NCBI GenBank assembly: GCA_043810165.1
Contig: JBDROJ010000019.1
Coordinates: 17,524-81,523, forward strand
Length of the DNA: 64,000 nt
Source: a bacterium
GTDB taxonomy: Bacteria > Patescibacteriota > Patescibacteriia > Magasanikbacterales > GWA2-37-8
Reading direction: 5' to 3'
Part shown: positions 1 through 64,000 of the stretch, piece by piece
Position numbering within the stretch: position 1 is the stretch's first letter
How the letters are laid out: each line of letters opens with the position of its first letter
The notes under the pieces: model-generated
Database searches by the model: none
What the model was told of the DNA's origin: nothing
What the model saw: the letters and a program-made list of their open reading frames with translations, nothing else
Translations under genes and position numbers: made by a program

Positions 1-495
1 AGCGATTTTAATTTGTTCAGATAAAATGTCGTCTCTTTCTTGTACTTGGCCTTTTTTAACACTGGCAACAAATTCATTTTTCTCCACCATTTCGGCGATC
101 TCTTTTATACCACTGGTTCCACTGATAGGCACTGCTCGAGCCCGAGTAATCTTGAACCCGTTATATTCACCTGGGTTATGTGAGGCTGACACCTGTAAAC
201 CGCCATCATAACCATATTTGGCCACAGCAAAATAAAAAGTGGGAGTGGATGCCAAACCTATTTCAACCACATTAACACCTTGATCAATTACCCCGCGCAC
301 AACTTCTTTTTTCAAACTAGGCGAAGAATTGCGCATATCATGGCCAATCACTACGGTAATTTCTTCTTTTTTAACCTCTGCTTTAATCAATTCAGCATAA
401 GCTTGACCAACCCTATAGGCGATATCCTCATCTAACTCCTTCGGATAAATTCCACGGATATCATAGGCTTTAAAAATTTGTTTGGGAAAACTCAT
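1..495 (-). CDS. Phosphohexomutase (phosphoglucosamine/phosphomanno-mutase family), N-terminal part; the 3' end lies beyond the window start
   Basis: Reverse-strand translation from the ATG at 495 gives MSFPKQIFKAYDIRGIYPKEL...SASHNPGEYNGFKI. It has the alpha-D-phosphohexomutase N-terminal motif and the active-site Ser in a TASHNP-type loop. It is absent from the ORF track only because it is truncated. Confidence 0.75.
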   Translation of the reverse strand, partial: MSFPKQIFKAYDIRGIYPKELDEDIAYRVGQAYAELIKAEVKKEEITVVIGHDMRNSSPSLKKEVVRGVIDQGVNVVEIGLASTPTFYFAVAKYGYDGGLQVSASHNPGEYNGFKITRARAVPISGTSGIKEIAEMVEKNEFVASVKKGQVQERDDILSEQIKIA

Positions 496-515
496 ATTTT
501 TTATGTTATTCTAGC

Positions 516-544
516 TTGATTTAATAGTGTTTTCATTATATAAT
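516..544 (+). promoter_or_regulatory. Sigma70-like promoter upstream of clpC/B (TTGATT-17nt-TATAAT)
   Basis: TTGATT at 516-521 and TATAAT at 539-544 with 17-nt spacing, ~30 nt upstream of the 577 ATG. Confidence 0.45.
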
Positions 545-576
545 GATAAAAGAAAAAATACAAATTAAAATTACAT

Positions 577-3099
577 ATGAATATCATTGAACGCTTTTCA
601 ACCCATCTGCGCGAAGCCATGACTCGTAGCATCACCATGGCTACCGAGCTAAATCAACCTCTGGTTCAGCCTATCCATCTTTTATTTACTTTATGTACTT
701 TAAAAGGATCTGTGGCCAGTGAAATTGCCAGCCGATTGCAAATAAACGACGAGATTATTGAACAAATGATCATTAAACTTCCATCTGAAACAAAAAAAAT
801 GCCGGGCCGAAAAAAAAGACAAATAGCCCAAGCTGAATTAAGCTCTCTATCTCCAAGCGCTAAACAAGCTCTTGAAAAATCTATAATGTACGCTCATCAA
901 CGCCAACATAATTATGTTGGCACCGAACACCTACTTCTAGCATTGATTGATTTAAAAGATAAACTAATCGGCCAAGTATTAAGCATGAGTGGAATAAATC
1001 CTGATGAAATAAAAAACCAACTGGATACTGTTTTAAATAATGCCACTCAATTTCCACAAGTAGCTGAATTATCTGAAACCATGAATAGGATGCAGGAAAG
1101 CCTTGGTGACCCTGTCATGAATACACCCTCAATGACCATGGATAATTCAAAATCAAAATCTCAACAATCTGCTTTGGATTTTTTTGCAACCAATCTGACC
1201 GATCCGGAAATTCAAAAAAATATTGACCCGGTTATCGGACGCAAAGATGAGATTGAACGCCTGACGCAGATACTCTGCCGGCGCACAAAAAACAATCCTG
1301 TACTATTAGGCGATCCCGGAGTTGGTAAAACCGCCATTGTAGAAGGATTGGCTAAAAAAATAAATGAAGGGAAAGTGCCTGGCATATTATTAAATAAAAA
1401 AATATATGCCCTGGATATGGGCATGTTAATTGCCGGCACGACCTTTCGCGGTGAATTTGAATCCCGCCTGCAACATATTATTGAAGATATCGCCAAAAAT
1501 CCAAACATTATTTTGTTTATTGATGAAATCCATAACATTGTTGGTGCTGGCTCAAATCAAGGCACCATGGACGCATCAAATATATTAAAACCTGTATTGG
1601 CGCGCGGACACATCCGATGTATCGGCGCTACCACTCCAACTGAATTTAAAAAATATATAGAAAACGACTCTGCCCTGGAACGCCGATTTCAACCTATTTA
1701 TGTCAAACAATCCAGCGTGGAGGACACTATCAAAATCCTCAAAGGGATAAAAATCAATTATGAAAAATACCACAATGTAAAAATTACTGATAAAGCCGTA
1801 AAAGCGGCCGCTTATTTGGCTGATAGATATATTACTGATAAATTATTGCCTGACAAAGCCATTGATCTGCTTGATGAAACAGCGGCCAGTAAAAAAATGG
1901 CCGGCAAAATTACTCCTCAACAGAGCAATCTCTTAAAATTAGAGCAAGAATTGGAAAAAACCACAGTAGCCAAAGAAAAAGCTACCTTTGATGATAATTT
2001 TCAACAAGCTGTTAAATTAAAAGCCCAAGAACACAAGTTGGCAAAACAAATCCAACAGCTACAAAACCAAAATGCCAAAAAACAATTAACCAAAAAACCA
2101 ATTGGTTCAATTACTAATAAGGATGTGCTTAAACAATTAAGCAAGGTAATTAACACTCCGGTAGATGAATTAATTTTAGATAAAAAAGAAAAATTAAAAA
2201 ACCTGGAAACAGAATTAAAAAAATCAATTATAGGCCAAGATCGAACTATCACCCAGGTAAGTCAGACAATCCGCCAAGCTCAACTGCAAATTTCCAATCC
2301 TGAACGGCCCATGGCTTCTTTTATGTTTGTTGGTGAAAGCGGAATGGGCAAAACCGAGCTAGCCAAAACTCTAAGCCAAGTACTGTATCCCAGCCAAGAT
2401 GCGCTCATTGCATTAAACATGAGTGAATTTAATGAAAGTCATAGCGTATCTAAATTGTTGGGCTCACCTGCCGGATATATTGGCTACAAAGAAAGTAATC
2501 AATTCACTGACAAGATAAAAATGAATCCTTATTGTGTGATTCTACTTGATGAAATAGACAAAGCCCATGCTGATGTAACCAAGCTATTATTACAAATTCT
2601 AGAAAATGGAGAAATTACTGACTCAACGGGCAGGAAAATTTCTTTAAAACATGCTATAATAATACTAACCACTACTGCCGGTGCCCAACAGGCAAAAAAA
2701 GGTGGTATTGGTTTTGGTGATACAAAAAATCACCAAGCTGAAATTGAAAAAAAGGTGATTGAACATCTAAAAGAATACTTCAGTATAGAGATGATAAACC
2801 GAGTAGATAAAATATGTTTGCTTAATACTTTGCAAACCCAGGAATTGGCTAAAATCGCCCAGTTAGAAATCAAGATGTTTAATGATCAGCTAAAAAAATA
2901 CAAAACTAAAATTCACGCCGAAGATCAAACCATTGAATGGTTGATCAAACAGATATCTCAATCAGATCTGGATGCCAGAACCGTGCGTGGCCATGTCAGA
3001 CAAGAAGTGGAAAGATTAATGTCAGATTTATTGTTAAATGAAAAAGTAAAACCCAAATATCACCTAGAAGCAATTGGCAACCAACTGCTAATAAAATGA
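577..3099 (+). CDS. clpC: Clp/Hsp100 AAA+ chaperone ATPase (ClpC/ClpB-like), two AAA modules
   Basis: Clp_N-like N-terminus. First Walker A is GDPGVGKTA and the second is VGESGMGKTELAKTL. A short coiled-coil middle region and a length of 840 aa fit ClpC better than ClpB. Confidence 0.85.
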   Translation: MNIIERFSTHLREAMTRSITMATELNQPLVQPIHLLFTLCTLKGSVASEIASRLQINDEIIEQMIIKLPSETKKMPGRKKRQIAQAELSSLSPSAKQALEKSIMYAHQRQHNYVGTEHLLLALIDLKDKLIGQVLSMSGINPDEIKNQLDTVLNNATQFPQVAELSETMNRMQESLGDPVMNTPSMTMDNSKSKSQQSALDFFATNLTDPEIQKNIDPVIGRKDEIERLTQILCRRTKNNPVLLGDPGVGKTAIVEGLAKKINEGKVPGILLNKKIYALDMGMLIAGTTFRGEFESRLQHIIEDIAKNPNIILFIDEIHNIVGAGSNQGTMDASNILKPVLARGHIRCIGATTPTEFKKYIENDSALERRFQPIYVKQSSVEDTIKILKGIKINYEKYHNVKITDKAVKAAAYLADRYITDKLLPDKAIDLLDETAASKKMAGKITPQQSNLLKLEQELEKTTVAKEKATFDDNFQQAVKLKAQEHKLAKQIQQLQNQNAKKQLTKKPIGSITNKDVLKQLSKVINTPVDELILDKKEKLKNLETELKKSIIGQDRTITQVSQTIRQAQLQISNPERPMASFMFVGESGMGKTELAKTLSQVLYPSQDALIALNMSEFNESHSVSKLLGSPAGYIGYKESNQFTDKIKMNPYCVILLDEIDKAHADVTKLLLQILENGEITDSTGRKISLKHAIIILTTTAGAQQAKKGGIGFGDTKNHQAEIEKKVIEHLKEYFSIEMINRVDKICLLNTLQTQELAKIAQLEIKMFNDQLKKYKTKIHAEDQTIEWLIKQISQSDLDARTVRGHVRQEVERLMSDLLLNEKVKPKYHLEAIGNQLLIK

Positions 3100-3108
3100 T
3101 AATTTCCT

Positions 3109-4668
3109 ATGCCTGACCAGAATACCACAGACAATAACGAAAACCTGGACGACCAACTTTTATATACACCACCTGATTCTGAAGACCAACAAGATCAAGA
3201 CACAGAAGATCAAAATCAAACCAGCTCCAAGCCTGGTAAAGTTAGTAAACTTCCAGACAAATCAGTAGATCTGGGTGATATAAGTTCCGGACAAAAAAAA
3301 CAAATTGATAGTGAAATTAAAATACCACTGGATGATTTAGAAATACAAGGGAAATTGCCGGCCAGGGCACCTGAAGAATTAGGTGAAGATGAACCACCAG
3401 ATGAGCCAGGAAAACAAAATCAAACAAAACCAGAACCCGAGCAAAACGAACAGGATCAAAATTTGCCCGCTAAAAAACCGGATCATAAAAAATCGGAAAA
3501 GCAAAAATCTGCAGATAAACCTTCAAAATCAGATCAATCCAAAGATCAACAACAAGAAGAAAAACCCGAGCAAGAGCCTGAAGAATCAGAACAAGACGAG
3601 TCAGAAGAGGAAGAAGGAGAAGAACAACCCGATGATGGAGAAGCCGAGCCAAGCGCAGAGCAAGGCCAAGGACAACCAGGAGAACAAAGCGAGCAAGGCC
3701 AAGAAGATGAGCAGGAACCCGAACAAGAAGAAGACGAAGAATCAGATCAAGACGAGCCAGAACAAGATCAGCCAACTGAAGAACCTCCAACCCAACCGGA
3801 TGAGCAACTGCCAAAACCACCAGAACCACATAAGCCAAAACCAAAATCCGAGCCAGAATCTGATTCAAAAAAAGAAGATTTAGAAGATAAAAAGAAAGAA
3901 TTGGAAGAAGATCTAGAAAAAGGAGACCAAGAAAAAAAAGAAGATCGTCAACAACCCGAAACCAAACCAGAAGAAAAATCCAAACCTGTTGAAAAAAAAG
4001 AACCACCCAAGGCCAAACCAAAAAAAAAGAAAAAGCCCAGTACCACCCCACAGCAACTAGATCCAAAACAGCAACAAGATGCACAAACTCAAATGCAACA
4101 ACAGCAACAAGCTGAACGAATGAAACAACAAAAAGAACAAGATGAGGATCAACAACAAAAATCTCAACAACCCGAGCAAGGAGAATATGAGGGACAAGAA
4201 TCCGAACAAGAAGAACAAGAGCAAGGAGAGCAAGAACAAGAAGGAGAGGCAGAAGCACAGGCTGAACAAGCCGAACAAGCTCAAAAATCACTTAAGGAAA
4301 TCAATCAACAAATATTAACAAAAGAAAAACAAATCAAACAGTTAAAAAAATCGATCGCACCAGCGCAAAGAAAAATATGGTTAAAAACATGGGCGCTGAG
4401 AGGTATGAAATTTTGGTATTTCCTAGTTATAATGGCTGAAATTATCCTTGCTATTTCAATTATAGGCTGGGCAGTAATAGAATACGTAGAAAAATACAGG
4501 CAAAAATTAAGTAAACAAATTAAAAAAATTAAAAAAGAATTAAAAGCAGAACAGAAAGCTATTCAAAACACAGTAGACAAGATAAAAGGCTTGCAAAGAG
4601 AACTAAATTTATTATACAGAGAAAAACTTGAAGCTCAAGGCATGTTGATTCCTAATGCACGCATTTAA
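3109..4668 (+). CDS. Highly acidic low-complexity (E/D/Q/K/P-rich) protein with a C-terminal transmembrane helix and coiled coil
   Basis: 519-aa ORF starting 10 nt after the clpC stop. It is extremely compositionally biased (EQ/ED repeats, a KKKKKKP stretch). The C-terminus WYFLVIMAEIILAISIIGWAV is hydrophobic and is followed by a coiled-coil segment. Confidence 0.6.
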   Translation: MPDQNTTDNNENLDDQLLYTPPDSEDQQDQDTEDQNQTSSKPGKVSKLPDKSVDLGDISSGQKKQIDSEIKIPLDDLEIQGKLPARAPEELGEDEPPDEPGKQNQTKPEPEQNEQDQNLPAKKPDHKKSEKQKSADKPSKSDQSKDQQQEEKPEQEPEESEQDESEEEEGEEQPDDGEAEPSAEQGQGQPGEQSEQGQEDEQEPEQEEDEESDQDEPEQDQPTEEPPTQPDEQLPKPPEPHKPKPKSEPESDSKKEDLEDKKKELEEDLEKGDQEKKEDRQQPETKPEEKSKPVEKKEPPKAKPKKKKKPSTTPQQLDPKQQQDAQTQMQQQQQAERMKQQKEQDEDQQQKSQQPEQGEYEGQESEQEEQEQGEQEQEGEAEAQAEQAEQAQKSLKEINQQILTKEKQIKQLKKSIAPAQRKIWLKTWALRGMKFWYFLVIMAEIILAISIIGWAVIEYVEKYRQKLSKQIKKIKKELKAEQKAIQNTVDKIKGLQRELNLLYREKLEAQGMLIPNARI

Positions 4669-4690
4669 CAAAAAAAATAATAACTAATAT

Positions 4691-5926
4691 TTGCGTATGC
4701 TAAATACCAAAAGAACTATTTTAATTATTCTGCTTTTATTGGCAACTATTTTAATAGGCCTAGCCATATACTTTTTTCTTTTCAAACAACAATCCCCTTT
4801 TGACTTTTTTACTAATGATCAGACAACCACAACAACAGTTGAAACTTTGCCCGGATCAGGACAACGAGTGGTAACATCAACAGACGGGACAATAATCGGA
4901 GCAGAAACTCTGCCAACTGCGCAAATAACGCAACAACCTGTCCAACCCAGCTATTTTCAACCCAAAGCCGTGGAAAAAATAACTTCAGATTATGCGATCT
5001 TTCCTTCTCTAAATCAAGACGGCGGATATCGCTACCACAATGCATCAGATGGTAAATTCTATAGCATCACAGATAGTGGAGAAAGTAAATTACTAGCAGA
5101 CAAAGTTTTTTATAATGTAAGTAAAGTAACTTGGGCAGAAACCAAAGACAAGGCCGTAATTGAATATCCAGATGATTCAAAAATTATCTATGATTTTGAA
5201 AACAACAAGCAAGTAAGCCTGCCAAAGCATTGGGAAGATTTTTCCTTTTCACCCGAAGGCAGTGAAATCGTGGCCAAAAGTTTGGGTATTTCCACGGAAA
5301 ACCGATGGCTGATTACCATGAATGATGACGGAACCGGTTTAAAAACCATTGAACCCATGGGAAACAACGCTGATTATGTAACCGTGGATTGGTCGCCTAG
5401 CAGGCAAGTCATAGCATTTTCCAACACAGGCGAAGCCATTGGCGCTGATCGCACTGAAATACTACTGGTTGGTTTAAATAAAGAAAATTTCAAGGCTCTC
5501 ACCATTGAAGGCAATGGTTTTGAATCAGAATGGTCCCCTACCGGCAAAAAATTATTATACAGTGCTTACAGCGCCCGCAGTGAATACAAGCCCGAGTTAT
5601 GGATATCAGATGCTTATGGCGACAGTGTTAACGAAAATCGCCAAATGCTTAATATCAACACATGGCCTGACAAATGCTCTTTTGGCGATGATAACACTAT
5701 TTATTGTGCTGTACCCAGAAGCTTACCCGAAGGTGCAGGCATGTCCAAAGCCATCGCCAATAGCATATATGACGATCTATATAAAATAGATCTAAGCACC
5801 GGCTTAAAAACTCCAATTTCATTGGATGATAATTATACTATTCAGAATATCTCTTTTGATAAAAAAAATAACAAACTGCTTTTCACTGATATTTATGATT
5901 CAGGAGTGTTTGAAGTAAGCTTATAA
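4691..5926 (+). CDS. TolB-like / PD40 beta-propeller repeat protein with an N-terminal membrane anchor
   Basis: N-terminal hydrophobic segment ILIILLLLATILIGLAIYFFLF. Repeated DWSP / EWSPTGKKLLYSA motifs are typical of TolB/PD40 propeller blades. Confidence 0.6.
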   Translation: MRMLNTKRTILIILLLLATILIGLAIYFFLFKQQSPFDFFTNDQTTTTTVETLPGSGQRVVTSTDGTIIGAETLPTAQITQQPVQPSYFQPKAVEKITSDYAIFPSLNQDGGYRYHNASDGKFYSITDSGESKLLADKVFYNVSKVTWAETKDKAVIEYPDDSKIIYDFENNKQVSLPKHWEDFSFSPEGSEIVAKSLGISTENRWLITMNDDGTGLKTIEPMGNNADYVTVDWSPSRQVIAFSNTGEAIGADRTEILLVGLNKENFKALTIEGNGFESEWSPTGKKLLYSAYSARSEYKPELWISDAYGDSVNENRQMLNINTWPDKCSFGDDNTIYCAVPRSLPEGAGMSKAIANSIYDDLYKIDLSTGLKTPISLDDNYTIQNISFDKKNNKLLFTDIYDSGVFEVSL

Positions 5927-5941
5927 TTAATTTATGTCTTT

Positions 5942-6598
5942 ATGACTCACAAAAAATTGCATTTGGGCATTCTGGTTCTAATACTGCTAGTAGTATTTTT
6001 ATTAGGCAAAGAAATTAAAAAAACGGCTGGCATCACTACTAAAAAAGAAATTATCCCAATTATATCAAGCGGAACCGTGGACATACCAATATACAAGACC
6101 GATCCGATTTATGGCAACCCGGGCGCACAATTAACCATAATTGAATTTATTGATTTTAATTGTAAAGACTGTGTTAAAATTCACAATCAATTAACAGATT
6201 TTGTGGACAAAAATCAACAAAAAGCCAGAATAGTATGGAAAGGTGTGCCAGAACCAACTATTTTTTCCATTCCAAACTTTTTAGCGCACCAAGCTATTTT
6301 ATGTGCACAAAAACAAAACAAAGCTTGGCAATTTATAAAAATATTAATGCAGGATAAAAAAAATACCACGCCTGAAGGCCTAAAAAATACTGCTCAAGGA
6401 TTAAATCTTAATACAGTTGACTGGTGGAAATGCACTGAATCCATTGAATCAAGATACATAATAAATACTTCAACTAATATAGCAACTGAACTTGGTATTA
6501 GTTATTCATTACCCACGATTTTTGTAAATAATCACTGGGTTAATGTAAACGAAGACATCAAATTGGAAGAGATTTTAAAACAGTTTGTTGAGAAATAA
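5942..6598 (+). CDS. DsbA-like thiol:disulfide oxidoreductase (thioredoxin fold, CxxC)
   Basis: N-terminal signal/anchor and an FNCKDCVKIH CxxC motif in a thioredoxin-like context. Size is ~218 aa. Confidence 0.55.
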   Translation: MTHKKLHLGILVLILLVVFLLGKEIKKTAGITTKKEIIPIISSGTVDIPIYKTDPIYGNPGAQLTIIEFIDFNCKDCVKIHNQLTDFVDKNQQKARIVWKGVPEPTIFSIPNFLAHQAILCAQKQNKAWQFIKILMQDKKNTTPEGLKNTAQGLNLNTVDWWKCTESIESRYIINTSTNIATELGISYSLPTIFVNNHWVNVNEDIKLEEILKQFVEK

Positions 6599-6604
6599 AA
6601 ACCT

Positions 6605-8530
6605 ATGATATCAGTCAAAACTAAAATACTAATCTACCTAATATTTCTGGTATCTTTTTTTTCCTTTACACATCAATCGGTAGCAGCACAAGATTATTGT
6701 ATCGGCTGGTTGGCCAATAAAAATACCATCACATGCCTAGGAGTGTCTCATTACAAAGACTGCCAACCGGTCAGTAACTCCCTAACTAAATATAAAGCGA
6801 TTATTCCCTGGGGTTCAGAGTCACAGCCTACCCCTACTTTACCAAAAGACTTTCACCTACTAACCTCAAATATATATTCTGATGCAACAAAGTGTAATAC
6901 TGCTATTGCCAGTATTAATACAAAAGGATTTTGCGTTCACCACAAAAAAAATAGATGTATATCCAAACACATCGATAGTCCGGCTGACTGTTCCAAGTCA
7001 AATCCTACCAATTACAAAACATATAAAGAGTGCTACGATATACTAACAGGTAAAACAAAAACCACTTGCACCAAACACGCAGACTGTGTAGGTGGCCGCT
7101 TTTGTCTGTTATCTAAGTGTTACGCCATAACCGATTTACATATTCATACAGATAAAAAATGTAAGACGGATAAAGATTGTACTTTTGACAGTAAGCCGGG
7201 AGTCTGTAAATCAATGTATAGTCTTGGCTCTACCGCGTTTTCTGCTGGCAAGTCACCTAATGTGCCTGATGTATACCAAAGCTATTGTTTCCTTCTTGAC
7301 CCTGTTGTCACACCAATAAAAAAAACAATCACCTGGAAATCAAAAATACCTGACATTAGTATTAGAATACCAGGCCTAACCTTTGCTAGCATTCAAGACT
7401 CTATTACATTAGATGATGACGGACGCAAAATTATTAACATTCCTTGGGTCGGTCAATACATAACAGCAGTATATAAATTTGCCTTGGCCTTGGCCAGCGT
7501 AGTGGCTGTAGTTATGTTAATAATTCAAGGCGTAACAATCATGATGTCTGGTGGGGGTGAAGCCAAACAAGGTGCATATAAAAAAATACTACAAATATTT
7601 GTTGGCTTAGGCATAATGTGGGGATCTTATGCTATCTTGTATAATATCAATCCAGACTTGGTTAAATTCAAAGCTTTAGCTGTGACGATGGTTGAAAAAG
7701 AAGAAGCTAAATTTGAATCAGATTCAGTTAATCTTGGTACTGGGTCGGCAGCTGGCTCATCAGCCGCTGGCGCTTCAGGACCAAGTTACTCATCATCTAA
7801 AAATAAATACATAATACCATCTTACAAACAATGGAAGGGTGCTTGGGCCAAAGAAACTTTACCAATGAGCAGTAGCAAAATGAGCAGTAAAGGCTGTGTT
7901 TTTGTCTCTTATGCAATTGCCCTTCAAGCATTATACAATGATGGAACAAACCCATCTTCTTTAAAAAAATTATATACAGATGCTAAACAAGGCGATAATG
8001 TCAATATTGATCTTTACTACCAAAAAGATTTTATGAAAAATAGGTATCCGGGTTTAAAGGTTACTAGGATGAAGCGACCAGCAAAAATCAGCGACTTTAC
8101 CAGTGCCTTGGATCAAGGCAAACTCATAGCAGTCCGTGTTTATACAAGCGCCTTTACAGGCGGAGGACATCAATTTGTTATATATGATTATTATGAAAAA
8201 GGTGGTAAATATTATGTAAAAGTTTCAGACCCAGGCACGGGTGATAGTGCATATACTCGTTGCACCAAGGATATGAGTGGAAAATACGCTAAAGATGACG
8301 CAAAAATAAAAGACAAATTAAAAAAAGATAGAGATTTGAGTGAACAAGGTAAAACTAGTGGGTTCCTATGTGGTGATCCATATAAATTATCTCTTCAATC
8401 ACGTTGCCAGAATACTAATTGTGCTGGCCCAAAAGGAGTGGCTTTTGGACCAAATAATTATCCTTTGGAATACATAATGCGTGTAGGTGTAATGATGAAA
8501 GACTCTTTTGTATTTGAAAGAACTAACTGA
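6605..8530 (+). CDS. Secreted cysteine-rich protein, paralog A. It has an N-terminal signal peptide, Cys-rich repeats, a conserved double-TM hairpin, and a C-terminal papain-like (CHAP/C39-like) Cys...His domain
   Basis: Signal peptide ILIYLIFLVSFFSFTHQSVAA. Cys motifs such as TCTKHADCVGGRFCLLSKCY. The central ~130-aa block TITWKSKIPDISIRIPGLTFASIQ...VYKFALALASVVAVVMLIIQGVTIMMSGGGEAKQGAYKKILQIFVGLGIMWGSYAILYNINPDLVKFKALAVTMVEKEE is nearly identical to the one in the next gene. The C-terminus has GCVFVSYAIAL (candidate nucleophile Cys) and GGGHQFVIYDYY (candidate His). Confidence 0.55.
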   Translation: MISVKTKILIYLIFLVSFFSFTHQSVAAQDYCIGWLANKNTITCLGVSHYKDCQPVSNSLTKYKAIIPWGSESQPTPTLPKDFHLLTSNIYSDATKCNTAIASINTKGFCVHHKKNRCISKHIDSPADCSKSNPTNYKTYKECYDILTGKTKTTCTKHADCVGGRFCLLSKCYAITDLHIHTDKKCKTDKDCTFDSKPGVCKSMYSLGSTAFSAGKSPNVPDVYQSYCFLLDPVVTPIKKTITWKSKIPDISIRIPGLTFASIQDSITLDDDGRKIINIPWVGQYITAVYKFALALASVVAVVMLIIQGVTIMMSGGGEAKQGAYKKILQIFVGLGIMWGSYAILYNINPDLVKFKALAVTMVEKEEAKFESDSVNLGTGSAAGSSAAGASGPSYSSSKNKYIIPSYKQWKGAWAKETLPMSSSKMSSKGCVFVSYAIALQALYNDGTNPSSLKKLYTDAKQGDNVNIDLYYQKDFMKNRYPGLKVTRMKRPAKISDFTSALDQGKLIAVRVYTSAFTGGGHQFVIYDYYEKGGKYYVKVSDPGTGDSAYTRCTKDMSGKYAKDDAKIKDKLKKDRDLSEQGKTSGFLCGDPYKLSLQSRCQNTNCAGPKGVAFGPNNYPLEYIMRVGVMMKDSFVFERTN

Positions 8531-8569
8531 CAAAAAAACTATACTGCAATCAATGCTTAAACAATTTAT

Positions 8570-10567
8570 TTGTTTAAAAATTTAAAAATGAATTATAATT
8601 TAACAAAAAAACTACTTAATTTTACTTTCCTACTGTTTGTAATTGGTTTTGTTTTTTTATGGACGGGGCAAGTCTTTGCTACCGTTGGATACTGCGCAGT
8701 CTGGAATAGTGTTACAAATAAAAATGAATGTGTAAAAACAAGTGCTGTTAGCTGTGACTCCGCGACTGGCCAATATATACCTTTGCGTAGCCTGTTAATT
8801 GTGAACTTTAATGGCTATACAAAACAAGCTTGTGAAACCGTTCTCAAAAATGTAGAAAACCAAGGCTATTGCGTTTCCCAAGCAACGCAACAATTTAGTA
8901 GTCAATGTGTGTCTCGTTATTTTAATCCATATTTAAAATGTAAAAGCATCATTTACACAGTTTCATTTGGAGAATGTATGCAAGCCCTTAATAAAACTGC
9001 TAGTGCCTGCAAAAAACACAGTGATTGTGTAGGCTATGATAGCTACTGTTTAGGAGGTAAATGTGTTAACACAAAGACGGACTTACAATTTTCCCAAGAG
9101 ACTTGCCACAAAGATTCTGATTGTGTAAAAAATGGTAACCAAGGTATTTGTAACTACAAAGGAATCCCAGGTGGAAAATTTTTAGCAAAATACTACTGCT
9201 ATTATAAAAAAGGAGCTATTACCCCTCAACCAACAAAAACAATAACCTGGAAATCCAAAATACCTGAAATTAGTATCAGAATACCAGGCCTGACCTTTGC
9301 TAGTATTCAAAATTCTATTACTGTAGATACTGATGGACACAAAGTTATTAATATCCCCTGGATCGGACAGTATATAACAGCAGTATATAAATTTGCCTTG
9401 GCCTTGGTCAGTGTAGTGGCTGTGGTTATGTTAATAATTCAAGGTGTAACCATCATGATGTCTGGTGGAGGTGAAGCCAAACAAGGTGCATATAAAAAAA
9501 TACTACAAATATTTGTTGGTCTAGGCATAATGTGGGGCTCTTATGCAATGCTATATAATATTAATCCAGATTTGGTTAAATTTAAAGCTTTGGCTGTGAC
9601 GATGGTTGAAAAAGAAGAATCAACAGAGGAAGTGCCAAACTCGAATGATAATGTAAAATATAATTTAAAAGGAGAAAAAACTTTTGGGCCAATATTAGAA
9701 AAAGTTTCCAAAAAGGTAGGTATAGAATACTGTTTAGTAAGCGCACAGATATCAAGGGAATCTGGCTGGTCAACAGGCGCACATACCTCGTATGCTTTTG
9801 GTTTGGGGCAAGTGAGTTGGTATTATGCTACCACTTTATTATCTAGCCCAACCAAAAAAGCACAGATAGTATCTTACCATTCCAAAAACGACAGCAGTAC
9901 TTATCCGGTAGTACCTAGCGGGTTAACATATGATGCAGACGTTAAATCTCTACCAAAAGATCAAAGAGACGCACTAAAACAAAAAGTGGGTGATTGGCTA
10001 ATGGCTGATGCCGAAGCCAATATTATTATTACGACTTTATCTAAAAAATCAAGCCTCTCAAACACAAGTGCCTTTCATAAAGGCAATCCTATACTAGCCG
10101 CTGTAAATCATTATTATGGAATGGGTGCTTACTCTAAATTCTTAAAAAAAATGAAAGAATACAGGGCCAAAGGTTTAGTATCTGATACACAATGTACTGA
10201 AGCAGGATCTGTTAGCTTAACTGAATTTCTACAAGCTGCCAAAGATGGTAATACCACTAAACTGGAAGATCTTTATAATAAATCCTGCATACCACCCAAC
10301 AAATTCGCTTGGACTAATTATAAAACCAGCGGGGCCATGCCATATTTCTGTCCTCCAACCAAAAAAGGAGATACTATGCAATGTTGTACAAAAGAATCTT
10401 TATCAACTGGGACATGCATAATGCCAACACATACAGCCAATGGTAATAAAGGATTTTGTTTTGATGGTGTTAGAAAAGGTGAACCATGTAACTCAACTGG
10501 AGCTTTAAATTACGTGAAAAAGTACAGCACCTTCCTACAACAATGCTTAAACAGAAAAAAAACGTAA
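8570..10567 (+). CDS. Secreted cysteine-rich protein, paralog B. It has the same central double-TM hairpin as paralog A and a C-terminal lytic transglycosylase (SLT-like) domain
   Basis: Signal peptide FLLFVIGFVFLWTGQVFA. Cys motifs CKKHSDCVGYDSYCLGGKCV and CHKDSDCVKNGNQGICNY. The central block is ~95% identical to paralog A. The C-terminus IEYCLVSAQISRESGWSTGAHTSYAFGLGQV matches the SLT catalytic E-S...GLMQ pattern. Confidence 0.55.
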   Translation: MFKNLKMNYNLTKKLLNFTFLLFVIGFVFLWTGQVFATVGYCAVWNSVTNKNECVKTSAVSCDSATGQYIPLRSLLIVNFNGYTKQACETVLKNVENQGYCVSQATQQFSSQCVSRYFNPYLKCKSIIYTVSFGECMQALNKTASACKKHSDCVGYDSYCLGGKCVNTKTDLQFSQETCHKDSDCVKNGNQGICNYKGIPGGKFLAKYYCYYKKGAITPQPTKTITWKSKIPEISIRIPGLTFASIQNSITVDTDGHKVINIPWIGQYITAVYKFALALVSVVAVVMLIIQGVTIMMSGGGEAKQGAYKKILQIFVGLGIMWGSYAMLYNINPDLVKFKALAVTMVEKEESTEEVPNSNDNVKYNLKGEKTFGPILEKVSKKVGIEYCLVSAQISRESGWSTGAHTSYAFGLGQVSWYYATTLLSSPTKKAQIVSYHSKNDSSTYPVVPSGLTYDADVKSLPKDQRDALKQKVGDWLMADAEANIIITTLSKKSSLSNTSAFHKGNPILAAVNHYYGMGAYSKFLKKMKEYRAKGLVSDTQCTEAGSVSLTEFLQAAKDGNTTKLEDLYNKSCIPPNKFAWTNYKTSGAMPYFCPPTKKGDTMQCCTKESLSTGTCIMPTHTANGNKGFCFDGVRKGEPCNSTGALNYVKKYSTFLQQCLNRKKT

Positions 10568-10585
10568 AATATAACCTGATTTCAA

Positions 10586-11938
10586 ATGCCAAACAACAAA
10601 ACAATCTTTGTTTGCAATAACTGCGACGCCCAATTTGCAAAATGGACGGGTAGGTGTTTGGAATGCGGAAAATGGGGAACCATACAAGAAGGTCAAGACC
10701 CTAGTATCAAATCTCAAAATGAAAAATCAAATTCAAATCAATATAGTGCTATAAAAACAGTGGGCCTGGATGAAATCAAAGACCAAGATATTGAACGAAT
10801 ACAAACCGGGATTGAAGAATTGAATCGTGTGTTGGGTGGGGGCTTGGTACCTGGCAGTTTAATTTTACTGGGCGGAGAACCCGGTGTTGGAAAATCCACT
10901 CTAGCTCTGCAAATTGCCGACATTATCCACAACACAATGTATATCTCAGGTGAAGAATCGGTTGGACAAATAAAATTACGAGCCAATAGACTAAAATTAT
11001 TTTCTAAAAGTCTTAAATTGGCTAATGAAACAAATATTGACAGCGTTATCGCCACTGTTGCGAAAGAAAAACCAACTCTATTAGTGATTGATTCAATCCA
11101 AACCATTTCAACTGATGAAGTCGCGGGCACATCAGGCAATGTCAACCAAGTTCGCGCCTGCACTGTCAAATTAATGGAAGTTGCAAAAAAAACCAAAACA
11201 ATTATTATTATGGTCGGCCAAATTACTAAGGATGGTGATTTAGCTGGACCCAAAACTTTAGAACATCTAGTTGACACCGTGCTATATTTAGAAGGTGATA
11301 AATTTCACCAATTTAGACTTTTGCGCACTGCAAAAAATCGCTTCGGATCCACTGACGAAGTTGGCGTATTTTCTATGCAAGAATTTGGTCTGCAAGAAGT
11401 AGCCAATCCTTCCCAGGCTTTTATTTCAGGCCGTCCCAAAGATGTACCGGGCACAACGGTTACCTGCCTGTTAGAAGGCACTCGTCCCCTGCTAGTGGAA
11501 ATCCAAGCATTGGTTAGTAAAACTAATTTTGGCTATCCACAAAGACGCACGTCCGGCTTTGATTTAAACCGCTTGCAAGTTTTAATTGCCGTACTATCAC
11601 GCCGAACTGGCCTGCCACTGGATTCATATGATGTATTCTTGAATGTGGCTGGTGGTATGAAAGCCAATGAACCAGCCGCTGATTTGGCAGTGGTTTTAGC
11701 AATTGCTTCAGCGTTGAAAAACAAAGTGCTTCCATCAAATTTAGCTTCGTTTGGCGAGATTGGCTTGGGCGGAGAAATACGCGCAGTCAGCCAAGCCAAA
11801 AGACGCTTACAGGAAATTAAAAAACTGGGTTTTGAATTTGCTGTAATGCCTCATTCCACTGAACAAACAAAAATTACGGGCTTAAAAATTGCACCCGTAA
11901 AAAACGTAAAAGAATTAGTTGAAAAGATTATTAAGTAA
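10586..11938 (+). CDS. radA: DNA repair protein RadA/Sms
   Basis: N-terminal zinc finger CNNCDAQFAKWTGRCLECGKWGT, Walker A GGEPGVGKST, and a Lon-protease-like C-terminal domain. Confidence 0.9.
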   Translation: MPNNKTIFVCNNCDAQFAKWTGRCLECGKWGTIQEGQDPSIKSQNEKSNSNQYSAIKTVGLDEIKDQDIERIQTGIEELNRVLGGGLVPGSLILLGGEPGVGKSTLALQIADIIHNTMYISGEESVGQIKLRANRLKLFSKSLKLANETNIDSVIATVAKEKPTLLVIDSIQTISTDEVAGTSGNVNQVRACTVKLMEVAKKTKTIIIMVGQITKDGDLAGPKTLEHLVDTVLYLEGDKFHQFRLLRTAKNRFGSTDEVGVFSMQEFGLQEVANPSQAFISGRPKDVPGTTVTCLLEGTRPLLVEIQALVSKTNFGYPQRRTSGFDLNRLQVLIAVLSRRTGLPLDSYDVFLNVAGGMKANEPAADLAVVLAIASALKNKVLPSNLASFGEIGLGGEIRAVSQAKRRLQEIKKLGFEFAVMPHSTEQTKITGLKIAPVKNVKELVEKIIK

Positions 11939-11943
11939 ATCTC

Positions 11944-12080
11944 TTTGTCATTGCGAGGAGGAGTGTAAGCGTTTCTGTCATTGCGAGCGTAAGCGAAGCA
12001 ATCCCGTTTTTACAGAATCAACGGGATTGCTTCGCTTACGCTCGCAATGACAGACATGCCTTGCTCGCAATGATAGAACA
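11944..12080. repeat. Nested palindromic repeat element, copy A (TGTCATTGCGAG family)
   Basis: tctgtcattgcgagcgtaagcgaagcaatcccgtt[loop]aacgggattgcttcgcttacgctcgcaatgacaga, flanked by extra tcattgcgagg / ctcgcaatga half-sites. Lies between radA and recG. Confidence 0.8.
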
Positions 12081-12082
12081 AA

Positions 12083-14146
12083 TCATTCCAAATGCACTTG
12101 ATCCTCCCATTGTTTAAATTTGTCAGCTATTTGAGGATACTGCTTCAAATCACTCATTACTATCCGCGCCATATCGCGCGCTTTTTTAATTAATTCATGA
12201 TCAGTTAACCGCGCCAAGCTTAAATTCATCATACCGCTCTGTGTTGTTCCATATACTTCGCCAGGACCGCGTATTTCCAAGTCTTTTTCTGCTAAATTAA
12301 AACCATCTCTGGTTTTCTCAAAATACTTAAGGCGATGACCAGCTTTTGGAGAATAATTTTCTACAAATAAAAAACAATAAGACTGATGAACAGACCGACC
12401 TACTCTGCCTCTAAACTGATGCAGTTGGGCCAGGCCAAATCTTTCTGCTCCTTCAATCATCATTACGCTGGCATTGGGAATATCAACCCCCACTTCAATA
12501 ACAGAAGTTGAAACCAATATATCCAATATGCCTTGTTTAAACTTGTGCATGGTTTCTTCTTTCTCTTTAGATTTCATTTTACCATGCAGATAGCCTACCC
12601 GAAGTTTGGGGAAAACTTGTTTAGATAATTTTTCATACTCGCTTAAAACGCTTTTCTTTTCGCTGGCTTCCAGATCTTCAATCAAAGGGCAAACCACAAA
12701 TACTTGCCTGCCATTTTTAACTTGCGTGCGGATAAAATCATAAGCCTTGCTTCTGTTCAGCGGTTCTACAAGGCGGGTTAAAACCGGCTTGCGCCCCGGA
12801 GGCAATTCATTAATAATGGAAACATCAAGATCTCCATATAACATCAAAGCCAGCGATCGCGGTATGGGCGTGGCTGTCATGCTTAAAAAATGCACGCCAA
12901 TGCCTTTTTGTTTCATATTCTTTCTTTGTTCCACTCCAAAACGATGTTGTTCATCAACTATAACCAAGCCCAATTTGCCAAAATCAACGCCTTTGGATAA
13001 AAGAGCATGCGTGCCCACAACTATCTGTATCTTGTTATCACCTAATAAATCTAAAAACTCGCCTCTTTGCCTGGCTTTGGTTTTTTTAATTAGTTGCTTA
13101 TCATTAATCTCAAGCTGTGCCTGCGTCATTAATCCGATGCAAAGTTTCTTGCCTAATAATTTATTAATTTCATGATAATGCTGAACTGCCAATATTTCAG
13201 TTGGCGCCATTAAAACGGCTTGTAAACCATTCAATGTAGTGTTATACATGGCCATGGCCGCGACCACGGTCTTTCCAGATCCCACATCACCAGAAAGGAG
13301 CCGATTCATGGGAGTTGTTTTGTCTAAATCTTGTAAAATTTCCCAACTAGAGACTTTCTGTGGCTTGGTTAAAATAAATGGCAGGCTTTTTACAAACTGT
13401 TTAATTTGTTTTTCTCTAAAAGGCAAACGGCAAGCTCTGCTAGACTGCTTTTCCGATCGTGACATTTCCGCTTTAAGCTGTATTAAAAATAATTCATCAA
13501 ATTTTAATCGGTCAGTGCTTTGTTTTAATTCTTTTTCATTGTCCGGAAAATGAATGCCTTTCAATGCCTTGGGCAAAGAAATTAAATTGGCTTGACTTAA
13601 AATTTTATCTGGCAACCAATCGCGAACTTGTTCAGCCAAACCAATGGCCTGGCTAACCAAAAATCTAATTTGTTTTTGCGTCAAATTGGAAGTCAACGCA
13701 TACATGGGCACTAGACGAGCTGTATGAGTAGTTTGACCACCCTGTTCTTTTTCATAAACCGGCCCAACCATCTGACAACCCAACATATCTTGTTTAACTT
13801 TTCCAGATAGAAAAACAGTATCGCCCGGTTTTAAAACTTTGGTAATAAAAGGTTGTCCAAACCAAACCACACGCAAACTGTCTGTATCATCAGATACCAA
13901 CGCTTGGGTCAATATCCTGCGCTTGCGTGCACTGCGTTTGTTGTTAATTAACTCAATCTTAACTTTTAAACTGGCTGTCTGATCATTTTGCAGGTCTTTT
14001 ATCTTAACTACTTGCCGGTAATCTTCATATCTGAAAGGGAAATGATACAACAAATCACGAGCAGTGTTAATGCCCAATCTTTGCAAGCGTTTTGCCGTTG
14101 TCTTGCCAACCTGATTTAATTTTTCCACTGTTGTTTGCAAATTCAT
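12083..14146 (-). CDS. recG: ATP-dependent DNA helicase RecG
   Basis: 687 aa with an N-terminal wedge/OB region, helicase motifs (GDVGSGKT, DEQHRFGV) and the C-terminal RecG TRG region. Confidence 0.85.
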   Translation of the reverse strand: MNLQTTVEKLNQVGKTTAKRLQRLGINTARDLLYHFPFRYEDYRQVVKIKDLQNDQTASLKVKIELINNKRSARKRRILTQALVSDDTDSLRVVWFGQPFITKVLKPGDTVFLSGKVKQDMLGCQMVGPVYEKEQGGQTTHTARLVPMYALTSNLTQKQIRFLVSQAIGLAEQVRDWLPDKILSQANLISLPKALKGIHFPDNEKELKQSTDRLKFDELFLIQLKAEMSRSEKQSSRACRLPFREKQIKQFVKSLPFILTKPQKVSSWEILQDLDKTTPMNRLLSGDVGSGKTVVAAMAMYNTTLNGLQAVLMAPTEILAVQHYHEINKLLGKKLCIGLMTQAQLEINDKQLIKKTKARQRGEFLDLLGDNKIQIVVGTHALLSKGVDFGKLGLVIVDEQHRFGVEQRKNMKQKGIGVHFLSMTATPIPRSLALMLYGDLDVSIINELPPGRKPVLTRLVEPLNRSKAYDFIRTQVKNGRQVFVVCPLIEDLEASEKKSVLSEYEKLSKQVFPKLRVGYLHGKMKSKEKEETMHKFKQGILDILVSTSVIEVGVDIPNASVMMIEGAERFGLAQLHQFRGRVGRSVHQSYCFLFVENYSPKAGHRLKYFEKTRDGFNLAEKDLEIRGPGEVYGTTQSGMMNLSLARLTDHELIKKARDMARIVMSDLKQYPQIADKFKQWEDQVHLE

Positions 14147-14235
14147 AGCATTCTCATTATATCACAGCTCCAGATATTTTAAAAAACACCTGAATACAAT
14201 ATCAAGGTGTTTTAAAGTATGGTATATTTTAAATC

Positions 14236-14649
14236 TTAAGCGGCCTTTTCAATCATTTGAGCTGTTGGATATTTTCTTAATCTGGCCATTTCTTGTTTAA
14301 GTAATTCTATCTGTCTTACAAGTTTTTCCTCTTTCAAACTCAAGCTTCTTTCATCCAAATCCCTGCGTATAGAATCTAGCTTAATATTTCTCTTCTCCAA
14401 TGCTTTAATTCTATCCAAATCTAATTCACGGCCTCTCTTCAAAAACAATTTGTCTAGTTCTATTTCAAGATCAAGAAATTTTGTACGCACCCTATCCCAT
14501 TTTTCGTAGCTATCCTCGCCCTTTTCAATATCAAGTTCTTCATATATATCTGTTGGCATGTCTTTTTGATACGTCTCAACTTGACTGCCCATTTCAGGAT
14601 CAGTTATATGAACATTGCCTTGCTCAAAGTTGTTTATCTCTAAATCCAT
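14236..14649 (-). CDS. Hypothetical coiled-coil protein
   Basis: 137-aa ORF that is charged and heptad-rich (LEIELDKLFLKRGRELDLDRIKALEKRNIKL). No recognisable catalytic motif. Confidence 0.4.
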   Translation of the reverse strand: MDLEINNFEQGNVHITDPEMGSQVETYQKDMPTDIYEELDIEKGEDSYEKWDRVRTKFLDLEIELDKLFLKRGRELDLDRIKALEKRNIKLDSIRRDLDERSLSLKEEKLVRQIELLKQEMARLRKYPTAQMIEKAA

Positions 14650-14710
14650 ATTTTTTTAATTAAGAAACCGCTAACAAACTACTTCTGGCATCTATTCCTG
14701 TCTAAATCTG

Positions 14711-14782
14711 TGCCCTCGGCAGGAATCGAACCTGCATTGTCAGTTCCGCAAACTGATGTCCTATCCATTGAACGACGAGGAC
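14711..14782 (-). tRNA. tRNA-Arg, anticodon GCG
   Basis: Hand-folded cloverleaf: GTCCTCG/CGAGGGC acceptor, T-loop GGTTCGATTCC, anticodon stem TCAGT/ACTGA with loop TTGCGGA. The overlapping 77-aa ORF (14679..14912) is spurious. Confidence 0.6.
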
Positions 14783-14805
14783 CTGAACTACGGCAGGAAA
14801 CTATA

Positions 14806-15327
14806 TCACAACTTGAATAATCTGGCAAGCCTGTCGCTGAATGGCTCATCTTCATTTTCAAATTCTTCCACCATATATTGGGCAAGATAATCGTGTATAG
14901 CCCTGGGATCATTATCTAATAAAGGTATTTGCAGACGATGCTTTATCACGCTTCTCATGCCAAAATACAGATTTTTTACTTCCGGTGGATTGTAAATTAT
15001 CCAAAAATTCTCAAGCTCGCTATAACGATAAAATTTATTGCCTAACACGATGCCTGTTTCAGTAATCGCAAAATCTACTTCCATGGGATCCTGCATGGAA
15101 TGCAAAAACAAAATAATGGCGAACAAAACTATTACTAATATAAATAGATAATTTCCTGTAAATAATCCGAAAATCAGTAACAATGCGCCGGCCAATCCCA
15201 TCATGGTATACCATCGTCTGTCTGATCCAGGCTTTTCATATTCTCTTACCTGCCACTTATAAATTAGTTTACCGGTATTTACATCTTCTTTGGCCAAATT
15301 TTTAGGCATATACAAAAAAATTAACAA
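14806..15327 (-). CDS. Hypothetical membrane protein (two TM helices, possible bacterial PH-domain type)
   Basis: 173 aa with a hydrophobic pair MMGLAGALLLIFGLFTGNYLFILVIVLFAIILFL. Confidence 0.4.
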   Translation of the reverse strand: MLIFLYMPKNLAKEDVNTGKLIYKWQVREYEKPGSDRRWYTMMGLAGALLLIFGLFTGNYLFILVIVLFAIILFLHSMQDPMEVDFAITETGIVLGNKFYRYSELENFWIIYNPPEVKNLYFGMRSVIKHRLQIPLLDNDPRAIHDYLAQYMVEEFENEDEPFSDRLARLFKL

Positions 15328-15335
15328 TTAAATTG

Positions 15336-15409
<74 letters not shown>

Positions 15410-15511
15410 TCTTGTTAAAATAATAACACAATATACTGCTTAAATCAATGCCTAAGCCAATTTGATAAGCTAGCTTTATTATGTTATTATTAGTTTAAGT
15501 AAAAAGACATA

Positions 15512-17125
15512 ATGGAAAATAATAATGAACCGCTGGATCAAATCCCGGATCAACCACAAATCAATCTACTACGACCGCGTAAAATGCACGGATGGTATCA
15601 AGAAGAGCCTAAACCTAAAAGGTCATTTTTGTTTTATTTAATTCCGGGCATAATAATTGTTTTGATGTTCAGTGCTTTTTCTTTGGCAAAAAAACACAAT
15701 GATAGTTTGTCTGGTAATATTGCTGATTACGACCAGATTACACTACAACCTAAAAAAACCGGCATACTATCCAGCATCAAAAATTTTATTTTCCGCCAAG
15801 AAGATGCCATGCCAGGCGAGTCAAAAGGCAGAATCAATATTTTACTACTCGGCGTTGGTGGGGCAGGACATGATGGCCCTTATTTAAGTGATACTAATAT
15901 AATTGCGAGCATCAACACTGAAACCAATGAAGTGGCCATGGTTTCTGTGCCAAGAGACTTATCCGCCAATATAGAAGGATATGGCTGGACTAAAATAAAT
16001 CATGCCAGTGCTTATGGAGAAATGAAAAAGGAAGGTTATGGCGGGGAATTTGCCAGGCAAACTTTTGAGAAAAATTTTGGTATAAAAATACCATATTACT
16101 TAAGCATAGACTTCAAAGCATTCACTGAAATCATTGACGCTGTTGATGGAATTGGTATAAATGTAGAACACTCCTTTGTAGATTACTCTTATCCAGGCCC
16201 GAATTATAGTTATCAAACCATATATTTCAAACAAGGTCCTGAAAAAATGGGAGGAGAACGAGCTTTGACTTATGCTCGCTCGCGAAAGGGCACAAATGGA
16301 GAAGGTTCTGATTTTGCCCGCGCCAAGAGACAGCAAATTGTTATTGCGGCCTTAAAAAATAAAGTGCTATCAGCCGATACTTATTTGAATCCTTTAAAAA
16401 TTAAAAAGATCATAGATTCTTTGTCCACTCATATTTCGACAAACCTAGATTTTGGACAATTAATGTATCTGGCTGGCTTGTCCAGAAAAATTGATGACAA
16501 AAATATAAAAACCTTGGTATTATCAAATGGCCCAGATAGTTATTTAAAAAATATGATTGGCTATGATGGCGCCTATCTTCTGGTACCTAAAACCGGCAAC
16601 TTTGATCAGATCCAAACCGCCATCAACAATGTATTCAGTACTAGCACCGATGACCTGATCGATTCTCTGTCAGCCACGCCTCAAACAGACCAACTTTTTC
16701 CATCAGCCAAAATTGAAATCCAAAATGGCACTTGGCGTGTAGGATTGGCAGCAATTACCCAAAGAAATTTAGAAGACCAAGGGTTTGCTATTTTTACAGT
16801 TGGTAATAGTTACAAACGCCCTGTGGCCAGCACCACTCTATATATACTTAATACTGAAATTGAGCAGGGTTTTATTGATGCTCTTGAAAGAGAAATGGGC
16901 ATGGAAGCCACCACCAGCCTGCCAATATGGCTATCCACGTTAAGCAGTGATGAGTTGACTTATTTGACTAATAGTACTACAATTCCAATTTCAACAAGTA
17001 GCACTACGTCATCAACTATCATATCTGCCACGACTACTGAAGATACAGATATACATCAAGACAAATATGACCCACAAACTGATATTTTAATAATTCTAGG
17101 AGACGATTATGGCCAGTCCAGCTAA
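15512..17125 (+). CDS. LytR-CpsA-Psr (LCP) family cell-envelope phosphotransferase with a C-terminal LytR_C-like domain
   Basis: N-terminal TM, then an LCP core (INILLLGVGGAGHDGPYLSDTNIIASIN...VSVPRD...INHA...YARSRKG). Confidence 0.75.
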   Translation: MENNNEPLDQIPDQPQINLLRPRKMHGWYQEEPKPKRSFLFYLIPGIIIVLMFSAFSLAKKHNDSLSGNIADYDQITLQPKKTGILSSIKNFIFRQEDAMPGESKGRINILLLGVGGAGHDGPYLSDTNIIASINTETNEVAMVSVPRDLSANIEGYGWTKINHASAYGEMKKEGYGGEFARQTFEKNFGIKIPYYLSIDFKAFTEIIDAVDGIGINVEHSFVDYSYPGPNYSYQTIYFKQGPEKMGGERALTYARSRKGTNGEGSDFARAKRQQIVIAALKNKVLSADTYLNPLKIKKIIDSLSTHISTNLDFGQLMYLAGLSRKIDDKNIKTLVLSNGPDSYLKNMIGYDGAYLLVPKTGNFDQIQTAINNVFSTSTDDLIDSLSATPQTDQLFPSAKIEIQNGTWRVGLAAITQRNLEDQGFAIFTVGNSYKRPVASTTLYILNTEIEQGFIDALEREMGMEATTSLPIWLSTLSSDELTYLTNSTTIPISTSSTTSSTIISATTTEDTDIHQDKYDPQTDILIILGDDYGQSS

Positions 17126-18473
17126 AATAATAAAACAAAATTTACCCACAGTAACCATTGTTGGCCGAGTTAATGTTGGCAAATCCACTCTATTCAATAA
17201 ATTAACCGAGCGAGACCACGCTCTGGTTTCAACTATTCCTGGAACAACGCGTACTCGTAATATTGGCACAGTGGCTTGGAGAGGAAAAAATTTTAGATTG
17301 ATCGACACTGGTGGGCTAAGTTTTTCTGACGACGTTCCATTGGAAAAAGATATCATACAACAAACTGAAATGGCGCTGAAAGAATCGGATCTAGTAATTT
17401 TCTTAGTGGATATTAAAACAGGAATCTTACCCCAAGAACGCGAACTATCAAAACGCCTTAGAAAATACAAAGACAGATTGATGTTTGTGGCCAATAAAGT
17501 TGATAGTAAAAAATTAGAAGATCTGGCTCTTGAAAAAGAATTTCTAGTATTGGGATTGGGTGCTCCGTTTCCGGTTTCAGCTACCAATGGCGCCAACCTT
17601 GGAGAACTGCTTGATGTTATAATTAAAAAATTAAACAAGCTTTCAAAAAGACCTAAAAAAATTAAGTCCTCAAATCCAATCAGGGTAGCCTTGATAGGCA
17701 AACCCAACGTGGGCAAATCAACTCTGTTTAATGCTTTAATAGGCAAAGACGAAGTCGTGGTCAGTCCAATGGCTCATGCAACCCGCGAACCATTTGATAC
17801 TTTGGTTGAATATGGCAAACAGCCGATGCTATTTATTGACACAGCCGGGATAAGAAGAAAAACTAGAGTAAAACAAGGGCTGGAAGCACAAGGCATTGAA
17901 AAAAGCATCAAAAGCACCAAAAAATCAGATGTTGTCTTGCTACTATTGGATACAAGCGAACCCATAAGCAGTCAAGACAAGCAATTAGGAGGCCTGCTCA
18001 AAGAAAATACCCGCAGTGTGATTATTATAATAAATAAATGGGATACGGCTGATGCCAATGACGATCATTTTAGAAAACAAGTAAGGCAATTGGTCTATGG
18101 CGCTTTCCCTCATCTTGATTTTGCGCCAATACTATTTATCAGCGCAAAAACTAAATACAGAATACACCAAATATTTCCTGAAATATTAAAAGCATGGCAA
18201 GGCAGAAATACAGAAATCACTAACAACGCTCTGGATAAATTTGTACAAAAAATTGTTAAAATACACAAGCCGTCTCGAGGAAAAGGGACTAGATATCCTA
18301 AAATTCTAGGCCTTAAACAATTAAACGCCAATCCTCCAATTTTTGAGCTAACCTTAAAAGCCGGTACTTCAATGCATACCTCTTATGTCCATTTTATGAA
18401 AAATCAATTGCGAGAAAAATTCAATTTTTATGCTACACCCATTGTGATAAAATTGCATAAAAGAAGAAAATAA
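17109..18473 (+). CDS. der: Ribosome-associated GTPase Der/EngA (tandem GTPase domains + KH-like)
   Basis: Two G1 motifs GRVNVGKSTLFN and GKPNVGKSTLFN, each followed by a DTGG/DTAG motif. Confidence 0.9.
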   Translation: MASPAKIIKQNLPTVTIVGRVNVGKSTLFNKLTERDHALVSTIPGTTRTRNIGTVAWRGKNFRLIDTGGLSFSDDVPLEKDIIQQTEMALKESDLVIFLVDIKTGILPQERELSKRLRKYKDRLMFVANKVDSKKLEDLALEKEFLVLGLGAPFPVSATNGANLGELLDVIIKKLNKLSKRPKKIKSSNPIRVALIGKPNVGKSTLFNALIGKDEVVVSPMAHATREPFDTLVEYGKQPMLFIDTAGIRRKTRVKQGLEAQGIEKSIKSTKKSDVVLLLLDTSEPISSQDKQLGGLLKENTRSVIIIINKWDTADANDDHFRKQVRQLVYGAFPHLDFAPILFISAKTKYRIHQIFPEILKAWQGRNTEITNNALDKFVQKIVKIHKPSRGKGTRYPKILGLKQLNANPPIFELTLKAGTSMHTSYVHFMKNQLREKFNFYATPIVIKLHKRRK

Positions 18474-18474
18474 T

Positions 18475-18996
18475 ATGAAGATAATAATAGGTTTAGGAAA
18501 TCCCGGCGCCAAGTATGCCAAAACCCGCCACAATGTCGGCTGGATGATTTTGGACGAGCTATCAGATGGCAAATGGCATGAAAGTAAAAAGTCTAAAGCT
18601 ATGTATTTGAAGACTGAGATTGATGGTGAACAAGTTGAATTGATAAAGCCGTTAACTTTTATGAATAATTCTGGCCATTCGGTGTCACATACAATCAAAA
18701 ATCATAATTTAAAATTAGACAAAGATTTAATTGTAATACATGATGATAAAGATATTGAACTTGGAAAAATAAAAGTACAAGCTGACCGCAGTTCTGCTGG
18801 ACACAAAGGCGTACAATCAATTATTCAACAATTGGGCACGCAAAATTTCATCCGTGTACGAGTTGGCATTGCCAACAAAAAATCTCTAACACAATCCACT
18901 GATAAATTTGTTTTAAAAAAATTCGGCTGGCTGGAAAAGACAAAGCTTAAACAAACCATTGACCAAGCTGTGCTGGAAATTAAAAAACTTCTATAA
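18475..18996 (+). CDS. pth: Peptidyl-tRNA hydrolase
   Basis: MKIIIGLGNPGAKYAKTRHNVGWMILDEL is the canonical Pth N-terminus with the catalytic His. Confidence 0.9.
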   Translation: MKIIIGLGNPGAKYAKTRHNVGWMILDELSDGKWHESKKSKAMYLKTEIDGEQVELIKPLTFMNNSGHSVSHTIKNHNLKLDKDLIVIHDDKDIELGKIKVQADRSSAGHKGVQSIIQQLGTQNFIRVRVGIANKKSLTQSTDKFVLKKFGWLEKTKLKQTIDQAVLEIKKLL

Positions 18997-19001
18997 ACAA
19001 T

Positions 19002-19880
19002 ATGAAGGAGGGAACAATTCAAACTGTTAAATTGGGGATGCCCGGCTATCCTAATTTATTATCTCAAATAAGTGATCCGCCAAAGGTCTTGTATTTTCGC
19101 GGTGATTTAAAATTAGCTGATCAGCCAAGTCTAGGCATAGTTGGAAAACGCAAATACAGCGCTTACGGACGACAGATCTGCGAACAGATAACAAGCTCGC
19201 TAGCCAGGCAAGGCTTGGTTATTGTAAGCGGGCTAGCCCTGGGAATTGACAGCTTTGCGCATCAATCTGCTTTAAATAATCAAGGCAAAACCATTGCTAT
19301 TCTTGGTTCCGGAGTGGACAAATATACAATTTATCCTGCTAGCAATCGTTTACTTGCCGAACAAATAATTCAGCAAGGCGGACTGGTTATGTCTGAATAT
19401 GCACCGGGAACCATGCCAACCGCTTATTCATTCCCCATGCGCAACCGCATCATTGCCGGGTTGAGCCTTGGTACTTTGGTTGTGGAAGCGGCCATAAAAT
19501 CAGGCGCTCTAATTACATCTTCCTGCGCTTTGGATTATAATAGAGAAGTGTTTGCTATTCCACATCCAATCAACTCAATAACAGGAGAAGGCGCAAATAA
19601 TCTGCTTAAACAAGGGGCTCATCTTGTAACCTGCGCTCAAGATATTATCCAAGTGCTTAAATTAGAATATTTAAAAAATCCAAATGAAAACAGAAAACCA
19701 AATATTAATAACGAACTTGAAAACAAAATTTGGTTGGAACTTTCTCAAAAGCCAATGCACATAGATAATATAATAAAACAGACAAAACTTGACAGCTCCA
19801 CGGTTAGTGGTACACTAATGCTTATGGAAATCAAAAAATTAGTAAAAAACTTAGGAGGAATGATGTATATTAAAAATTAA
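19002..19880 (+). CDS. dprA: DNA processing protein DprA (Smf)
   Basis: Rossmann-like DprA core GLALGIDSFAHQSAL...AIPHPINS and a C-terminal winged-helix-like tail. Confidence 0.8.
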   Translation: MKEGTIQTVKLGMPGYPNLLSQISDPPKVLYFRGDLKLADQPSLGIVGKRKYSAYGRQICEQITSSLARQGLVIVSGLALGIDSFAHQSALNNQGKTIAILGSGVDKYTIYPASNRLLAEQIIQQGGLVMSEYAPGTMPTAYSFPMRNRIIAGLSLGTLVVEAAIKSGALITSSCALDYNREVFAIPHPINSITGEGANNLLKQGAHLVTCAQDIIQVLKLEYLKNPNENRKPNINNELENKIWLELSQKPMHIDNIIKQTKLDSSTVSGTLMLMEIKKLVKNLGGMMYIKN

Positions 19881-19889
19881 CTAACTCAT

Positions 19890-20558
19890 ATGCTAACACA
19901 AAAAAGAAAAAAAGTCTTGTTTGTAGCTATATTCGCGGTCATCGGTTTTGTGGCCATGCAGTTTAAGTTCACTGAAATCGTGGGTTCAAGCCTGCGTTTC
20001 AGCCTATTTGATTTTTATGGACCGATTGTGGCCGGATTTATTGGATCAGTTTGGGGATTGGCCACTGTAGTAATTATGCAAATCATAAATTGGGCATGGC
20101 ATGGATTTGCCATGGATGCAGGAACCATAATTCGCTTCTTTCCAATGTTATTGGCCGTCCTATACTTTGCTAAAAAATCAAAATGGATTTTGGTGGTACC
20201 GGTAATTGCCATGATATCTTTTTGGATTCACCCTGAAGGCAGGCAGGCATGGTATTATGCCCTGTATTGGCTCATACCTATAATCATGTATTTCTGGCAC
20301 GATAAATTTATCTTTGCCCGCGCTCTTGGCACCACTTTTACAGCTCATAGTGTCGGTGGCATGCTCTGGGTTTGGATTTTTAATTTGAAAGCTTCTGTTT
20401 GGATCGGCCTGATACCTATTACTTTCATGGAACGCTGTTTGATGGCCGTTGGTATTATTATTACATATATTGCCTTCAACTATATTTTAAGTCTGGTGGG
20501 CAAGAAAATAAAACTACCAAACTTCGTAAAACTAAATGAAAAATACTCGGCTAAATAA
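19890..20558 (+). CDS. Hypothetical polytopic membrane protein (5-6 TM; possibly an ECF-transporter S-component-like)
   Basis: 222 aa made up of hydrophobic helices. No soluble domain. Confidence 0.35.
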   Translation: MLTQKRKKVLFVAIFAVIGFVAMQFKFTEIVGSSLRFSLFDFYGPIVAGFIGSVWGLATVVIMQIINWAWHGFAMDAGTIIRFFPMLLAVLYFAKKSKWILVVPVIAMISFWIHPEGRQAWYYALYWLIPIIMYFWHDKFIFARALGTTFTAHSVGGMLWVWIFNLKASVWIGLIPITFMERCLMAVGIIITYIAFNYILSLVGKKIKLPNFVKLNEKYSAK

Positions 20559-20567
20559 TCAGTTTGA

Positions 20568-20752
20568 TCTGTCATTGTGAGGAGTGTAGTGTTACTGTCA
20601 TTGCGAGCGTGGCATTTCTGTCATTGCGAGCGTGGCATTTCTGTCATTGCGAGCGTAAGCGAAGCAATCTCGTCATCATAGAACCAACGGGATTGCTTCG
20701 TCGCTCCACTCCTCGCAATGACAGTGAATCGCTCGCAATGACAAACAAAAAT
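20568..20752. repeat. Nested palindromic repeat element, copy B (three tandem left half-sites)
   Basis: gtcattgtgaggag...ctgtcattgcgagcgtggcatttctgtcattgcgagcgtggcatttctgtcattgcgagcgtaagcgaagcaatctcg...cgggattgcttcg...cctcgcaatgacag...gctcgcaatgacaaac. The 64-aa ORF 20564..20758 lies inside it and is spurious. Confidence 0.8.
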
Positions 20753-20754
20753 TT

Positions 20755-22068
20755 ATGAACTACACTCAAGCCTACAATTACTTAATATCCTTAAATAATC
20801 TCCCTCGCAATGAATACATGAAGGATCCGCGACACTGTAGCTGGTATCTAAAACGGCTACAGTTTTTTTTGAATATTATTGGCAATCCAGAAAAAAAAGT
20901 CCCTCATTATATTCACGTCACCGGCACAAGTGGCAAAGGTTCGGTTTGTTTATTGCTTGATTCAATACTGCGAGCCAATGGACAAAAAGTCGGCGTTTTA
21001 ACTTCTCCGCATCCGTCAGTTATTACTGAAAGATGGGATATAAACGGCAAGCCAATGAGCCAAAAACAATTCAGCCAAAATATCAGCCAATTAAAATCCA
21101 AACTTGATCAGTATGTTAGAAAGACTCCGTATGACATGCTTTCCTACGGGGAATTTTCCACGGCCATGGCGCTATATCACTTTGCCAAGCAAAAAGTGGA
21201 TTGGGCCGTATTGGAAGTGGGCTGTGGAGGACGTTATGATTCTACAAATATAATCCCGCATAAAGACACAGCCGTGATAACCAATATAGGATTGGATCAC
21301 AAGGGCATAATCGGCAATACCAAGACAAAGATCGCCTACGAAAAATCCGGAATCATTAAAAAAGGATGTAAAGTCTTTACAATGGAAAAAAATAAAAAGA
21401 TTATAGAAGTCATAAAAAAAGAAAATAAAAAAAATAAAACTGAATTTAATATAATCAAGAATACAAGCAAAATTTTACAACAAGATCTGGACGGCATTAA
21501 ATTTAATCATGCAGGTGAAAACTATTTTCTCCCGATTCTGGGAAAACATCAAATAGACAACGCTGTTCTGGCCATTGAAATCGCTCTCTCTTTAAAAATT
21601 CCTGTAAACAATATTAAACAAGGATTAAAAAAAGTTAAGATCCCTGTATGCATGGAAATCGTTTCAAAAAAACCATTGATTATTTTGGACGGAGGACATA
21701 ACCCGGAAAAAATCAAAACTACTGTGGCCACAGCAAAGTTTATAAACAAGCCGATACATCTGATAGTTGGCTTCTCTTACAACAAACAATGGCTCAACAT
21801 GATTAAACAGCTATCCGAATTGGATCCACTGTCCATAGCCTGCACGCGCTTTACTGAAAATTATTTCCGTAAAGCAACCAATCCAAAAGACATAGCTGAT
21901 GAATTTAAAAAATATCTACCTAAAATAAAAACAGAGGTCTTTCTAGACCCAAAGGACGCGCTTGCGTGGTCAAAAAAACAAATAGAAACCAACGATTTGA
22001 TTCTAACAACTGGTTCAGTATTTTTAGGCGGAGAATTGCGAAAACTTTTTAAAAACACTCTGTGTTGA
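20755..22068 (+). CDS. folC: Mur-ligase-family folylpolyglutamate synthase / dihydrofolate synthase-like protein
   Basis: P-loop VTGTSGKGSV, NIGLDHKG motif, and Mur ligase middle and C-terminal domains. Confidence 0.7.
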   Translation: MNYTQAYNYLISLNNLPRNEYMKDPRHCSWYLKRLQFFLNIIGNPEKKVPHYIHVTGTSGKGSVCLLLDSILRANGQKVGVLTSPHPSVITERWDINGKPMSQKQFSQNISQLKSKLDQYVRKTPYDMLSYGEFSTAMALYHFAKQKVDWAVLEVGCGGRYDSTNIIPHKDTAVITNIGLDHKGIIGNTKTKIAYEKSGIIKKGCKVFTMEKNKKIIEVIKKENKKNKTEFNIIKNTSKILQQDLDGIKFNHAGENYFLPILGKHQIDNAVLAIEIALSLKIPVNNIKQGLKKVKIPVCMEIVSKKPLIILDGGHNPEKIKTTVATAKFINKPIHLIVGFSYNKQWLNMIKQLSELDPLSIACTRFTENYFRKATNPKDIADEFKKYLPKIKTEVFLDPKDALAWSKKQIETNDLILTTGSVFLGGELRKLFKNTLC

Positions 22069-22216
22069 CAATTCAACAAAACTCGGATATTATAATGAAT
22101 AAAACATTTTAGTATAGAAGTAGTATTGAGTTACCTTCGACATTCGACTCAAATTAGTCGCAATATTAAGATGTTTATGAGACTAATTTAAAAAACTTAA
22201 TATGAGTTCATAAACT

Positions 22217-24418
22217 ATGTCCACATTAGTAATAGTAGAATCCCCGACCAAAGCAAAAACCATCTCTAAATTTTTAGGAAAAGACTTTATTGTAAAGTCT
22301 TCTTTTGGCCATCTACGCGATCTGCCAAAAAGCAAACTTGGGGTGGATGTGAAAAATGGTTTTAAACCTCAATATATAATCAGCCAAGGCAAAGGAAAAA
22401 CTGTTAAAGAACTTAAAGAAGCCTCTAAAAAAACCAAAGATATTCTATTCGCTACTGATGAAGATAGAGAAGGCGAAGCCATATCATATCATCTGGCTCA
22501 TATTCTGGGCATTAAACCTGAAAAGGCTCAAAGAATTGTATTTCATGAGATAACCAAGCATGCAATAACAGAGGCGCTGGAGCACCCGCGGGCTTTAGAT
22601 CTTAAATTATTTGATGCTCAACAAGCACGCCGAATCTTGGATAGACTGGTGGGTTATCAGCTATCACCTTTCTTATGGAAAAAAGTTGCACGAGGCTTAT
22701 CAGCTGGAAGAGTTCAATCTGTGGCTGTGCGACTTGTGGTTGAACGCGAACGTGAAATTGACGCATTCAAACCGCAAGAATATTGGACCGTGGAAGGATT
22801 ATTTTCCAAAGACAAAAAAGGTCAAATCACTGCCAAGTTAATTTCAATTAAAAGCAAAAAAGTTGGCAAGCTGAATATTAAAAACAAGAAACAAGTAGAC
22901 GAAATTTTATCCGATCTGGATGGCGCAAAATATGAGATCGCCAACGTGGAACAAAAAAAGAAAATACGCAATCCTTTGGCTCCTTTCACCACTTCCACTC
23001 TACAACAAGAAGCCAACCAGCGCTTGGGCTTTTCAGCTAAACAAACAATGCGCTTGGCTCAACAATTATATGAAGGAATTAGAATAACCGGCAATGGACA
23101 GGTGGGCTTAATCACATATATGAGAACCGATTCAGTAAACTTATCAGAAAAATTTTTGAATGAGTCTAGGGATTTTATTAAAAAAGAATATGGCAATCAA
23201 TATGCTTTGGACAAGCCAAGATTTTTTAAGAAAAAATCTAAAAATGCCCAAGAAGCGCATGAAGCAATTCGGCCAACTCACGCCGAATATTCCCCAGAAT
23301 CCATTGAAGAAAATCTTACCCCTCAACAATTCAAGCTATATAATCTGATCTGGAGAAAAGCCATGGCCAGCCAAATGTCTCCGGCTGAATTAAATGCCAC
23401 CATTATTGATATTTCAAGCAATAACGACTATATATTCCGAGCTAATGGACAGGTAATTGTGTTTGATGGGTTTTTAAAACTTTATCCTGATAAGACCAAA
23501 GAAAATTTATTGCCTCAGCTTAGTAGTGGAGATAAAATGGATTGTAGAGAAATAAAAACCGAACAGCACTTTACTGAACCGCCTGCCCGCTATTCAGACG
23601 CCACTTTGGTAAAGGCCTTGGAAGAATATGGCATCGGCCGGCCTTCAACTTATGCGCCCACCTTGGCCACCATAGAAAGCCGAAATTATGTGGAACGCAC
23701 CGAAAACAAGAAATTTAAACCAACTGATATAGCATATATTGTCAATGATCTATTAGTTGAACATTTTGACAAAATAGTTGACTATCAATTTACAGCTGAT
23801 ATGGAAAATTATCTGGATGATATAGCTACTGGAGAAAAACAATGGAAGGAAGTTCTCACCAATTTTTACGTACCATTTAAAGAAAATTTAGACAAAAAAG
23901 ACAAAGAATTAACCAAAAAAGAAATTACCGAAGAAAAAACTGATGAGATATGCGACAAATGTAAATCAGCCATGGTAATTAAGCACGGACGCTTTGGCAA
24001 ATTCTTGGCTTGTGGCAATTATCCTGAATGTAAAAATACCAAGAACATTACCAAAGAAGGAAAAATCGAAGATAACGAACCTGAATTATCCGATGAAAAA
24101 TGCGAAAAATGTGGATCGCCAATGGCCAAAAAACACGGTCGCTACGGCGCTTTCTTGGGCTGTTCAAATTATCCAGATTGCAAAAACATTAAAAATATTG
24201 AAAACAAAATCGGGGTTAAATGTCCAGAATGTGACAAGGGTGATATTGTTGAAAGAAAAAGCAAACGTGGCAAAACTTTTTATGGCTGTAATAGTTATCC
24301 AAAATGCAAATTTGCTTTGTGGAGCAAGCCAACTGGCGAACAATGCAAAAAATGCAAAAGCTTAATGATCTACGGAGCTAAAGATACTACTAAGTGCAGT
24401 AATAAGGAATGTAAATAA
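22217..24418 (+). CDS. topA: DNA topoisomerase I with C-terminal zinc-ribbon repeats
   Basis: TOPRIM N-terminus (VIVESPTKAKTI, DEDREGE), a YMRTDS active-site Tyr region, and four C4 zinc ribbons (CDKCKS...CGNYPECK etc.). Confidence 0.9.
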   Translation: MSTLVIVESPTKAKTISKFLGKDFIVKSSFGHLRDLPKSKLGVDVKNGFKPQYIISQGKGKTVKELKEASKKTKDILFATDEDREGEAISYHLAHILGIKPEKAQRIVFHEITKHAITEALEHPRALDLKLFDAQQARRILDRLVGYQLSPFLWKKVARGLSAGRVQSVAVRLVVEREREIDAFKPQEYWTVEGLFSKDKKGQITAKLISIKSKKVGKLNIKNKKQVDEILSDLDGAKYEIANVEQKKKIRNPLAPFTTSTLQQEANQRLGFSAKQTMRLAQQLYEGIRITGNGQVGLITYMRTDSVNLSEKFLNESRDFIKKEYGNQYALDKPRFFKKKSKNAQEAHEAIRPTHAEYSPESIEENLTPQQFKLYNLIWRKAMASQMSPAELNATIIDISSNNDYIFRANGQVIVFDGFLKLYPDKTKENLLPQLSSGDKMDCREIKTEQHFTEPPARYSDATLVKALEEYGIGRPSTYAPTLATIESRNYVERTENKKFKPTDIAYIVNDLLVEHFDKIVDYQFTADMENYLDDIATGEKQWKEVLTNFYVPFKENLDKKDKELTKKEITEEKTDEICDKCKSAMVIKHGRFGKFLACGNYPECKNTKNITKEGKIEDNEPELSDEKCEKCGSPMAKKHGRYGAFLGCSNYPDCKNIKNIENKIGVKCPECDKGDIVERKSKRGKTFYGCNSYPKCKFALWSKPTGEQCKKCKSLMIYGAKDTTKCSNKECK

Positions 24419-24440
24419 ATAACAATTTCTTCTTAAATAA

Positions 24441-24474
24441 AAAACTACCATTTTAATCAGGTAGTTTTTTATTA
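24441..24474 (+). terminator. Rho-independent terminator of topA
   Basis: aaaaactacc-attttaatca-ggtagtttttt hairpin followed by a T-run. Confidence 0.6.
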
Positions 24475-24611
24475 TTGTGTCCCCCGACCAGAATAATCAG
24501 GGAATATCTTCTTGGTACCAACAAGAATGAGCCCGCTTTTTGCTTTGACGGTAGCGAGCAGGAACCGTGATGTCGTTAAAAACGACTGGTTGGAAACGTG
24601 AAGTAGAGAAT

Positions 24612-24815
24612 CTAGTTGGCGCTTACCAACGAAAGGATCTTCTTGAGGGTGATGACCCGACCCAACACAGAGACATACACTCCCTTGGTCATGGACGCAC
24701 CCACACGTACTTGCGGAGCAACTTGCACTGATCCGCCCACGCCTTTGCGACCGATATTCAGGCGTTTTCCTTTGCGCTGAATGGACTTGCCGAACTTGAA
24801 CCAGCCACTAAGCAT
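24612..24815 (-). CDS. Small basic protein (67 aa), translationally coupled to the upstream zinc-ribbon gene. It has a weak bL27-like flavour
   Basis: ATG at 24815 lies 5 nt after the upstream TAG, with an AGGAAG SD overlapping the end of the upstream gene. The sequence is MLSGWFKFGKSIQRKGKRLNIGRKGVGGSVQVAPQVRVGASMTKGVYVSVLGRV.... GC-rich codon usage. Confidence 0.4.
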   Translation of the reverse strand: MLSGWFKFGKSIQRKGKRLNIGRKGVGGSVQVAPQVRVGASMTKGVYVSVLGRVITLKKILSLVSAN

Positions 24816-24819
24816 AGCA

Positions 24820-25496
24820 CTACTTCCTGCTACTGGACTTGGTGCGACCACGGGAAGACGGCTTCTTCGGCTCCTTGGGTAGAGCAACCACGTCGTCGCC
24901 ATCCTCGTCGCCCTCCATGTAATGCTTGGCGTAATGCTTGGCCGTCTCACAGAACATCTCCTCGATGGGCTCGGCCAGGGCGTCCATCATCTTGCCCATG
25001 TTGAAGTCCAACGAGTGCTTGGCACCGGCCAGGAGCTGATCCTGCAGTGGAAGCTTCTTCTCGCTGTGCATGGACCATGCCGTACCCGCGCCAAGGATGA
25101 GCACGTTGGCCAAGGTCCGCTCCACCGCTCGCAAGGTCTGGCTGGAGTCGATGAACTCCTCGGGGTAAGGCAGGTTGTACTTCTTACACACTGCCCGCAG
25201 ACCGCGCACGAACGGGCTGGTGACCACACGGTTACCCAGAGCCATCTTGCCACCCTTGGCAAACGAACCGCCGATGATCTCGCCCATCTTTCTCAGGAAC
25301 CTGGGTTTCTCGTTCTCTTCCATCTTCTTCTTCTCGTTTTTAGGGTTGATATCTTCGTCGTACTCACTGTCTTCAGAGTCAAACCAGCCAATCTCTTCAC
25401 CACACAACAGGCACTTCTCAGCGAATTCCTCCACACTTGCTTCACAGGCCGGACAAACCCAATCAGATATTTCTTCTGTTCCTGTGTTAACTTCCA
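24820..25496 (-). CDS. Zinc-ribbon protein of unknown function, encoded in a GC-rich island
   Basis: A perfect SD (AGGAGG, reverse complement of 25501-25509) lies 6 nt upstream of the ATG at 25496. The N-terminus is MEVNTGTEEISDWVCPACEASVEEFAEKCLLCGEE (a C4 ribbon). GC content is ~53% against ~33% in the surroundings. I recognise no family motif. Confidence 0.55.
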
Positions 25497-25696
25497 TACT
25501 GACCTCCTGTTTTTTCTCTTGTTCTAAATGATTGTTCACTATCTGGAGTTGGTTTTCAACGAACTAATTCATCACTTGATCAATCCTTAATTATATATTA
25601 AATAACCCATTCTGTCAATACTTTCCACAGAATTACCTATTTATATAGCTTTATGTAAAATTAGCAAAATATTATATGTCATCTGTGTCGAAATAC

Positions 25697-25725
25697 TTGA
25701 CAAATTCATAATTATGCTGTATATT
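25697..25725 (+). promoter_or_regulatory. Sigma70-like promoter (TTGACA-17nt-TATATT) for the TrmB regulator gene
   Basis: TTGACA at 25697-25702 and TATATT at 25720-25725, ~35 nt upstream of the 25759 ATG. Confidence 0.5.
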
Positions 25726-25758
25726 AACAAATAATAGCATACACTTATCCCCTAAAAT

Positions 25759-26490
25759 ATGAACAACATTAGCCAAATTCTAAAAAACCTAGGTTTAAAT
25801 AGCAAAGAAACCAAAATATACCTGGCTCTTTTAGAGCTAGGTACAGGCACAGTTCAACAAGTGGCCCGAGAAGCTAAAATCAAAAGAACTAATGTTTATG
25901 ACCACCTAGGCGACATGAAAGCCATGGGCTTGCTTAGTGAAATTAAACATGATAAAAAAACTTTACTTATCCCAGAAAATCCCCAGATTTTAAAACAAAA
26001 AGCATGTGAAAACCTAGAAAACATTAACCATGCCATGCCAGAACTGCTTGGCATCTTTAATACTCCTGGCTCTAAACCAACCATTAAATTTTATGAAGGC
26101 AAACAAGGTTTAAAGCAGGCTTTTGAACGAATATTACAAGAAGTAGACAGTGGTATTTATGCCATAACAGATGCAGAACAAATGATGGCCACAATGGATG
26201 AAAAATACATGTGGAATTGGGCTGTTAGAAGAGCAAACAAAGACATAACTTACCAAGCTATTATAAAAGAGGGTAAAAAAGGAAAAATGGCCAAAAAATT
26301 AGACAAAAAACAAAAAAGAGAAACTAAACTAGTAAAGGATGTTAAATTCTCTACTGAAATACTGATATTTGATAATAAGGTAGCCATGATGAGTTACAAA
26401 AAACCTTACAGTGCCACTATTATCGAAGATATCGCCGTTGCCGACACCATGAGAGCAATGTGGAAGGGCTGGTGGAATAGTTTGAAATAA
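25759..26490 (+). CDS. TrmB-family transcriptional regulator
   Basis: N-terminal wHTH ILKNLGLNSKETKIYLALLELGTGTVQQVAREAKIKRTNVYDHL is typical of TrmB. A paralog sits at 54916..55671. Confidence 0.65.
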   Translation: MNNISQILKNLGLNSKETKIYLALLELGTGTVQQVAREAKIKRTNVYDHLGDMKAMGLLSEIKHDKKTLLIPENPQILKQKACENLENINHAMPELLGIFNTPGSKPTIKFYEGKQGLKQAFERILQEVDSGIYAITDAEQMMATMDEKYMWNWAVRRANKDITYQAIIKEGKKGKMAKKLDKKQKRETKLVKDVKFSTEILIFDNKVAMMSYKKPYSATIIEDIAVADTMRAMWKGWWNSLK

Positions 26491-26531
26491 TCTCTTGATT
26501 TACCCTCTATTCTAGGCTATACTACCAATAT

Positions 26532-28043
26532 ATGCGTCAAAAAATTGACATACAAAAAAATCCGCATCCAAGAGAACTCTTTAAAGAGCTCAAAACCTAT
26601 TGTCATAGTGACGATATTGTTCTTGTCAGGCTTGCTTATGATTTCGCAGAAAAAGCACATCGAGGACAGGTACGCAAATCAGGCCAGCCATATATTAGCC
26701 ACCCGCTGGCAACAGCCCTTCTATTGTCACAAATAAAAATTGACATCAATATTATCATTGCCGCTCTTTTACATGACGTGCCAGAAGATACGCCAGTAAC
26801 TCTTGAGGAAGTAGAAAAAAACTTTGGCGCAGATGTATCCTCTATGGTTAAGGGAATTACCAAATTGGGGCATCTTAAATATCGCGGAGTAGAAAGATAC
26901 ATAGAAAACTTGCGCAAAATGTTTATAGCAATGGCCGAAGATATTCGTGTCATGCTTATTAAATTTGCTGATAGAATTCATAATTTATCTACTTTGGAAA
27001 ACCTTTCTCCTAAAAAAAGATACCGCATTGCTTTAGAAAGTTTGGAAATTTACGCCCCCATAGCCAATCGACTCGGCATCGGTGAATTCAAACATATGTT
27101 GGAAGACTATGCCTTCCCCCATATATACCCCAAGGAATATGAAAAAACCTTGCAAATACGGCAAAATTACTTGACCGGCCAAGAAATTCATCTAGAAAAT
27201 ATCATGGAAATAATCAGACAAGAGTTAAATAAAGCCGATATAAAATGCATAGACGTGCATGGTCGAGAAAAAACCTTGTATAGCCTTTACAAAAAAATAC
27301 AGCGCAAAGGCTGGGACGAATTAGATAAAATATATGATATTGTTGCCTTAAGAATAATAGTACCGAATATTGGGGATTGCTATGCCACTCTAGGGATAAT
27401 ACACAAACTATGGAGGCCACTAAAAGGCAGAATTAAAGATTATATTTCTCAACCCAAACCAAACGGATACAAATCTATTCATACCACGGTATTCTGCGAG
27501 AATGGCAAAATAGTAGAATTTCAAATTCGCGATCAGCAAATGCATGGAGAAGCTGAATTTGGCGTGGCCTCGCACTGGCACTATGACGAAAACGGGGCTA
27601 GTTTACCAAACAAAGATATTTACTGGGCCAAAGAATTAGCTGAAGTCCAAAAAAGTATCTTATCAAAACTTTCTGACCTGGATGATTTAAAAGTTGATTT
27701 CTTTAAAAACCGTATTTTTGTATTCACACCGCGCGGAGATGTTATTGATCTGCCTGAAGATGCTACTCCAGTGGACTTTGCTTATCATATCCATACTGAT
27801 ATAGGACATCATTGCAACGGAGCCAAAATAAATGATCAAATGGTAAGCTTAGACACTCTTTTAAATAGTGGCGACGTAGTAGAAATTACAGTGGACAAAA
27901 ATCGCAAGGGCCCGAGCCCGGATTGGTTGAAATCCGTAAAAACTCATGTGGCTCGAAGTAGAATAAAAAACAAATTAAAAGAACAAAAGGGACATTGGCT
28001 GATACAAAAAATTATAAATAAGAAAAACAAAAACTCCGACTGA
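26532..28043 (+). CDS. rel: RelA/SpoT-family (p)ppGpp synthetase/hydrolase, short form (HD + synthetase + TGS; no ACT/CTD)
   Basis: HD motif HDVPEDT, synthetase region (RIKDYISQPKPNGYKSIHT), and a TGS-like VFTPRGDVIDLPEDATPVDFAYHIHTDIGHHCNGAKIN. Only 503 aa. Confidence 0.8.
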   Translation: MRQKIDIQKNPHPRELFKELKTYCHSDDIVLVRLAYDFAEKAHRGQVRKSGQPYISHPLATALLLSQIKIDINIIIAALLHDVPEDTPVTLEEVEKNFGADVSSMVKGITKLGHLKYRGVERYIENLRKMFIAMAEDIRVMLIKFADRIHNLSTLENLSPKKRYRIALESLEIYAPIANRLGIGEFKHMLEDYAFPHIYPKEYEKTLQIRQNYLTGQEIHLENIMEIIRQELNKADIKCIDVHGREKTLYSLYKKIQRKGWDELDKIYDIVALRIIVPNIGDCYATLGIIHKLWRPLKGRIKDYISQPKPNGYKSIHTTVFCENGKIVEFQIRDQQMHGEAEFGVASHWHYDENGASLPNKDIYWAKELAEVQKSILSKLSDLDDLKVDFFKNRIFVFTPRGDVIDLPEDATPVDFAYHIHTDIGHHCNGAKINDQMVSLDTLLNSGDVVEITVDKNRKGPSPDWLKSVKTHVARSRIKNKLKEQKGHWLIQKIINKKNKNSD

Positions 28044-28065
28044 TAAATAAACCGGAGTTTTTTAT
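28031..28065 (+). terminator. Rho-independent terminator overlapping the rel stop codon
   Basis: aactccg...cggagtt hairpin followed by TTTTTATTT. Confidence 0.5.
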
Positions 28066-28069
28066 TTCT

Positions 28070-28930
28070 TTAACCTGCCAATTTTTTAATTAAATCACCG
28101 AGCTCTTCCTTTGAATAGTATTCAATCATAATCTTGCCCTTGTTAGCTTTTTGAGTAATAAGGACTTTTGTACCCAAGGCTGTACGTAGTTTGTCTTCCA
28201 AATAAATCAAATTTGGATCGCGACGATTACCGTGCTTTTTGCTATTAGCCACTTTATTTCCAACCGCCCTTTCCACCTCTCTTACAGTAATAGATTTACC
28301 CATCAGAGATGATAACATTTCCAATTGTTGCTGTTTATCTTTTAAACCAAGCAAGGCTCTAGCCTGTCCCATACTTATTTTTTTTTCAGTAAGAGCTTCT
28401 TTAATTTCTTCTGGCAAACCTAATAATCTTATAGAATTGGATATAGTACTTGGAGTTTTGCCTACTTTAGCAGATATCTCTTGCTGACTTAAACCAAACT
28501 CTTCAGATAAGCGACTATAAGCAAAAGCTTCTTCCAACGGAGTCAAATCTTCACGCTGAATATTTTCAATCAAAGCCACTTCCAATTTTTGCTGATCAGC
28601 CAATTTTTTAATGACAACCGGTATCTCAAGTAAACCTGCAATTTGACTAGCCCGCCATCTTCTTTCTCCAGATATCAATTCATAACCGCCATCAATTTTT
28701 TCACTCACTAAAACCGGCTGTAAAACTCCGTGTTCTTTAATGGATGTCGCTAATTCATCCAGTTCTCTTGGATTAAAATACTTTCTAGGCTGATCCGGGT
28801 TTGGCCCAACCGAACTAACTGGTATATTCCAGATTTTTTGTCCGTCCTGATCATCAATTTGACCTTTTTTAAGAGTACGGCGACTGGCAGATGTGGCAAT
28901 TAATGCTCCTAAACCTTTTCCTAAAGCCAT
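28070..28930 (-). CDS. parB: Chromosome partitioning protein ParB/Spo0J
   Basis: ParB box ISGERRWRAS and an HTH region. Confidence 0.85.
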   Translation of the reverse strand: MALGKGLGALIATSASRRTLKKGQIDDQDGQKIWNIPVSSVGPNPDQPRKYFNPRELDELATSIKEHGVLQPVLVSEKIDGGYELISGERRWRASQIAGLLEIPVVIKKLADQQKLEVALIENIQREDLTPLEEAFAYSRLSEEFGLSQQEISAKVGKTPSTISNSIRLLGLPEEIKEALTEKKISMGQARALLGLKDKQQQLEMLSSLMGKSITVREVERAVGNKVANSKKHGNRRDPNLIYLEDKLRTALGTKVLITQKANKGKIMIEYYSKEELGDLIKKLAG

Positions 28931-28950
28931 AGTAAATAATATAAAAAAAT

Positions 28951-29112
28951 AATTAATATTGTCATCGCCGACAAAGCATGCCTGTCATCGCGAGCGTTGT
29001 TTTCTTGTCATTGCGAGCGGTTCACTGTCATTGCGAGGAGCAAAGCGACGAAGCAATCTCGTGTTTCTATAGTGACGGGATTGCTTCGCTTACGCTCGCA
29101 ATGACAGACACA
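28951..29112. repeat. Nested palindromic repeat element, copy C
   Basis: cctgtcatcgcgagcg...cttgtcattgcgagcgg...ctgtcattgcgaggagcaaagcgacgaagcaatctcg[loop]gacgggattgcttcgcttacgctcgcaatgacag. Lies between parB and parA. Confidence 0.8.
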
Positions 29113-29154
29113 CCAAACTCGAAATAAATTTCTCAACCTTCTTTGTTCTATATT

Positions 29155-29922
29155 TTATCCTTCAAAATACTCTAGAAATTCTTTGCCTAGACGTTCATAA
29201 GCCTTAGCACCTTTGCCCTTGCGATCATAATGAAAAATGCTAGCACCATAACTGGGAGCTTCAGCCAAACGCACGGTGCGAGGTATTACTGAACGAAATA
29301 TACTGTCTGGAAAATACTTGTATAATTCGTTCATCACGTCAGATGATAAACGATTACGCTTATCAAACATAGTTAGAACCGCTCCGATTATGTTTAAACT
29401 CGGCTTTAATCCTTCCCTAATCATTTCAATGGTGCGCAATAATTGGCCAAGCCCTTCCAAAGCATAATATTCTGCCTGCACAGGAATTAAAAGATGGTCA
29501 GCCGCTATTAAACCGTTTAAGGTCAGAACACCCAAAGAAGGCGGACAATCTATTATGATATAATCATACGCATGGCTAACTTCACTAAGTATATCAGCTA
29601 ATCTATTTTCCCGATTTTCTTCGTTAACTAATTCCACGGCCGCTCCGGCCAAATCAGGTGTGGCCGGCACCACACGCAAGCCTTCGTGAGCAGTATTTTG
29701 CACTACATCATGCAAGCGAACCTGTCCGGCTATACTATGATATAGCCCTTTGTCCAGATTCTGATAATCAATTCCTAGACCGGAAGTGGCATTGCCTTGA
29801 GGATCCAGATCTACAAGCAACACAAACTTACCAGCTTCAGCCAAGGCCGAAGCCAGATTTATAGCAGTAGTGGTCTTACCCACTCCACCTTTTTGATTAA
29901 CAATCGCAATAATTTGTGACAT
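29155..29922 (-). CDS. parA: Chromosome partitioning ATPase ParA/Soj
   Basis: Deviant Walker A KGGVGKTTT. 255 aa. Confidence 0.85.
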   Translation of the reverse strand: MSQIIAIVNQKGGVGKTTTAINLASALAEAGKFVLLVDLDPQGNATSGLGIDYQNLDKGLYHSIAGQVRLHDVVQNTAHEGLRVVPATPDLAGAAVELVNEENRENRLADILSEVSHAYDYIIIDCPPSLGVLTLNGLIAADHLLIPVQAEYYALEGLGQLLRTIEMIREGLKPSLNIIGAVLTMFDKRNRLSSDVMNELYKYFPDSIFRSVIPRTVRLAEAPSYGASIFHYDRKGKGAKAYERLGKEFLEYFEG

Positions 29923-29961
29923 ATTTTATGCAGATATTATAACATAAATTCTCTGCAAAAA

Positions 29962-30957
29962 CTAATAAACCGTTAATAGAACAATCTCTGGCGGAGTGAA
30001 TAATCTAGCTCTGGTACCGGTTTCACCTGCTCCGCTAGTTACATACATGTCCAAACCATCATATTCAACCCAGCCTTGATGCCATTTACGCGGAATTACA
30101 TTATCCACCGGAATTATCGGCCCAATAAAAGGCAAGCGAACCTGTCCGCCATGAGTATGGCCTGACAGCATTAAATCAACATCATAACCGCTTACATCAA
30201 AAACAGCAACTGGATTATGAATTAAGGCGATAACCGGTAAATCCTTATTTTTAATTTTTAACACGCCCAAATCTAAATTCTGCGCCCAATAAGAATCACC
30301 TCCGAATAAATAAAAACTTTGATCGCCCACTGCAATCTCTTCCAGTTCATTAACCAAATACCTAACCCCTAATTCTTCCATGGCTTCTTTTGTATTCTGA
30401 CTCCAATCGGGCAAACGAAATTTGGAATCATATAATGAGGCATTATCACTCACGCCGTATTCATGATTGCCGTGCACCGCATAAACCGGAATCTGTTCAG
30501 CTAATTTCTGCAAAGGTTGCAAGTAAACAGTTTCATCTTTTCCATCTCCGGAATTATTAATATGATCACCGGCCATCAAAACCAAATCCGGCTTGAGCGA
30601 TAATATTTTTTTAACTACTTTATTAACTTGATCACTATCCCTATAAGGCCCAACTTGTATATCGGCCATCAACACAATTTTTATTGGCTTATTAATCTTT
30701 TTCAAGTCAATGCCCTCCTCTTTTACTAATAAGAATCTCGGCTCAATAAAACTTCCATACAAAACAATAACCGCGCCTGATAATAACAACAAAAAAAAAA
30801 TCAAAGATACTTTGCGACAATGATATTCCCAACTCTTGGGATCTTTTTGCCGGTGGTATAACAAAATAACTGCAGGCAGGGCAGTTGAGACAACTAATAT
30901 GGCTATTAAAGAATCAAAAAAAATGTTCATGCATAGTATTATAAATAATTTTGTCAT
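29962..30957 (-). CDS. Membrane-anchored calcineurin-like metallophosphoesterase
   Basis: Two N-terminal TM helices followed by GDHINNSGDG, GNHEY and GHTHGGQ metal-binding motifs. Confidence 0.7.
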   Translation of the reverse strand: MTKLFIILCMNIFFDSLIAILVVSTALPAVILLYHRQKDPKSWEYHCRKVSLIFFLLLLSGAVIVLYGSFIEPRFLLVKEEGIDLKKINKPIKIVLMADIQVGPYRDSDQVNKVVKKILSLKPDLVLMAGDHINNSGDGKDETVYLQPLQKLAEQIPVYAVHGNHEYGVSDNASLYDSKFRLPDWSQNTKEAMEELGVRYLVNELEEIAVGDQSFYLFGGDSYWAQNLDLGVLKIKNKDLPVIALIHNPVAVFDVSGYDVDLMLSGHTHGGQVRLPFIGPIIPVDNVIPRKWHQGWVEYDGLDMYVTSGAGETGTRARLFTPPEIVLLTVY

Positions 30958-30982
30958 TTTTGTCTAATGCAAATACACTCAC

Positions 30983-31014
30983 AAAAAAGCATCCCGACTA
31001 AGTCGGGATGCTTT
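30983..31014 (-). terminator. Rho-independent terminator downstream of 31031..32323 (minus strand)
   Basis: aaagcatcccgac-taa-gtcgggatgcttt hairpin. The T-run follows on the minus strand. Confidence 0.5.
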
Positions 31015-31030
31015 TAAATAATTTAACTAC

Positions 31031-32323
31031 TTATTTATCTTTTTCAACTTTGGAAAAACCTACAAAATTAGCGGATTCAGTTGAACGATCCGCGTTAATC
31101 TCTTGTCCTTCTATTCTTATTACCCTATCTTTGAGATTACCACGGTTGTCCAAATCAGTAGAATCGGCTCTACTTAATTGATTAGCCCTGGTGTCTAGGC
31201 CTTTGTCTTCAAGACCCCCACTAATCGGATCTGTATCCATAACACCAACATCAACTGTGTCATCTTCAAATTCTACGGGTTGAGTACTTCTCTGAACTTC
31301 TTGTTTCTTCGCTAATTCTCTCATACGATCTTCAATAGCCATGGCTTCATCTTCATCAGGGTTAGACTGTTTATCTATTTCTTTTTCAAATGGAGTTCGG
31401 TCATCTGGTAAAGGCCTCATACGATATGTTTTTCCATCATGTTCTAAATATCCTGGCTTTACATCAGTAATACCATCTGGTTGTGCGGGCATTTTATATT
31501 GCACGGGAGAGTGTTCAGGTAGGTCATCCGGTAATTCAGGGGCAGATTTACTTAAGCCTGCAACAAATACGAGAACGGCCGGCAAAAGAGCTACTCCAGA
31601 TATCACTTTATTTTTTCTGATAAAATCAAGCAAAGTCTGGCTGTCCATTTCTTCCAGATTTTCAATTTTTTGAACTCCAAATGATTTGGCCAGTAATTCT
31701 AAACTTTTTCTTGAAGTTTCCTTTTTGTATTTGAGAGATTTAAGCTCATCTAATATTTTAGCTCTCTCTTTCCTGGCAAAAAATACTCTAAACATGCCGA
31801 GTTTTTTCAATTCGGATGTTTTATTTGCTATCTGATTTTGGAATGTTTTAACCTCTTGGCTGATAGTAGACCAACTTTCTAAATTATCTTGAATTTTTTT
31901 AACCTGTTCTGTATATTCCTTTGTATATCTTTCATCATCTTCTGACATAACTACCTTGTTAACAGAACTTACTCCATGTTTTTTTTCATATTCCCCTCTG
32001 ATATATCCTGCACTTTCTTTGAACTGTTGTTTAATCTCCATATCTCTAATTTGCTCTGGCGAAAGCGTTGGGGGATATAAAGGCGGAGGAATCTCTTGCA
32101 ATAGGCTGGAATCTAATTCCTCAACTTCTTCTAGATCGCGGTCTTTTAAAGCAATAACGCCCTCTTCTGGTTCAACTATTTTAAGAGGATATGTTTTTTC
32201 TTGAGCTTGCGCAGCTTTTTTCTTTGCTTCTTCAGCTGCCAACCACACTATTTCTTTTTTGTTGTTTTCTTTATTCCCTAATTCTTGGGCTAAAGAATCA
32301 CTATTTACATGTTCAAAACTCAT
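31031..32323 (-). CDS. Hypothetical membrane-associated coiled-coil protein
   Basis: 430 aa, charged with a coiled-coil N-terminal half. A single TM (ISGVALLPAVLVFVAGL) sits mid-protein and the C-terminal region is acidic. Confidence 0.4.
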   Translation of the reverse strand: MSFEHVNSDSLAQELGNKENNKKEIVWLAAEEAKKKAAQAQEKTYPLKIVEPEEGVIALKDRDLEEVEELDSSLLQEIPPPLYPPTLSPEQIRDMEIKQQFKESAGYIRGEYEKKHGVSSVNKVVMSEDDERYTKEYTEQVKKIQDNLESWSTISQEVKTFQNQIANKTSELKKLGMFRVFFARKERAKILDELKSLKYKKETSRKSLELLAKSFGVQKIENLEEMDSQTLLDFIRKNKVISGVALLPAVLVFVAGLSKSAPELPDDLPEHSPVQYKMPAQPDGITDVKPGYLEHDGKTYRMRPLPDDRTPFEKEIDKQSNPDEDEAMAIEDRMRELAKKQEVQRSTQPVEFEDDTVDVGVMDTDPISGGLEDKGLDTRANQLSRADSTDLDNRGNLKDRVIRIEGQEINADRSTESANFVGFSKVEKDK

Positions 32324-32534
32324 ATTTTTAAAAATTATATTAAAATTACCTAAAAAGGTTGGATTTTGAAAAAAATTGGCTAATTTTAGCTAAATACATT
32401 TATATTATACCATAAAAAACCGGTTTTGTCAATGCCTTTGGCTAAAAATACAAAAACAGCCCGGTTTTAACCAAAGCTGCATGCTTTGATCCACACCTCA
32501 TATAGTGTCCACTTTTTGGGGTACAGTTCAATTG

Positions 32535-32616
32535 TGCCGCGGGAGGGAATCGAACCCTCATGAGTTGCCTCACACGATTTTGAGTCGTGCGCGTCTACCA
32601 ATTTCGCCACCACGGC
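32535..32616 (-). tRNA. tRNA-Leu, anticodon CAA (type II, long variable arm)
   Basis: GCCGTGG acceptor, D-arm GCGAAATTGGTAGACGC, anticodon loop CTCAAAA, long variable arm, T-arm GAGGGTTCGATTCCCTC. The 65-aa ORF 32467..32664 is its spurious translation. Confidence 0.65.
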
Positions 32617-32664
32617 ATATTCTATACGCCTACACAGTATAGAATAATTTTCTAATTTAGTCAA

Positions 32665-33969
32665 TTAAGGCTTTAACCTAGTAATAGTCCGCGGAAAAGG
32701 AATACACTCACGAATATGCTCTACCCCGGCTAACCAGCGCACAGTACGCTCTAGACCTATACCAAAGCCTGAGTGGGGCACACTACCGTATTTTCGTAGG
32801 TCCAAATACCATTGATAATCTTCAACTGGTAAATTCTCGTCTTTTATTCTCTGTAATAAAATTTCATGATCGTCTTCACGCTGACTACCCCCTATCAACT
32901 CGCCCGACCCTTCAGTGCCAATCAAGTCGTTATTCAAAACCAAATCCGAATTTTCCAAATCACGCTTCATATAAAATGGCTTAATATTTTTAGGCCAGCG
33001 TTCAATAAAGACAGGCACATCAGAACCTTTGGTTAACATGCCCTCGTCGTCATTGCCCAGGTCTTCACCGTGTTTAATATCAGAACCTAGTTCATTTAAT
33101 TTTTTGATAGTATCTTCATAAGTCAAGCGTGTAAATGGCTTATCCAAAACTTTTTTTAACGGCTCCATATCTCTTTCCATTATCTCAAATTCTGCCTGAC
33201 AATGCTCTAAACAATATTTGACAATGTGCTTCACCAACCCTTCTTGTATATCCATGTTTTCTTGGTGTTCAACAAAAGTAGCTTCAGCATCCATCATCCA
33301 AAATTCTGTTAAGTGACGCTTTGTCTTGCTTTTCTCGGCTCGAAAAGTAGGACCAAAATCATAACAACGTCCTACTGATGATATGGCCGCCTCAATATAT
33401 AGCTGGCCGGATTGAGATAGATAGGCTTCACCCAAATCAAAATACGGAACCGGGAATAAAGTGGTAGTTCCTTCGCAAGCATTGGGCGTAAAAATCGGCG
33501 AATCAACTTTGATGAAATCTTTCTGGTGCAGGTATTCATTAATGGCCATAATAACAGCATCGCGAATGCGTAAAATTGCCCATTGCTTTTTGCTACGCAA
33601 CCATAAATGACGATTTTCCATCAAAAAATCAGGACCATGTTCTTTTTTGGCAATCGGGTAATCATCAGCCAACTGAATAATCTTCAAACCACTAACCTGT
33701 AATTCATAAACACCTTCTTTTTTAGGGTGTTTAGTGACTAGGCCAGAAACTTCAACCGAAGATTCTTGGGCAACTTGTTCAACCACCTGCCAAATTAAAT
33801 CATCAACTTGATCTTTTACCACAACTCCTTGCACCCAGCCGAAGCCATCGCGCAATTGCAAAAAAGCAATTGAACCTGATGAACGCTTGTTGTACAACCA
33901 TCCTTTAATAACTACTTCTTTATCTATGTATTGCGATATATCTTTAATTAATACTTGCATAAGCTTCAA
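32665..33969 (-). CDS. asnS: Asparagine--tRNA ligase (class IIb)
   Basis: N-terminal OB-fold anticodon-binding domain. Class II motifs include FRAEKSKTKRHLTEFWMMDAEATF (AsnRS-type) and a C-terminal GFGIGLERTV. Confidence 0.75.
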   Translation of the reverse strand: MKLMQVLIKDISQYIDKEVVIKGWLYNKRSSGSIAFLQLRDGFGWVQGVVVKDQVDDLIWQVVEQVAQESSVEVSGLVTKHPKKEGVYELQVSGLKIIQLADDYPIAKKEHGPDFLMENRHLWLRSKKQWAILRIRDAVIMAINEYLHQKDFIKVDSPIFTPNACEGTTTLFPVPYFDLGEAYLSQSGQLYIEAAISSVGRCYDFGPTFRAEKSKTKRHLTEFWMMDAEATFVEHQENMDIQEGLVKHIVKYCLEHCQAEFEIMERDMEPLKKVLDKPFTRLTYEDTIKKLNELGSDIKHGEDLGNDDEGMLTKGSDVPVFIERWPKNIKPFYMKRDLENSDLVLNNDLIGTEGSGELIGGSQREDDHEILLQRIKDENLPVEDYQWYLDLRKYGSVPHSGFGIGLERTVRWLAGVEHIRECIPFPRTITRLKP

Positions 33970-34657
33970 TGTTAAATCTATTTATTTTTTTTTCACTATG
34001 ATATTGAATAAACTCATGAATTAATTCAAATATCTCTGGCTTGTTAATTAATTTATTTATTTCATCCCAATCACCGGTAATCTTTTGCAGATAATTGTAC
34101 TGCCCACGATTCAAGGCAACGACTGCTTGAGATTGCTTGCATTCTCCACAAACCACCCCTCCACCCAAGATACTAAAACCAACAAAATTTCCTGTTGTGC
34201 CACACTCAATACAATTTTCCAAATCCATTTGAAATCCTAAAATTTTAAACAACTGTATAATAAAACCAAAAATCAAACTTTCACATACCGTATCATTCCT
34301 CTCCAAAAAACACAACCAGTCAAACAATATAAAGAATACTTCTTGGTCTTTTTCTCCTACACTGACCAATTTATCCACTAATTTTACTACATAATCAACC
34401 ATCAAAATTTTTTTCAAATCTTTCCTGCTATTTTTAAATAATTCTAATGGTTGTACTTTGGTTAAATGATCGACCTCTTTTCCCTTGGCGATTTCTATTT
34501 CGACTAACGCGCCTGGCAATAAATTGCCCGAATTCTTGCTAGTTATTTTCTTTACCCCTTTGGCTAATAAATCCAGCTTGCCAAGGTCTTTGGTATAAAA
34601 AGAAATAATCTGATCCACCTCTCTAAAATCTCTGCGAGTCAAAACTAAAGCCTGCAT
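33944..34657 (-). CDS. recO: DNA repair protein RecO
   Basis: N-terminal OB fold (MQALVLTRRDFREVDQIISFYT) and a C-terminal Cys4 zinc motif (CIECG...CGEC). Confidence 0.65.
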   Translation of the reverse strand: MQALVLTRRDFREVDQIISFYTKDLGKLDLLAKGVKKITSKNSGNLLPGALVEIEIAKGKEVDHLTKVQPLELFKNSRKDLKKILMVDYVVKLVDKLVSVGEKDQEVFFILFDWLCFLERNDTVCESLIFGFIIQLFKILGFQMDLENCIECGTTGNFVGFSILGGGVVCGECKQSQAVVALNRGQYNYLQKITGDWDEINKLINKPEIFELIHEFIQYHSEKKINRFNIEAYASIN

Positions 34658-34660
34658 AAA

Positions 34661-35905
34661 TTACAAAAATGATGATATCAATAATACAACAGTGGCAAAT
34701 ATTATCCCAATAATAGTAAGCCAAGCAATGGCGTTGAATATTGGCTTGTTGGTATAATCGCCCATTATCTTCTTGTTATTGATAATCTTCATCACAAAAA
34801 TTAAAATCACTGGCAATAAAATTCCATTCACATCCTGTGACAATATCATCACCTTAATTAAAGGGATAGCCGGAATTAAAACCAGTATAGCCGGAATGAT
34901 TATGGCAATGGCAATGATGGTATAAAATTCTTTAGCTTTATCCCAACCAATATTAAAACCATATTCCCAGCCAAAAGCCTCGCAGATAGCATAGGCTGTG
35001 GCCGCCGGCAATATGAATGCTCCCAACATGGAAGCTGCGAACAAACCAAAACCAAATAATATTTCAGAAAAATGGCCGGCTATTGGTTTTAAAGCAATGG
35101 CGGCATCTTTGGCGCTTTCAATACTAATTCCGTGCTTATATAATGTGGCGGTAGCACTAATAATTATAAAAAAGCTTACAAGATTAGTAATCAGAGCACC
35201 CACAAATACCTCCCCCTTTTCCACCTTATAATGTTTAATGTCCAAACCTTTATCAACCACATATGATTGTATAAAAAATTGTCCCCAAGGTGTAATAGTA
35301 GTACCAATCAAAGCCATCAAAGTAATAAAATACGGATAAGTAAAATCCATGGTCGGATGAACTAGATCATCCAAAGCTTGGCCAAAATCAGGATTAACTA
35401 AAAAGCCATTAATAATATAGACAATATAAAAAGCGGAAAAAATTAAAAATACTCTTTGAGTGGCTTTAAATGACCCTTTGGACAAAACCAGCCAAACAAT
35501 TAAAGCCCCTATTGGAACAGTGATGTATTTGCTAACTCCAAATAATTCAAGAGAGGCGCCAATACCAGCAAATTCAGCTGATATTGTACCCAGATTAGCT
35601 ATTAACAAAGCAATCATGGCAAAAGCAGTCCAACGAATACCAAAAACTTCTCTAATCACCCCGCCCAATCCCTGCCTGGTTCGCAAACCGATTCGCACAC
35701 CCATCTCTTGCGTAACAGCCAAAGAAAAAGTGAGCAAAAATAATACCCAGAGCATTCGCGTGCCAAATTCTGCACCCACCACCGAATAAGTGCTGATGCC
35801 ACCAGCATCATTATCAGCATTGGCTGCAATTATTCCCGGGCCAATAATACTAAAGAAAATAATAATTCTGGCCCAAAGATATTTTATACCTTTCTTCTTA
35901 ACCAT
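34661..35905 (-). CDS. mntH: NRAMP-family divalent metal (Mn2+/Fe2+) transporter
   Basis: GPGIIAANADNDAGGISTYS (the Nramp DPGN-type motif) and ~11 TM helices. Confidence 0.8.
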   Translation of the reverse strand: MVKKKGIKYLWARIIIFFSIIGPGIIAANADNDAGGISTYSVVGAEFGTRMLWVLFLLTFSLAVTQEMGVRIGLRTRQGLGGVIREVFGIRWTAFAMIALLIANLGTISAEFAGIGASLELFGVSKYITVPIGALIVWLVLSKGSFKATQRVFLIFSAFYIVYIINGFLVNPDFGQALDDLVHPTMDFTYPYFITLMALIGTTITPWGQFFIQSYVVDKGLDIKHYKVEKGEVFVGALITNLVSFFIIISATATLYKHGISIESAKDAAIALKPIAGHFSEILFGFGLFAASMLGAFILPAATAYAICEAFGWEYGFNIGWDKAKEFYTIIAIAIIIPAILVLIPAIPLIKVMILSQDVNGILLPVILIFVMKIINNKKIMGDYTNKPIFNAIAWLTIIGIIFATVVLLISSFL

Positions 35906-36870
35906 CTTAAAAATTTATATAAAAAATACTTATTTTTATTGATAACCACATCACAAGTGCCTGGACTCTGAATAATTTCTCCGCCAAATCCTAATTTAAA
36001 TCTGGTTACTCCGGCATATTGATGATTCTTGTTATAATTTTGGTCTTGATCCAAAGGAGCGATCCCAAAAAAATCATAATATTTGCACTGGGCTTGCTTT
36101 GCCTTCTTTATGCCCAGCCATTGCAATAAATATGGAGCCATTAATTTACGATGTTCATAATCAGAAGCGCCGTACAGGTAAGTGAACATATTGCCGAAAC
36201 TCGTAAATACGCTACTGGCTATAATCTTGCCTTCATATTCAATTGATATCTGATGGCTCAAATCAGAATTTAAAACTTCTTGGTAGCGCTGTTTGGGATG
36301 CAGTCGAAATCCATCGCGCTTGGCTGTTTCTTCAGACAGATTAATAAAACTATCCGGATCTTTTTTTTCAATTATTTTTAATGCCTTGCGCTCGGCCAAA
36401 CCGATATTGTATCTGGTCTTGGATTTCATTGCCTGTAAAATCTCGTGTTCAGGCCTGCTAATATCCAAAATCACGGTAGCGCGAGGCGTAGTATCTAAAG
36501 TTTTAACAACTTGAAAATCTATATTTTCTAAAGGATGAGGTAATTCAACTCTAAAAAAACTACAACCTTGCTCTTTAATATATTCTATCAGGCAATTAAA
36601 CGCCTGATAATTAAAGACTGAATGAGCTGAACCGCTAACCGGTCCTTTGGCGCAAAATGCATATTTTAAGCCAAAAGGAAGTCGCTGATAGACAATCTGG
36701 CCTCGCATGGCTATGCCAGTGCCGTCATCCACGGATAATCTTTGCACTTTTTTGCTTTCGGCTAACAAAATATCTCCCCATGCCCAGGATTGGATAAAAT
36801 TCCCATGCTGGCTATTGGCTTTCAGCCAGTTATCCCAATCTGATTTTTGTTCTATTCTGTTAATTTTCAT
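35884..36870 (-). CDS. FemAB-family peptidoglycan interpeptide-bridge aminoacyltransferase
   Basis: 328 aa with FemAB-like N- and C-terminal GNAT-fold halves (WGDILL...KGPV...; FGNMFTYLYGASD). Confidence 0.55.
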   Translation of the reverse strand: MKINRIEQKSDWDNWLKANSQHGNFIQSWAWGDILLAESKKVQRLSVDDGTGIAMRGQIVYQRLPFGLKYAFCAKGPVSGSAHSVFNYQAFNCLIEYIKEQGCSFFRVELPHPLENIDFQVVKTLDTTPRATVILDISRPEHEILQAMKSKTRYNIGLAERKALKIIEKKDPDSFINLSEETAKRDGFRLHPKQRYQEVLNSDLSHQISIEYEGKIIASSVFTSFGNMFTYLYGASDYEHRKLMAPYLLQWLGIKKAKQAQCKYYDFFGIAPLDQDQNYNKNHQYAGVTRFKLGFGGEIIQSPGTCDVVINKNKYFLYKFLRWLRRKV

Positions 36871-37028
36871 AAGCCAAGATTAGACTACAAACACGCGTTC
36901 GTGGCTATTTTACCTTATTTAATAAAAAAGATCAATGTTCAATTCGGTCTAAACCAAGGCTTAAACCAGTCTTGCCAAATATAAAATTCTATGATAGCAT
37001 ACTACCATTATATTTAGTTATTAATTAA

Positions 37029-37235
37029 TTGATTATGTCAGTCCCATCCCAACGCAGAAACTCATCTTGCAAAAAAAGAAGGGCTTCACACCATGCCTTG
37101 AAGGAGATAGGCCAACAAACTTGTCCTAAATGTAAAAAACCGGTTCGACCGCATCGCGCTTGTTCTAACTGTGGCACCTATAAGGGCAAAACAGTAGTTG
37201 ATACAAGGAAAAAAATAAAAAAGGCTGTTAAATAA
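37029..37235 (+). CDS. rpmF: 50S ribosomal protein L32
   Basis: [21 protein letters not shown]...[22 protein letters not shown] (Zn-ribbon bL32). The true start may be the second or third Met. Confidence 0.85.
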
Positions 37236-37242
37236 AAGTATT

Positions 37243-37671
37243 ATGTCTAGCCGTCACCTAGCTCGATCCATTGCCATGCAAACTTTGTTTGAATGGGATT
37301 TTCGAGAACAATCACAGGATGAGCTAAAAAATATTCTCGAGCATAATATTAAAGAATTTGGTGCCGGTTTTAGTGAAGATGACTTTATTCAAGAAATTGT
37401 AAAAGGAGTAATTAAGAACCAAGAACAATTGGACAAATTAATTATAGAATACGCCCCTCAATGGCCTATTGACCAAATAACAATAGTTGATCGCAATGTT
37501 TTGCGCATAGGCATATATGAATTAAAATTTGCCGACCAAGAAATACCTCCTAAAGTTGCCATAAATGAAGCGATTGAAATGGCCAAAAATTATGGCGGTC
37601 CTGCTTCAGGCAAATTTGTTAATGGAGTGCTGGGCGCAGTATATAATGATATGAAGAAAAAAGAAAAATAA
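37243..37671 (+). CDS. nusB: Transcription antitermination factor NusB
   Basis: [14 protein letters not shown]... all-helical, 142 aa. Confidence 0.8.
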
Positions 37672-37672
37672 T

Positions 37673-38455
37673 ATGACAAATCTAAGCGAACAAACATTGT
37701 CTCGTCCTGACGTGCAAGCAAAACAGTTTGAGAATTTGGAAGAAAAAATTGGCGTCAATTTTGAGCACCCTGAATATCTGGTACAAGCTTTTGTACATCG
37801 CTCTTATTTAAATGAAAACCGAGATTTCCCTCTGGGCCACAACGAACGGCTTGAGTTTTTAGGCGATGCTGTGCTGGAATTAGTTGTAACTGAATATCTA
37901 TTTAACGAATACGGCAACCCTGAAGGAGAATTAACTAATTGGCGAGCCGCTTTAGTCAATGCTAAAATGCTTGCCAGTGTGGCTCATGAAATTGGTTTTG
38001 AAGAATACCTATTTTTAAGTCATGGCGAATCCAAAGATGCAGGAACCAAAGCTCGCGACTATATTTTAGCCAACACCATGGAAGCGTTGATAGGAGCAAT
38101 TTATGTTGATCAGGGATATGGGATGTCTCAACAATTTTTAGCTCGCTGGATATTACCAAAGCTACCATACATTTTAGAAAATGGATTATACATGGATGCA
38201 AAAAGCCGATTTCAAGAATCAGCTCAAGAACATATTGGCTTTACACCTACCTATAAAGTACTGAATGAACATGGCCCTGATCATATGAAGTCCTTTAAAG
38301 TAGGCTTGTTTTTAGAAAAAGAATTAATAGCTTCAGGAGAAGGAACCAGCAAGCAAGAGGCTCAAACAGAAGCGGCTGAAGCAGGATTAAAAGTCAAAAA
38401 ATGGAAAGGTCCGACGGTTAATGTTATCAGGAAAAGCCCTGAAGATCCCATATAG
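37673..38455 (+). CDS. rnc: Ribonuclease III
   Basis: Signature ERLEFLGDAVLELVVTEYLF and a C-terminal dsRBD. Confidence 0.9.
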   Translation: MTNLSEQTLSRPDVQAKQFENLEEKIGVNFEHPEYLVQAFVHRSYLNENRDFPLGHNERLEFLGDAVLELVVTEYLFNEYGNPEGELTNWRAALVNAKMLASVAHEIGFEEYLFLSHGESKDAGTKARDYILANTMEALIGAIYVDQGYGMSQQFLARWILPKLPYILENGLYMDAKSRFQESAQEHIGFTPTYKVLNEHGPDHMKSFKVGLFLEKELIASGEGTSKQEAQTEAAEAGLKVKKWKGPTVNVIRKSPEDPI

Positions 38456-38487
38456 CGAGCAGTCCAATCTTCCAAATTAAGATATGC

Positions 38488-38560
38488 GGGTCGCTAGCTC
38501 AGCTGGTAGAGCAGATCCCTCTTAAGGATAAGGTCCAGGGTTCGAATCCCTGGCGACCCA
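38488..38560 (+). tRNA. tRNA-Lys, anticodon CTT
   Basis: GGGTCGC/GCGACCC acceptor, D-arm GCTCAGCTGGTAGAGC, anticodon loop CTCTTAA, T-arm CAGGGTTCGAATCCCTG. Confidence 0.65.
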
Positions 38561-38564
38561 CAAA

Positions 38565-38592
38565 AATACCGGCTAGTAAGCCGGTATTTTAT
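38565..38592. terminator. Bidirectional rho-independent terminator
   Basis: ataccggc-tagtaa-gccggtat hairpin with T/A runs on both sides. Lies between tRNA-Lys and the convergent gene ending at 38598. Confidence 0.5.
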
Positions 38593-38597
38593 TATGA

Positions 38598-39860
38598 TTA
38601 ATTTTCAGATGATACCGTTTTCCAATCTATCAGGTATAACTTCGATTCATCAAACCTCGGTTCTCTGGGCTTATTAACTTTTGTATCCCAAGGTATAACG
38701 AAATTTCTTGATTCTTGATCATCATGAGTAATGCCCTTGGCTACACACAGATCCTTTATCCTCTGCATCTCTTCGGTAGGACTAAATCCAAAAAAATCTT
38801 CCTCAACTACGGACAACATTTTGCCACCTGTATTACGACTTTCTAGCCTGAAATCTTCACTAAAAGAATCAATCAATTTTTTATATTTATTCTTAAACGC
38901 TTCGCGCTTATCCTTGCCTATGACAGCTTGTATAAGTAAGTTATTGGTAAAATCTTGCCAATTATCAAATCCCAATGTTACAGAACATTGATTGGCCAAG
39001 TCCTCACCGTTTCCAACATGACTGATCACCTCATCAGTACTATCAATACGCTCCTTCATAATTTTTACTTGATTAATCCCAACAACCAAGCCCTTCATAT
39101 GACTAAACAACAAACTCTTTTTAACATTCACACTGTTATCAAGCCATAATTGGTACATATGATCTTTTACCTGTTCAGACAAACAAGTCAAATCATCAAT
39201 ATCAGCTTTAACAGTTTTTTCGCTATGCGATGAAGCAATAAAACTAATATCATCTAAACTAACAATGTTTAAAGATTTATACATCTCATCGTAAGCAGAT
39301 TGCAAATTTATACCTTCGACATGTTGAAAAAAAGCATAGTGATTACCCCAATGTTCAACTTCGCCTAAAACTTTTGGTGTAGGTATGCCGGCTTCATATG
39401 CTTGCCTAGAACGATTTACCTCTCCTTGGCCACGCTCTTCATCTAACCTCTTTACTAATACGAATTTCTTTTTTTCATCTTTATCTACTAATTCTACTTC
39501 TCTGACCTTTGAAGTATCATAATGAACAACGGTAACTAATTCTGACATTTTTCCTTTCTCGGGCAATTTACCTTTAGCGTCTTCACCGCGATAAATATAT
39601 GGTTGGTTTTCAATCCATTCAGTAGGATTATCAAAAAAACTCTGAGGCATTAAATCTGAAATTTCTTGATCTAATTCAATCCTGGTAGGAGCATCCTTTT
39701 CTGATTTATGAAAAACAAAATCTTCATCCAAAGCACAAAGCGAAAAATCTTCTCCTTCTGTCAAATCATCTTCGCCTCCACGAGAAGCCATAATATCTTT
39801 AAATATTTGGTACAAATGTTCTTTATCCATAAAAATACAATTATAATAATTTTTTAACAA
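38598..39860 (-). CDS. Protein-kinase-like (APH/choline-kinase-type) fold protein of unknown substrate
   Basis: N-lobe FVLVKRL (candidate Lys) ... EVNRSRQAYEAGIPTPKVLG. Catalytic-loop-like GITHDDQESRNFVIPWD (an HxDxxxxN pattern). Metal-binding-like LYLIDW (an IDW/DFG equivalent). Confidence 0.45.
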   Translation of the reverse strand: MLKNYYNCIFMDKEHLYQIFKDIMASRGGEDDLTEGEDFSLCALDEDFVFHKSEKDAPTRIELDQEISDLMPQSFFDNPTEWIENQPYIYRGEDAKGKLPEKGKMSELVTVVHYDTSKVREVELVDKDEKKKFVLVKRLDEERGQGEVNRSRQAYEAGIPTPKVLGEVEHWGNHYAFFQHVEGINLQSAYDEMYKSLNIVSLDDISFIASSHSEKTVKADIDDLTCLSEQVKDHMYQLWLDNSVNVKKSLLFSHMKGLVVGINQVKIMKERIDSTDEVISHVGNGEDLANQCSVTLGFDNWQDFTNNLLIQAVIGKDKREAFKNKYKKLIDSFSEDFRLESRNTGGKMLSVVEEDFFGFSPTEEMQRIKDLCVAKGITHDDQESRNFVIPWDTKVNKPREPRFDESKLYLIDWKTVSSEN

Positions 39861-40858
39861 TCGCCAAAAACACCCTCACAGCTACTTATACAAGATTCAT
39901 ACTTATTAGGACTACAAACCGTATTGTAATCTTGCCAACATGATTCATCGCAACCTGCCTCCATACCACAGCCATAAAATATATTATATTTATAACAACC
40001 ACCTCGACATTGTAATAATTGATACATTTTATTAGATGAATACCCATTGCATTTCTCTATAATATCTTTACCACAATTTATTTTACATATATATAATTTT
40101 GAACAAGAGTTACCACTGCCTCCTTGAGGGTTAGTCACTTGAGTTGAACCATCTTCACTCATACCTGGCTTACCTCCACCTTGTGTTGGTATATCTTTAA
40201 TCTGCAGTAAAGATTCTTCGTCTGAGAGAGGTGGCTTGTTCAAAAAATCTACTCTTTTATTTGATTCTGTGCTAGTCTGTAATTCTAATTTTTCTATCTT
40301 TTTGTCCAAGCTATCTTGCTCAGATTTTAATATATTCAATACGGCCTCTTGTTTTGAATCAGAAATTTGATCAACCAAGTCTAAATATTTCTTTTTTTCG
40401 TTGGTTAATTTTAGCTTGAGACGTTGTTTAGATGCCTGTGGAGCCTTATTAAATAATTCTACCAACATTTTCTGATGGTCCTGGTTCTTCTTGACTAATT
40501 TAATTAGTAATTCATCTGACTTGATATCCTTGTCAGGGAACTTTTTAATTTTTAATAAAACTCGATCTATTTCTTTGTCATAATCGCCAGTGACTTTCTC
40601 GGCTATTTCGGTTTTGCCTTTTTTATTCAATGAGTCAATCTCGGCCAATCGTTCTTCGGCTAATTCAATATGCCTTTCTGCCTTAGATTTACCAAAAGTA
40701 AAAAAAGTTCTAACACTCTCTCCAACTCGATCCAAAAAATACCATGGACTATCTGGTAGCATGCCCGGTTTTACTCTTGTATTTGTTTGCGCCAAGGCAG
40801 AAGTACAAAACAATAACAATGTTGCGAAAATTAGACCTAGTATTATCTTTTTAAACAT
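39854..40858 (-). CDS. Secreted coiled-coil protein with a C-terminal cysteine-rich domain
   Basis: Signal peptide MFKKIILGLIFATLLLFCTSALA. Long coiled-coil middle. C-terminal ~80 aa contain ~18 Cys (CSKLYICKINCGKD...CRGGCYKYNIFYGCGMEAGCDESCWQDYNTVCSPNKYESCISSCEGVFGDC). Confidence 0.5.
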   Translation of the reverse strand: MFKKIILGLIFATLLLFCTSALAQTNTRVKPGMLPDSPWYFLDRVGESVRTFFTFGKSKAERHIELAEERLAEIDSLNKKGKTEIAEKVTGDYDKEIDRVLLKIKKFPDKDIKSDELLIKLVKKNQDHQKMLVELFNKAPQASKQRLKLKLTNEKKKYLDLVDQISDSKQEAVLNILKSEQDSLDKKIEKLELQTSTESNKRVDFLNKPPLSDEESLLQIKDIPTQGGGKPGMSEDGSTQVTNPQGGSGNSCSKLYICKINCGKDIIEKCNGYSSNKMYQLLQCRGGCYKYNIFYGCGMEAGCDESCWQDYNTVCSPNKYESCISSCEGVFGDC

Positions 40859-40864
40859 AAAACT

Positions 40865-41494
40865 TTATTTAAATTCTAACATTTTTTGATAAAGACTATT
40901 AATTTTTTTGATCACTTCTTGGTCATTCATAATTTCTTCGCTTTTCTCTATAACCTTATCTACAACCTCTTTATTACCTGCTTCTAATTCAAACCACAGC
41001 TGTCTAATATCTTCTAATCCTATCTTTTTTTTACCGGCATACACTCCTTGGATGGTCTTGTTAAAACGTTTAATTGATTCAACCGACTCACCGCATGGGT
41101 TCTCCAAATAATTAAGCATGGGCAAATACGGCTGGATGTCAAAATGACCAAATAATTCTATATCCAATACACCCAGTATGGCTTGTCTAGTAAACCAATA
41201 TCCACTGCCAACTTTAGTTGAATTAGCATCAATAGACAACTCGTTCAAATTTTTTTTCATGATTCGATTGAAATTTCTATCACACAAAAAATGGACAGCC
41301 CAACCTTTTTTAAAATCAGTATCAGCAAACTCTGGTGACAGGGTGTTGTCATTGTGAGTTAAGTGTCTACCAACTCCAGTAAAACGCCGGCTATCTGGAT
41401 AAACTGCGCCAGAAATATACTTAGTTAGATCCTGAACTCGATACTGGTCTTTTTTGTCCAAAGCGAATTTTATATGAGTAGCTTGCAAAGGCAT
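40865..41494 (-). CDS. Hypothetical protein; weak resemblance to the Zn-dependent phospholipase C / S1-P1 nuclease fold
   Basis: QATHIKFALD ... GWAVHFLCDRNFNRI resemble the His/Asp metal-ligand spacing of PLC-like folds. Low confidence. Confidence 0.3.
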   Translation of the reverse strand: MPLQATHIKFALDKKDQYRVQDLTKYISGAVYPDSRRFTGVGRHLTHNDNTLSPEFADTDFKKGWAVHFLCDRNFNRIMKKNLNELSIDANSTKVGSGYWFTRQAILGVLDIELFGHFDIQPYLPMLNYLENPCGESVESIKRFNKTIQGVYAGKKKIGLEDIRQLWFELEAGNKEVVDKVIEKSEEIMNDQEVIKKINSLYQKMLEFK

Positions 41495-41616
41495 GACAGT
41501 AAATTATGTCTTCTACAATTCTAACATGTGATAGAAAAAAAATCCATCCGGCTAATCTTAAACAAGTAATTATTGACTTTTTCATCTTTATATGATAACT
41601 TTCTAATTAATCTGAT

Positions 41617-41688
41617 GCCCCTGTAGTGAAATGGATATCACAACGGTCTTCGGAACCGTTGTTGGGGGTTCGAATCCTCCCGGGGGCA
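41617..41688 (+). tRNA. tRNA-Arg, anticodon TCG
   Basis: GCCCCTG/CGGGGGC acceptor, D-arm GTGAAATGGATATCAC, anticodon loop CTTCGGA, T-arm GGGGGTTCGAATCCTCC. Confidence 0.6.
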
Positions 41689-41708
41689 CATTTTTTTAAA
41701 TTACCACT

Positions 41709-41963
41709 ATGATTTGGCAAGACATCGCAATTAGTATTGCTGGCGTTGTATTCGCTCTGGCTTTAATACCACAAGTATATTGTGGATTCAAAGAAAAAAG
41801 CGGGCCAATAAAATTACAGACTTCAATACCAACTTTTGTCGGAATATTTATTATAGTCATTGCCTACATTACTCTAACTTTATATCTCTCAGCTTTTATT
41901 TCTTTTCTTACTGGCATACTTTGGTTCTTATTATTCGTACAAAGAATAATTTACAAAAAATAA
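41709..41963 (+). CDS. Small hypothetical membrane protein (two TM)
   Basis: 84 aa, hydrophobic (IAISIAGVVFALALIP...IFIIVIAYITLTLYLSAFISFLTGILWFLLFV). Confidence 0.4.
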   Translation: MIWQDIAISIAGVVFALALIPQVYCGFKEKSGPIKLQTSIPTFVGIFIIVIAYITLTLYLSAFISFLTGILWFLLFVQRIIYKK

Positions 41964-42245
41964 AAAAGTAATTAATAAAACATCGTGGTATTTATCGCGA
42001 TGTTTTTGATTTTAAAAAAATATTTTTGTCACAACAAACTAAAACTGTGCATAACTTTGCTTGACGCTATTCTCTTTTTGTTAAAAAAGTTTTATAATAT
42101 AGGCAGGTCGAAAAGATTTTTTACATACATGCTTGTCATGTAAAAAGTTTACCAAACAAAAATTTTTCGCCGCGGCGGGAAAAAATTTTTTTATATTCTA
42201 ATAAGTCCTTCTTCTAAAAGGACAGATGGAAGGGAGGTGTATACT

Positions 42246-42392
42246 ATGCCAGCTAAAAAGAAAGTAGCTAAGAAAAAAGTTGCTAAAAAGAAAGTAGCTA
42301 AGAAAAAAGTTGCTAAAAAGAAAGTAGCTAAGAAAAAAGTTGCTAAAAAGAAAGTAGCTAAGAAAAAAGTTGCTAAAAAGAAGAAGAAATAA
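42246..42392 (+). CDS. 48-aa lysine-rich tandem-repeat peptide MPA(KKKVA)9KKKKK, histone-H1-tail-like / nucleoid-associated candidate
   Basis: ATG at 42246 is preceded by GGAAGGGAGG 7 nt upstream. Four copies of a 30-nt unit GCTAAAAAGAAAGTAGCTAAGAAAAAAGTT follow. The TAA stop is at 42390 and is followed by a strong terminator. Not in the ORF track because it is under 60 aa. Confidence 0.6.
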   Translation: MPAKKKVAKKKVAKKKVAKKKVAKKKVAKKKVAKKKVAKKKVAKKKKK

Positions 42393-42405
42393 GCTAATAT
42401 AAGCT

Positions 42406-42437
42406 AAAAAATCCCTCTGTTTAGAGGGATTTTTTTA
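42406..42437. terminator. Bidirectional rho-independent terminator (peptide gene / convergent PHP gene)
   Basis: aaaaatccctct-gttt-agagggattttttt. Confidence 0.6.
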
Positions 42438-42440
42438 TGG

Positions 42441-43706
42441 CTAAATCAATCTGTTTTGCTGTGGTTTGTTAGTGCCATCCGGCAAAACATCTACCTTACC
42501 AAACTCACCATCATAACCTGGACTGACTTTTACTGCACCAGAGCGCATATTTTTTATGGCTAACCAAATATTTTTGTCACTGACATATTTTTTGATTTCT
42601 TTTTCGGTTGCAGATATTAAGATATGGAATTCATTGCCTATATTTTCGATCATTTGCTGGTATTCTTTTTCTACTTTCTTACTCTTTGGGCCAACAGTAA
42701 AAACGCGACCAATCACTTCACGCAAAGGAACAATGTATCGGTGCGGTATAAACTTTTCTTTTTTTATTTGTTCTTCGTCTCTGTCAGCCAATTCATCAAT
42801 TCGGTGCAAAACTCCAACTGTTAATTTCTTTTTACACTTAGGACAAAGATATTTTTCTTTTTTAGTTTGTTTTGGTTTAAAACAAATTTTACAATCACGA
42901 TGACCATCGTGGTGATACTTTCCTTCTTCTGGATAAAATTCAATTGTATATAAAAATTTTTCTTTGTCACCAGTTTCAATAATTTTTTTAATTTCTTGAT
43001 AAGTAATTTCTTTTTCACTGGCAAAAGCAAAAACATTAGCTTCCCTACCTAGATTATACAAACTATGTGCATCTGAATTTGAAATCAAAGTTATGTTATC
43101 TAGAGAACTTAAACAGTGATTCATTGTTGGATCGCTGGATAAACCAGTCTCAATGGCTTTAATATGTGGGGTTAATTCTTCAAAACATTCTTCTAAACTA
43201 TCGTAGCCAGATTTAGAACCAAAAATAGCAAACCAAGGCGTCCAAGCATGGGCTGGAATCATCATCATATCCTTGTCTATTTCCAAAATAATTTCTAATA
43301 TCTGCTTACCACTCAAACCCATAATAGGACGGCCATCTGATCTGATATTCACTCCTCTATCTTCCAATTCTTTATTGAACTTCTCCACCGCCTTGATATT
43401 TGGAGCCAAAAGCATGAGATGTAAACGTCTGCAAGAATCTTTATGCTTGTAAATACAAGAAATTTCAGTCCCTAAAATAAACCTGGTCTCACTACTATCA
43501 TCTTTTAATTTAAAAATGCCTTGATTCTCTTCTACCAAACTATCTTTAATATGCTCAAACCAATCCGGATGAGTAAAATCAGATGTAGATACTATATCTA
43601 TACCTTTGACCTCACAGGCTTTAGCAATTTTAGGCAACTCCAAATCTTTGGAACAAGAACGGGAATATTTAGAATGTATGTGTAAGTCTACTATTTTTTG
43701 AATCAT
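42441..43706 (-). CDS. PHP-domain protein with a C-terminal zinc finger (TIGR00375 / endonuclease-Q-like)
   Basis: N-terminal VDLHIHSKYSRSCS PHP motif with further His/Asp metal ligands (HAWTPW, NSDAHS). CPKCKKKLTVGVLHRIDE with an upstream C..C forms a Cys4 ribbon. 421 aa. Confidence 0.5.
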   Translation of the reverse strand: MIQKIVDLHIHSKYSRSCSKDLELPKIAKACEVKGIDIVSTSDFTHPDWFEHIKDSLVEENQGIFKLKDDSSETRFILGTEISCIYKHKDSCRRLHLMLLAPNIKAVEKFNKELEDRGVNIRSDGRPIMGLSGKQILEIILEIDKDMMMIPAHAWTPWFAIFGSKSGYDSLEECFEELTPHIKAIETGLSSDPTMNHCLSSLDNITLISNSDAHSLYNLGREANVFAFASEKEITYQEIKKIIETGDKEKFLYTIEFYPEEGKYHHDGHRDCKICFKPKQTKKEKYLCPKCKKKLTVGVLHRIDELADRDEEQIKKEKFIPHRYIVPLREVIGRVFTVGPKSKKVEKEYQQMIENIGNEFHILISATEKEIKKYVSDKNIWLAIKNMRSGAVKVSPGYDGEFGKVDVLPDGTNKPQQNRLI

Positions 43707-43710
43707 AATA

Positions 43711-44451
43711 TTATATTTTCCTCTCCTCTGGCCCGGTATATTCAGCTTCTGCTGTACTTAAACGACGTAAACCGTCTTTACTGTTCATCTCTTCGTAGAT
43801 ATGAGCTACCAAACCGGGCACGCGACCAATAATGAAAAATCCTTTGGCCATACGCCAATCAAAACCCATATCAGACATGACTGCACCCATAGCACCATCG
43901 ATATTAAGAGGTAGTCTTTTGGACAAAACCTGATTTAATTCTTTGTGTACTTTTTCAGCTAATTGACAATGTTTGCTATAAATACCAGTTTCTTTGGCTA
44001 CTTCAAACAGAGCTTGGCTACGTGGATCATGTTCTAAAATTTTATGACCATAACCTGGAATACGAATTTTCTGTTGTTTTAATTGCTTGATCAAACCAGC
44101 CACATCCGATTTGGCAACATTTTCTTGAAAAAATTTGGCCGCACCTTCAATAGCACTACCATGTAGTTTACCCATAGACAAGATACCAGCAGCCAAAGCC
44201 GTATGCATGCTATTACCAGTAGAAACAACTGTACGTGCTGTCATGGCCGAAGAAACGCCAATACCATGATCAATAGCAGCTGTAAACAAAGCGTTCATCA
44301 TTCTAGTCTGGTTAGTATCAGGTAACTCACCTTTTAAAACCAAAAAAATAGTTTCTGCAAAACTTTTTTCATGGATCAGATCTTTGAGATCGTAACCACG
44401 AATGGTTTCTTTCCCATCACTTACATTACTAATCGATGTTTTCCATTGCAT
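43711..44451 (-). CDS. Short citrate-synthase-family protein (citryl-CoA lyase-like)
   Basis: 246 aa with the citrate synthase signature IPGYGHKIL and an Asp-containing C-terminal region. Directly downstream of the SCS-like alpha and beta genes. Confidence 0.55.
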   Translation of the reverse strand: MQWKTSISNVSDGKETIRGYDLKDLIHEKSFAETIFLVLKGELPDTNQTRMMNALFTAAIDHGIGVSSAMTARTVVSTGNSMHTALAAGILSMGKLHGSAIEGAAKFFQENVAKSDVAGLIKQLKQQKIRIPGYGHKILEHDPRSQALFEVAKETGIYSKHCQLAEKVHKELNQVLSKRLPLNIDGAMGAVMSDMGFDWRMAKGFFIIGRVPGLVAHIYEEMNSKDGLRRLSTAEAEYTGPEERKI

Positions 44452-44462
44452 ATGGTTTTAAA

Positions 44463-45395
44463 TTATGAATAAGGTTTAGCTAGTTCAACTAAATGTTCGT
44501 ATGTATCGGCTATCATTACTCCTACTTCTGATAAAGCCTTTTCCTTTTCAGCCGCACCTTTACCCCGTTCTACAATCGCACCAGCATGACCGACATTCAT
44601 TCCCTCGGGTAAAACACCCGCAAACTTACCACCTATATATATGGCCAAAGGCTTGGTAAATTCTTGTTTATTTATCAAATCAACAATTTCAAACTCATAA
44701 CTACCACCGTGCTCTCCAAAAATCACTACCACTTTAGTTTGTTCATCTTTTTCAAACATTTTTAACAAGTCAGCGTAAGTAGTACCCATTAATAGATCTC
44801 CACCCACATGAACCACTGTACTTTGGCCTAGACCTGCTTTGCGAATCTGCCAAGCCAATTCATTAGTCATACCGCCGGAACGAGAAATTGCACCCACACT
44901 GCCTGGTTGGAATATTTCTTCAACCAACGGGCCACCCACTACCCCAACTCTGGCTTTGCCCGCTGAAATATACCCTAATGAACTTGGCCCTATAATACGA
45001 ATATCCTTTTCTTTGGCAGCTGCCAGACAATAAGCTGTGTCTTGAATAGGCACTCTTTCCGTCATGATATTTATAACAGAAATGTCATTTTCAATTGCTT
45101 CCATAATTGCCTGCTTGGTGGCAAAAGGAGGCACATAAATGGCGCTGGTGATATTGTGACGAGATTGCTTCGCTTCGCCTGCCTGCCGGACAGGCAGGCT
45201 CGCAATGACAGATAATACTTCGGCCACGGTATCAAAAACCGGCACGCCAAAAACTTGTTCACCGGCTTTGCCAGGGCGCACGCCACCTACCAATTTGGTG
45301 CCATAGTCAAGCATGGCTTGAGTGGCTCGCTGGCCTTCTTTGCCTGTTATACCTTGGATCAAAACTTTTGTATCTTGATTTATCAAAATACTCAT
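44463..45395 (-). CDS. Succinyl-CoA synthetase alpha-like subunit (CoA-binding; citryl-CoA synthetase small-subunit candidate) carrying an in-frame repeat-derived insertion
   Basis: MSILINQDTKVLIQGITGKEG...phospho-His loop MNVGHAGAIV. It aligns with SucD, except for an extra ~17 aa (SLPVRQAGEAKQSRHNI) encoded by a copy of the TGTCATTGCGAGC...GAAGCAATCTCG repeat. Confidence 0.7.
   Translation of the reverse strand: MSILINQDTKVLIQGITGKEGQRATQAMLDYGTKLVGGVRPGKAGEQVFGVPVFDTVAEVLSVIASLPVRQAGEAKQSRHNITSAIYVPPFATKQAIMEAIENDISVINIMTERVPIQDTAYCLAAAKEKDIRIIGPSSLGYISAGKARVGVVGGPLVEEIFQPGSVGAISRSGGMTNELAWQIRKAGLGQSTVVHVGGDLLMGTTYADLLKMFEKDEQTKVVVIFGEHGGSYEFEIVDLINKQEFTKPLAIYIGGKFAGVLPEGMNVGHAGAIVERGKGAAEKEKALSEVGVMIADTYEHLVELAKPYS
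45160..45215. repeat. Repeat element copy D, inserted in-frame inside the SCS-alpha-like CDS
   Basis: Minus-strand sense reads tctgtcattgcgagc-cctgcctgtccggcaggcagg-cgaagcgaagcaatctcgtcac. The family flanks are present around a perfect 8-bp-stem GC hairpin. Local GC is much higher than the surrounding gene. Confidence 0.7.
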
Positions 45396-46033
45396 ACTTG
45401 TTTGGAAAATATTTGTTTATTTTTCTTAATTTTCTTCAAGTCCCAATTCCACCATTCTAATTTTACCAACTTGTTTTTAGTTTGTTCCGAAAAACGATCG
45501 CTGACTTTTTTGGCCGGCACACCAGCCCACACTTCATAAGGACCAATCTTGGTGTTTTGTTTCACTACTGAACCGGCTCCCACTACAGCGCCATTACTAA
45601 TCTCTGTTCCAGATAATATCACTGAATTAGCTCCAATCCAAACATCATTTCCTATTTTTACTTCAGTGCCTAGGTCTTTAAAATCCTTGTCCCCTATAAT
45701 ATGCCTAATCGGGTAAGTAGTAATTTTTTTAACATCATGATCGTTGGTAGAGACAATAAAAACACTCCTGGCTATTGAACAAAATTTACCGATACTAATG
45801 CCATGTTCAGATGAAGCAAATAGCTCGGTAGAATTATTGCAATATGAATAATCTCCGATACTTACCTTGCCAGTTATAGCGACATTTCTTAACAACTGCA
45901 CTCTCTTGCCAAATCTAACCAAGCCCTTTAAAAAATCTTTCTTACAAATATATACCGGCGGTTTTAACTTTATACTTGGATTTTTTATCCTAATATAATT
46001 GAGAATAAAAAACTGTTTGATTATTTCCCACAT
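45392..46033 (-). CDS. Left-handed beta-helix (hexapeptide-repeat) acetyltransferase, CatB/Vat/MAT-like
   Basis: Hexapeptide repeats IGDYSY..., IGKFCSIARSVFIV, IGNDVWIGANSVILSGTEISNGAVVGAGSVV. Confidence 0.65.
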   Translation of the reverse strand: MWEIIKQFFILNYIRIKNPSIKLKPPVYICKKDFLKGLVRFGKRVQLLRNVAITGKVSIGDYSYCNNSTELFASSEHGISIGKFCSIARSVFIVSTNDHDVKKITTYPIRHIIGDKDFKDLGTEVKIGNDVWIGANSVILSGTEISNGAVVGAGSVVKQNTKIGPYEVWAGVPAKKVSDRFSEQTKNKLVKLEWWNWDLKKIKKNKQIFSKQV

Positions 46034-46042
46034 ACTTTTTAT

Positions 46043-47188
46043 TTAATTATTAATCATCTGTGCCAATATTTGGGCTGTTTGACTCATGGATACTTCTTTG
46101 CCAAATAATTTTACTTGCAGACCATTACGCTTTGCGCAATCCTTCATTAACCGCATGCCTTGTTCTTCATTTGGCCCGGCCCGACGAACAACTATTGGAT
46201 AATTAGGCTTAACTTCATCCAGGGCATTAATAATCCCTTGAAAAGTTTCAGCCACATCAGTAAAATTAGCCACCCCACCAGCAATCCACAAACCTTTTAA
46301 ACCAGGTCTAGATAAAACAACCTTGGCTAATTGGCAAACCTTTTCTTTAGGAGGATTACCAGAATATTCAGTATAATTAGCTGGCTTTAATCCAACCTTG
46401 TACAAAGCATCCATATTGGCGATACTAGCACCTCCACCAGAAAACAAAACCGCTATATCTCCATCCATTTCAATGTATCTACTGGCCGTGCCACGATAAT
46501 AGTCTTTGCCTTGATCAATTTTCTTTACCACTATTTCGCGCTCGGTAAGTGACCGACCCATCATGGTGCGCGCTTCTAGATCATTCCAATCTTCATGTCT
46601 AAATATGGCGTCCTCATCCAAAGCAATTTTTGCATCAACTGCCAACCACTTTCCATCTTTTGTTTTTACCAGGGGGTTAATCTCTACCAAACGAGCGTCT
46701 TCCTCTATAAAACACCTCCATAATTCCTTGGCCAAAGGAATATCGATATCTATCACTTCTTTTCTTATATCCAGGTAGTATTTCTCTATCTCTTGATCTG
46801 GAACAACTTCAATATCAACCCCACCTTGCTGACTGTAAACCAAAACCGGTTGTTTTTTGTTGGTATCATAGGTAATAGACAGGTAATATTCTTCTGCAAT
46901 ATCTAATTTCTCTTCAATGCGTACTGCCGTCACATACTGGTTCCTCACTTGCATGTCAAATAATTCTTTACAAGCTTGTTTAACTTGTTGGGCTGAAGAA
47001 CAAGGTCTGATAGCATTATTTTTACCACGACCTCCGGATAATACTTGCGCCTTTACCATTACATTCTCAGTCTCTAATCCTTCGTATGCTTGTACATAAT
47101 CATCACCACGCCTAACAACCACACCTTTGGGTATGGATATACCATATTTATCAAAAATATTTTTCCCTTCAAACTCGTAGAGATTCAT
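46043..47188 (-). CDS. Succinyl-CoA synthetase beta-like ATP-grasp subunit (citryl-CoA synthetase large-subunit candidate)
   Basis: MNLYEFEGKNIFDKYGISIPKG matches the SucC N-terminus. ATP-grasp and CoA-ligase domains. 381 aa. Confidence 0.7.
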   Translation of the reverse strand: MNLYEFEGKNIFDKYGISIPKGVVVRRGDDYVQAYEGLETENVMVKAQVLSGGRGKNNAIRPCSSAQQVKQACKELFDMQVRNQYVTAVRIEEKLDIAEEYYLSITYDTNKKQPVLVYSQQGGVDIEVVPDQEIEKYYLDIRKEVIDIDIPLAKELWRCFIEEDARLVEINPLVKTKDGKWLAVDAKIALDEDAIFRHEDWNDLEARTMMGRSLTEREIVVKKIDQGKDYYRGTASRYIEMDGDIAVLFSGGGASIANMDALYKVGLKPANYTEYSGNPPKEKVCQLAKVVLSRPGLKGLWIAGGVANFTDVAETFQGIINALDEVKPNYPIVVRRAGPNEEQGMRLMKDCAKRNGLQVKLFGKEVSMSQTAQILAQMINN

Positions 47189-47194
47189 AATATC

Positions 47195-47521
47195 TTAAAA
47201 ATCCATTCTAAATTCCTTGCCCCAATCTTTAAAACCTAAACTCTCATACCATTGATGCACATGAGTTTTAAAATAACGGGTAGTGCCAATTAGTTTGTAA
47301 CAATCTCGGTCTTTGGCCTCTTGAATTACAGCTTTAACAAGCTCGGTGCCAACACCTTGCTTGCGGTAATCTTCCTCAACAAATACATATTCTAACAGTC
47401 CGTATGGCTGTTCACGCACATTATATATTAAATACAAAAAAGCATAGCCAGCGATTCTTTCTCCATCTTTGGCTAAAATTTTAATAGCCTTAGAAGCTTG
47501 TTCTTGTTTTTCTATTTGCAT
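47195..47521 (-). CDS. GNAT-family N-acetyltransferase
   Basis: 108 aa with the acetyl-CoA-binding motif RKQGVGTELVKAV. Confidence 0.6.
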   Translation of the reverse strand: MQIEKQEQASKAIKILAKDGERIAGYAFLYLIYNVREQPYGLLEYVFVEEDYRKQGVGTELVKAVIQEAKDRDCYKLIGTTRYFKTHVHQWYESLGFKDWGKEFRMDF

Positions 47522-48465
47522 ATAATTTCTTTTAAAATTTTTCCTAATTTAATTGTGCAAAGACCGCCAGCTTCTTTCTCATAATCGCCTGATACTATAT
47601 TGTAATCCACTAAATCAGTTTCATTATATTCAATTAAGTCCCACTTCTTTTTATTATACTTTTGTTTTTGGTCTTCACTTAATTTTGCATTATTAAATAC
47701 AACACTGTCTAATTTACGCGGTAGATAAGTCTGCAATTGTGAAATAAATTCACTTAATTTAGTAGGTCCTGTCTCTCCGTCTATCTCATAAGCATTACCA
47801 ACTATATATATAAATTTAGCTGAAGAATCGGTCATGGCTTGCTTTAAACCCTGGGGCAACAGGGTAGCCACAATACTACAATATAAACTACCCGGACCGA
47901 TGAATATATAATCAGCTTGCTCAATCGCCTGTTTAGCACCCGCATAAACCCGTGCATCCGGCTCCAACCAGGCTTTTTTGATTCTTATTTTTTTATCATA
48001 ATCGGGCCGGTCAATTAGGCCCTCTGTTTTTATAATATCGCCATTTTCTAATTCAACTGCCAAATCAGTTTTGTCTAAAGTTGTTGGATAAACCTTGCCC
48101 ACCGCCTGCACGACCTGTTCTAAAGCTCGTACCGCGCAGACATAGTCTCCCCCATACTGTTCAGCCAATACTAAAAATAAATTGCCCAAATTATGGCTGT
48201 CTAATTTACCAACATTCTTAAATCTGACACGATTAAACATTGCCTTGAGCATGCTATAATCATGCATGGACATGGCCAAAACTGCACGCAGAATATCACC
48301 CGGAGGCAGAGTGTCAAATTCATGACGTAAACGGCCAGAAGATCCGCCAGAATCGCTCATGGAAACAACCGAAGAAATATTTAATAAATCTAAATTCTGT
48401 TTTAAGGCTTGAGTGGTAATGGCTGAACCATTGCCTCCGCCTATTACTACTGCATTTTTTTTCAT
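47512..48465 (-). CDS. YvcK/CofD-family protein (UPF0052 gluconeogenesis factor-like)
   Basis: MKKNAVVIGGGNGS...SMSDSGGSSGRLR matches the YvcK/CofD GGGxG...DDGGSSG signature. The ORF-track N-terminal extension (to 48534) runs into repeat copy E and is probably not translated. Confidence 0.6.
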   Translation of the reverse strand: MKKNAVVIGGGNGSAITTQALKQNLDLLNISSVVSMSDSGGSSGRLRHEFDTLPPGDILRAVLAMSMHDYSMLKAMFNRVRFKNVGKLDSHNLGNLFLVLAEQYGGDYVCAVRALEQVVQAVGKVYPTTLDKTDLAVELENGDIIKTEGLIDRPDYDKKIRIKKAWLEPDARVYAGAKQAIEQADYIFIGPGSLYCSIVATLLPQGLKQAMTDSSAKFIYIVGNAYEIDGETGPTKLSEFISQLQTYLPRKLDSVVFNNAKLSEDQKQKYNKKKWDLIEYNETDLVDYNIVSGDYEKEAGGLCTIKLGKILKEIICK

Positions 48466-48477
48466 AAATTTTTGTTT

Positions 48478-48640
48478 TGTCATTGTGAGGAGCGTAGCGT
48501 TGCTGACATTGCGAGGAGCGTAGCGACGAAGCAATCTCGCCTAGTTATATTGTAACGAGATTGCTTCGCTTACGCTCGCAATGGCAGGAAGACTTGGCTC
48601 GCAATGACAGCAACGCTACGCTCCTCGCAATAACAGATTA
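48478..48640. repeat. Nested palindromic repeat element, copy E
   Basis: ttgtcattgtgaggagcgtagcgttgctgacattgcgaggagcgtagcgacgaagcaatctcg[loop]cgagattgcttcgcttacgctcgcaatggcag...gctcgcaatgacagcaacgctacgctcctcgcaataacag. Confidence 0.8.
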
Positions 48641-49294
48641 TAAACCTAAATATTTAGAAATCTTTTTATCTTCCAAAGAATCAACCACCAAATCAGCCTG
48701 ACTAAAATCTCCAAAACTCCATCTCTTATCAGGCACAGCAATACAAGTCATTCCAGCTCGCTTTGCTGACACCACCCCATTTTCTGCGTCTTCAAAAACT
48801 AAACAGTCTTCAGGTTTCACTTGCAGACGCTCGGCTGTATACAGATAAATCCTTGGATCAGGCTTGCCCACAAAATTTACATGATCAGCTGATACTAATT
48901 CGTCAAAATACTCATGCCAACCAAAACGACCCACAACTAATTTGACACTGTCCAACGGTGCTCCTGAAGCGATTGCTTGCTTTATTTTCTCTTTCTTAAT
49001 ATTTCTAATTAAGTCAACTACTCCAGGCATAATTTTTGTTTTTTTCTGATAAAGTTCTTCTATCCTCTTATTTCTAAAGACAAATAAATCATCAATCGGT
49101 TGATCTATATTAAATTTTTCTTTCAACCAGGCCATACCTTCTTCTACACTCCTACCGGTTAAATATTTTATGGTATCTTCGGTTAACTCAAAGTCTATCT
49201 GTGAAAACAACTCCTTATCCAATTCAATCCAATGGATCATGCTGTCCACCAGCAAACCATCCATGTCATAAATTACCGCTTTAAATTTATTCAT
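48638..49294 (-). CDS. HAD-superfamily hydrolase (subfamily IA, beta-phosphoglucomutase-like)
   Basis: KAVIYDMDGLLVDS motif I with downstream motifs II/III. Confidence 0.65.
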   Translation of the reverse strand: MNKFKAVIYDMDGLLVDSMIHWIELDKELFSQIDFELTEDTIKYLTGRSVEEGMAWLKEKFNIDQPIDDLFVFRNKRIEELYQKKTKIMPGVVDLIRNIKKEKIKQAIASGAPLDSVKLVVGRFGWHEYFDELVSADHVNFVGKPDPRIYLYTAERLQVKPEDCLVFEDAENGVVSAKRAGMTCIAVPDKRWSFGDFSQADLVVDSLEDKKISKYLGL

Positions 49295-49296
49295 AT

Positions 49297-51120
49297 TTAT
49301 TCTACAGTTACGCTCTTGGCTAAATTTCTCGGTCTATCCACGTCTTTTCCCAACAAAACAGCCATATGATAAGCAAACAACTGTAAAGGTATGGAATTTA
49401 ATAATGGCTCCAATAATTCCATGGTCTTTGGCACATAAATCAAATCATCGGCAAGTTCTTTTGCCTGTTCATCATCTTCATTAACCACCAAAATTACCGG
49501 AGTTTCTCTGGCTCTAACTTCTTCAATATTGCTCCTAACTTTTTCATACAACTGATTCTTAGTCATCAATGCCACTACCAGCAAATCCGGAGACAATAAC
49601 GCATTGGCACCATGCTTCATCTCGCCAGCTGGATAACATTCACTATGAATATATGATATTTCTTTTAATTTATGAGATCCTTCCAATGCAACAGGAAAAT
49701 TAATGCCTCTCCCCAAATATAGTGCGTCACTAAAACCCTTATATTTATTAACTAATTGTTTAATGGTGTCATTAGTTTCTAAAACCTTATTCATTTTTTC
49801 TGGGATCTCTAATAAAGCTTGCAATAAGCGCTGTCCTGTGGCCAAACTGACCCTGTTTAAACGGCCGAACTGTAAAGCTAATAATATCATTATGGCTATC
49901 ATATTGGTGTAAGCTTTTGTGGAAGCAACTGCCAGCTCCGGACCGGCATGAATATAACTACCGCCATCTGTCTCGCGTGCGATAGTAGAACCGACAACAT
50001 TGACTATGCCTCTAACAAACGCCCCGCGACGCTTGGCCTCCCGCAAGGCCGCCAATGTATCAGCGGTTTCCCCGGATTGAGACACGGCAAATACCAAAGT
50101 ATTTTTATTAACAATGGGATCGCGATAACGAAATTCACTGGCCACGTCAACTTCAACCGGAATTCCTGACAATCTTTCAAAAGCGTACTTGCCGATCATG
50201 GCTGCATAATTGGCTGTACCACAGGCAATAAAAATAACCCGATTTATCTGATGCATTTGCTCTTCAGTCATATTCAAACCGCCCAAATGAGCGGTGCCCT
50301 CTTCCAAATTATATCGTCCGCGAATTGCATCTTCAAATACAGTGGGTTGGTCAAAAATTTCTTTAAGCATAAAATGATCATAGCCTTGCTTTTGAGCTTG
50401 ATCTTCATCCCAATCAATATGCTCAACCTGTTTGGTTATTTCTTTGTCTTTTAAAGTATATGTTTTGTAGCCTTCATAATTAATTTCAACAATTTCCCCA
50501 TCATCAAGAAAAAATACCTCCTTGGTATGAGTTAAAAGAGGAGATGTGTCTGAAGCCACAAAGTATTCCCCTTGATCAAATCCAACCACCAACGGACTAC
50601 CCAAACGAGCGGCCACCAGCTTGCCTTCCTCTTTGCAATGCATGGCCACCAAGCCATAAGTTCCTCTCACTTTTGTCAAGGCCTTTTCCATGGCCAAGCG
50701 CAAATCACCTTCATAAAAATACTCAATCAGATGAGCCAGTACTTCTGTATCAGTTTCTGAAACAAATTTATGGTCTTTTAAATATTCATCCTTTAATTCG
50801 CGATAATTTTCAATTATTCCATTGTGTACAACCACCAGATCCTTGGTACAACCCCAATGAGGATGGGCATTTTCATCAGTAACACCGCCGTGCGTGGCCC
50901 AGCGAGTATGAGCTATGCCTACTGTACCGCGCAGGCTCGCATTTTTTAGCTTTGCCTCCAAATTACCTATTCTTCCTGATGATTTTTCAATGCAAATCTC
51001 ATGATCTTGGCAGATTGCCACGCCAGCACTGTCATAACCCCTATATTCAAGCCGGCGCAAACCTTGAATTAATATGGGCAAAGCTTGTTTTTTACCAATG
51101 TATCCAATTATTCCACACAT
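49297..51120 (-). CDS. glmS: Glutamine--fructose-6-phosphate aminotransferase
   Basis: N-terminal MCGIIGYIG (Ntn Cys), two SIS domains, and C-terminal ...SVTVE. Confidence 0.9.
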   Translation of the reverse strand: MCGIIGYIGKKQALPILIQGLRRLEYRGYDSAGVAICQDHEICIEKSSGRIGNLEAKLKNASLRGTVGIAHTRWATHGGVTDENAHPHWGCTKDLVVVHNGIIENYRELKDEYLKDHKFVSETDTEVLAHLIEYFYEGDLRLAMEKALTKVRGTYGLVAMHCKEEGKLVAARLGSPLVVGFDQGEYFVASDTSPLLTHTKEVFFLDDGEIVEINYEGYKTYTLKDKEITKQVEHIDWDEDQAQKQGYDHFMLKEIFDQPTVFEDAIRGRYNLEEGTAHLGGLNMTEEQMHQINRVIFIACGTANYAAMIGKYAFERLSGIPVEVDVASEFRYRDPIVNKNTLVFAVSQSGETADTLAALREAKRRGAFVRGIVNVVGSTIARETDGGSYIHAGPELAVASTKAYTNMIAIMILLALQFGRLNRVSLATGQRLLQALLEIPEKMNKVLETNDTIKQLVNKYKGFSDALYLGRGINFPVALEGSHKLKEISYIHSECYPAGEMKHGANALLSPDLLVVALMTKNQLYEKVRSNIEEVRARETPVILVVNEDDEQAKELADDLIYVPKTMELLEPLLNSIPLQLFAYHMAVLLGKDVDRPRNLAKSVTVE

Positions 51121-51130
51121 AATTTTAAAA

Positions 51131-51628
51131 TTAATATTTTATCCCTAATTCAAATGCTTTTTGATTTTCTTCCCAGCCAATTTTAGCGCTCAATTTTTTA
51201 CTTAATGAATCACTCAACAAATCCAAGTTCATTATATTTTGATCAGCCAATTTTTTTCCTAATAAGCCGAGAAAAAATATATTGTATGATTGTTCTTGAA
51301 TCTGGTTTTGTTTAAAATTTTCCAAATAATCTTCAATATACAAAACTTCAGCGTCTTCAATATAATGTTGAGTTCGTTCTCTGGCTTGTTCTGACATAAT
51401 CAATAAAATATCAGGTTTTGTAAATCTGGGATAAACAATTTCTTTATTACTAATCTGCACAAAAGCCAATGACACGCCACCGCGCTGTTCCAAACCAAAA
51501 TTAGGAATATCAGTAACATAAAATCCGTTAGCAAAAGCAGTTTGTGTTAATAGGTTGGCGATTGTTTGCAAGCCTTGCCCGCCGTCGCCGGCAAAAATAA
51601 TTTTTATGTTCATATTATAATTCACCAA
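51131..51628 (-). CDS. 2-oxoacid:ferredoxin oxidoreductase gamma subunit
   Basis: IIFAGDGGQGLQTIANLLT is the POR gamma signature. 165 aa. Confidence 0.7.
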   Translation of the reverse strand: MVNYNMNIKIIFAGDGGQGLQTIANLLTQTAFANGFYVTDIPNFGLEQRGGVSLAFVQISNKEIVYPRFTKPDILLIMSEQARERTQHYIEDAEVLYIEDYLENFKQNQIQEQSYNIFFLGLLGKKLADQNIMNLDLLSDSLSKKLSAKIGWEENQKAFELGIKY

Positions 51629-52289
51629 TTTTAAAAACTTCTTTAATGCCGTCTAGACGATCCAAGGTATCCTTACCTCTTGTCCTCCAATTAGTGGGGC
51701 AAAAAGATAAAACTTCAACCATGGCAAAATGTCCAGCTTGTTGAGTTTTAACGGCTTTTTCAAGATATTCCATAAGATCTTTTGGGTCATTTACAGCTGT
51801 GCGCGCCAAATATGCATCTTTATTGGCTACTTGCTTTATTAATTCAAGTCCGAACAAAGGCTCTTGATCTATGCCTTGCGGATTAGTACTGGTAATTTGT
51901 CCGACCAAACTGGTGGGAGCAGTCTGCCCTCCGGTCATGGCATAAAGTGTATTATTTATCACAATAATACTTACAGCTTCATCGCGCTTGGCCGAATGCA
52001 ATAAATTTTGCAAGCCGATAGCATAAGCTCCGCCATCTCCGGTCAAGCCCAAACTGATTGAATCGGGTTGAGCGCCTTTAAAACCAATCATAGTAGGCGT
52101 AACCCGGCCATGGTGAGTTTGAAAGGTATTGATGGGCAAAAAATTAATTGCTAAAAGCGAACAGCCGATATCAAGACCAAGTACAGCCTGATCAATCAAG
52201 CCTAATTTTTCTAATACTTTATTCAGAGTCATTAATACCATGGGATAACCGCAACCTGGACAAAATTTTGACAATTTGGGATTATACAT
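51615..52289 (-). CDS. 2-oxoacid:ferredoxin oxidoreductase beta subunit (TPP-binding)
   Basis: CPGCGY...GDGG-containing TPP-binding motif (LTGDGGAYAIG). Confidence 0.7.
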   Translation of the reverse strand: MYNPKLSKFCPGCGYPMVLMTLNKVLEKLGLIDQAVLGLDIGCSLLAINFLPINTFQTHHGRVTPTMIGFKGAQPDSISLGLTGDGGAYAIGLQNLLHSAKRDEAVSIIVINNTLYAMTGGQTAPTSLVGQITSTNPQGIDQEPLFGLELIKQVANKDAYLARTAVNDPKDLMEYLEKAVKTQQAGHFAMVEVLSFCPTNWRTRGKDTLDRLDGIKEVFKIGEL

Positions 52290-53307
52290 ATCTTTTTACA
52301 ATTTCTTCTGGCTCTATACCCAGACCTGGATAATGCCAGCCATTTAATTCAATATTAATTTGAGAATCCAGATCATCTCTAACCAGCCTTTCTAGCTGGC
52401 CTGCTGATGATTCAATCACTGTAATTTTTTTGATTCTAGATGCGACTTCACTCAATTGTTTTTTGGGAAAAGGACGAATACTGATCGGGCGGAACAAACC
52501 AACTTTCTTTCCTTGTTCACGCAAATCATCCACCGCCTGTTTAGCGCTTGCCCCGACTATGCCATGGGCTATAAATAATTCTTCAGCATCTTCAACCATA
52601 TATTGTTCAGCCGATTCTATTTGAGGCCTAATTTTATCAAAATCCTGCTGATCTTTATTTAATTTTTCATATAATTCTTCCTCTAAAGTATATATACTGG
52701 GCAGATGGACATTCTGTCCGGGACTAACCAGAGGATATGATTTAACATTTTCCTGATTAGGCTGTCTGACAAGATCAACCACGCCTTTCATTTTTAGCAA
52801 GTACCCATCGGTCAAAACTATGGCGGGAAAACGATATTTCCAGACATCATTAAAAGCCTTGATTGTTAAATTATAAAGTTCATTTAAGTTGGAAGGAGAA
52901 TATACCAAGCGCATGCCTTCGCCATTACCCCCATAGCAAGACAATATTACTTCTTGCTGAGAATAAATTACAGTGCCAGAACTTGGGCCACCGCGCTGGC
53001 CAATAATAGCCACAAAAGGCAGACGCATACCTTCGGCCATGCTCATGCCATCTTGCATTAAAACATGACCAGGACCGGCCGTGGCTGTAAAAGCCTTTTG
53101 CCCGCCTAATACTGCGCCGCACACTGCAAAACCTGCTGATATTTCATCTTCAGTCTGTAGATATGGCAAACCGCGCCCAATCCAACCGCTAAACACCTCG
53201 CTACTTGGAGTAATCGGATAGCCATACATGATATCAGCGCCTGCATCCACGCAAGCTTGCAAAGTCACCTCGGCTCCGGTTAATAATTGTTTTTTATTTT
53301 CAGTCAT
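52282..53307 (-). CDS. 2-oxoacid:ferredoxin oxidoreductase alpha subunit
   Basis: POR alpha domains. The likely start is MTENKKQLLTGAEV (the ORF-track extension to 53376 overlaps the upstream gene). No delta/ferredoxin subunit is adjacent. Confidence 0.65.
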   Translation of the reverse strand: MTENKKQLLTGAEVTLQACVDAGADIMYGYPITPSSEVFSGWIGRGLPYLQTEDEISAGFAVCGAVLGGQKAFTATAGPGHVLMQDGMSMAEGMRLPFVAIIGQRGGPSSGTVIYSQQEVILSCYGGNGEGMRLVYSPSNLNELYNLTIKAFNDVWKYRFPAIVLTDGYLLKMKGVVDLVRQPNQENVKSYPLVSPGQNVHLPSIYTLEEELYEKLNKDQQDFDKIRPQIESAEQYMVEDAEELFIAHGIVGASAKQAVDDLREQGKKVGLFRPISIRPFPKKQLSEVASRIKKITVIESSAGQLERLVRDDLDSQINIELNGWHYPGLGIEPEEIVKRYV

Positions 53308-53309
53308 AA

Positions 53310-54080
53310 TTACAAAAATAATTTTTTTCTTTTGTCCGCTTCTTCCAATTCTTCTTTGGTATTCACGCCAAACCACTCTCTCCTGTCCTGCAATTTAACA
53401 ACTCGCACAGACAAGCCTTCTTTTTGAGCCATCATAAAGGCAGTAGGCAACCCATACTCGCCCAGCTTTTCAATAATCGGCATATTGGGAAACATATTCT
53501 TATACCACCTTCTATTAAAACAAAAAGTTCCGGTGCTGGTTTCAGTGGTGTGCCTATTCTCTTCGGTCAGGTATTCTTTCTCAATTATATCTATCTCATG
53601 GCCGTTTCTAATTATACGCCCGTAAGCAAAAGAAGAAGAATCAATGCTAGTGGAAAGCAAAGATACCATGGCTTGTTCCTCAATATGCTGATTTATTAAA
53701 TTTTCAATTGTAGTTGATTTAAAAAAGGCACTATCATCTCCGTTCATGACCAATATATTATCAACTTCATCAGGTAATGCTTTTATACCAATATACGTGG
53801 CGTGGGCTGTGCCCAACTGTTCTTCTTGCACCGCATAAGTAACCTTGTCACCAAAAAAATCCATAACTTTTTCTTTGTGAAAACCAACTACCAAAGAAAT
53901 TTTTTCTTTGGTAAACCCAAGCCGGTATAAGGTGTCGACAATATAACTGACGATTGGCTTTCCTCCTATTTCCAGCATCGTCTTGGGCGTATCATTGCAT
54001 TGCAGACGCGTGCCTTGTCCAGCTGACAAAACCACGGCTCCAAAATTACCTATTATCCCTGATATATTCATATATTTCAT
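53310..54080 (-). CDS. Sugar-1-phosphate nucleotidylyltransferase, GlmU N-terminal (uridylyltransferase)-like, without an LbH acetyltransferase domain
   Basis: AVVLSAGQGTRL, PKTMLEIGGKPIV, QEEQLGTAHAT and a GDD-like NGDDSAF. 256 aa. Confidence 0.6.
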   Translation of the reverse strand: MKYMNISGIIGNFGAVVLSAGQGTRLQCNDTPKTMLEIGGKPIVSYIVDTLYRLGFTKEKISLVVGFHKEKVMDFFGDKVTYAVQEEQLGTAHATYIGIKALPDEVDNILVMNGDDSAFFKSTTIENLINQHIEEQAMVSLLSTSIDSSSFAYGRIIRNGHEIDIIEKEYLTEENRHTTETSTGTFCFNRRWYKNMFPNMPIIEKLGEYGLPTAFMMAQKEGLSVRVVKLQDRREWFGVNTKEELEEADKRKKLFL

Positions 54081-54696
54081 TTAAAGTTTTAAAATATGGT
54101 AATTGGCTTTTAATATATTCTTGCTCGTCTATGTCTTCGGATTTTTTTAGAATGTAATTAATTTTTGGATGATTCTTTTTGACATTGAGAGTTTCATCCG
54201 GACGATTGTTTATAAACCAGATTTTTGATAAATTTTTTCCATTTGCCAATTCTGCAACCACATCGCTTTTGTCTGTGCGCGTTAATATAAATCTATCAAA
54301 GTATTCTTCAAAACCCGATCCTTTGGCTTTTAAAGTTTGAAAATCCGTATCGCCAAAACTTAATAAAATCATTGGTTCTCCCAAACTTTTCATTTGTCCT
54401 AAAAAAGACAGAGAATCCGAAAATAAAAAAGTTTTTAAAATTTCTGAACTAATTGTTTTTTCCAAAGCTTGAAAAACTTCCTCTTGATCAAAACCATGCT
54501 TGGATAAAACTTGAGCGTGCTTTATATTATTATAGCCAATCGGTTCCTGATTGCGCGCTTCAGAATAAGTCTTGTCATACAGGTCTTCAGTAACGCCCAA
54601 TTTATTTAGAACAGACAAACGAACTTCTTTAAAACCGTGCACGCCCCTTGTATTGAATAATGTATCATCAAGGTCAATTATGAACATAGAACTCAT
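54046..54696 (-). CDS. HAD-like hydrolase
   Basis: MFIIDLDDTLFNT is a DxD motif I. Confidence 0.5.
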   Translation of the reverse strand: MSSMFIIDLDDTLFNTRGVHGFKEVRLSVLNKLGVTEDLYDKTYSEARNQEPIGYNNIKHAQVLSKHGFDQEEVFQALEKTISSEILKTFLFSDSLSFLGQMKSLGEPMILLSFGDTDFQTLKAKGSGFEEYFDRFILTRTDKSDVVAELANGKNLSKIWFINNRPDETLNVKKNHPKINYILKKSEDIDEQEYIKSQLPYFKTLNEIYEYIRDNR

Positions 54697-54726
54697 ATTA
54701 AATTTTTTAGATTAGTCTCGTGGATA

Positions 54727-54882
54727 ATGGGCGTTTCTGTCATTGCTAGCGTAGCGCTATTGTCATTGCGAGGAGCGGAGCGACGAAGCAATCTCGCTGC
54801 CCTAGAACCAACGAGATTGCTTCGCTTACGCTCGCAATGACAGAAACGCTATACAGGCTCGCAATGACAGATTTGACTAATT
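54727..54882. repeat. Nested palindromic repeat element, copy F
   Basis: gtttctgtcattgctagcgtagcgctattgtcattgcgaggagcggagcgacgaagcaatctcg[loop]cgagattgcttcgcttacgctcgcaatgacagaaacgct...gctcgcaatgacag. Confidence 0.8.
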
Positions 54883-54915
54883 TAGATTAAATGTTAAAAG
54901 TGATTTAATACTATT

Positions 54916-55671
54916 TTATAATTTATTCCACAAATTATCAAAAATATTTTTCTGCGTTTGAAATATTCCTTCATTTTCCACAACCACCCCCACAGGCTCA
55001 TCTTTGGCATTAAGAGAAATATACGCGGTCTTGCCCGGATATATTAAAATATATGTTGGCGTACTGTCTTCAGCTGAAAGCCATTTGCGCTCGTCCATGC
55101 CGCGCAGCTCTCCGCCATCGCCGATGGCGATTACTTTAACAGCAATTCCTTTTGAAATGCGCACATCGCTGAAAGTTTCAAAACCATCATATAGGTATTC
55201 TCGAATTCCGGCAGATGAATAAATACGATAAATTTTTTCTCCACTATTTTCACAAACATCAAGCAGGTCTTCCATTATTTTTACTATTTGATTTTTATTA
55301 TAATAACGGGCGATCGGACGTTCTCCACCTTTATCATAAATTGACCTAAGTTCTGGAATCATCTTATCTAATTTTTTGTCTATTTCTTCTAATTCTTCAG
55401 ACTTATCCAGAACCAAACCATGCAGTTTTTCCGGATCTTCAACCACGAATAACTGTTTTTTTTCTTTCTTATAAAATCCAACCAAACCCTTGTCTTTCAA
55501 CCATTTTAAATTATCATATACCGTACCACGGTTCAAATCAGTCTTTTCGGCTATTTTACGCACCGAAGATGGGCCCAAACTCAATAAAGCCAGGTAAATA
55601 TTGGCTAACTTGTCAGAAAATCCTAAACTTTTGAGTAGGTTGATATCCATATAATAGGCTATGTTAAGCAT
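54916..55671 (-). CDS. TrmB-family transcriptional regulator (second copy)
   Basis: N-terminal wHTH LLKSLGFSDKLANIYLALLSLGPSSVRKIAEKTDLNRGTVYDNL. Confidence 0.65.
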   Translation of the reverse strand: MLNIAYYMDINLLKSLGFSDKLANIYLALLSLGPSSVRKIAEKTDLNRGTVYDNLKWLKDKGLVGFYKKEKKQLFVVEDPEKLHGLVLDKSEELEEIDKKLDKMIPELRSIYDKGGERPIARYYNKNQIVKIMEDLLDVCENSGEKIYRIYSSAGIREYLYDGFETFSDVRISKGIAVKVIAIGDGGELRGMDERKWLSAEDSTPTYILIYPGKTAYISLNAKDEPVGVVVENEGIFQTQKNIFDNLWNKL

Positions 55672-55758
55672 AATACATAACTAAAAAACTGTCAAGTTTT
55701 TCCCGACAGTTTCTTGTGGATAAGTTATTGGGAGCTATTTCTAAATCTTCATCTTATC

Positions 55759-56772
55759 CTATACCTCCATTTCCGACTTATACTTACCAGATCGTGCCAA
55801 ACTAGTTAATTTTGCTCTACGTGTAAAAACTTCTTGTGCTTTTTCTACATTTTCTACTTTACCCAGCCATGTATTTAATGCAGAATGTTGAAGAGCTCTT
55901 CCAAATGAATAACTTAATTCCCAAGGATGTTCTCCCATTACATTCATGGCATTCAAATTAGTACAAGCTTGAGCTTCTGTTTGTCCTCCAGATAAAAATA
56001 CTATACCTGGCACTTCCGCCGGCACTGATTCATTAAAGCATTTAACAGTCATACTGGCCACTGTTTGGGGACTATCAATTCCATCAAAATCTTGTCCAGA
56101 CAATACCATATTAGGTTTTAAAACAATGCCATCTAATTTAACACCTCGACTCACTAATTTTTCAAACACCGCCTTAAGAACATTCTTAGTCACTTCATAA
56201 CAATGCTCTATATCATGAGCCCCATCCATTAAAACTTCCGGTTCAACAATTGGGACCAAACCAATTTGTTGACATAAATAAGCATATTCTGCTAAATCTT
56301 TAGCATTGCGTTGTACGCATATATCACTAGGTAAATCATTTGCAATACTATAAACTGCTCGCCATTTAGCAAAACGAGCACCTAAATTATAATATTCCTT
56401 TAATCTATCGTCCAAACCTTCTAAACCTCTGGTAAATTTTTCTACTTCTGAACCACCAAACAATTCTGTACCCTGGTCAACCTTAATACCAGCTAAAACT
56501 CCTTTTTGATTTAATAAATCCGGAAAAGTTACACCTGCCAAAGTACTCTGTCTTAATGTTTCATCAAACATAATTACCCCGCTAATGTAGTGTTCCATTC
56601 CTGGAGCCGTTAAAATTAATTCGCGATAAGCCCTACGATTCTCCTCGGTTGATTCCGCACCAATGGAATCAAAACGCTTCTTAATAGTTGGGGTACTCTC
56701 ATCAGCCGCCAAAATCCCCTTAGATTTAGCCACCATGCTAGTGGCAATACCCTGCAATGTTTTTTCTGACAT
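55759..56772 (-). CDS. fba: Fructose-bisphosphate aldolase, class I
   Basis: KGILAADESTPTIKKRF is the class I FBA signature, with a Schiff-base Lys region. Confidence 0.85.
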   Translation of the reverse strand: MSEKTLQGIATSMVAKSKGILAADESTPTIKKRFDSIGAESTEENRRAYRELILTAPGMEHYISGVIMFDETLRQSTLAGVTFPDLLNQKGVLAGIKVDQGTELFGGSEVEKFTRGLEGLDDRLKEYYNLGARFAKWRAVYSIANDLPSDICVQRNAKDLAEYAYLCQQIGLVPIVEPEVLMDGAHDIEHCYEVTKNVLKAVFEKLVSRGVKLDGIVLKPNMVLSGQDFDGIDSPQTVASMTVKCFNESVPAEVPGIVFLSGGQTEAQACTNLNAMNVMGEHPWELSYSFGRALQHSALNTWLGKVENVEKAQEVFTRRAKLTSLARSGKYKSEMEV

Positions 56773-56795
56773 AAATATAAAAATTAAAAAATTAA

Positions 56796-58001
56796 CTATT
56801 TTTTATCAACTTTAATCGCCATAATTCTGGCCAGATGTTCCAATTCACCTGCCAATGGTCTGGCATAATTTCTAAAGGCAGTGGTCACATAATTATCGCC
56901 CTGGATAAATACATCTGGCATGGTCTTGGTTTTTCCAGCCACCTCTTCCAATTCAATTAATTTATAGTGTACAGCATAATCACCCACGCGATCAATGGCC
57001 ACCGAGCCATCAACATCATCCCAAACCGAATATTGCACAGCTCGCTCGCCCACTTCACGCGCTTCATGTCTATCCCGCGCGCTAACACAACCCAAAAATG
57101 AACGTTGTAAATAGCCAAAAGTATCAGCTCTCACTCTTTTTATATTTGTTCTGCTTCTAATTAAATCAGCCAATAGGTCGCCTAACACGCCACTGCCTGA
57201 TAATTGAGTATTGCCATGGGCATCTTGTTCTTTGCTTTTCATTAGGTCGGCCATAATATAATTGCCTTCAGCATCATGGATTCCCTCTGACACAGCTATC
57301 ACACAACGACCGTATTTATCATAAACAGATTGTACATCATTAACAAATTTTTCCGGATCAAAAGTTCTCTCCGGCAAGTAAATCAAATGCGGTCCATCAT
57401 CAGGAAACCTCTGAGCCAAAGAAGATGAGGCCGTCAAAAATCCTGCATGCCTGCCCATAATTACTCCAATATATACGCCGGGTAAGGACAGATTATCTAA
57501 ATTTACTCCGGCAAAAGATTGGGCCACAAACTTTGCAGCCGAGCCATAACCAGGGCAGTGATCGGTGCCTACTATATCATTATCAATTGTCTTGGGAATA
57601 TGGATAACGCGCAATTCATAATTGGCAGATTTGGCTTGCTCATTAACTATATGGCAAGTTGAAGCCGAGTCATTGCCACCAATATAATAAAAATAACGGA
57701 TATCATGTTTTTGCATAACCGCAAACATTTGCTCGCAGTATTTTTCATCCGGCTTGTCGCGGGTGGATCCAATTGCCGAACCAGGAGTATTGGCAACTCT
57801 TTCCAAATTATGAGTTGTTGATTGGGTTAAATCAATAAAACTTTCATCCCTAATTCCGCTTACTCCAAATCTGGCGCCGTAAATTCGTTCAATTTCAATA
57901 AATTTTCTAGCCTCTAAAATTACACCTGCCAAGCTTTGGTTTATAACCGCAGTAGGCCCGCCCCCTTGAGCCACCAAAGCTTTTCCTTTTAATTTTGACA
58001 T
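56796..58001 (-). CDS. pfk: 6-phosphofructokinase (PFK family; possibly PPi-dependent)
   Basis: GGGPTAVIN, TIDNDI, and GGNDS in place of the canonical GGDGS. Confidence 0.75.
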   Translation of the reverse strand: MSKLKGKALVAQGGGPTAVINQSLAGVILEARKFIEIERIYGARFGVSGIRDESFIDLTQSTTHNLERVANTPGSAIGSTRDKPDEKYCEQMFAVMQKHDIRYFYYIGGNDSASTCHIVNEQAKSANYELRVIHIPKTIDNDIVGTDHCPGYGSAAKFVAQSFAGVNLDNLSLPGVYIGVIMGRHAGFLTASSSLAQRFPDDGPHLIYLPERTFDPEKFVNDVQSVYDKYGRCVIAVSEGIHDAEGNYIMADLMKSKEQDAHGNTQLSGSGVLGDLLADLIRSRTNIKRVRADTFGYLQRSFLGCVSARDRHEAREVGERAVQYSVWDDVDGSVAIDRVGDYAVHYKLIELEEVAGKTKTMPDVFIQGDNYVTTAFRNYARPLAGELEHLARIMAIKVDKK

Positions 58002-58032
58002 AGATAAGACGATTAATTTAATTAAAAATATT

Positions 58033-58692
58033 TTATCTTATTCCGTTCCATTCGGCAATAAATTCATCAATAAAACTTAACAAAAATTCGCTCCTTCTCT
58101 TGGCTATTTTTTTGCCAGTTTTGGTATTCATCATCTCCGACAATCTCAAAGACTTCTCAAAAAAATAATTCAAGCTGGTGCCTTCATATTTTTTCTTCTG
58201 ATAATCTAATTTATTTAAACCAGTACGCGGTTTAATATCTGGGTCATACATCATGCGTCCGATTTGTCCGCCTGTTGCAAAACCCCTGGCTATACCTATT
58301 GCTCCAACAGTCTCAAGCCAATCCGCATCTTGAATAATTTTGCCTTCAATGGTTGATGGCACTTTGGTTTCACTACCCTTGTATTGCGATTCTGATACTA
58401 TACGCATAATCCGGCGCTGTGTATCTCGATTTATTTCCAAAATATCCATCATGGCATCTAATACCAAATTACCCTTGTATTCATTATAATCATGCTTTTT
58501 GTAATCACCAAGGTCATGCACCAAAGCGGCTAATTCAATCACCGATAGATTTCCACCTTCTTCCCTTTGCAATATCCTGGCCATGCGCAAAACCCTTTGG
58601 GCATGATACCAATCATGACCTGTTGGCTCGCCCCAAAGCTTGGATTTTACATAAGTGGCCACTCTTTTCACCAATATTTCTGATGTAGTCAT
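58033..58692 (-). CDS. HD-domain phosphohydrolase
   Basis: HD motif H...HD (WYHAQRV...VHDLGD). The likely start is MTTSEILVKR; the longer ORF-track N-terminus overlaps the 5S rRNA. Confidence 0.6.
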   Translation of the reverse strand: MTTSEILVKRVATYVKSKLWGEPTGHDWYHAQRVLRMARILQREEGGNLSVIELAALVHDLGDYKKHDYNEYKGNLVLDAMMDILEINRDTQRRIMRIVSESQYKGSETKVPSTIEGKIIQDADWLETVGAIGIARGFATGGQIGRMMYDPDIKPRTGLNKLDYQKKKYEGTSLNYFFEKSLRLSEMMNTKTGKKIAKRRSEFLLSFIDEFIAEWNGIR

Positions 58693-58751
58693 ATATATGT
58701 TATTTTCTGTGTTTAGCTTAGCAGAAATAGTGAAAATTGGCAATAAAAAAA

Positions 58752-58876
58752 GACCATTGTCCTGGCGCCGGCTTACTTTTGCTTTACAGCTATCATCAGC
58801 GTTGGGAAGCTTAACTACCGTGTTCGGGATGGGAACGGGTGTAACCTTCTCACTTGAGGCACCAAGACAATGGTCT
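58752..58876 (-). rRNA. rrf: 5S ribosomal RNA
   Basis: Helix I inverted ends agaccattgtc...gacaatggtct. The minus-strand sense contains CCCGTTCCCATCCCGAACACGGTAGTTAAGC, the 5S loop B/C consensus. Confidence 0.8.
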
Positions 58877-59212
58877 CTTGTTTTTTCCAGGGTATTGTTT
58901 TTAAGCACTGCTTAGTGTTTTTGTCGTATGCTCGGCTTATTAGTACGCCTCGGCTTAACTCTTTACAGAGCTTAGACCTGGCGCCTATCAACCTCGTAGT
59001 CTACAAGGAGCCTATAACGAATATTAATCTTGAGGACGGCTTCACGCTTAGATGCTTTCAGCGTTTATCCGCGCCAAACGTAGCTACCCAGCAATGCCCT
59101 TGGTAGGACAACTGGTACACTAGAGGTTCGTCCACTCCGGTCCTCTCGTACTAGGAGCAGGTCCTCTCAATATTCAACGCCCACAGCGGATAGGAGACCG
59201 AACTGTCTCACG

Positions 59213-59974
59213 CATGTTCTTCCATTATTACTAATGGCACAGACTATACCTTCATCCTCTCCAACAACAATGGAGGAGGAGCTGACGTGTGATAAGTGAT
59301 ATAAGTTATTTTTTGAACACCTATCTCATCCTTCTGTCTGCCAGAAACAGACATCCAGAATCAGTCGTTACGGGGGTATAATTTATGTTGTCTTAAAAAA
59401 TTCTTCAAAACATCAGAGGTATTAGTTCTCTTTTTGGAATAATTTAATTCCTTGAACTTATCAACCAATTCAGCTGCCTTAACAAATTTTTCTATGGAAA
59501 ATTTTCCTTGTAGAATTTTATTTATTTGAAAAGCAACTAAAACATGTTCTTTTTTGAGAATTATATAAGGCTTCAATAATTTCAAAATCTTAATTACCGA
59601 CTTAAAACCAACTATGGTATATTCGGTCATATCATCATTGCGATCTCTGATATAACCTACTCCTGCAAATGTTTCTTTAAGCCATTCTAAATGACTCTTT
59701 ATGACTCTTTTTATCAGTCTTCTGGTAGAAAACTACGCTGGCACGGATCTGAAATCCATACACATAGTCTTTTCTACGGACTAATTGGAACATTATACAG
59801 CCATCTCCATCTAGAAATCCTGCGATATAAGATTTTGTTGTGGACGAAATTATTGACATAAATCAACCTTCCCACGGCATTGCCCTCTAAAAAGTTCGGT
59901 AAATTTAGTAGGGTTTCACCGTTATGAGTCAGATTTATTGTATCATATTTCTACGATAGAACGCAATGTAGTTT
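59213..59974 (-). mobile_element. Intron (probably group I) in 23S rRNA at the E. coli ~2593 (I-CreI-type) site, carrying a LAGLIDADG homing endonuclease ORF
   Basis: The conserved 23S run ...CAGAACGT|CGTGAGACAGTT... is split. Plus 59201-59212 ends ctgtctcacg and the exon resumes at 59975 acgttctgaaccc. R/S-like elements (CCGTAACGACTGA, GGTATAGTCTG) sit in the 3' part. Confidence 0.7.
59361..59859 (-). pseudogene. LAGLIDADG homing endonuclease (single-motif, I-CreI-like) disrupted by a 10-bp tandem duplication
   Basis: IAGFLDGDGC motif in ORF 59677..59859. A second ORF 59361..59630 continues the protein. Removing one copy of the tandem atgactcttt|atgactcttt (59691-59710) fuses them into one ~163-aa frame (...KKSHLEWLKETFAGVGYIRDRNDDMTEYTIVGF...). 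Confidence 0.7.
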
Positions 59975-60007
<33 letters not shown>

Positions 60008-60020
60008 TGGCGAACAGCCA

Positions 60021-60080
<60 letters not shown>

Positions 60081-61374
60081 CGCCGTCTATATGGACTATC
60101 GGGCGAGATCAGCCTGTTATCCCCGGAGTAGCTTTTATCCGTTGATCTTCCACCTTCCTATGTAGGGTGGTCGGTTCACTAACTTCTGGTTTCCCAACTG
60201 CTCGGGTTGTAGCCCTTGCAGTAAAGCTGGCTTTTGCGTTTGCACGTCCAGCTCGGTTTCCATCCGAGCTAAGCCAACCTTTGTAAACGCCTCCGTTACT
60301 TTTTGGGAGGCATCCGCCCCAGACAAACTACCCACCAGACACTGTCTCCCCTTCCTGATTCAAGGAAGGAAATTAGGTACAAAACTAAACAAGGGTGGTA
60401 TCTCACTGGCGATCCGAAGATCTTCCACCTATACTGAACATGTTTAGCCTTATACCAATATCAAGTTGTAGTAAAGCTTCACGGGGTCTTTTCGTCCGGC
60501 TGTGGGTAACCGGCATCTTTACCGGTCTTGCAATTTCACCGAGTCCCTCGTTGAGACAGTCTCCCCATCGTTACGCCATTCGTGCGGGTCGGAACTCACC
60601 CGACAAGGAATTTCGCTACCTTAGGACGATTATAGTTATCGCCGGCGTTCATCAGCGCTTCAGTTTCCTGCTTTGTCATAAAGACTAACAAGTCGCCTTA
60701 ACGTTCTGACACTGGCCAGGCGTCGCCCCCTATACTTCAGCTTACGCTTTTGCAGGGAGCTGTGTTTTTGATAAACAGTCGCAGGGAGTCTTTTGTTGTA
60801 GCCCCGATTTGAGTCGGGGCGGGCCTTATCCCGAAGTTACGGCCGCTGTTTTGCCGAGTTCCTAAACGAGGGTTATCTCGTACGCCTTGGTCTTCTCGAC
60901 CTACCTACCTGTGTTGGTTTACGGTACGGTTACCTATAGCCTAGCGGTTTCTAGCTTTTCTAGGCATTCTCTTACCTCAAATTGACTCTACCCGAAGGCT
61001 TTGTCTCCATCTTGCGATACGTGTATAACCGAAACACGCTTAAAGATTAAAAATGCGCACTAAAAACCAAACTATAAGCAGTGCAGGAATATTAACCTGC
61101 TGATCCATCGGTTACGCCTTTCGGCCTGGCCTTAGGACCGACTAACCCTGGGATGATTCACGTTGCCCAGGAAACCTTGGGTTTTCGGCGGGCAGGATTC
61201 TCACCTGCCTTTTTGTTACTTATGCCTGCATACTCGCTTCCTAACGCTCCACCAGTCCTCGCAGATCCGGCTTCAACGCAGATAGGAATGTTCCTCTACC
61301 ACGCCTCGACTAAGTCGAGACATTCGCAGCTTCGGTACCATGTTTAGCCCCGTTACATTCTCGGCGCTAAAACT

Positions 61375-61441
<67 letters not shown>

Positions 61442-62012
61442 GAGAATTAAAACCACCTTGCGTGCACTTAACATGGATTTTGGGACCTTAGCTAGCGATC
61501 TGGGCTGTTTCCCTTTTGACTATGAAGCTTAGCCCTCACAGTCTGACTCCTAAGTTTTTGACTACCGGCATTCGGAGTTTGATTGAGGCGGGTATCCCGA
61601 AGGACCCCGACCTCATCCAGTGCTCTACCACCGGCAGGAACACTTAAGGCTAGCCCTAAAGCTATTTCGAGGAAAACCAGCTATTACCGAGTTCGATTGG
61701 AATTTCTCCGCTATCCACAGCTCATCCCCGCGTGTTGAACGGCGCGTGGGTTCGGACCTCCCCCCGATTTTCATCGGGGCTCATCCTGGCCATGGATTGC
61801 TCACTCGGTTTCGGGTCGTGTAACAGAAACTATTGACGCTGGTTAAAACTCGCTTTCGCTGTGCCTACGGACCATAGGCCCTTAAGCAAGCTACTGCTAC
61901 ACACTCGCAGGCTCATTCTTCAATAGGAATACTATCATCCCGACTAAGTCGGGACTTTAGCTCTTTGTAAGCATATGGTTTCAGATACTATTTCATCGCC
62001 CTCAACGGGCTA

Positions 62013-62049
<37 letters not shown>

Positions 62050-63097
62050 ATCACCAAAAGTATTTAGCCTTAGACCATAGTCGGCCTAGATTCAGACAGG
62101 ATTTCACGAGTCCCGCCCTACTCAAGGACACTAACCATGATTGCAATTATTCTTTTCGCGTACGGGGCTTTCACCCTCTTTGACGGCTCTTTCCATAGCC
62201 TTCTGCTAAAAATAATGCTCTCACCTGATTTAACAGAAAATCAGCGTTAGGCCTTACAACACCGTATAAAAAACGGTCTGTTCCTTTAAACTACAGTTCA
62301 AAATCAATTCGAAAATCAATCAATCACCATAGAAACTTTTATACGGTTTGGGCTGTTCCCTTTTCGCTCGCCGCTACTTAGGGAATCTCTTCGATTTCTT
62401 TTCCTCTGGGTACTGAGATGTTTCACTTCCCCAGGTCTTCTTTATATACCTATGTATTCAGTATATAATGCCGCGTAAAACGCAGCGGGTTCCCCCATTC
62501 GGACATTCCCGGATCAAAGGTTGCTTGCCACCTCCCCGAGACTTTTCGCAGGCTGCCACGTCCTTCTTCGTCTTTTGGTGTCTAGGCATCCACCATATGC
62601 TCTTAGTAAAATTGCATACGACAAAAACACTAAATTGTGCTTTTGTTTCATCCTGTACCGAGCCTATTGAAGACAAGCTCCGGTCAGGACGATTTATTTT
62701 GCCTGAATCAAACGGACGAAGTCTACGCTTGCTTGCGCTTGACTTATATTTTGATTCAGGACCCTGGTTGAGTTGTCAAAGTACTTTCAAGTCCTATTCA
62801 TGAACTACCATCTTGACAATGCATGTAAAAGACTGGAAAAAAAGAACCGCTAGTAAGCGGCCTTTAAAACAATAACTGTTTTGAGTTTAACCGCTTGGAT
62901 GAATTGAGTAAAAAATTTGTACTTGTTTTAACATTTTGTTTGCAAGTTATTTTACCCAGAGGTCCAAACTGTTTAAGCTCTGATTGGACGTGGTGTCCAG
63001 ATGCATATCGGGACAATTTCACGTGCTCATAATAATACATTAAAACAAAAAACTTGTCAAGCTGACAAGTTTGCACAGGTGTGGATAAATAATGGAG

Positions 63098-63367
63098 CTA
63101 TAATACGGCTAAACAAGCACCATGTTCTTCAATAATTTCTTGCACCAAACCATGATTTTTTAGATAGCCTTTTACTTTTTCCCCCAACCTACCAGTACCT
63201 CCACCATAAACTATCCTAATTACTTTTTCATTATTTTTGTCATGGTGGTCGAATAAAAAAATCTCTAAACGATCAAGAGCGTCACTTGGATACAAACCGT
63301 GTAGATCCAAAATCGGAAGATCATCGCTTAGTTGAGCGGCAAATATTTTGGCGTCATGATTATTCAT
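63098..63367 (-). CDS. Smr-domain protein
   Basis: LDLHGLYPSDALDRL...IVYGGGTGRL resembles the Smr (MutS2 C-terminal) domain LDLHG...HGkGtG pattern. Confidence 0.5.
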   Translation of the reverse strand: MNNHDAKIFAAQLSDDLPILDLHGLYPSDALDRLEIFLFDHHDKNNEKVIRIVYGGGTGRLGEKVKGYLKNHGLVQEIIEEHGACLAVL

Positions 63368-63812
63368 GATATCCTAGTCTTTTTTTAATCTTTTCCAAAA
63401 AACTTCTAATTTTTGTTTTGGCCATCTCGTTCATATTATCTTCCAAATTATAATGACTGCGGGATATCAATTCTTCCACCAAGACTTCTCTTATGCCTCT
63501 TAATATATGCTCGGGAAAATTAAGCAGATCAGCTGGTTCTGGTCCATTTAGTACTAACTCAACTATCCTCTGTTTGACGATATTAGATGCATCTTGACTA
63601 CTACTATATTGCTTTTCATAACCAGGCTCTGCTTCCAAGGTTTTTTCATCTGTAAATTCTGACTCCACATCTTCTGTGGCTCTGCTCAATAAGTTACTTA
63701 ATGAAACCGCGTTTAGTTCTACGGTTTTACTACAATCTCGAGATCTAGGCGATTTTTGATTTTCTGCCTCTCCAAAACCGCTAGAGATTGATGTTTTTTT
63801 ATCAGCCGACAT
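63360..63812 (-). CDS. Hypothetical protein
   Basis: 150-aa ORF overlapping the Smr gene start by 8 nt. No recognisable motif. Confidence 0.35.
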   Translation of the reverse strand: MSADKKTSISSGFGEAENQKSPRSRDCSKTVELNAVSLSNLLSRATEDVESEFTDEKTLEAEPGYEKQYSSSQDASNIVKQRIVELVLNGPEPADLLNFPEHILRGIREVLVEELISRSHYNLEDNMNEMAKTKIRSFLEKIKKRLGYHE

Positions 63813-63831
63813 ATTGTTTTAGAATTAATTG

Positions 63832-63913
63832 TGCTGGGGAGAGGACTCGAACCTCCACGCCCGAAGGCAATAGCTCCTAAGGCTACCGCGGCTACCAATT
63901 ACGCCACCCCAGC
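63832..63913 (-). tRNA. tRNA-Leu, anticodon TAG (type II)
   Basis: GCTGGGG/CCCCAGC acceptor, D-arm GCGTAATTGGTAGCCGC, anticodon loop CTTAGGA, long variable arm, T-arm GGAGGTTCGAGTCCTCT. Confidence 0.6.
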
Positions 63914-64000
63914 ATTAACTTTATCAGTTATATCATAAATCAAATAAAAAATCAATAAAAAGACAGGCTTGTAAACCTGTCTTTTTAAATAAATGTTGGT

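Follow-up and report, generated by a model that had tools for sequence, protein, structure and literature searches.

Three co-directional minus-strand genes, carried in a stretch of 64,000 nucleotides (the window, meaning the whole stretch of DNA that was analysed) from what appears to be a low-GC, Patescibacteria-like (CPR) MAG, are probably functionally independent, adjacent by accident of a compact genome and not part of one functional system. No second member of the trio was present at any of the loci fetched from around gene 1 and gene 3 homologues in other genomes, so the genes most likely are independent of each other rather than containing the effector/maturation pair put forward in the initial annotation. 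The product of the third gene is a member of the protein-kinase-like superfamily, where APH, Kdo/WaaP and Bud32 are its closest known kin. The family of this protein is a well-supported, unnamed one of ~400 aa that has no Pfam model; it represents a new branch of a known superfamily with an unusual layout, namely an N-terminal extension, a ~170-aa insert and a C-terminus located just beyond the metal-binding Asp.

The three minus-strand ORFs first reported for this locus are present at 40865..41494 (209 aa), 39854..40858 (334 aa) and 38598..39860 (420 aa when read from a TTG), and all three are annotated in GenBank, the second as a DUF5667 protein and the other two as hypothetical proteins. 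The locus has the following features.

41617..41689, plus strand: tRNA-Arg (anticodon TCG), found with ARAGORN; upstream boundary, on the strand opposite to the cluster
41495..41616, minus strand: intergenic region upstream of gene 1, with two weak sigma-70-like sites by consensus scan
40865..41494, minus strand: gene 1, 209-aa cytoplasmic protein, MFH1291835.1 (ORF; homologues; alignment A3)
39854..40858, minus strand: gene 2, 334-aa exported DUF5667 protein, MFH1291834.1 (ORF; PF18915; cluster look-up)
39840..39867, minus strand: best-matching promoter-like site, TTGGCG-16-TATAAT, 10/12 matches, within the end of gene 2
38598..39830, minus strand: gene 3, predicted 410-aa cytoplasmic protein-kinase-like phosphotransferase, MFH1291833.1 (alternative TTG 39860 giving 420 aa)
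38563..38590, no strand assigned: hairpin resembling a bidirectional intrinsic terminator, common to gene 3 and tRNA-Lys
38488..38561, plus strand: tRNA-Lys (anticodon CTT), found with ARAGORN; downstream boundary of the cluster

The bracketing of the cluster by tRNA-Arg(TCG) at 41617-41689 and a putative bidirectional terminator was borne out. The hairpin at 38563-38590, which lies between the gene 3 stop and tRNA-Lys, has a perfect palindromic 12-bp stem and a 4-nt loop and is flanked by an A run and a T run. The tRNA-Lys(CTT) at the downstream edge had not been mentioned in the initial annotation. As claimed, 6 nt separate gene 1 from gene 2; the claimed 7-nt overlap of genes 2 and 3 is obtained solely with the TTG 39860 start and becomes a 23-nt gap with ATG 39830, the start annotated by GenBank (410 aa). 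In this genome the regions upstream of genes are AT-rich and lack Shine-Dalgarno sites, which favors ATG 39830 over TTG 39860 as the most likely start of gene 3, and the residues of its product are numbered here in the 410-aa form.

We scanned the region for transcription signals. Two sigma-70-like sites are located 5' of gene 1 (41598->41569 and 41532->41503), each with 9/12 consensus matches, and no minus-strand terminator-like sites separating the three genes were found; overall, promoter-like and terminator-like sites are no more numerous here than expected from shuffling. Given the 6-nt and 23-nt gaps, the common strand, the lack of an internal terminator and the one closing hairpin, co-transcription of all three genes is possible, and some functional link is thereby possible as well. 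The best promoter-like site stops 9 nt short of ATG 39830, so that gene 3 may be transcribed from a promoter of its own; a TATAAT 9-15 nt 5' of the ATG is seen for many genes in this window. Neither att-like repeats nor a compositional anomaly were found at the locus. A mobile island at the tRNA was rejected, given that the sole shared repeat is a generic T-loop 12-mer and that the GC content is within the local range, as was a defence-system or phage origin of the locus, for which there were no defence-system or phage-family matches and no viral relatives.

A word-index homology search with gene 3 returned just 2 relatives, and it was an exhaustive profile search that exposed the family, with 140 representatives, 72 of them at E < 1e-30 (counted at 50% identity, the family thus has at least 140 representatives). 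Members named in the databases are mainly from Patescibacteria, and a profile search of genome contigs with alignment A1 gave 3 loci only. Among 49 aligned members, K127, D371, N376, D402 and W403 never vary, and E137, H369, R375 and E404 are conserved in at least 90%. The kinase motifs named in the initial annotation for the 420-aa protein ('VKRL', 'THDDQESRN' and 'IDW') correspond to K127, H369/D371/N376 and D402-W403, residues that are invariant or nearly so across the 49 sequences. The N-terminus, MDKEHLYQIFKDIMASRGGEDD, is acidic and has no hydrophobic signal, and no signal peptide was evident in the gene 3 protein on inspection of the sequence. The protein can be divided into four segments.

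39507..39716, minus strand: conserved N-terminal extension, aa 39-108, with the motif 'FFxNPTxWIE' (alignments A1 and A2)
39306..39506, minus strand: kinase N-lobe, aa 109-175, with K127 as the beta3 Lys (nt 39450-39452) and E137 as the alphaC Glu
38790..39305, minus strand: variable all-helical insert of ~170 aa, aa 176-347, from the hinge to the catalytic loop (AF2; low conservation in A2)
38601..38789, minus strand: catalytic segment, aa 348-410 (invariant columns; CK2 catalytic-loop alignment)

An AlphaFold (AF2) model of gene 3 built from 49 sequences has a pLDDT of 91.3 and a pTM of 0.86, whereas a model from 3 sequences was of no use (pLDDT 49). In the model, the N-lobe consists of strands 109-115, 121-129, 154-160 and 163-169 and helix 134-146, with K127 in strand 121-129 and E137 in helix 134-146. 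The catalytic-loop residues, H369-x-D371-x4-N376 (nt 38703-38726), are placed in the loop after helix 351-364, and D402-W403 is encoded by nt 38622-38627. The motif 'FFxNPTxWIE' in the N-terminal extension is the most conserved motif of the family in both alignments A1 and A2, and pLDDT is 94-98 over aa 41-80. The ~170-aa insert is missing from the sequence of a distant relative, P0125, as judged by BLASTP.

The fold-level label given to the 420-aa protein in the initial annotation was upheld by conservation, by Pfam and NCBIfam matches and by Foldseek; the last was among the checks proposed there, and of the best 50 Foldseek matches in the PDB, each is either a protein kinase or APH(3')-IIb (probability up to 0.99). 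These superpositions on kinases cover ~100-190 columns only, with TM 0.13-0.25, so that the C-lobe architecture is a putative one. Structural matches of the model in a viral library also are mostly kinases. With Pfam, 20/49 members match APH weakly (best E = 4.7e-6) and 4/49 match Kdo; for the window protein itself, no Pfam kinase model matched at E <= 1. P0125 matches the family profile with E = 2.8e-20 and passes the Kdo cut-off (38.7 bits vs 21.3). NCBIfam matches in the family fall into 7 families, all of them kinases (Bud32, TIGR02172, RfaP, APH(3'), APH(3')-II, Kdo kinase and LegK1). Other comparisons gave less: when the PDB was searched with gene 3 by phmmer and by profile, nothing significant was returned, only a weak match to the CK2 catalytic loop and some de novo designs, and alignment of the family to APH(3')-IIa with hhalign gave a weak, N-lobe-only match (E = 0.0073, probability 5%), which pairs the 'SKRI' stretch of the family with 'FVKTD' of APH(3')-IIa in a supportive register. 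We found no literature on DUF5667 or on CPR kinase-like proteins.

The family shares with APH/choline-kinase-type (PF01636) and Kdo/WaaP (PF06293) enzymes the beta3 Lys paired with an alphaC Glu, the H-x-D-x4-N motif followed ~25 residues on by a metal-binding Asp in 'I-D-W/F-E', and, in the AF2 model, the kinase N-lobe. It differs from them in several respects. The nucleotide loop between beta1 and beta2, 'DKDEKKK' (aa 116-122), is free of glycine, as is the family consensus; APH and Kdo members deviate in the glycine loop too. The ~100-aa conserved N-terminal extension with 'FFxNPTxWIE' and the ~170-aa all-helical insert between the hinge and the catalytic loop also set gene 3 apart, as does the chain end: just 8 residues follow D402, so the usual C-terminal helices are missing. 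With the beta3 Lys, the alphaC Glu, HxDxxxxN and the metal-binding Asp in 'IDW[E]', the family has the full catalytic set. The gene 3 protein most likely binds ATP-Mg, with a modelled canonical N-lobe set against a reduced C-lobe, and is predicted to transfer the gamma-phosphate to a hydroxyl group of its substrate. We infer that this substrate is more likely a small molecule than a protein, based on the APH/Kdo-type motifs and the presence of some homologues among metabolic genes.

We also considered that the gene 3 protein might be of the Bud32/RIO type, a protein kinase or ATPase with a regulatory role, acting on a housekeeping protein or an RNA-modification complex instead of on a small molecule. 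In line with such a role, Bud32 is the commonest NCBIfam match (7/49 members) and the sole one for the window protein, the top Foldseek matches are eukaryotic-type protein kinases, and some homologues are found among housekeeping genes (RsmH-MraZ, L27 and L9). Like the minimal kinases, gene 3 appears in the model to have a reduced C-lobe with no activation segment. However, the match of the window protein to Bud32 is confined to N-lobe residues 125-209 (E = 0.0028) and, as is true for all these matches, is far under the curated cut-off (17 bits vs 125). Gene 3 also is twice as long as Bud32/RIO kinases, its database-named members are Patescibacteria, and it has no KEOPS context, with KEOPS partner genes absent nearby. 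Both its 'IDWE'-type motif and the matches to APH and Kdo in Pfam indicate the small-molecule branch. We regard a Bud32/RIO-type role as unlikely and favor a phosphotransferase of the small-molecule type. Characterization of the family would add one more entry among atypical kinases.

Gene 2 encodes the one exported protein of the trio, for which three regions can be delimited.

40790..40858, minus strand: Sec-type signal peptide, aa 1-23 (sequence inspection and hydropathy)
40439..40765, minus strand: DUF5667 domain, aa 32-140 (Pfam PF18915, E = 1.8e-18)
39857..40105, minus strand: Cys-rich C-terminal module, aa 252-334 (cysteine positions and spacings)

The signal peptide proposed earlier for this protein is supported, as the N-terminus has MFKK, a 13-residue hydrophobic core and ALA|Q. 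PF18915 matches with 67.2 bits against a cut-off of 27, over profile positions 1-97 of 99, and as in other exported DUF5667 proteins the signal peptide is followed by a 'PGxLPDSPxYxL' domain start. What distinguishes gene 2 from these proteins is a C-terminal double 6-Cys module that has no Pfam model or detectable relative. The initial annotation described a module of ~80 residues with ~18 cysteines; a Cys-rich tail of 83 residues is indeed there, with 13 cysteines in place of ~18, arranged in two tandem C-x5-C-x3-C-x7-C-x(13|7)-C-x3-C units plus a C-terminal Cys. The description of the tail as Cys-knot-like was not supported, as Pfam gave no match to it at E <= 10 and thus no known Cys-rich domain. 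No paralogue of the tail was found within the window, metagenome searches gave no relatives for either the tail or the whole gene 2 protein, and a word-index search gave no candidates for the tail, a weak negative as the parent protein was missed as well. The protein also had been called mostly coiled coil. In a crude Fourier test of aa 56-215, the 3.5-residue power was not above that of shuffles (0.25-0.77 of shuffles reach the observed value), so that this description is not supported; power at period 3.6, taken without a shuffle comparison, was higher than at 3.5. The gene 2 product thus would be a Sec-exported helical DUF5667 protein with a putatively lineage-specific tail made of a pair of 6-Cys repeats that carry two CX3C motifs apiece, and from the cysteine pattern the tail probably is disulfide-stapled or metal-binding outside the cell.

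The pairing suggested in the initial annotation was that the kinase-like enzyme modifies or matures this exported Cys-rich DUF5667 protein, in the manner of CotH/Fam20, for host or episymbiont interaction. Such a pairing, which would give an episymbiotic bacterium a new system of secreted effector and kinase, could draw on the adjacency of the genes on one strand with no terminator in between, on the export of the gene 2 product with its unusual lineage-specific module, and on the fact that CPR bacteria often are episymbionts. CotH and Fam20 are atypical kinase folds able to act on secreted or coat proteins, but gene 3 differs from both: no CotH, Fam20 or HipA match was obtained for the family in Pfam or NCBIfam, the kinase-like protein has no signal peptide, and there is no conserved exported neighbor across the 20 loci compared. 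These findings also argue against the spore-coat-like CotH-type kinase system that had been proposed. Furthermore, gene 3 homologues in six other contexts never adjoin a DUF5667 or Cys-rich gene, and the Cys tail, being without a detectable relative, cannot be the conserved partner of a kinase-like family with 140 representatives. The evidence opposes the pairing, which we judge very improbable, and functional independence of genes 2 and 3 remains the favored reading.

Gene 1 belongs to a small family (35 homologues) whose named members are mostly from Patescibacteria. In alignment A3, the invariant residues are H7, Y32-P33-D34-S35-R36, R43, H47, G64-W65, H68 and D72. The label PLC-like, given to this gene from the start, finds an echo in the family and not in the window protein: 17/34 relatives match PF00882 over the corresponding region, all below threshold (best 18.3 bits vs a gathering score of 26.8), while PF00882 does not match the window protein at all. 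Searches of the PDB by phmmer and profile with gene 1 gave nothing significant. In gene 1, an N-terminal 'THxxF' His is followed by the invariant D34, H47 and H68-x3-D72. The ligands in Bacillus cereus PLC are H14, D55, H69 and H118-x3-D122, a pattern that the one in gene 1 brings to mind, and the H-x3-D spacing is identical. Unlike PLC, the gene 1 protein is cytoplasmic and shorter, and counterparts of the third-zinc ligands (H128, H142 and E146) are not evident. The family therefore bears a weak, if recurrent, apparent resemblance to zinc-dependent phospholipase C, its H...D...H...HxxxD pattern would recall the site at which zinc phospholipase C and P1 nuclease bind two metal ions, and the gene 1 product probably is a phosphoesterase.

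Gene neighborhoods were compared at 20 fetched homologue loci, a sample of ~6 distinct contexts each for the gene 1 and gene 3 families. In tblastn searches with all three proteins, no locus had two of the three families; the phyletic check called for in the initial annotation thus went against the effector/maturation pair, for which there is neither a conserved neighborhood across the 20 loci nor a relative of the Cys tail. Neighbors of the gene 3 family vary by locus and include ClpB with RsmH-MraZ, a ZIP transporter, SerA-SerC (upstream of the homologue at L015) and TIM-GAPDH (directly upstream, with a 10-nt gap, at L020). The gene 1 family also has variable neighbors, with one homologue directly after enolase-iPGM-iPGM (L005), another preceding a PEP-utilising enzyme (L003), others after NUDIX and a 137-aa protein (L017 and L018), and a C39 peptidase elsewhere.

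These metabolic contexts raise the alternative that genes 1 and 3 are linked without gene 2, as a metal-dependent phosphoesterase and a metabolite kinase that would share one class of phosphorylated small molecules, for example three-carbon phospho-acids or nucleotides, in the reduced metabolism of CPR bacteria. The TIM-GAPDH and SerA-SerC neighbors of gene 3 homologues, the glycolytic-enzyme, PEP-utilising enzyme and NUDIX neighbors of gene 1 homologues, and the location of both families 1 kb apart in this window all fit such a link. The pattern, however, is post hoc, with just 5-6 contexts behind it for either family, the two are never together in the other 20 loci, and the remaining contexts are unrelated to metabolism, so we assign this link a low probability and continue to favor three independent genes. 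A bolder version, in our estimation quite improbable, is that the gene 3 family is a metabolite kinase (e.g. for a three-carbon hydroxy-acid or serine) filling a gap in Patescibacteria central metabolism, with gene 1 as the matching phosphoesterase, the proximity of the two as a real metabolic link, and the helical insert replacing the missing C-terminal helices in a new kinase architecture. Were the metabolic lead true, the gene 3 family might shed light on gaps in the metabolism of CPR bacteria. The double 6-Cys module of gene 2, an orphan, and the PLC-like family of gene 1 are minor curiosities of the locus.

The three minus-strand ORFs that the initial annotation had grouped into an operon were found where it had placed them, and the hairpin beyond gene 3 could serve both strands, in agreement with its description of the cluster as bracketed by tRNA-Arg and a bidirectional terminator. 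GenBank lists the three products under a single 85.5-kb MAG contig. The features of the locus are as follows:

40865..41494, minus strand: gene 1, 209-aa ORF (GenBank MFH1291835.1, hypothetical)
39854..40858, minus strand: gene 2, 334-aa ORF (GenBank MFH1291834.1, DUF5667 domain-containing)
38598..39860, minus strand: gene 3 from a TTG (420 aa); GenBank uses the ATG at 39830 (410 aa; MFH1291833.1, hypothetical)
41617-41689, plus strand: tRNA-Arg(TCG), flanking the cluster
38488-38561, plus strand: tRNA-Lys(CTT), the other flank
38563-38590, both strands: hairpin lying between tRNA-Lys and the stop codon of gene 3, its 12-bp stem perfect and flanked by A and T runs
39867->39840, minus strand: promoter-like site TTGGCG-16-TATAAT, the best match of the region, ending 9 nt before ATG 39830

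Genes 1 and 2 are separated by 6 nt, as proposed, but the 7-nt overlap described for genes 2 and 3 depends on the TTG start and is lost with GenBank's ATG. At 43 start sites in the window, Shine-Dalgarno sequences are nearly absent and the upstream regions are uniformly AT-rich, often with TATAAT placed 9-15 nt ahead of the ATG, a pattern suggesting that mRNAs of this organism have short leaders or none. Since the context of ATG 39830 (TTATTATAATTGTATTTTT ATG) matches this pattern and the TTG, preceded by GC-rich coding sequence, departs from it, we took gene 3 to encode 410 aa, with a 23-nt gap to gene 2. No terminator-like site was seen on the minus strand between the three genes, so co-transcription is possible. 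Given how close the promoter-like site lies to ATG 39830, gene 3 might equally have a transcript of its own, a possibility at most since promoter-like sites are no commoner here than shuffling predicts.

A word-indexed search returned two relatives of gene 3 (32-33% identity). An exhaustive HMMER profile search covering 1.84 billion cluster representatives returned 140 at E <= 0.001 and 72 at E <= 1e-30, mostly of 400-450 aa with end-to-end matches and, where names exist, mainly from Patescibacteria. In an alignment of 49 members (410-aa numbering), the invariant columns include K127, D371, N376, D402 and W403, and E137, H369, R375 and E404 are kept in at least 90% of sequences. Judged from the alignment, they are features of the protein-kinase-like (PKL) superfamily, namely its Lys/Glu pair, its metal-binding Asp and its H-x-D-x4-N catalytic loop, and the three kinase motifs earlier spotted by eye coincide with them. 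Pfam APH matched 20 of the 49 members (best E = 4.7e-6) and Pfam Kdo/WaaP four; the family also touches seven NCBIfam families, all kinases (Bud32, TIGR02172, RfaP, APH(3'), APH(3')-II, Kdo kinase and LegK1). For the window's own protein, no Pfam or NCBIfam kinase model was above threshold and a PDB sequence search gave no match. P0125, a distant relative that matches the family profile at E = 2.8e-20, scored 38.7 bits with Pfam Kdo, above its cut-off of 21.3.

With the 49-sequence alignment, AlphaFold2 produced a model of gene 3 with mean pLDDT 91.3 and pTM 0.86 (pLDDT 49 with three sequences only), in which K127 lies within strand 121-129, E137 within helix 134-146, and the catalytic loop comes after helix 351-364. 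The top 50 Foldseek matches in the PDB were all protein kinases or APH(3')-IIb, with probability up to 0.99 but weak E-values (6e-3 or worse) and TM-scores of 0.13-0.25 over 98-186 aligned columns; a viral structure library likewise yielded mostly kinases. Unlike textbook kinases, the protein has no glycine in the beta1-beta2 loop, carries a strongly conserved N-terminal extension of ~100 residues with 'FFxNPTxWIE' (pLDDT 94-98 for aa 41-80), has a ~170-residue, all-helical and poorly conserved insert that separates the hinge from the catalytic loop, and is missing the usual C-terminal helices, as the chain stops eight residues past D402. That this is one more uncharacterised, structurally atypical PKL family is a solid but unsurprising conclusion. 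We predict the gene 3 product to be an ATP-dependent phosphotransferase of the cytoplasm, a member of this new family that would act on a small molecule, given its APH/Kdo-type motifs and metabolic neighbours; a Bud32/RIO-like protein kinase seems unlikely. Among variants, P0056 (735 aa) is extended N-terminally by 320 aa that match nothing in Pfam, the distant relative P0171 (801 aa) is fused to a calcineurin-like phosphoesterase, and P0125 (399 aa) lacks the helical insert.

Gene 2 carries DUF5667 at aa 32-140 (67.2 bits, Pfam cut-off 27), and on inspection its N-terminus reads as a classical Sec signal (MFKK, a hydrophobic core of 13 residues and ALA|Q), in agreement with the export proposed for its product. 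The description of this protein as mostly coiled coil was not borne out: residues 56-215 are rich in Lys, Glu and Leu, and in a simple, crude Fourier test the 3.5-residue heptad signal did not exceed that of shuffles; as a raw value, power was greater at period 3.6. The reported Cys-rich module of ~80 residues is present, as the last 83 residues behind a Gly/Ser/Pro-rich linker, but it holds 13 cysteines rather than ~18, spaced C-x5-C-x3-C-x7-C-x13-C-x3-C-x8-C-x5-C-x3-C-x7-C-x7-C-x3-C-x6-C. We read the tail as two tandem 6-Cys units, each with two CX3C motifs, plus a C-terminal Cys, a pattern that would fit metal binding or helical hairpins stapled by disulfides. The module had no Pfam match at E <= 10, no relatives in two metagenome scans and no paralogue within the window; a word-index search also found none, a weak negative because it failed to recover even the parent protein. 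On the best-supported reading, gene 2 specifies a DUF5667 protein that is exported and whose Cys-rich tail is lineage-specific. It is not alone in this organism in having an extracellular Cys-rich domain, since the window also encodes two exported Cys-rich proteins:

6605..8530 and 8570..10567, plus strand: paralogues in tandem (641 and 665 aa), 47% identical over ~360 aa

In each, the N-terminus resembles a signal peptide and the N-terminal domain is Cys-rich (21 and 26 Cys). They share a membrane block ('GGGEAKQGAYKKILQIFVGLG') and differ in their C-terminal domains; Pfam matched neither, and neither is related to the gene 2 tail.

The 35 homologues of gene 1 (29-51% identity in the alignment) come, where named, from Magasanikbacteria, Falkowbacteria and 'Patescibacteria group' MAGs and from one Olavius-associated deltaproteobacterium. 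Invariant residues are H7, Y32-P33-D34-S35-R36, R43, H47, G64-W65, H68 and D72, and the H...D...H...H-x3-D pattern is reminiscent of the first two zinc sites in the phospholipase C of Bacillus cereus. Pfam Zn_dep_PLPC was matched below threshold by 17 of 34 family members (best 18.3 bits against 26.8), across the matching region, but not by the window's own protein, so that the 'PLC-like' label is a reasonable lead rather than a demonstrated membership. Gene 1 probably encodes a small metallo-phosphoesterase.

Twenty loci around homologues of gene 1 or gene 3 were fetched; the contexts seen among them include:

L001, L007, L010 (gene 3 homologue): flanked by ClpB with a 131-aa gene and, at the opposite end, by RsmH-MraZ with a 112-aa gene
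L009 (gene 3 homologue): ZIP transporter and a PD-(D/E)XK-like gene
L015, 1486-5281 (gene 3 homologue): SerA-SerC directly upstream, EamA downstream
L020, 886-4092 (gene 3 homologue): TIM-GAPDH directly upstream with a 10-nt gap, HypC-thioredoxin downstream
L019 (gene 3 homologue): L27 region
L003, L004 (gene 1 homologue): glycosyltransferases upstream, PEP-utilising enzyme downstream
L005 (gene 1 homologue): enolase-iPGM-iPGM upstream
L017, 2594-4630, and L018, 3148-4621 (gene 1 homologue): conserved run of NUDIX, 137-aa protein, 209-aa protein, the first two upstream
L011 (gene 1 homologue): C39 peptidase and HicA

By tblastn with all three window proteins, none of the 20 loci held two of the three families, and none held a gene 2 relative. 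The initial annotation had suggested an effector/maturation pair or a CotH-type kinase system; this lack of conserved pairing, together with the absence of a signal peptide in the gene 3 protein and of CotH, Fam20 or HipA matches in any search, contradicts that model, which we consider highly improbable. A functional three-gene system as first posed is not supported, and what remains is an atypical uncharacterised PKL family and an orphan Cys-rich module. Three functionally independent genes, packed by chance in a compact genome, are the best-supported and a moderately probable reading.

The placement of TIM-GAPDH and SerA-SerC points to a possible metabolic association of the gene 3 family, and the NUDIX run, in which the 137-aa proteins are 77% identical, together with a dCMP/cytidine deaminase downstream of the gene 1 homologue in L017, hints at nucleotide metabolism for the gene 1 family. 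Lower-glycolysis, three-carbon or nucleotide genes adjoin each family in about two of five to six contexts, as a metabolic link between genes 1 and 3 would have it, but the pattern is post hoc and drawn from few loci, and such a link is doubtful. One gene 3 family contig (L008, CAZPAP010000012.1) is labelled 'uncultured Gammaproteobacteria' and may be mis-binned or mislabelled, since its gene order is that of L007, from a Patescibacteria group bacterium.

The region is not a genomic island, as GC anomaly and att-like repeats are both absent; a defence system or phage origin was rejected for want of defence-system or phage-family matches, and no viral relatives were found. Housekeeping genes surround the cluster (FemAB, NusB, RNase III, citrate-synthase-like and CoA-ligase), along with two ORFs whose products have no Pfam match at E <= 0.001:

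41709..41963, plus strand: 84-aa ORF directly after tRNA-Arg, three hydrophobic segments and a 'PQ' motif
42441..43706, minus strand: 421-aa ORF starting 'DLHIHSKYS' (PHP-like), with a CxxC...CxxC cluster

By eye, the former resembles a SemiSWEET or PQ-loop transporter and the latter endonuclease Q.

Follow-up and report, generated by a model that had tools for sequence, protein, structure and literature searches.

A stand-alone micro-gene for a lysine-repeat peptide, with a conserved promoter and a structured leader RNA, in Magasanikbacteria-like Patescibacteria

We describe a micro-gene in a stretch of 64,000 nt (hereafter, the window) that encodes a 48-aa peptide of AKKKV repeats. The gene is real and conserved, and it belongs to an ultra-small Patescibacteria bacterium whose genome is reduced, as a first-pass annotation made from the sequence alone had supposed. 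Lysine-rich proteins resembling histone H1 are known from a few bacteria; here, the repeat is the entire protein. Our reading, held with moderate confidence and based on sequence comparison, is that the peptide may be a minimal H1-tail-like binder of polyanions under tight transcriptional and leader control.

Results

The micro-gene and its peptide

The coding part of the locus and its 3′ side comprise the following features:

42228–42237, plus strand: stretch GGAAGGGAGG containing the Shine–Dalgarno (SD) sequence, read from the sequence
42233–42237, plus strand: SD sequence GGAGG, 8 nt 5′ of the ATG at 42246, seen also in orthologues
42246–42392, plus strand: coding sequence of the 48-aa peptide MP(AKKKV)8AKKKKK, from ORF calling, repeat finding and orthologues
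42406–42437, both strands: bidirectional intrinsic terminator AAAAAATCCCTCT-gttt-AGAGGGATTTTTTT, common to the micro-gene and the convergent endonuclease-Q-like gene
42441–43706, minus strand: endonuclease-Q-like (EndoQ/TIGR00375) gene, convergent neighbour of the micro-gene

Lysine accounts for 35 of the 48 residues (73%), the others being A, V, P, and M, and the net charge is approximately +35. Tandem Repeats Finder reported an array at 42252–42382 with a period of 30 nt, 4.4 copies and 100% matches (score 262), which far exceeds chance expectation. An alternative ORF call gave 51 aa starting from a GTG at 42237; we took the ATG at 42246 as the start because the GTG overlaps the SD sequence and all orthologues open with MP or MA at an ATG. 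On the reverse strand, the ORF list held no ORF of at least 30 aa overlapping the micro-gene. The terminator consists of TCCCTCT-gttt-AGAGGGA followed by T7, as expected of an intrinsic terminator, and a terminator made of an A-run, a GC stem and a T-run was also present in the orthologous loci with an available 3′ flank. An exact-sequence look-up of the peptide, both neighbours and P0074 matched no record.

The -10 box (TATAAT, 42093–42098), the SD sequence, the 48-aa ORF, the 30-nt repeat and the terminator at 42406–42437 were all found where the first-pass annotation had placed them. Its description of a stand-alone micro-gene was likewise supported: the locus is monocistronic and has a promoter, a structured leader and a terminator to itself.

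Orthologous loci

Orthologous loci were gathered from Magasanikbacteria-like Patescibacteria independently of the peptide, via the neighbouring endonuclease-Q gene, which is syntenic in relatives at 50–77% amino-acid identity. The other neighbours are tRNA-Arg and an 84-aa membrane ORF without a family. The micro-ORF was found in all seven loci retrieved in this way that were uninterrupted by a contig end, and gene callers had missed it in four of the seven distinct orthologous loci with gene calls. An SD sequence, GGAGG or GGGGG, is kept in the orthologues, L148 excepted.

The length of the lysine-rich peptide ranged from 18 to at least 80 aa across orthologues. The number of repeats differed among relatives in frame every time, in steps of 15, 30 or 45 nt. 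For example, the orthologue in L245 is MP(AKKKV)10AKKKKK, i.e., the window peptide with 10 units, and the peptides of L188 and L224 have 56 and 46 aa, respectively, behind identical leaders. Between the window and L245, 18 of 42 codons differed; all 18 changes were synonymous and none was non-synonymous. The peptide is under purifying selection on amino-acid sequence and composition. The first-pass annotation had taken the alternation of synonymous codons as a sign of protein-level maintenance of the repeat, which the comparison bears out, and had proposed looking at conservation and copy number in related genomes; the lysine-rich ORF is kept there while its repeat count varies in frame.

Four identical 30-nt units could mis-assemble, and the sequence is of low complexity. 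That the ORF is an assembly artefact, or a chance product of an A-rich tandem repeat, is nevertheless hardly credible: the array is merely 131 nt, independent assemblies and samples keep the ORF, SD sequence and terminator, and every difference from L245 is synonymous.

Besides nucleoid compaction and association with ribosomes or rRNA, both considered below, the first-pass annotation had suggested a cationic antimicrobial-like peptide. It would be polylysine-like and exported, and an episymbiotic cell would use it against or on its host. The gene is indeed short and stands alone, polycations are able to make membranes permeable, and the lifestyle of Patescibacteria is one of attachment to a host. 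However, the peptide, which starts with MPAKKK, has no signal peptide or bacteriocin-type leader, and no transporter, immunity or modification genes adjoin it, the neighbours being tRNA-Arg, the 84-aa membrane ORF and EndoQ. It is not amphipathic either, since a period of five residues spreads alanine and valine around the helix, and other bacteria carry this module on cytoplasmic enzymes that act on nucleic acids. We consider this explanation very improbable.

Promoter and DnaA-box-like element

Upstream of the leader, we recognised three elements:

42046–42054, minus strand: DnaA-box-like element TTATGCACA (plus-strand reading TGTGCATAA), at approximately -59 to -51 of the predicted start
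42067–42075, plus strand: -35-region motif CTATTC / TTCTCT, 17 nt 5′ of the -10 box, from alignment A1 and orthologues
42093–42098, plus strand: -10 box TATAAT, from the sequence and aligned orthologues

In alignment A1, the -10 box was TATAAT in six of seven sequences and TATACT in L148. The TTGACG noted in the first-pass annotation is present (42061–42066, 26 nt 5′ of the -10 box) but is not a conserved -35 element; relatives keep CTATTC/TTCnnn, with a spacing of 17 nt to the -10 box. In this region T38, A39, and T40 of A1 are invariant, and the match to TTGACA is weak. A sigma-70 promoter has -35 and -10 hexamers spaced by 16–18 nt; a consensus scan did not report this one. Its TATAAT is perfect and conserved, and the sole -35 candidate at 17 nt is a weak TTCTCT after the conserved CTA.

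The 9-mer at 42046–42054 has one mismatch to TTATCCACA and fits the E. coli DnaA-box consensus TTATNCACA. Relatives carry a DnaA-box-like TGTGNATAA near -55; the orthologues read TGTG[C/G/T/A]ATAA (= TTAT[C/G/A/T]CACA) at this position, differing only at the N of the consensus. Among 30 promoters of Patescibacteria micro-genes, 13 had an exact box and 18 a box with at most one mismatch, compared to backgrounds per 200 nt of 0.0065 and 0.077, respectively. From this we infer that DnaA may bind TTATGCACA. Exact DnaA-type boxes were also detected 5′ of two further promoters in the window, one of them approximately 400 nt before the 23S rRNA gene, and thus, the box may mark strong promoters generally rather than replication coupling.

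An origin of replication was considered for this region and rejected: the number of boxes is just one or two, the ORFs of the examined loci include neither dnaA nor dnaN, and neighbours differ between lineages.

The leader RNA

We place the most likely start of the leader at about 42105, which gives a length of approximately 140 nt instead of the 280 nt proposed in the first-pass annotation. The segment 41977–42006 belongs to the upstream 84-aa ORF as its terminator and lies outside the leader. The leader has the following features:

42105–42112, plus strand: conserved 5′ motif AGGTCGAA at the predicted transcript start, 5–8 nt past the -10 box
42116–42148, plus strand: hairpin P1, arms 42116–42126 and 42138–42148, from minimum-free-energy (MFE) folds, covariation and a covariance model
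42129–42136, plus strand: invariant loop sequence of P1, ATGCTTGT, referred to below as the AUGCUUGU loop
42158–42192, plus strand: hairpin or dyad P2, AAAAATTTTT-CGCCGCGGCG-GGAAAAAATTTTTTT, from folds, a terminator scan and orthologues
42168–42177, plus strand: GC palindrome CGCCGCGGCG within P2, read from the sequence
42205–42223, plus strand: small pre-SD hairpin GTCCTTcttctaAAAGGAC (GTCCTT-cttcta-AAGGAC), from sequence and fold, lineage-specific

The most conserved of these are AGGTCGAA and the hairpin with the AUGCUUGU loop. Both, together with the DnaA-box-like TGTGNATAA at about -55, were absent from the first-pass annotation.

Of 15 Patescibacteria loci that were retrieved independently, 11 carried the exact core of AGGTCGAA, against a background of 0.014 per 150 nt. 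The binomial P for the enrichment of AGGTCGA, with relatedness ignored, was ~6e-18. Single-base variants of the core were GGTTGA, GTCGA, GGTCGG, and GGTCAA. GGTCGA is not simply a start-site motif, as it lies approximately 56 nt 3′ of the -10 box in other Patescibacteria groups. Matches to GGTCGA in high-GC metagenomes were left out of the motif evidence; they were mostly coincidental, with the motif inside an upstream coding sequence or 5′ of the promoter.

RNAalifold returned no consensus on MAFFT alignments of whole leaders because hairpins of variable length misalign; P1 was therefore aligned by a covariance model. Across 14 sequences in this alignment, 93.5% of cells could pair, and seven of nine pairs showed changes on both sides. 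None of 500 shuffles matched this level of covariation, and slid controls reached 36–56%. The covariance model, R1, recovered sequences outside its training set with E-values of 1e-6 to 1e-9, yielding exactly one match per locus and none elsewhere across the 1.6 Mb scanned. Folding z-scores were -1.98 for the window leader and +0.30 to -5.03 for orthologous leaders.

The GC palindrome within P2, pointed out in the first-pass annotation along with its flanking T/A runs, is present and is conserved as a hairpin or dyad. At the P2 position, orthologues have a U-run, a perfect GC palindrome (CGCCGCGGCG, GCCGCGGC, CTCGCGAG, CTCGCGATCGCGAG or ACCCTAGGGT) and an A-run; individually, these perfect palindromes are weakly significant, except for the 14-mers. 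In relatives, the U-run precedes the GC tip and the A-run follows it; P2 is terminator-like, with U7 after it, in the window only. As this U-tract is not conserved, we rejected the idea that P2 is an attenuator or terminator kept among orthologues. The small hairpin before the SD sequence, also reported earlier, exists at 42205–42223 but is not conserved among orthologues: L131, L242, and L246 have an equivalent, and in L208, L219, and L166 it is absent or different.

The leader is a structured RNA undescribed in Rfam. In a search of Rfam release 15, the window leader had no hit at the gathering score (best E ~0.2–1), and none with E ≤ 0.05 was found in eight orthologous loci. We also sought a partner or rRNA mimic of GGUCGA plus AUGCUUGU in 23S rRNA, 5S rRNA and the whole window and detected only one GGTCGA, in 23S; no complement of AGGUCGAA or AUGCUUGU was found in the leader, the coding sequence, or 23S or 5S rRNA.

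An upstream mini-ORF starting from the AUG in the P1 loop was judged unlikely. It reads MLV[M/V/L]-stop in 7 of 15 loci and has 8–30 codons in the others; moreover, it has no SD sequence, and its CTT codon is invariant at a synonymous site.

Orthologous peptides span 18 to at least 80 aa, and conservation is higher in the leader than in the ORF; the RNA could thus matter more than the peptide. Taken to its end, this would make the leader RNA the primary product, either as a small RNA of approximately 85 nt whose 3′ end lies at P2 or through action in cis, and the lysine-rich ORF secondary, e.g., a translated spacer that modulates RNA stability by its A-rich sequence or by its translation. The ORF is indeed less conserved, in length or sequence, than the promoter, AGGTCGAA and P1, the U7 after P2 in the window was flagged as terminator-like, and several annotators did not call the ORF. 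Yet the ORF is open in every orthologue, always with an M[AP]x(K)n start and, except in L148, a correctly spaced SD sequence; the comparison with L245 gave 18 synonymous codon changes and no non-synonymous ones; the U-tract is not conserved in relatives; and similar ORFs in other phyla have unrelated leaders. We regard a primary role of the RNA as improbable.

Similarity to H1-like proteins and other systems

The window peptide scored 16.7 bits (E = 0.008) against Hc2 (Pfam PF07382), where the gathering threshold is 40 bits, and is thus not a member of the Hc2 family. Against NCBIfam NF038053, with a cut-off of 80, it scored 10.5 bits (E = 0.5) and two orthologues 11.3–11.7. The likeness to H1, Hc1, and AlgP drawn in the first-pass annotation, and that to Hc2, therefore holds by composition only, with the curated models scoring far below their cut-offs. 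In composition, the peptide falls into the H1-C-terminal-like class, having more than 35–40% lysine, a remainder from Ala/Val/Thr/Pro, short tandem units and no globular domain.

Hc2 (HctB) consists of Lys/Ala-rich pentamers, gained and lost in frame so that strains differ in their number (PMC2848022). It has no globular domain; it binds and condenses nucleic acids, as published for DNA (PMC2848022). The micro-gene shares the lysine-rich pentamers and the in-frame copy variation, with (AKKKV)8 in the window and (AKKKV)10 in L245. Unlike the window peptide, Hc2 proteins are 165–237 aa long, have mosaic repeat types and are restricted to Chlamydiae, and their promoter and leader are unrelated. 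Low-complexity H1-C-terminal-like repeats, made of K/A/P, also occur in AlgP/AlgR3, the PhaF C-terminus and BpH1 of Bordetella/Burkholderia. Proteins of this kind bind polyanions: DNA, polyphosphate granules in the case of AlgP (PMC9239181), and RNA in the case of PhaF, whose lysine-rich disordered (KPAA) region also activates translation (PMC12818456). These proteobacterial proteins differ from the window peptide in their KPAA/AAKP units, their length of 150–350 aa and their frequent joining to other domains.

The C-terminus of MDP1/HupB, the lysine repeats of Streptomyces TopA and the PAKKA repeats of Ku are similar in composition and in presumed electrostatic compaction of DNA. DNA binding or condensation by K-rich tails has been reported for MDP1 (PMC10810275, PMC5974015) and TopA (PMC5714199), with the same group of tails treated in PMC3553676. 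Those tails are appended to folded domains that give specificity, whereas the micro-gene peptide is the tail alone. The histone H1 tail is alike in its ~40–70% basic residues, its A/K/P/V/T make-up, its disorder and its neutralisation of DNA charge. However, the window peptide lacks the winged-helix globular domain, there are no nucleosomes, and low complexity bars showing common ancestry.

Lysine-rich micro-ORFs elsewhere

GTDB genomes contained 98 complete ORFs with AKKKVAKKKVAKK, 51 of which were stand-alone, consisted of the repeat only and had 17–154 aa. These 51 span many phyla and include eight Patescibacteria loci. Comparable lysine-rich ORFs of other phyla carry unrelated leaders. Elsewhere, the (A/V/T)KKK module is fused to proteins including SWIB, HU, topoisomerase I and ribosomal protein S2, and in other phyla AKKKV itself is joined to HU, topoisomerase I, SWIB and PFK. 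A phmmer search of 1.84 billion representatives, which is blind to short peptides, yielded no more than 73 proteins, all of them long and with several K-rich stretches. Stand-alone (A/V/T)KKK micro-ORFs are frequently unannotated. As gene callers often skip such ORFs, and as polylysine micro-proteins are nearly invisible to similarity search and tryptic proteomics, the class is probably much under-counted.

The surroundings of the micro-gene vary outside the lineage of the window. In other Patescibacteria, it lies directly 5′ of hpf, which encodes the ribosome hibernation factor, and secA (L028, L037, L091, L106) or adjoins prfA and prmC (L026, L097). In non-Patescibacteria contigs (L123, L141/L177, L176), a K-rich micro-ORF follows rpmA (L27) immediately. 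These neighbours count towards another explanation, in which the peptide would be a polycation associated with ribosomes or RNA (a lineage-specific factor, ribosomal-protein-like or hibernation-linked, that shields the phosphate charge of rRNA, or a general RNA chaperone or translation modulator like the KPAA region of PhaF) with an autoregulatory leader mimicking rRNA. It would also fit with the DnaA-type box before the 23S rRNA gene of the window, with the conserved structured leaders typical of autoregulated ribosomal-protein genes, and with RNA binding and translation activation by the lysine-rich disordered region of PhaF (PMC12818456).

Several observations speak against this explanation, which we consider unlikely, if worth keeping in view. 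Known small basic ribosomal proteins, such as bS22, bL37, bTHX, and bL36, gave no match among Pfam models at E ≤ 0.01 or NCBIfam models at E ≤ 1. The 23S and 5S rRNAs of the window have neither the pair of AGGUCGAA and AUGCUUGU nor a P1-like element, apart from the lone GGTCGA in 23S. Peptide length varies more than four-fold among close relatives, while ribosomal proteins are fixed in length, and the syntenic gene in the lineage of the window is a DNA-repair gene, not a translation gene.

Discussion

Considered as a minimal H1-tail-like polyanion binder, the peptide, being fold-less and non-specific, would bind polyanions electrostatically, chiefly chromosomal DNA. That its target would be DNA rather than RNA, ribosomes or polyphosphate is judged from composition. 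By neutralising charge, it would compact the nucleoid of a very small cell in the manner of H1 C-terminal domains, Hc2 of chlamydiae and the MDP1 tail of mycobacteria. Two further observations count for binding of DNA or other polyanions: database searches pointed to no families other than H1-like DNA-binding ones (Hc2, NF038053), and elsewhere the (A/V/T)KKK module is fused to proteins that handle DNA or RNA.

Expression would have to be tightly set, because a surplus of the polycation is proposed to be toxic. Transcription would begin ~7 nt past the consensus TATAAT, with the DnaA box TTATNCACA near -55 possibly tying supply to replication status. The transcript would present, in order, AGGUCGAA, the covarying hairpin that bears AUGCUUGU as its invariant loop, and a second hairpin with an AU stem and a GC tip. 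These elements may form a post-transcriptional control or stability element, or a site for an RNA-binding factor or feedback. The leader could thus be functionally analogous to the cspA cold-box 5′UTR or to ribosomal-protein leaders, with which it shares a long leader, a conserved motif at the extreme 5′ end, conserved hairpins and a very small, abundant and, here, presumed nucleic-acid-binding product. It differs from them in its own motifs, i.e., AGGUCGAA, the AUGCUUGU loop and the palindromic GC tip, and its regulatory role is putative.

A broader proposal is more speculative, and we doubt that it will hold in full: Magasanikbacteria-type and, more loosely, many other Patescibacteria might neutralise and package their chromosome with a fold-less peptide resembling the tail of a linker histone. 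Its dosage would be coupled through the DnaA box, in parallel to histone synthesis in S phase, and fine-tuned by the leader RNA (AGGUCGAA, the AUGCUUGU-loop hairpin and the palindromic-tip hairpin); its length would be tuned by in-frame slippage; and polylysine micro-proteins of 13–150 aa would serve as a general polyanion buffer.

The micro-gene has a conserved promoter and leader architecture that is absent from RNA databases, in a host lineage that is uncultivated and genome-reduced. Its leader motif provides a specific handle for searches, and the DnaA box a regulatory hypothesis that can be tested directly. Should the peptide be the main counter-ion for DNA or RNA in ultra-small cells, it would bear on how a genome is packed in a tiny volume and also on how bacteria control a potentially toxic polycation.

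Genomic context and signals of the micro-gene

The window encodes 23S and 5S rRNAs, six tRNAs and a DUF5667 protein, which we take to be typical of Patescibacteria. The convergent neighbour of the micro-gene (42441–43706) belongs to the endonuclease-Q/TIGR00375 family (EndoQ), and its nearest homologues are encoded in MAGs of Candidatus Magasanikbacteria and other Patescibacteria. Citrate-synthase-like and succinyl-CoA-ligase-like genes adjoin EndoQ on the reverse strand of the window (43711–45395), and also at three retrieved loci (L242, L245 and L252). Relatives have an ATP-grasp_2/Citrate_bind gene beside them, and the three form an ATP-citrate-lyase-like set conserved in these reduced genomes. 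Elsewhere in the window, Tandem Repeats Finder reported 2.7 copies of a 23-nt unit, CTGTCATTGCGAGCGTGGCATTT, at 20595–20656 (100% identity); at a distance of 28 kb (48571–48623), 2.3 copies of the related TACGCTCGCAATGACAGCAACAC form an array in reverse-complement orientation.

Rereading of positions 41500–42900 recovered every element listed in the first-pass annotation of the micro-gene:

42061–42066, +, TTGACG, 26 nt 5' of the -10
42093–42098, +, -10 element TATAAT
42168–42177, +, palindrome CGCCGCGGCG, embedded in AAAAATTTTT...GGAAAAAATTTTTTT
42205–42223, +, small hairpin before the Shine–Dalgarno sequence (SD)
42233–42237, +, SD GGAGG, 8 nt 5' of the ATG
42246–42392, +, micro-ORF from ATG 42246, product MP(AKKKV)8AKKKKK
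42406–42437, stem-loop followed by T7

The leader had been drawn back to 41966, but the hairpin at 41977–42006 terminates an upstream 84-aa ORF and lies outside the micro-gene leader. TTGACG is present, but it is off promoter spacing, and only the three closest relatives share it with the window. Tandem Repeats Finder resolved the coding repeat as 4.4 copies of a 30-nt unit with 100% identity (42252–42382, score 262). No reverse-strand ORF of at least 30 aa overlapping the micro-gene was found in the ORF listing. Lysine makes up 73% of the peptide, which lacks a hydrophobic face; an antimicrobial role, one of the functions suggested earlier, has essentially no support.

Orthologous loci and selection on the peptide

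The peptide is unsuited to word-based or HMM searching; GTDB genomes were scanned instead for DNA that could code for AKKKVAKKKVAKK. At least 120 loci in many phyla were found. Among the matches listed, 51 of the 98 complete AKKKVAKKKVAKK-containing ORFs were stand-alone (at least 90% K/R/A/V/T/P/G; 17–154 aa), the others being tails on SWIB, HU, phosphofructokinase, topoisomerase I, ribosomal protein S2 and other proteins. Eight of the listed loci carried Patescibacteria-type micro-genes of 22–83 aa.

The EndoQ-like gene adjoined a micro-gene in several metagenome contigs (tblastn). All seven loci retrieved solely via EndoQ homologues of 68–73% identity (L242, L245, L246, L247, L248, L250 and L252) contained a convergent lysine-rich micro-ORF; at an eighth, L241 (EndoQ 77%), only the C-terminal end of the micro-ORF was visible before the contig ended. 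The EndoQ-retrieved loci have upstream architecture, SD and bidirectional terminator in common. Orthologous peptides measured 18, 22, 23, 26, 36, 42, 43, 46/56, 48, 54, 58, 60 and at least 80 aa, and the micro-ORF drifts in length through in-frame gain or loss of units. Two loci, L188 and L224, have an identical leader, yet their products are 56 and 46 aa.

The L245 product is exactly MP(AKKKV)10AKKKKK, with a different underlying unit of 45 nt. This locus departs from the window at 18 of 42 codons without a single amino-acid change, which bears out the earlier proposal that the repeat is maintained at the protein level. These orthologous loci and all-synonymous differences indicate, at the level of sequence comparison, that the micro-ORF is translated and under purifying selection. 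That the leader RNA rather than the peptide is the central product is weakened by the same synonymous differences and by the occurrence of the micro-ORF in every orthologue, and a chance ORF or assembly artefact finds essentially no support. Micro-ORFs of 22–42 aa with clear SD and terminator are uncalled in the public assemblies of L246 (3772–4200), L249, L250/L251 and L252; the 57-aa gene call at L247 probably starts too far 5' and runs through the leader.

Promoter and leader architecture

Elements follow a fixed order across the aligned orthologues: a box, CTA-TTCnnn, TATAAT, AGGTCGAA, a first hairpin (P1), a second hairpin (P2), GGAGG and ATG. The box, C-TGTG[C/G/T/A]ATAAC, is the reverse complement of TTATNCACA, the DnaA-box consensus, with N as its sole variable position. 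CTA-TTCnnn lies ~11 nt after it, TATAAT 17 nt further on, and AGGTCGAA 5–8 nt 3' of TATAAT. The exact box occurred in 13 of 30 Patescibacteria micro-gene promoters (background 0.0065 per 200 nt), and in 18 of 30 when up to one mismatch was allowed (0.077 per 200 nt). At L246 the box-like element is tandemly duplicated (~4060–4085, reverse strand; CTGTGCATAACTGTGCATAAC). Exact TTATCCACA boxes also occur on the reverse strand of the window at 55715–55723 and 63080–63088, each 19 nt 5' of a TTGACA-17-TATnnT promoter. The former precedes an ORF with the N-terminus MDINLLKSLGFSDKLANIYLALLSLGPSSVRKIAEKTDLNRGTVY, presumably HTH-like; the latter lies ~400 nt 5' of the 23S rRNA gene (59937–62616, reverse strand). 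In this organism, promoters may repeatedly include a DnaA-type box near -60.

The motif GGTCGA was present at 11 of 15 loci retrieved without its use (background 0.014 per 150 nt), the other four having one-base variants. P1 combines a variable stem with the invariant loop ATGCTTGT. A covariance model covering AGGTCGAA and P1, trained on eight sequences, recovered six non-training sequences (E = 1e-6 to 1e-9) with one match per locus, and no extra match in the window or ~1.6 Mb of other DNA. In the alignment of 14 sequences fitted to this model, P1 was 93.5% paired and seven of nine pairs had changed on both sides; in the same fitted alignment none of 500 shuffles paired as highly and slid controls reached 36–56%. 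Whole-leader fold z-scores ranged from +0.3 to -5.0 (window, -1.98). No Rfam family matched the leader in the window at the gathering score, or at eight orthologous loci at E <= 0.05.

The AUG inside the P1 loop opens a mini-ORF, MLVM-stop (window 42129–42143), which reads MLV[M/V/L]-stop in seven of 15 orthologues and spans 8–30 codons in the others. It has no SD and is probably a by-product of the stem sequence.

The hairpin or dyad P2 has a perfect GC-rich palindrome between a U-run and an A-run. It is terminator-like in the window only, where U7 follows it; a conserved attenuator was rejected because relatives carry the U-run 5' and the A-run 3' of the GC tip. The GC tip is without exception a perfect palindrome (CGCCGCGGCG, CTCGCGAG, CTCGCGATCGCGAG, ACCCTAGGGT or TCACAATTGTGA), which hairpin formation does not account for, since the central bases cannot pair inside the hairpin.

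The box and AGGTCGAA return in other groups of Patescibacteria together with a TTGCAA-17-TATAAT promoter, but there AGGTCGAA lies ~56 nt past the -10 and is followed by a different hairpin. This spacing argues that AGGUCGAA is more than a start site, a putative independent signal in RNA or DNA.

Lysine-rich micro-ORFs elsewhere

A 14-codon ORF, MATKKKAAKKKKKH, is conserved in seven metagenome contigs of GC ~0.55–0.57 (L126, L136, L139, L144, L145, L159 and L220), with its own TTGACA...TATACA promoter, GGAAGGGAG SD and strong terminator. Comparable polylysine ORFs of 13–21 aa occur in many high-GC soil contigs, and the class looks broad and largely undescribed. In contigs un-Patescibacteria-like in appearance (L123, L141/L177 and L176), a lysine-rich micro-ORF of 26–57 aa lies ~90–130 nt past the stop of a gene that we take to be rpmA (ribosomal protein L27). 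In other Patescibacteria (L028, L037, L091 and L106) a K-rich micro-gene lies directly 5' of secA, with hpf in between and murB upstream at L028 and L037; these three genes were identified from N-terminal sequences only. The contig CAZJOI010000008.1 (L097), labelled Bdellovibrionales, matches Patescibacteria-type loci L210, L162 and L026 in layout, leader and neighbours, and its bin label may be wrong.

Predicted function

Database resemblance of the peptide was limited to sub-threshold matches to H1-like DNA-binding families. The H1-like likeness proposed in the first-pass annotation thus holds for compositional class but not for curated families, whose membership tests place the peptide outside them. 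Identical modules form appendages of nucleic-acid enzymes in other bacteria. Repeats of this type bind and condense DNA in Hc2 (PMC2848022), MDP1 (PMC10810275) and TopA (PMC5714199), while those of AlgP bind polyphosphate (PMC9239181) and those of PhaF bind RNA (PMC12818456). The lysine content, H1-like matches, appended modules and published binding favour, among the functions suggested earlier, the nucleoid binder. By analogy with bacterial H1-like proteins, we give about an even chance to a minimal polyanion binder that would chiefly neutralise and compact DNA, its expression set tightly by the DnaA-box promoter and structured leader. The main rival, a ribosome- or RNA-associated peptide, is suggested by the hpf-secA and prfA neighbourhoods of the micro-gene in other Patescibacteria, by K-rich micro-ORFs after rpmA elsewhere and by the DnaA-type box 5' of the promoter region of 23S rRNA in the window; we consider it rather unlikely beside the DNA-centred binder. 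New are the conserved architecture of promoter and leader, including a hairpin that covariation supports and Rfam lacks, the extreme plasticity of length with composition conserved, and the minimal stand-alone form of such a protein, conserved in a lineage of Patescibacteria.

Follow-up and report, generated by a model that had tools for sequence, protein, structure and literature searches.

The locus described here quite probably encodes a split, two-enzyme and three-gene system for ATP-dependent citrate cleavage, of the Hydrogenobacter type, that would convert citrate to acetyl-CoA for biosynthesis. It lies within a 64-kb stretch of DNA (the window) from a Magasanikbacteria-like CPR bacterium, a non-autotrophic host with a reduced genome. 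Four tightly packed ORFs, on the minus strand like all features given below, encode a 381-aa beta-like, ATP-grasp subunit (CcsA, 46043..47188), a 213-aa LbH acetyltransferase (45392..46033), a 310-aa alpha-like subunit (CcsB, 44463..45395) and a 246-aa citrate-synthase-like protein (Ccl, 43711..44451). The LbH/ccsB junction is a 4-nt ATGA overlap, the remaining junctions measuring 6, 9, 11 and 4 nt, and the domain matches have E-values of 1e-40 to 1e-90, which excludes chance. A preliminary description made from the sequence had proposed this four-gene set, including the overlap, and was correct in coordinates and domains; it left a choice between CcsAB with Ccl and an ordinary SucCD pair with a lyase, of which the former is supported by the citrate-binding domain, motifs and tree position of the beta-like subunit and by the match of Ccl to its Hydrogenobacter thermophilus (Hth) counterpart.

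The CcsA-like large subunit of the predicted citryl-CoA synthetase (CCS) combines ATP-grasp_2 (138 bits) with the citrate-binding domain of ATP-citrate lyase (ACL), Citrate_bind (119 bits; cutoff 26.8), and the Pfam domain Ligase_CoA was not found in it; the E. coli SucC control has the opposite pattern, with Ligase_CoA instead of Citrate_bind. Its best PDB match is Hth CcsA (6hxq_B, 221 bits, 38% identity), and over the C-terminal, substrate-binding half CcsA and all citrate-acting enzymes score above all beta subunits of succinyl-CoA synthetase (SCS). ACL-specific residues, to which the preliminary description had pointed as diagnostic, are present at all four substrate-site motifs (GGGAS, EYSGNP, ANFT and VRRAGPN), each in the ACL/CCS state, including the positions that number as G309, N346, T348 and R379 in human ACLY. 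This motif set occurs in 74 sequences, including all the closest ones, of an alignment of 146 (9 references and 137 representatives). In trees made by neighbor joining (NJ) only, and with few named references, the beta-like subunit clusters with CcsA/AclB, apart from SucC-type sequences; the clade that it forms with Hth CcsA was free of SucC-type taxa in 61 bootstraps and held a single one in 38, so that 99/100 had at most 1 of 25. The exact split between ACL/CCS and SucC sequences was recovered, with the motif columns removed, in only 48/100 NJ bootstraps. Judged by these features, assignment of the subunit to the CCS/ACL type rather than to SucC is supported; it is the conserved residues that suggest citrate specificity for the CPR/DPANN clade.

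The 246-aa protein, in which a citrate synthase GYGHxI signature had been noted, does match Citrate_synt with that signature (IPGYGHKIL). It passes the NCBIfam citryl-CoA lyase model NF004869 (302 bits; cutoff 212), is 48% identical to Hth CCL and matches the structure of the latter (6hxp) with 243 bits, far above any citrate synthase, the runner-up in the PDB scoring 89. The catalytic His/His/Asp residues, aligned to 265/306/363 of E. coli GltA, are kept, and a deletion of ~120 residues relative to GltA is common to Ccl and Hth CCL. The protein is predicted to be a citryl-CoA lyase, not a citrate synthase.

The CcsB-like small subunit has CoA_binding, Ligase_CoA and Succ_CoA_lig domains and the phospho-His loop GHAGA. 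By sequence it is inseparable from SucD, its family profile scoring archaeal SucD at 326/302, Hth CcsB at 292 and bacterial SucD at ≤278; it is 46% identical to both E. coli and A. pernix SucD, and relative to the CPR/DPANN alpha subunits the SucD alignments are all gapped by 3 residues before the phospho-His loop. Since profile scores do not separate CcsB from SucD, the subunit is called CcsB-like by virtue of its operon partnership.

The system is similar to the CcsA/CcsB plus Ccl of Hth, reportedly described by Aoshima et al. in 2004, in consisting of three unfused polypeptides, and both share Citrate_bind, the RRxGP and N-x-T motifs, the GHAGA loop and the His/His/Asp triad. By contrast, Hth is an autotroph that uses the rTCA cycle; where Hth CcsA has DIGG and ANNT, the beta-like subunit has EYSG and ANFT, which are more ACL-like, and the alpha subunits are of 296-310 aa, with scores closer to archaeal SucD, compared with 353 aa for Hth CcsB. 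Unlike in Hth, the genes lie within a GlmS/CofD/GNAT string and are interrupted by the LbH gene. The heteromeric AclAB enzymes (Chlorobium limicola, 6hxj; Methanothrix ACLY-A/B, 6hxi) carry out the same chemistry via citryl-CoA, and GGGAS, EYSG, ANFT and VRRxGPN are common to the beta-like subunit, AclB and human ACLY; in ACL, however, a single ~600-aa polypeptide, AclA, unites the alpha-type and CCL modules, whereas here a 310-aa alpha subunit is accompanied by a separate Ccl. SucCD has a homologous fold and mechanism (ATP-grasp beta, CoA-binding phospho-His alpha), but its SucC motifs NGAGLA, DVGGGA, GGIVR and VRLEGNN are replaced in the beta-like subunit.

The ccs/ccl genes are on the same strand as, and almost gapless with, an upstream block that includes genes for cell-wall sugar metabolism and for acetyl-using enzymes. 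Directly upstream of ccsA, across a 6-nt gap, is a 108-aa mini-GNAT acetyltransferase (47195..47521; Acetyltransf_1, 62 bits), whose PDB matches are weak and generic and which, as a conserved string partner, is directly 5' of CcsA in most Magasanikbacteria-type loci. The GNAT gene of the preliminary description is real, but by transcription it is upstream of the beta-like gene rather than following the set. [quoted passage not shown] The OFOR subunits score under every NCBIfam equivalog cutoff, such that the profiles leave the substrate class unassigned; that the enzyme could itself supply acetyl-CoA or succinyl-CoA counts against the citrate-cleavage reading. Together with class I FBA and PFK the OFOR provides the fermentative-type context that had been described. 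Downstream of ccl, the co-directional string ends with an EndoQ-like gene (42441..43706), 3' of which a terminator-like hairpin (42406..42435; 13-pair stem and T-run) fits an operon end but shows no more than that, terminator-like sites in total showing no excess over shuffles.

A ccsA-ccsB-ccl core is present in ~18 related CPR loci and 4 DPANN archaeal loci, the usual string being GlmU(N-half only)-GlmS-HAD-CofD/YvcK-GNAT-CcsA-CcsB-Ccl. In CPR loci the GlmS-(HAD)-CofD-GNAT block is upstream of the CCS genes, the position of GlmS being a conserved arrangement; OFOR also precedes GlmS in two of the related loci (L007 and L008), and two (L001 and L004) encode GlmU-like proteins, 237-252 aa long, that also lack Hexapep. 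In relatives, inserted genes part ccsB from ccl. CPR/DPANN sequences have been reported to group with CCS/CCL (10.1101/2022.10.25.513756), and for a Gracilibacterium a two-subunit ACL was predicted, with scavenging of citrate to acetyl-CoA and oxaloacetate proposed (PMC6851277). The system type, including CCS/CCL homologs and ACL-based citrate scavenging in CPR, is thus already known, so that the set, although real, is less notable than the preliminary description had it.

The LbH protein belongs to the Vat/CatB (XAT) class of hexapeptide (Hexapep) acetyltransferases, with VatD (81 bits) and CatB8 (80 bits) as best PDB matches. It shares with VatD, VatA and CatB/PaXAT the left-handed beta-helix, the catalytic-loop His (His99, invariant across its clade) and a C-terminal WWNW-type motif (EWWNW at residue 193); yet it is far under the NCBIfam Vat/CatB cutoffs (103 vs 300 and 90 vs 350), has a shorter loop past the catalytic His and a 2-residue insertion ahead of PYEVWAG, and its small clade is nearly confined to the CcsA|CcsB junction. 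Its closest relatives (41-49% identity by alignment, 42-51% by BLASTP) are also located there. The gene is missing from 25 related loci. Although it does lie between alpha and beta as had been described, it is a recurrent accessory of one sub-lineage, which keeps it directly upstream of ccsB, outside the core and the cleavage reaction. We consider it possible, at a little under an even chance, that LbH is mobile cargo, e.g. a xenobiotic or antibiotic acetyltransferase, at an insertion-tolerant spot of a well-expressed operon, with no functional tie to citrate cleavage. Its XAT-class hallmarks and patchy occurrence fit this, as do the many unrelated insertions that the operon takes at ccsA|ccsB and ccsB|ccl, the company of LbH in L028 and L031-L033 (ABC exporter, methyltransferase, pentapeptide-repeat protein, DUF5063, TraD-like fragment) and a codon-usage distance that is the highest in the string, a measure that is noisy for short genes. 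Against it, 5 of the 7 contexts besides the window are at or adjoining the CcsA|CcsB junction, LbH genes there being always ccsB-proximal (a gap of 1-17 nt to ccsB, or an overlap), the low identity of members to the window protein implies long retention, and CCS neighbors occur at 0/80 generic XAT loci. The specific analogy with Vat+Vga fails, since the ABC partner is no protection protein of the ABC-F type but an exporter.

As to function, we infer substrate, direction, citrate source and acetyl-CoA fate as follows. CcsA and CcsB would form citryl-CoA from citrate, ATP and CoA, and Ccl would split it into acetyl-CoA and oxaloacetate, such that scavenged citrate supplies acetyl-CoA (plus oxaloacetate) for biosynthesis. 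Since the ccs/ccl genes follow the N-half GlmU, GlmS, HAD, CofD/YvcK and mini-GNAT genes on the same strand with hardly a gap, the acetyl-CoA is plausibly used locally, by acetyltransferases; potential users of acetyl-CoA or oxaloacetate are also near related loci (a GNAT within the operon in L014 and near L018, an aminotransferase 28 nt past Ccl in L020). No citrate transporter was found within the 64-kb window. No other TCA enzyme is recognizable there either, so the system most likely has no role in CO2 fixation, although such enzymes could be encoded outside these 64 kb. ACL/CCS-type reactions are near equilibrium and could run either way in vivo; citryl-CoA synthesis is quoted at about -5.9 kJ/mol. 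The same enzymes might thus work in reverse, Ccl joining acetyl-CoA and oxaloacetate and CcsAB converting the citryl-CoA, with ADP and Pi, to citrate, CoA and ATP, as an ATP-conserving citrate synthase in a cell that apparently relies on substrate-level phosphorylation and has an OFOR able to make acetyl-CoA in the same string (as in L007 and L008). This is unlikely, given the stoichiometric oxaloacetate demand, the lack of a recognizable aconitase or isocitrate dehydrogenase in the window to use the citrate, the conserved acetyl-CoA-consuming neighbors (GNAT, LbH), which fit supply over removal, and the physiological cleavage by characterized CCS/CCL and ACL enzymes. That alpha and beta are instead an ordinary SCS making ATP from succinyl-CoA of the neighboring OFOR, the short protein being an unrelated lyase or synthase, is very improbable: close homologs go in many sources by the name 'succinyl-CoA synthetase beta subunit', SucC/SucD models are the top NCBIfam matches by score, alpha scores best, slightly above Hth CcsB, against archaeal SucD, and an OFOR that the profiles place in no substrate class is nearby, but both subunits are under the SucC/SucD cutoffs (252 vs 375.55; 277 vs 336), the domains, motifs and clustering of beta are not those of SucC, and ccl is kept beside the pair across CPR and DPANN.

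The window alpha gene has a private feature, counted against the citrate-cleavage reading: a GC-rich palindromic repeat unit (45150..45209; 58% GC), in-frame within ccsB, that adds ~14 residues (SLPVRQAGEAKQSR) and is missing in 13 relatives and in E. coli and A. pernix SucD. Because the listed ORF start of the CofD/YvcK gene likewise reads through a repeat copy, the real start is probably an ATG near 48465. The arms of the ccsB insertion match intergenic repeat clusters, and its hairpin has a folding energy of -25.5 kcal/mol (z = -3.1).

The four minus-strand genes named in the preliminary description are real and their coordinates exact on translation; they encode a 381-aa beta-like subunit (46043..47188; ATP-grasp_2 in Pfam), an interposed 213-aa hexapeptide acetyltransferase, LbH (45392..46033; Hexapep), a 310-aa alpha subunit (44463..45395; CoA_binding/Ligase_CoA), and a 246-aa short protein, the product of ccl (43711..44451; Citrate_synt). 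The 4-nt overlap between the LbH and alpha genes is a true ATGA junction; the other junctions of the set are 4-11 nt, with alpha ending 11 nt ahead of the separate ccl gene, and the CofD and GNAT genes overlap by 10 nt. The GNAT gene (47195..47521, minus), said to follow the set, in fact lies upstream, being transcribed ahead of the beta-like gene. Bacterial 23S and 5S rRNA are present in the window, and since the proteins most similar to its own come from Candidatus Magasanikbacteria and other Patescibacteria, the host is assigned as a CPR bacterium. The 23S rRNA match (59937-62616, minus) spans only ~2680 nt versus a 2925-position model, i.e. it is a compact 23S. The 5S rRNA gene (58760-58866, minus) is overlapped by a mechanically called ORF (58033-58908), at least the 5' part of which is probably spurious.

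Of the readings offered for the set, that of a citryl-CoA synthetase (CcsAB) acting with a separate citryl-CoA lyase (Ccl) is the best supported, by the Citrate_bind domain and CCS/ACL motifs of the beta-like subunit and by the CCL model match and catalytic triad of the short protein. The beta-like subunit matches PF08442 (138 bits) and, over its C-terminal half, PF16114 (Citrate_bind, 119 bits, cutoff 26.8), with no PF00549 (Ligase_CoA) match at E<=0.01 in the Pfam scan. By contrast, E. coli SucC, taken as a control in the same scan, gives the reverse result (PF00549 114 bits, no PF16114). The beta-like subunit also scores below the NCBIfam SucC cutoffs (251.8 vs 375.55 for TIGR01016, 250.5 vs 370 for NF001913), and its best PDB match is Hydrogenobacter thermophilus CcsA (221 bits), ahead of Chlorobium AclB (171) and Thermus SCS-beta (166). 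With the substrate-binding half alone as query the scores are 119 for CcsA, 87 for Methanothrix ACLY-A, 84 for AclB and 76 for human ACLY, every SCS-beta being at <=59.

Four motifs in the beta-like subunit, GGGAS, EYSGNP, ANFT and VRRAGPN, are as in ACLs and CcsA, whereas E. coli SucC has NGAGLA, DVGGGA, GGIVR and VRLEGNN at the same places, motifs of a type not found in the beta-like subunit. In human ACLY numbering the alignment puts EYSG309, AN346-F-T348 and VR-R379 on these motifs; the equivalents of G309, N346, T348 and R379, which we take to be citrate ligands, are thus present, as the suggested check for ACL-specific residues had sought. The list of these citrate-site residues is said to originate with Sun et al. 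2010. An exhaustive search of cluster representatives with the beta-like subunit gave 575 clusters at E<=1e-30. In a motif alignment of 146 sequences (9 references and 137 representatives), the full ACL/CCS set occurs in 74, including all top-ranked representatives down to ~215 bits; SucC-type motifs start at 202 bits and are interleaved below that with ACL/CCS-type and intermediate sequences. One intermediate class, between the ACL/CCS and SucC types, has the motifs EIGGNP / V-x-NNTR / FR[SVI]xG, occurs in Actinomycetes and 'Humimicrobiia', and carries the JGI label 'SCS beta/citryl-CoA synthetase large subunit'; a second has DTSGNP / x-x-ASQ. Representatives of the intermediate classes are P0298, P0307, P0316, P0322, P0330, P0374 and P0312, P0334, P0354, P0357, P0370.

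Phylogeny, likewise proposed as a check, groups the beta-like subunit with CcsA/AclB, outside SucC, in neighbor-joining trees built with motif columns removed, few named references and 100 bootstrap replicates. The split between ACL/CCS and SucC is seen in the observed tree, with the exact split recovered in just 48/100 bootstraps; the clade descending from the most recent common ancestor of the window protein and H. thermophilus CcsA is free of SucC-type taxa in 61 replicates and has a single one in 38, i.e. <=1/25 in 99/100. Several independent tests at the sequence level place the beta-like subunit with the citryl-CoA synthetases and ATP-citrate lyases, outside SucC.

The short protein is identified by its sequence as a citryl-CoA lyase. 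It scores 302 bits against the NCBIfam citryl-CoA lyase model NF004869, above the cutoff of 212, and 253 bits against NF004866 (cutoff 245), and matches H. thermophilus CCL (6hxp) with 243 bits and 48% identity, far above the best citrate synthase at 89 bits. It aligns with H. thermophilus CCL end to end, both lacking the central ~120 residues of E. coli GltA. The catalytic residues of the citrate synthase family, whose loss had been named as a possible objection, are present: the His/His/Asp triad aligns with GltA H265/H306/D363 (numbered with Met1) and is kept in the window protein and in 8/8 relatives examined.

The alpha subunit has the Pfam domains CoA_binding, Ligase_CoA, and Succ_CoA_lig, and its phospho-His loop, GHAGA (H270), is invariant across 14 alpha-family members. 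As a single sequence it scores 224/219 bits against archaeal SucD and 179 against CcsB; as a family profile, 326/302 against archaeal SucD, 292 against CcsB and <=278 against bacterial and mitochondrial SucD. A 3-residue insertion ahead of the phospho-His loop is common to CPR and DPANN alphas and absent in all aligned SucD. Since neither the single sequence, the family profile nor a C-terminal fragment separates alpha from SucD, its assignment as CcsB rests on operon partnership.

As in CcsAB (EC 6.2.1.18), the large subunit thus combines an ATP-grasp domain with an ACL-type citrate-binding domain in place of the SucC Ligase_CoA domain, and the small subunit a CoA-binding domain with a phospho-histidine loop. 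An ordinary succinyl-CoA synthetase is an unlikely alternative, suggested by the SucD-like scores of alpha; alpha, like the beta-like subunit, misses the NCBIfam cutoffs (277.5 vs 336 and 269.8 vs 353.2 for SucD). A heteromeric AclAB does not fit, its alpha-type module being fused to the CCL module in a protein of ~600 aa, whereas the window alpha has 310 aa, ccl is separate, and the two genes are parted by other genes in relatives.

In Aquificae the CCS/CCL system has been characterised. According to a 2022 preprint (10.1101/2022.10.25.513756), sequences from CPR and DPANN that carry SCS or CS annotations are monophyletic with CCS or CCL, and some close homologs bear the JGI label 'citryl-CoA synthetase large subunit'; the system in the window is therefore of a known type. 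Literature searches turned up no characterised member of the CPR/DPANN CCS clade, nor any report of a GlmU(N-half)/GlmS/CofD/GNAT linkage, a CCS-specific LbH clade or a repeat-element insertion in ccsB; the conserved linkage, the LbH clade and the insertion modestly favour a novel reading but leave the system one of a known type. The assignment points to a bona fide split citrate-cleavage system in a Magasanikbacteria-like CPR genome and in a large uncultured CPR/DPANN clade. Annotation pipelines often misname such genes succinyl-CoA synthetase and citrate synthase, so metabolic reconstructions would wrongly credit these organisms with TCA cycle steps or with carbon fixation by the rTCA cycle. 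More likely, the system serves to scavenge citrate from a host or the environment as a source of acetyl-CoA and oxaloacetate.

With citrate as the presumed substrate and cleavage as the presumed direction, CcsAB would convert citrate, ATP and CoA to citryl-CoA (with ADP and Pi), which Ccl would split to acetyl-CoA and oxaloacetate. Among the scanned ORFs of the 64-kb window none can be recognised as aconitase, IDH, MDH, fumarase or a citrate transporter, and in an organism with no evident TCA cycle the use of the system would be anaplerotic. The acetyl-CoA would probably be taken up by neighbouring acetyltransferases, and the oxaloacetate would be available for aspartate or pyruvate formation. 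A three-subunit 2-oxoacid:ferredoxin oxidoreductase (OFOR, 51131..53376, minus) falls below all NCBIfam equivalog cutoffs, which thereby do not distinguish acetyl-CoA from succinyl-CoA supply.

Comparison of 33 related loci shows a conserved association. About 18 loci of Magasanikbacteria type have the order GlmS-(HAD)-CofD/YvcK-GNAT-CcsA-CcsB-[variable gap]-Ccl, and a TIGR00375/EndoQ-like gene often comes next. Four DPANN archaeal loci (L017-L020, including Aenigmatarchaeota) share the unfused set as CcsA-CcsB-gap-Ccl, and their proteins are 48-54% identical to those of the window, suggesting inter-domain transfer among episymbionts. In the Aenigmatarchaeota locus L020, 28 nt separate Ccl from the start of a class I/II aminotransferase gene (8787-9367), whose product might act as a sink turning oxaloacetate into aspartate. 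The variable gap carries unrelated cargo: HAD-like proteins, secreted proteins of ~310-340 aa, a membrane protein, a 150-aa GNAT (L014), or thioredoxin/DsbD (L018). In four Magasanikbacteria loci (L011 7051-7983, L013 6890-7912, L016 6134-7102, L021 7023-7961) a conserved signal-peptide protein of ~310-340 aa, matching no Pfam family, lies between CcsB and Ccl and has the N-terminal motif AGAGFVPS-GIWFS. The EndoQ-like gene of the window (42441-43706, minus; TIGR00375 / MJ0043_C, PHP-domain, zinc-ribbon) starts 4 nt after Ccl. Many loci of Magasanikbacteria (L001 11682-12956, L006, L007, L010, L023 and others) retain this gene on the downstream side of Ccl, in some cases with several kb of inserted genes in between; it has no obvious metabolic link.

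Further upstream in the window, the co-directional string continues with genes for PFK, class I FBA, TrmB, a 216-aa ORF, a GlmU-like uridylyltransferase, and OFOR. Long-stem terminator-like hairpins follow both FBA and the gene of EndoQ type; as sites of this kind are no more frequent than in shuffles, they are weak evidence for operon boundaries. The GlmU-like protein (53310-54080, minus) matches GlmU models at ~2-234 of ~450 only, i.e. the uridylyltransferase half; the canonical GlmU LbH acetyltransferase domain is missing in it and in two relatives (L001 1-425, L004 1863-2576), so that GlcN-1-P acetylation must be encoded elsewhere, possibly by the mini-GNAT at 47195..47521. Identification of the mini-GNAT as a GNA1-like GlcN-6-P acetyltransferase finds no specific support, the matches being just weak ones to polyamine acetyltransferases (33 bits) and NCBIfam ones at the ArsN1/RimI level.

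The conserved linkage of the CCS/CCL genes to GlmS, CofD/YvcK, GNAT and truncated GlmU offers a specific, testable suggestion as to where the acetyl-CoA goes. A more novel reading would be that in Magasanikbacteria CCS/CCL is dedicated to making acetyl-CoA for the synthesis of cell-envelope amino sugars, with stand-alone acetyltransferases replacing GlmU acetylation, a proposal we regard as improbable as it stands. Scavenged citrate would be split beside GlmS, a GlmR-like CofD/YvcK regulator and a GlmU without its acetyltransferase half; the 108-aa mini-GNAT and, in one sub-lineage, the XAT-like LbH would N-acetylate GlcN-phosphate or perform a related acetylation of a sugar. More speculative still is a variant in which the LbH enzyme takes citryl-CoA itself as acyl donor. 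The amino-sugar proposal, if true, would mean that episymbiotic bacteria couple citrate cleavage to the supply of peptidoglycan precursors, a connection not described before.

By sequence the LbH protein is an XAT-class acetyltransferase resembling Vat and CatB. Vat, CatB and VatD match it best in NCBIfam and the PDB, with scores far under the family cutoffs (Vat 102.9 vs 300, CatB 89.7 vs 350, TIGR03308 112.6 vs 201.65), so that it does not qualify as a predicted resistance enzyme; as in that class, it has the LbH fold, a catalytic His in the loop that follows the second coil, and a WWNW-type motif at the C-terminus (EWWNW at residue 193). The His, His99, is invariant in a 9-member clade and aligns with that of the CatB8 'GH' catalytic loop. 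Close relatives number only ~8, with 41-49% identity in the clade alignment and 42-51% by BLASTP.

That the LbH insertion is private to the window genome might be supposed from the 25 loci without it, yet its nearest relatives occupy the same junction. The order CcsA-LbH-CcsB recurs in L027 and L029, L027 repeating GNAT-CcsA-LbH-CcsB-...-Ccl; cargo-LbH-CcsB is found in L030 and L031, CcsA-7.6 kb cargo-LbH-pentapeptide in L028, and DUF5063-LbH-pentapeptide in two short contigs (L032, L033). By comparison, 0/80 control loci (438 kb) with generic XAT relatives, from a metagenome scan using the clade alignment, have a CcsA, CcsB or Ccl neighbour. The clade contexts and control loci together indicate that the LbH clade is specifically and durably tied to the ccsB-proximal side of the junction, which may reflect either a metabolic tie to the supply of acetyl-CoA or hitch-hiking at a site that tolerates insertions. 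The clade is an example of an accessory acetyltransferase captured within a predicted acetyl-CoA-producing operon.

In some relatives (L028 876-9426; L031-L033) the cargo of the CcsA-CcsB gap reaches 7.6 kb and comprises a TraD-like fragment, DUF5063, an FtsH-like AAA/M41 protein, an MsbA/HlyB-type ABC exporter, a methyltransferase, LbH and a pentapeptide-repeat protein; it resembles material derived from a mobile element and set within a metabolic operon. An analogy of LbH and the ABC protein with the Vat + Vga (ABC-F) streptogramin-resistance pair fails because the ABC protein is an exporter, a fused permease/ATPase of MsbA/HlyB type.

The window ccsB carries a private in-frame insertion (45150-45209, 58% GC) that adds ~14 residues absent from all relatives. 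The insertion is one repeat unit with a perfect 9-bp palindrome, the arms of which belong to a repeat family with the 12-mer core GTCATTGCGAGC, present in 20 copies in the window (<=1 mismatch) versus 0.17 expected. Outside ccsB the repeats cluster in five intergenic gaps (11947-12074, 20597-20742, 28984-29105, 48574-48608, 54739-54868), in which long imperfect palindromes come after tandem 23-nt units. The mechanical TTG start of the CofD/YvcK gene (47512-48534, minus), at 48534, crosses a repeat copy, the peptide 'LRRYAPRN' being repeat-derived; the true start is probably an ATG near 48465 (MKKNAVVIGGG), giving 317 aa as in relatives.
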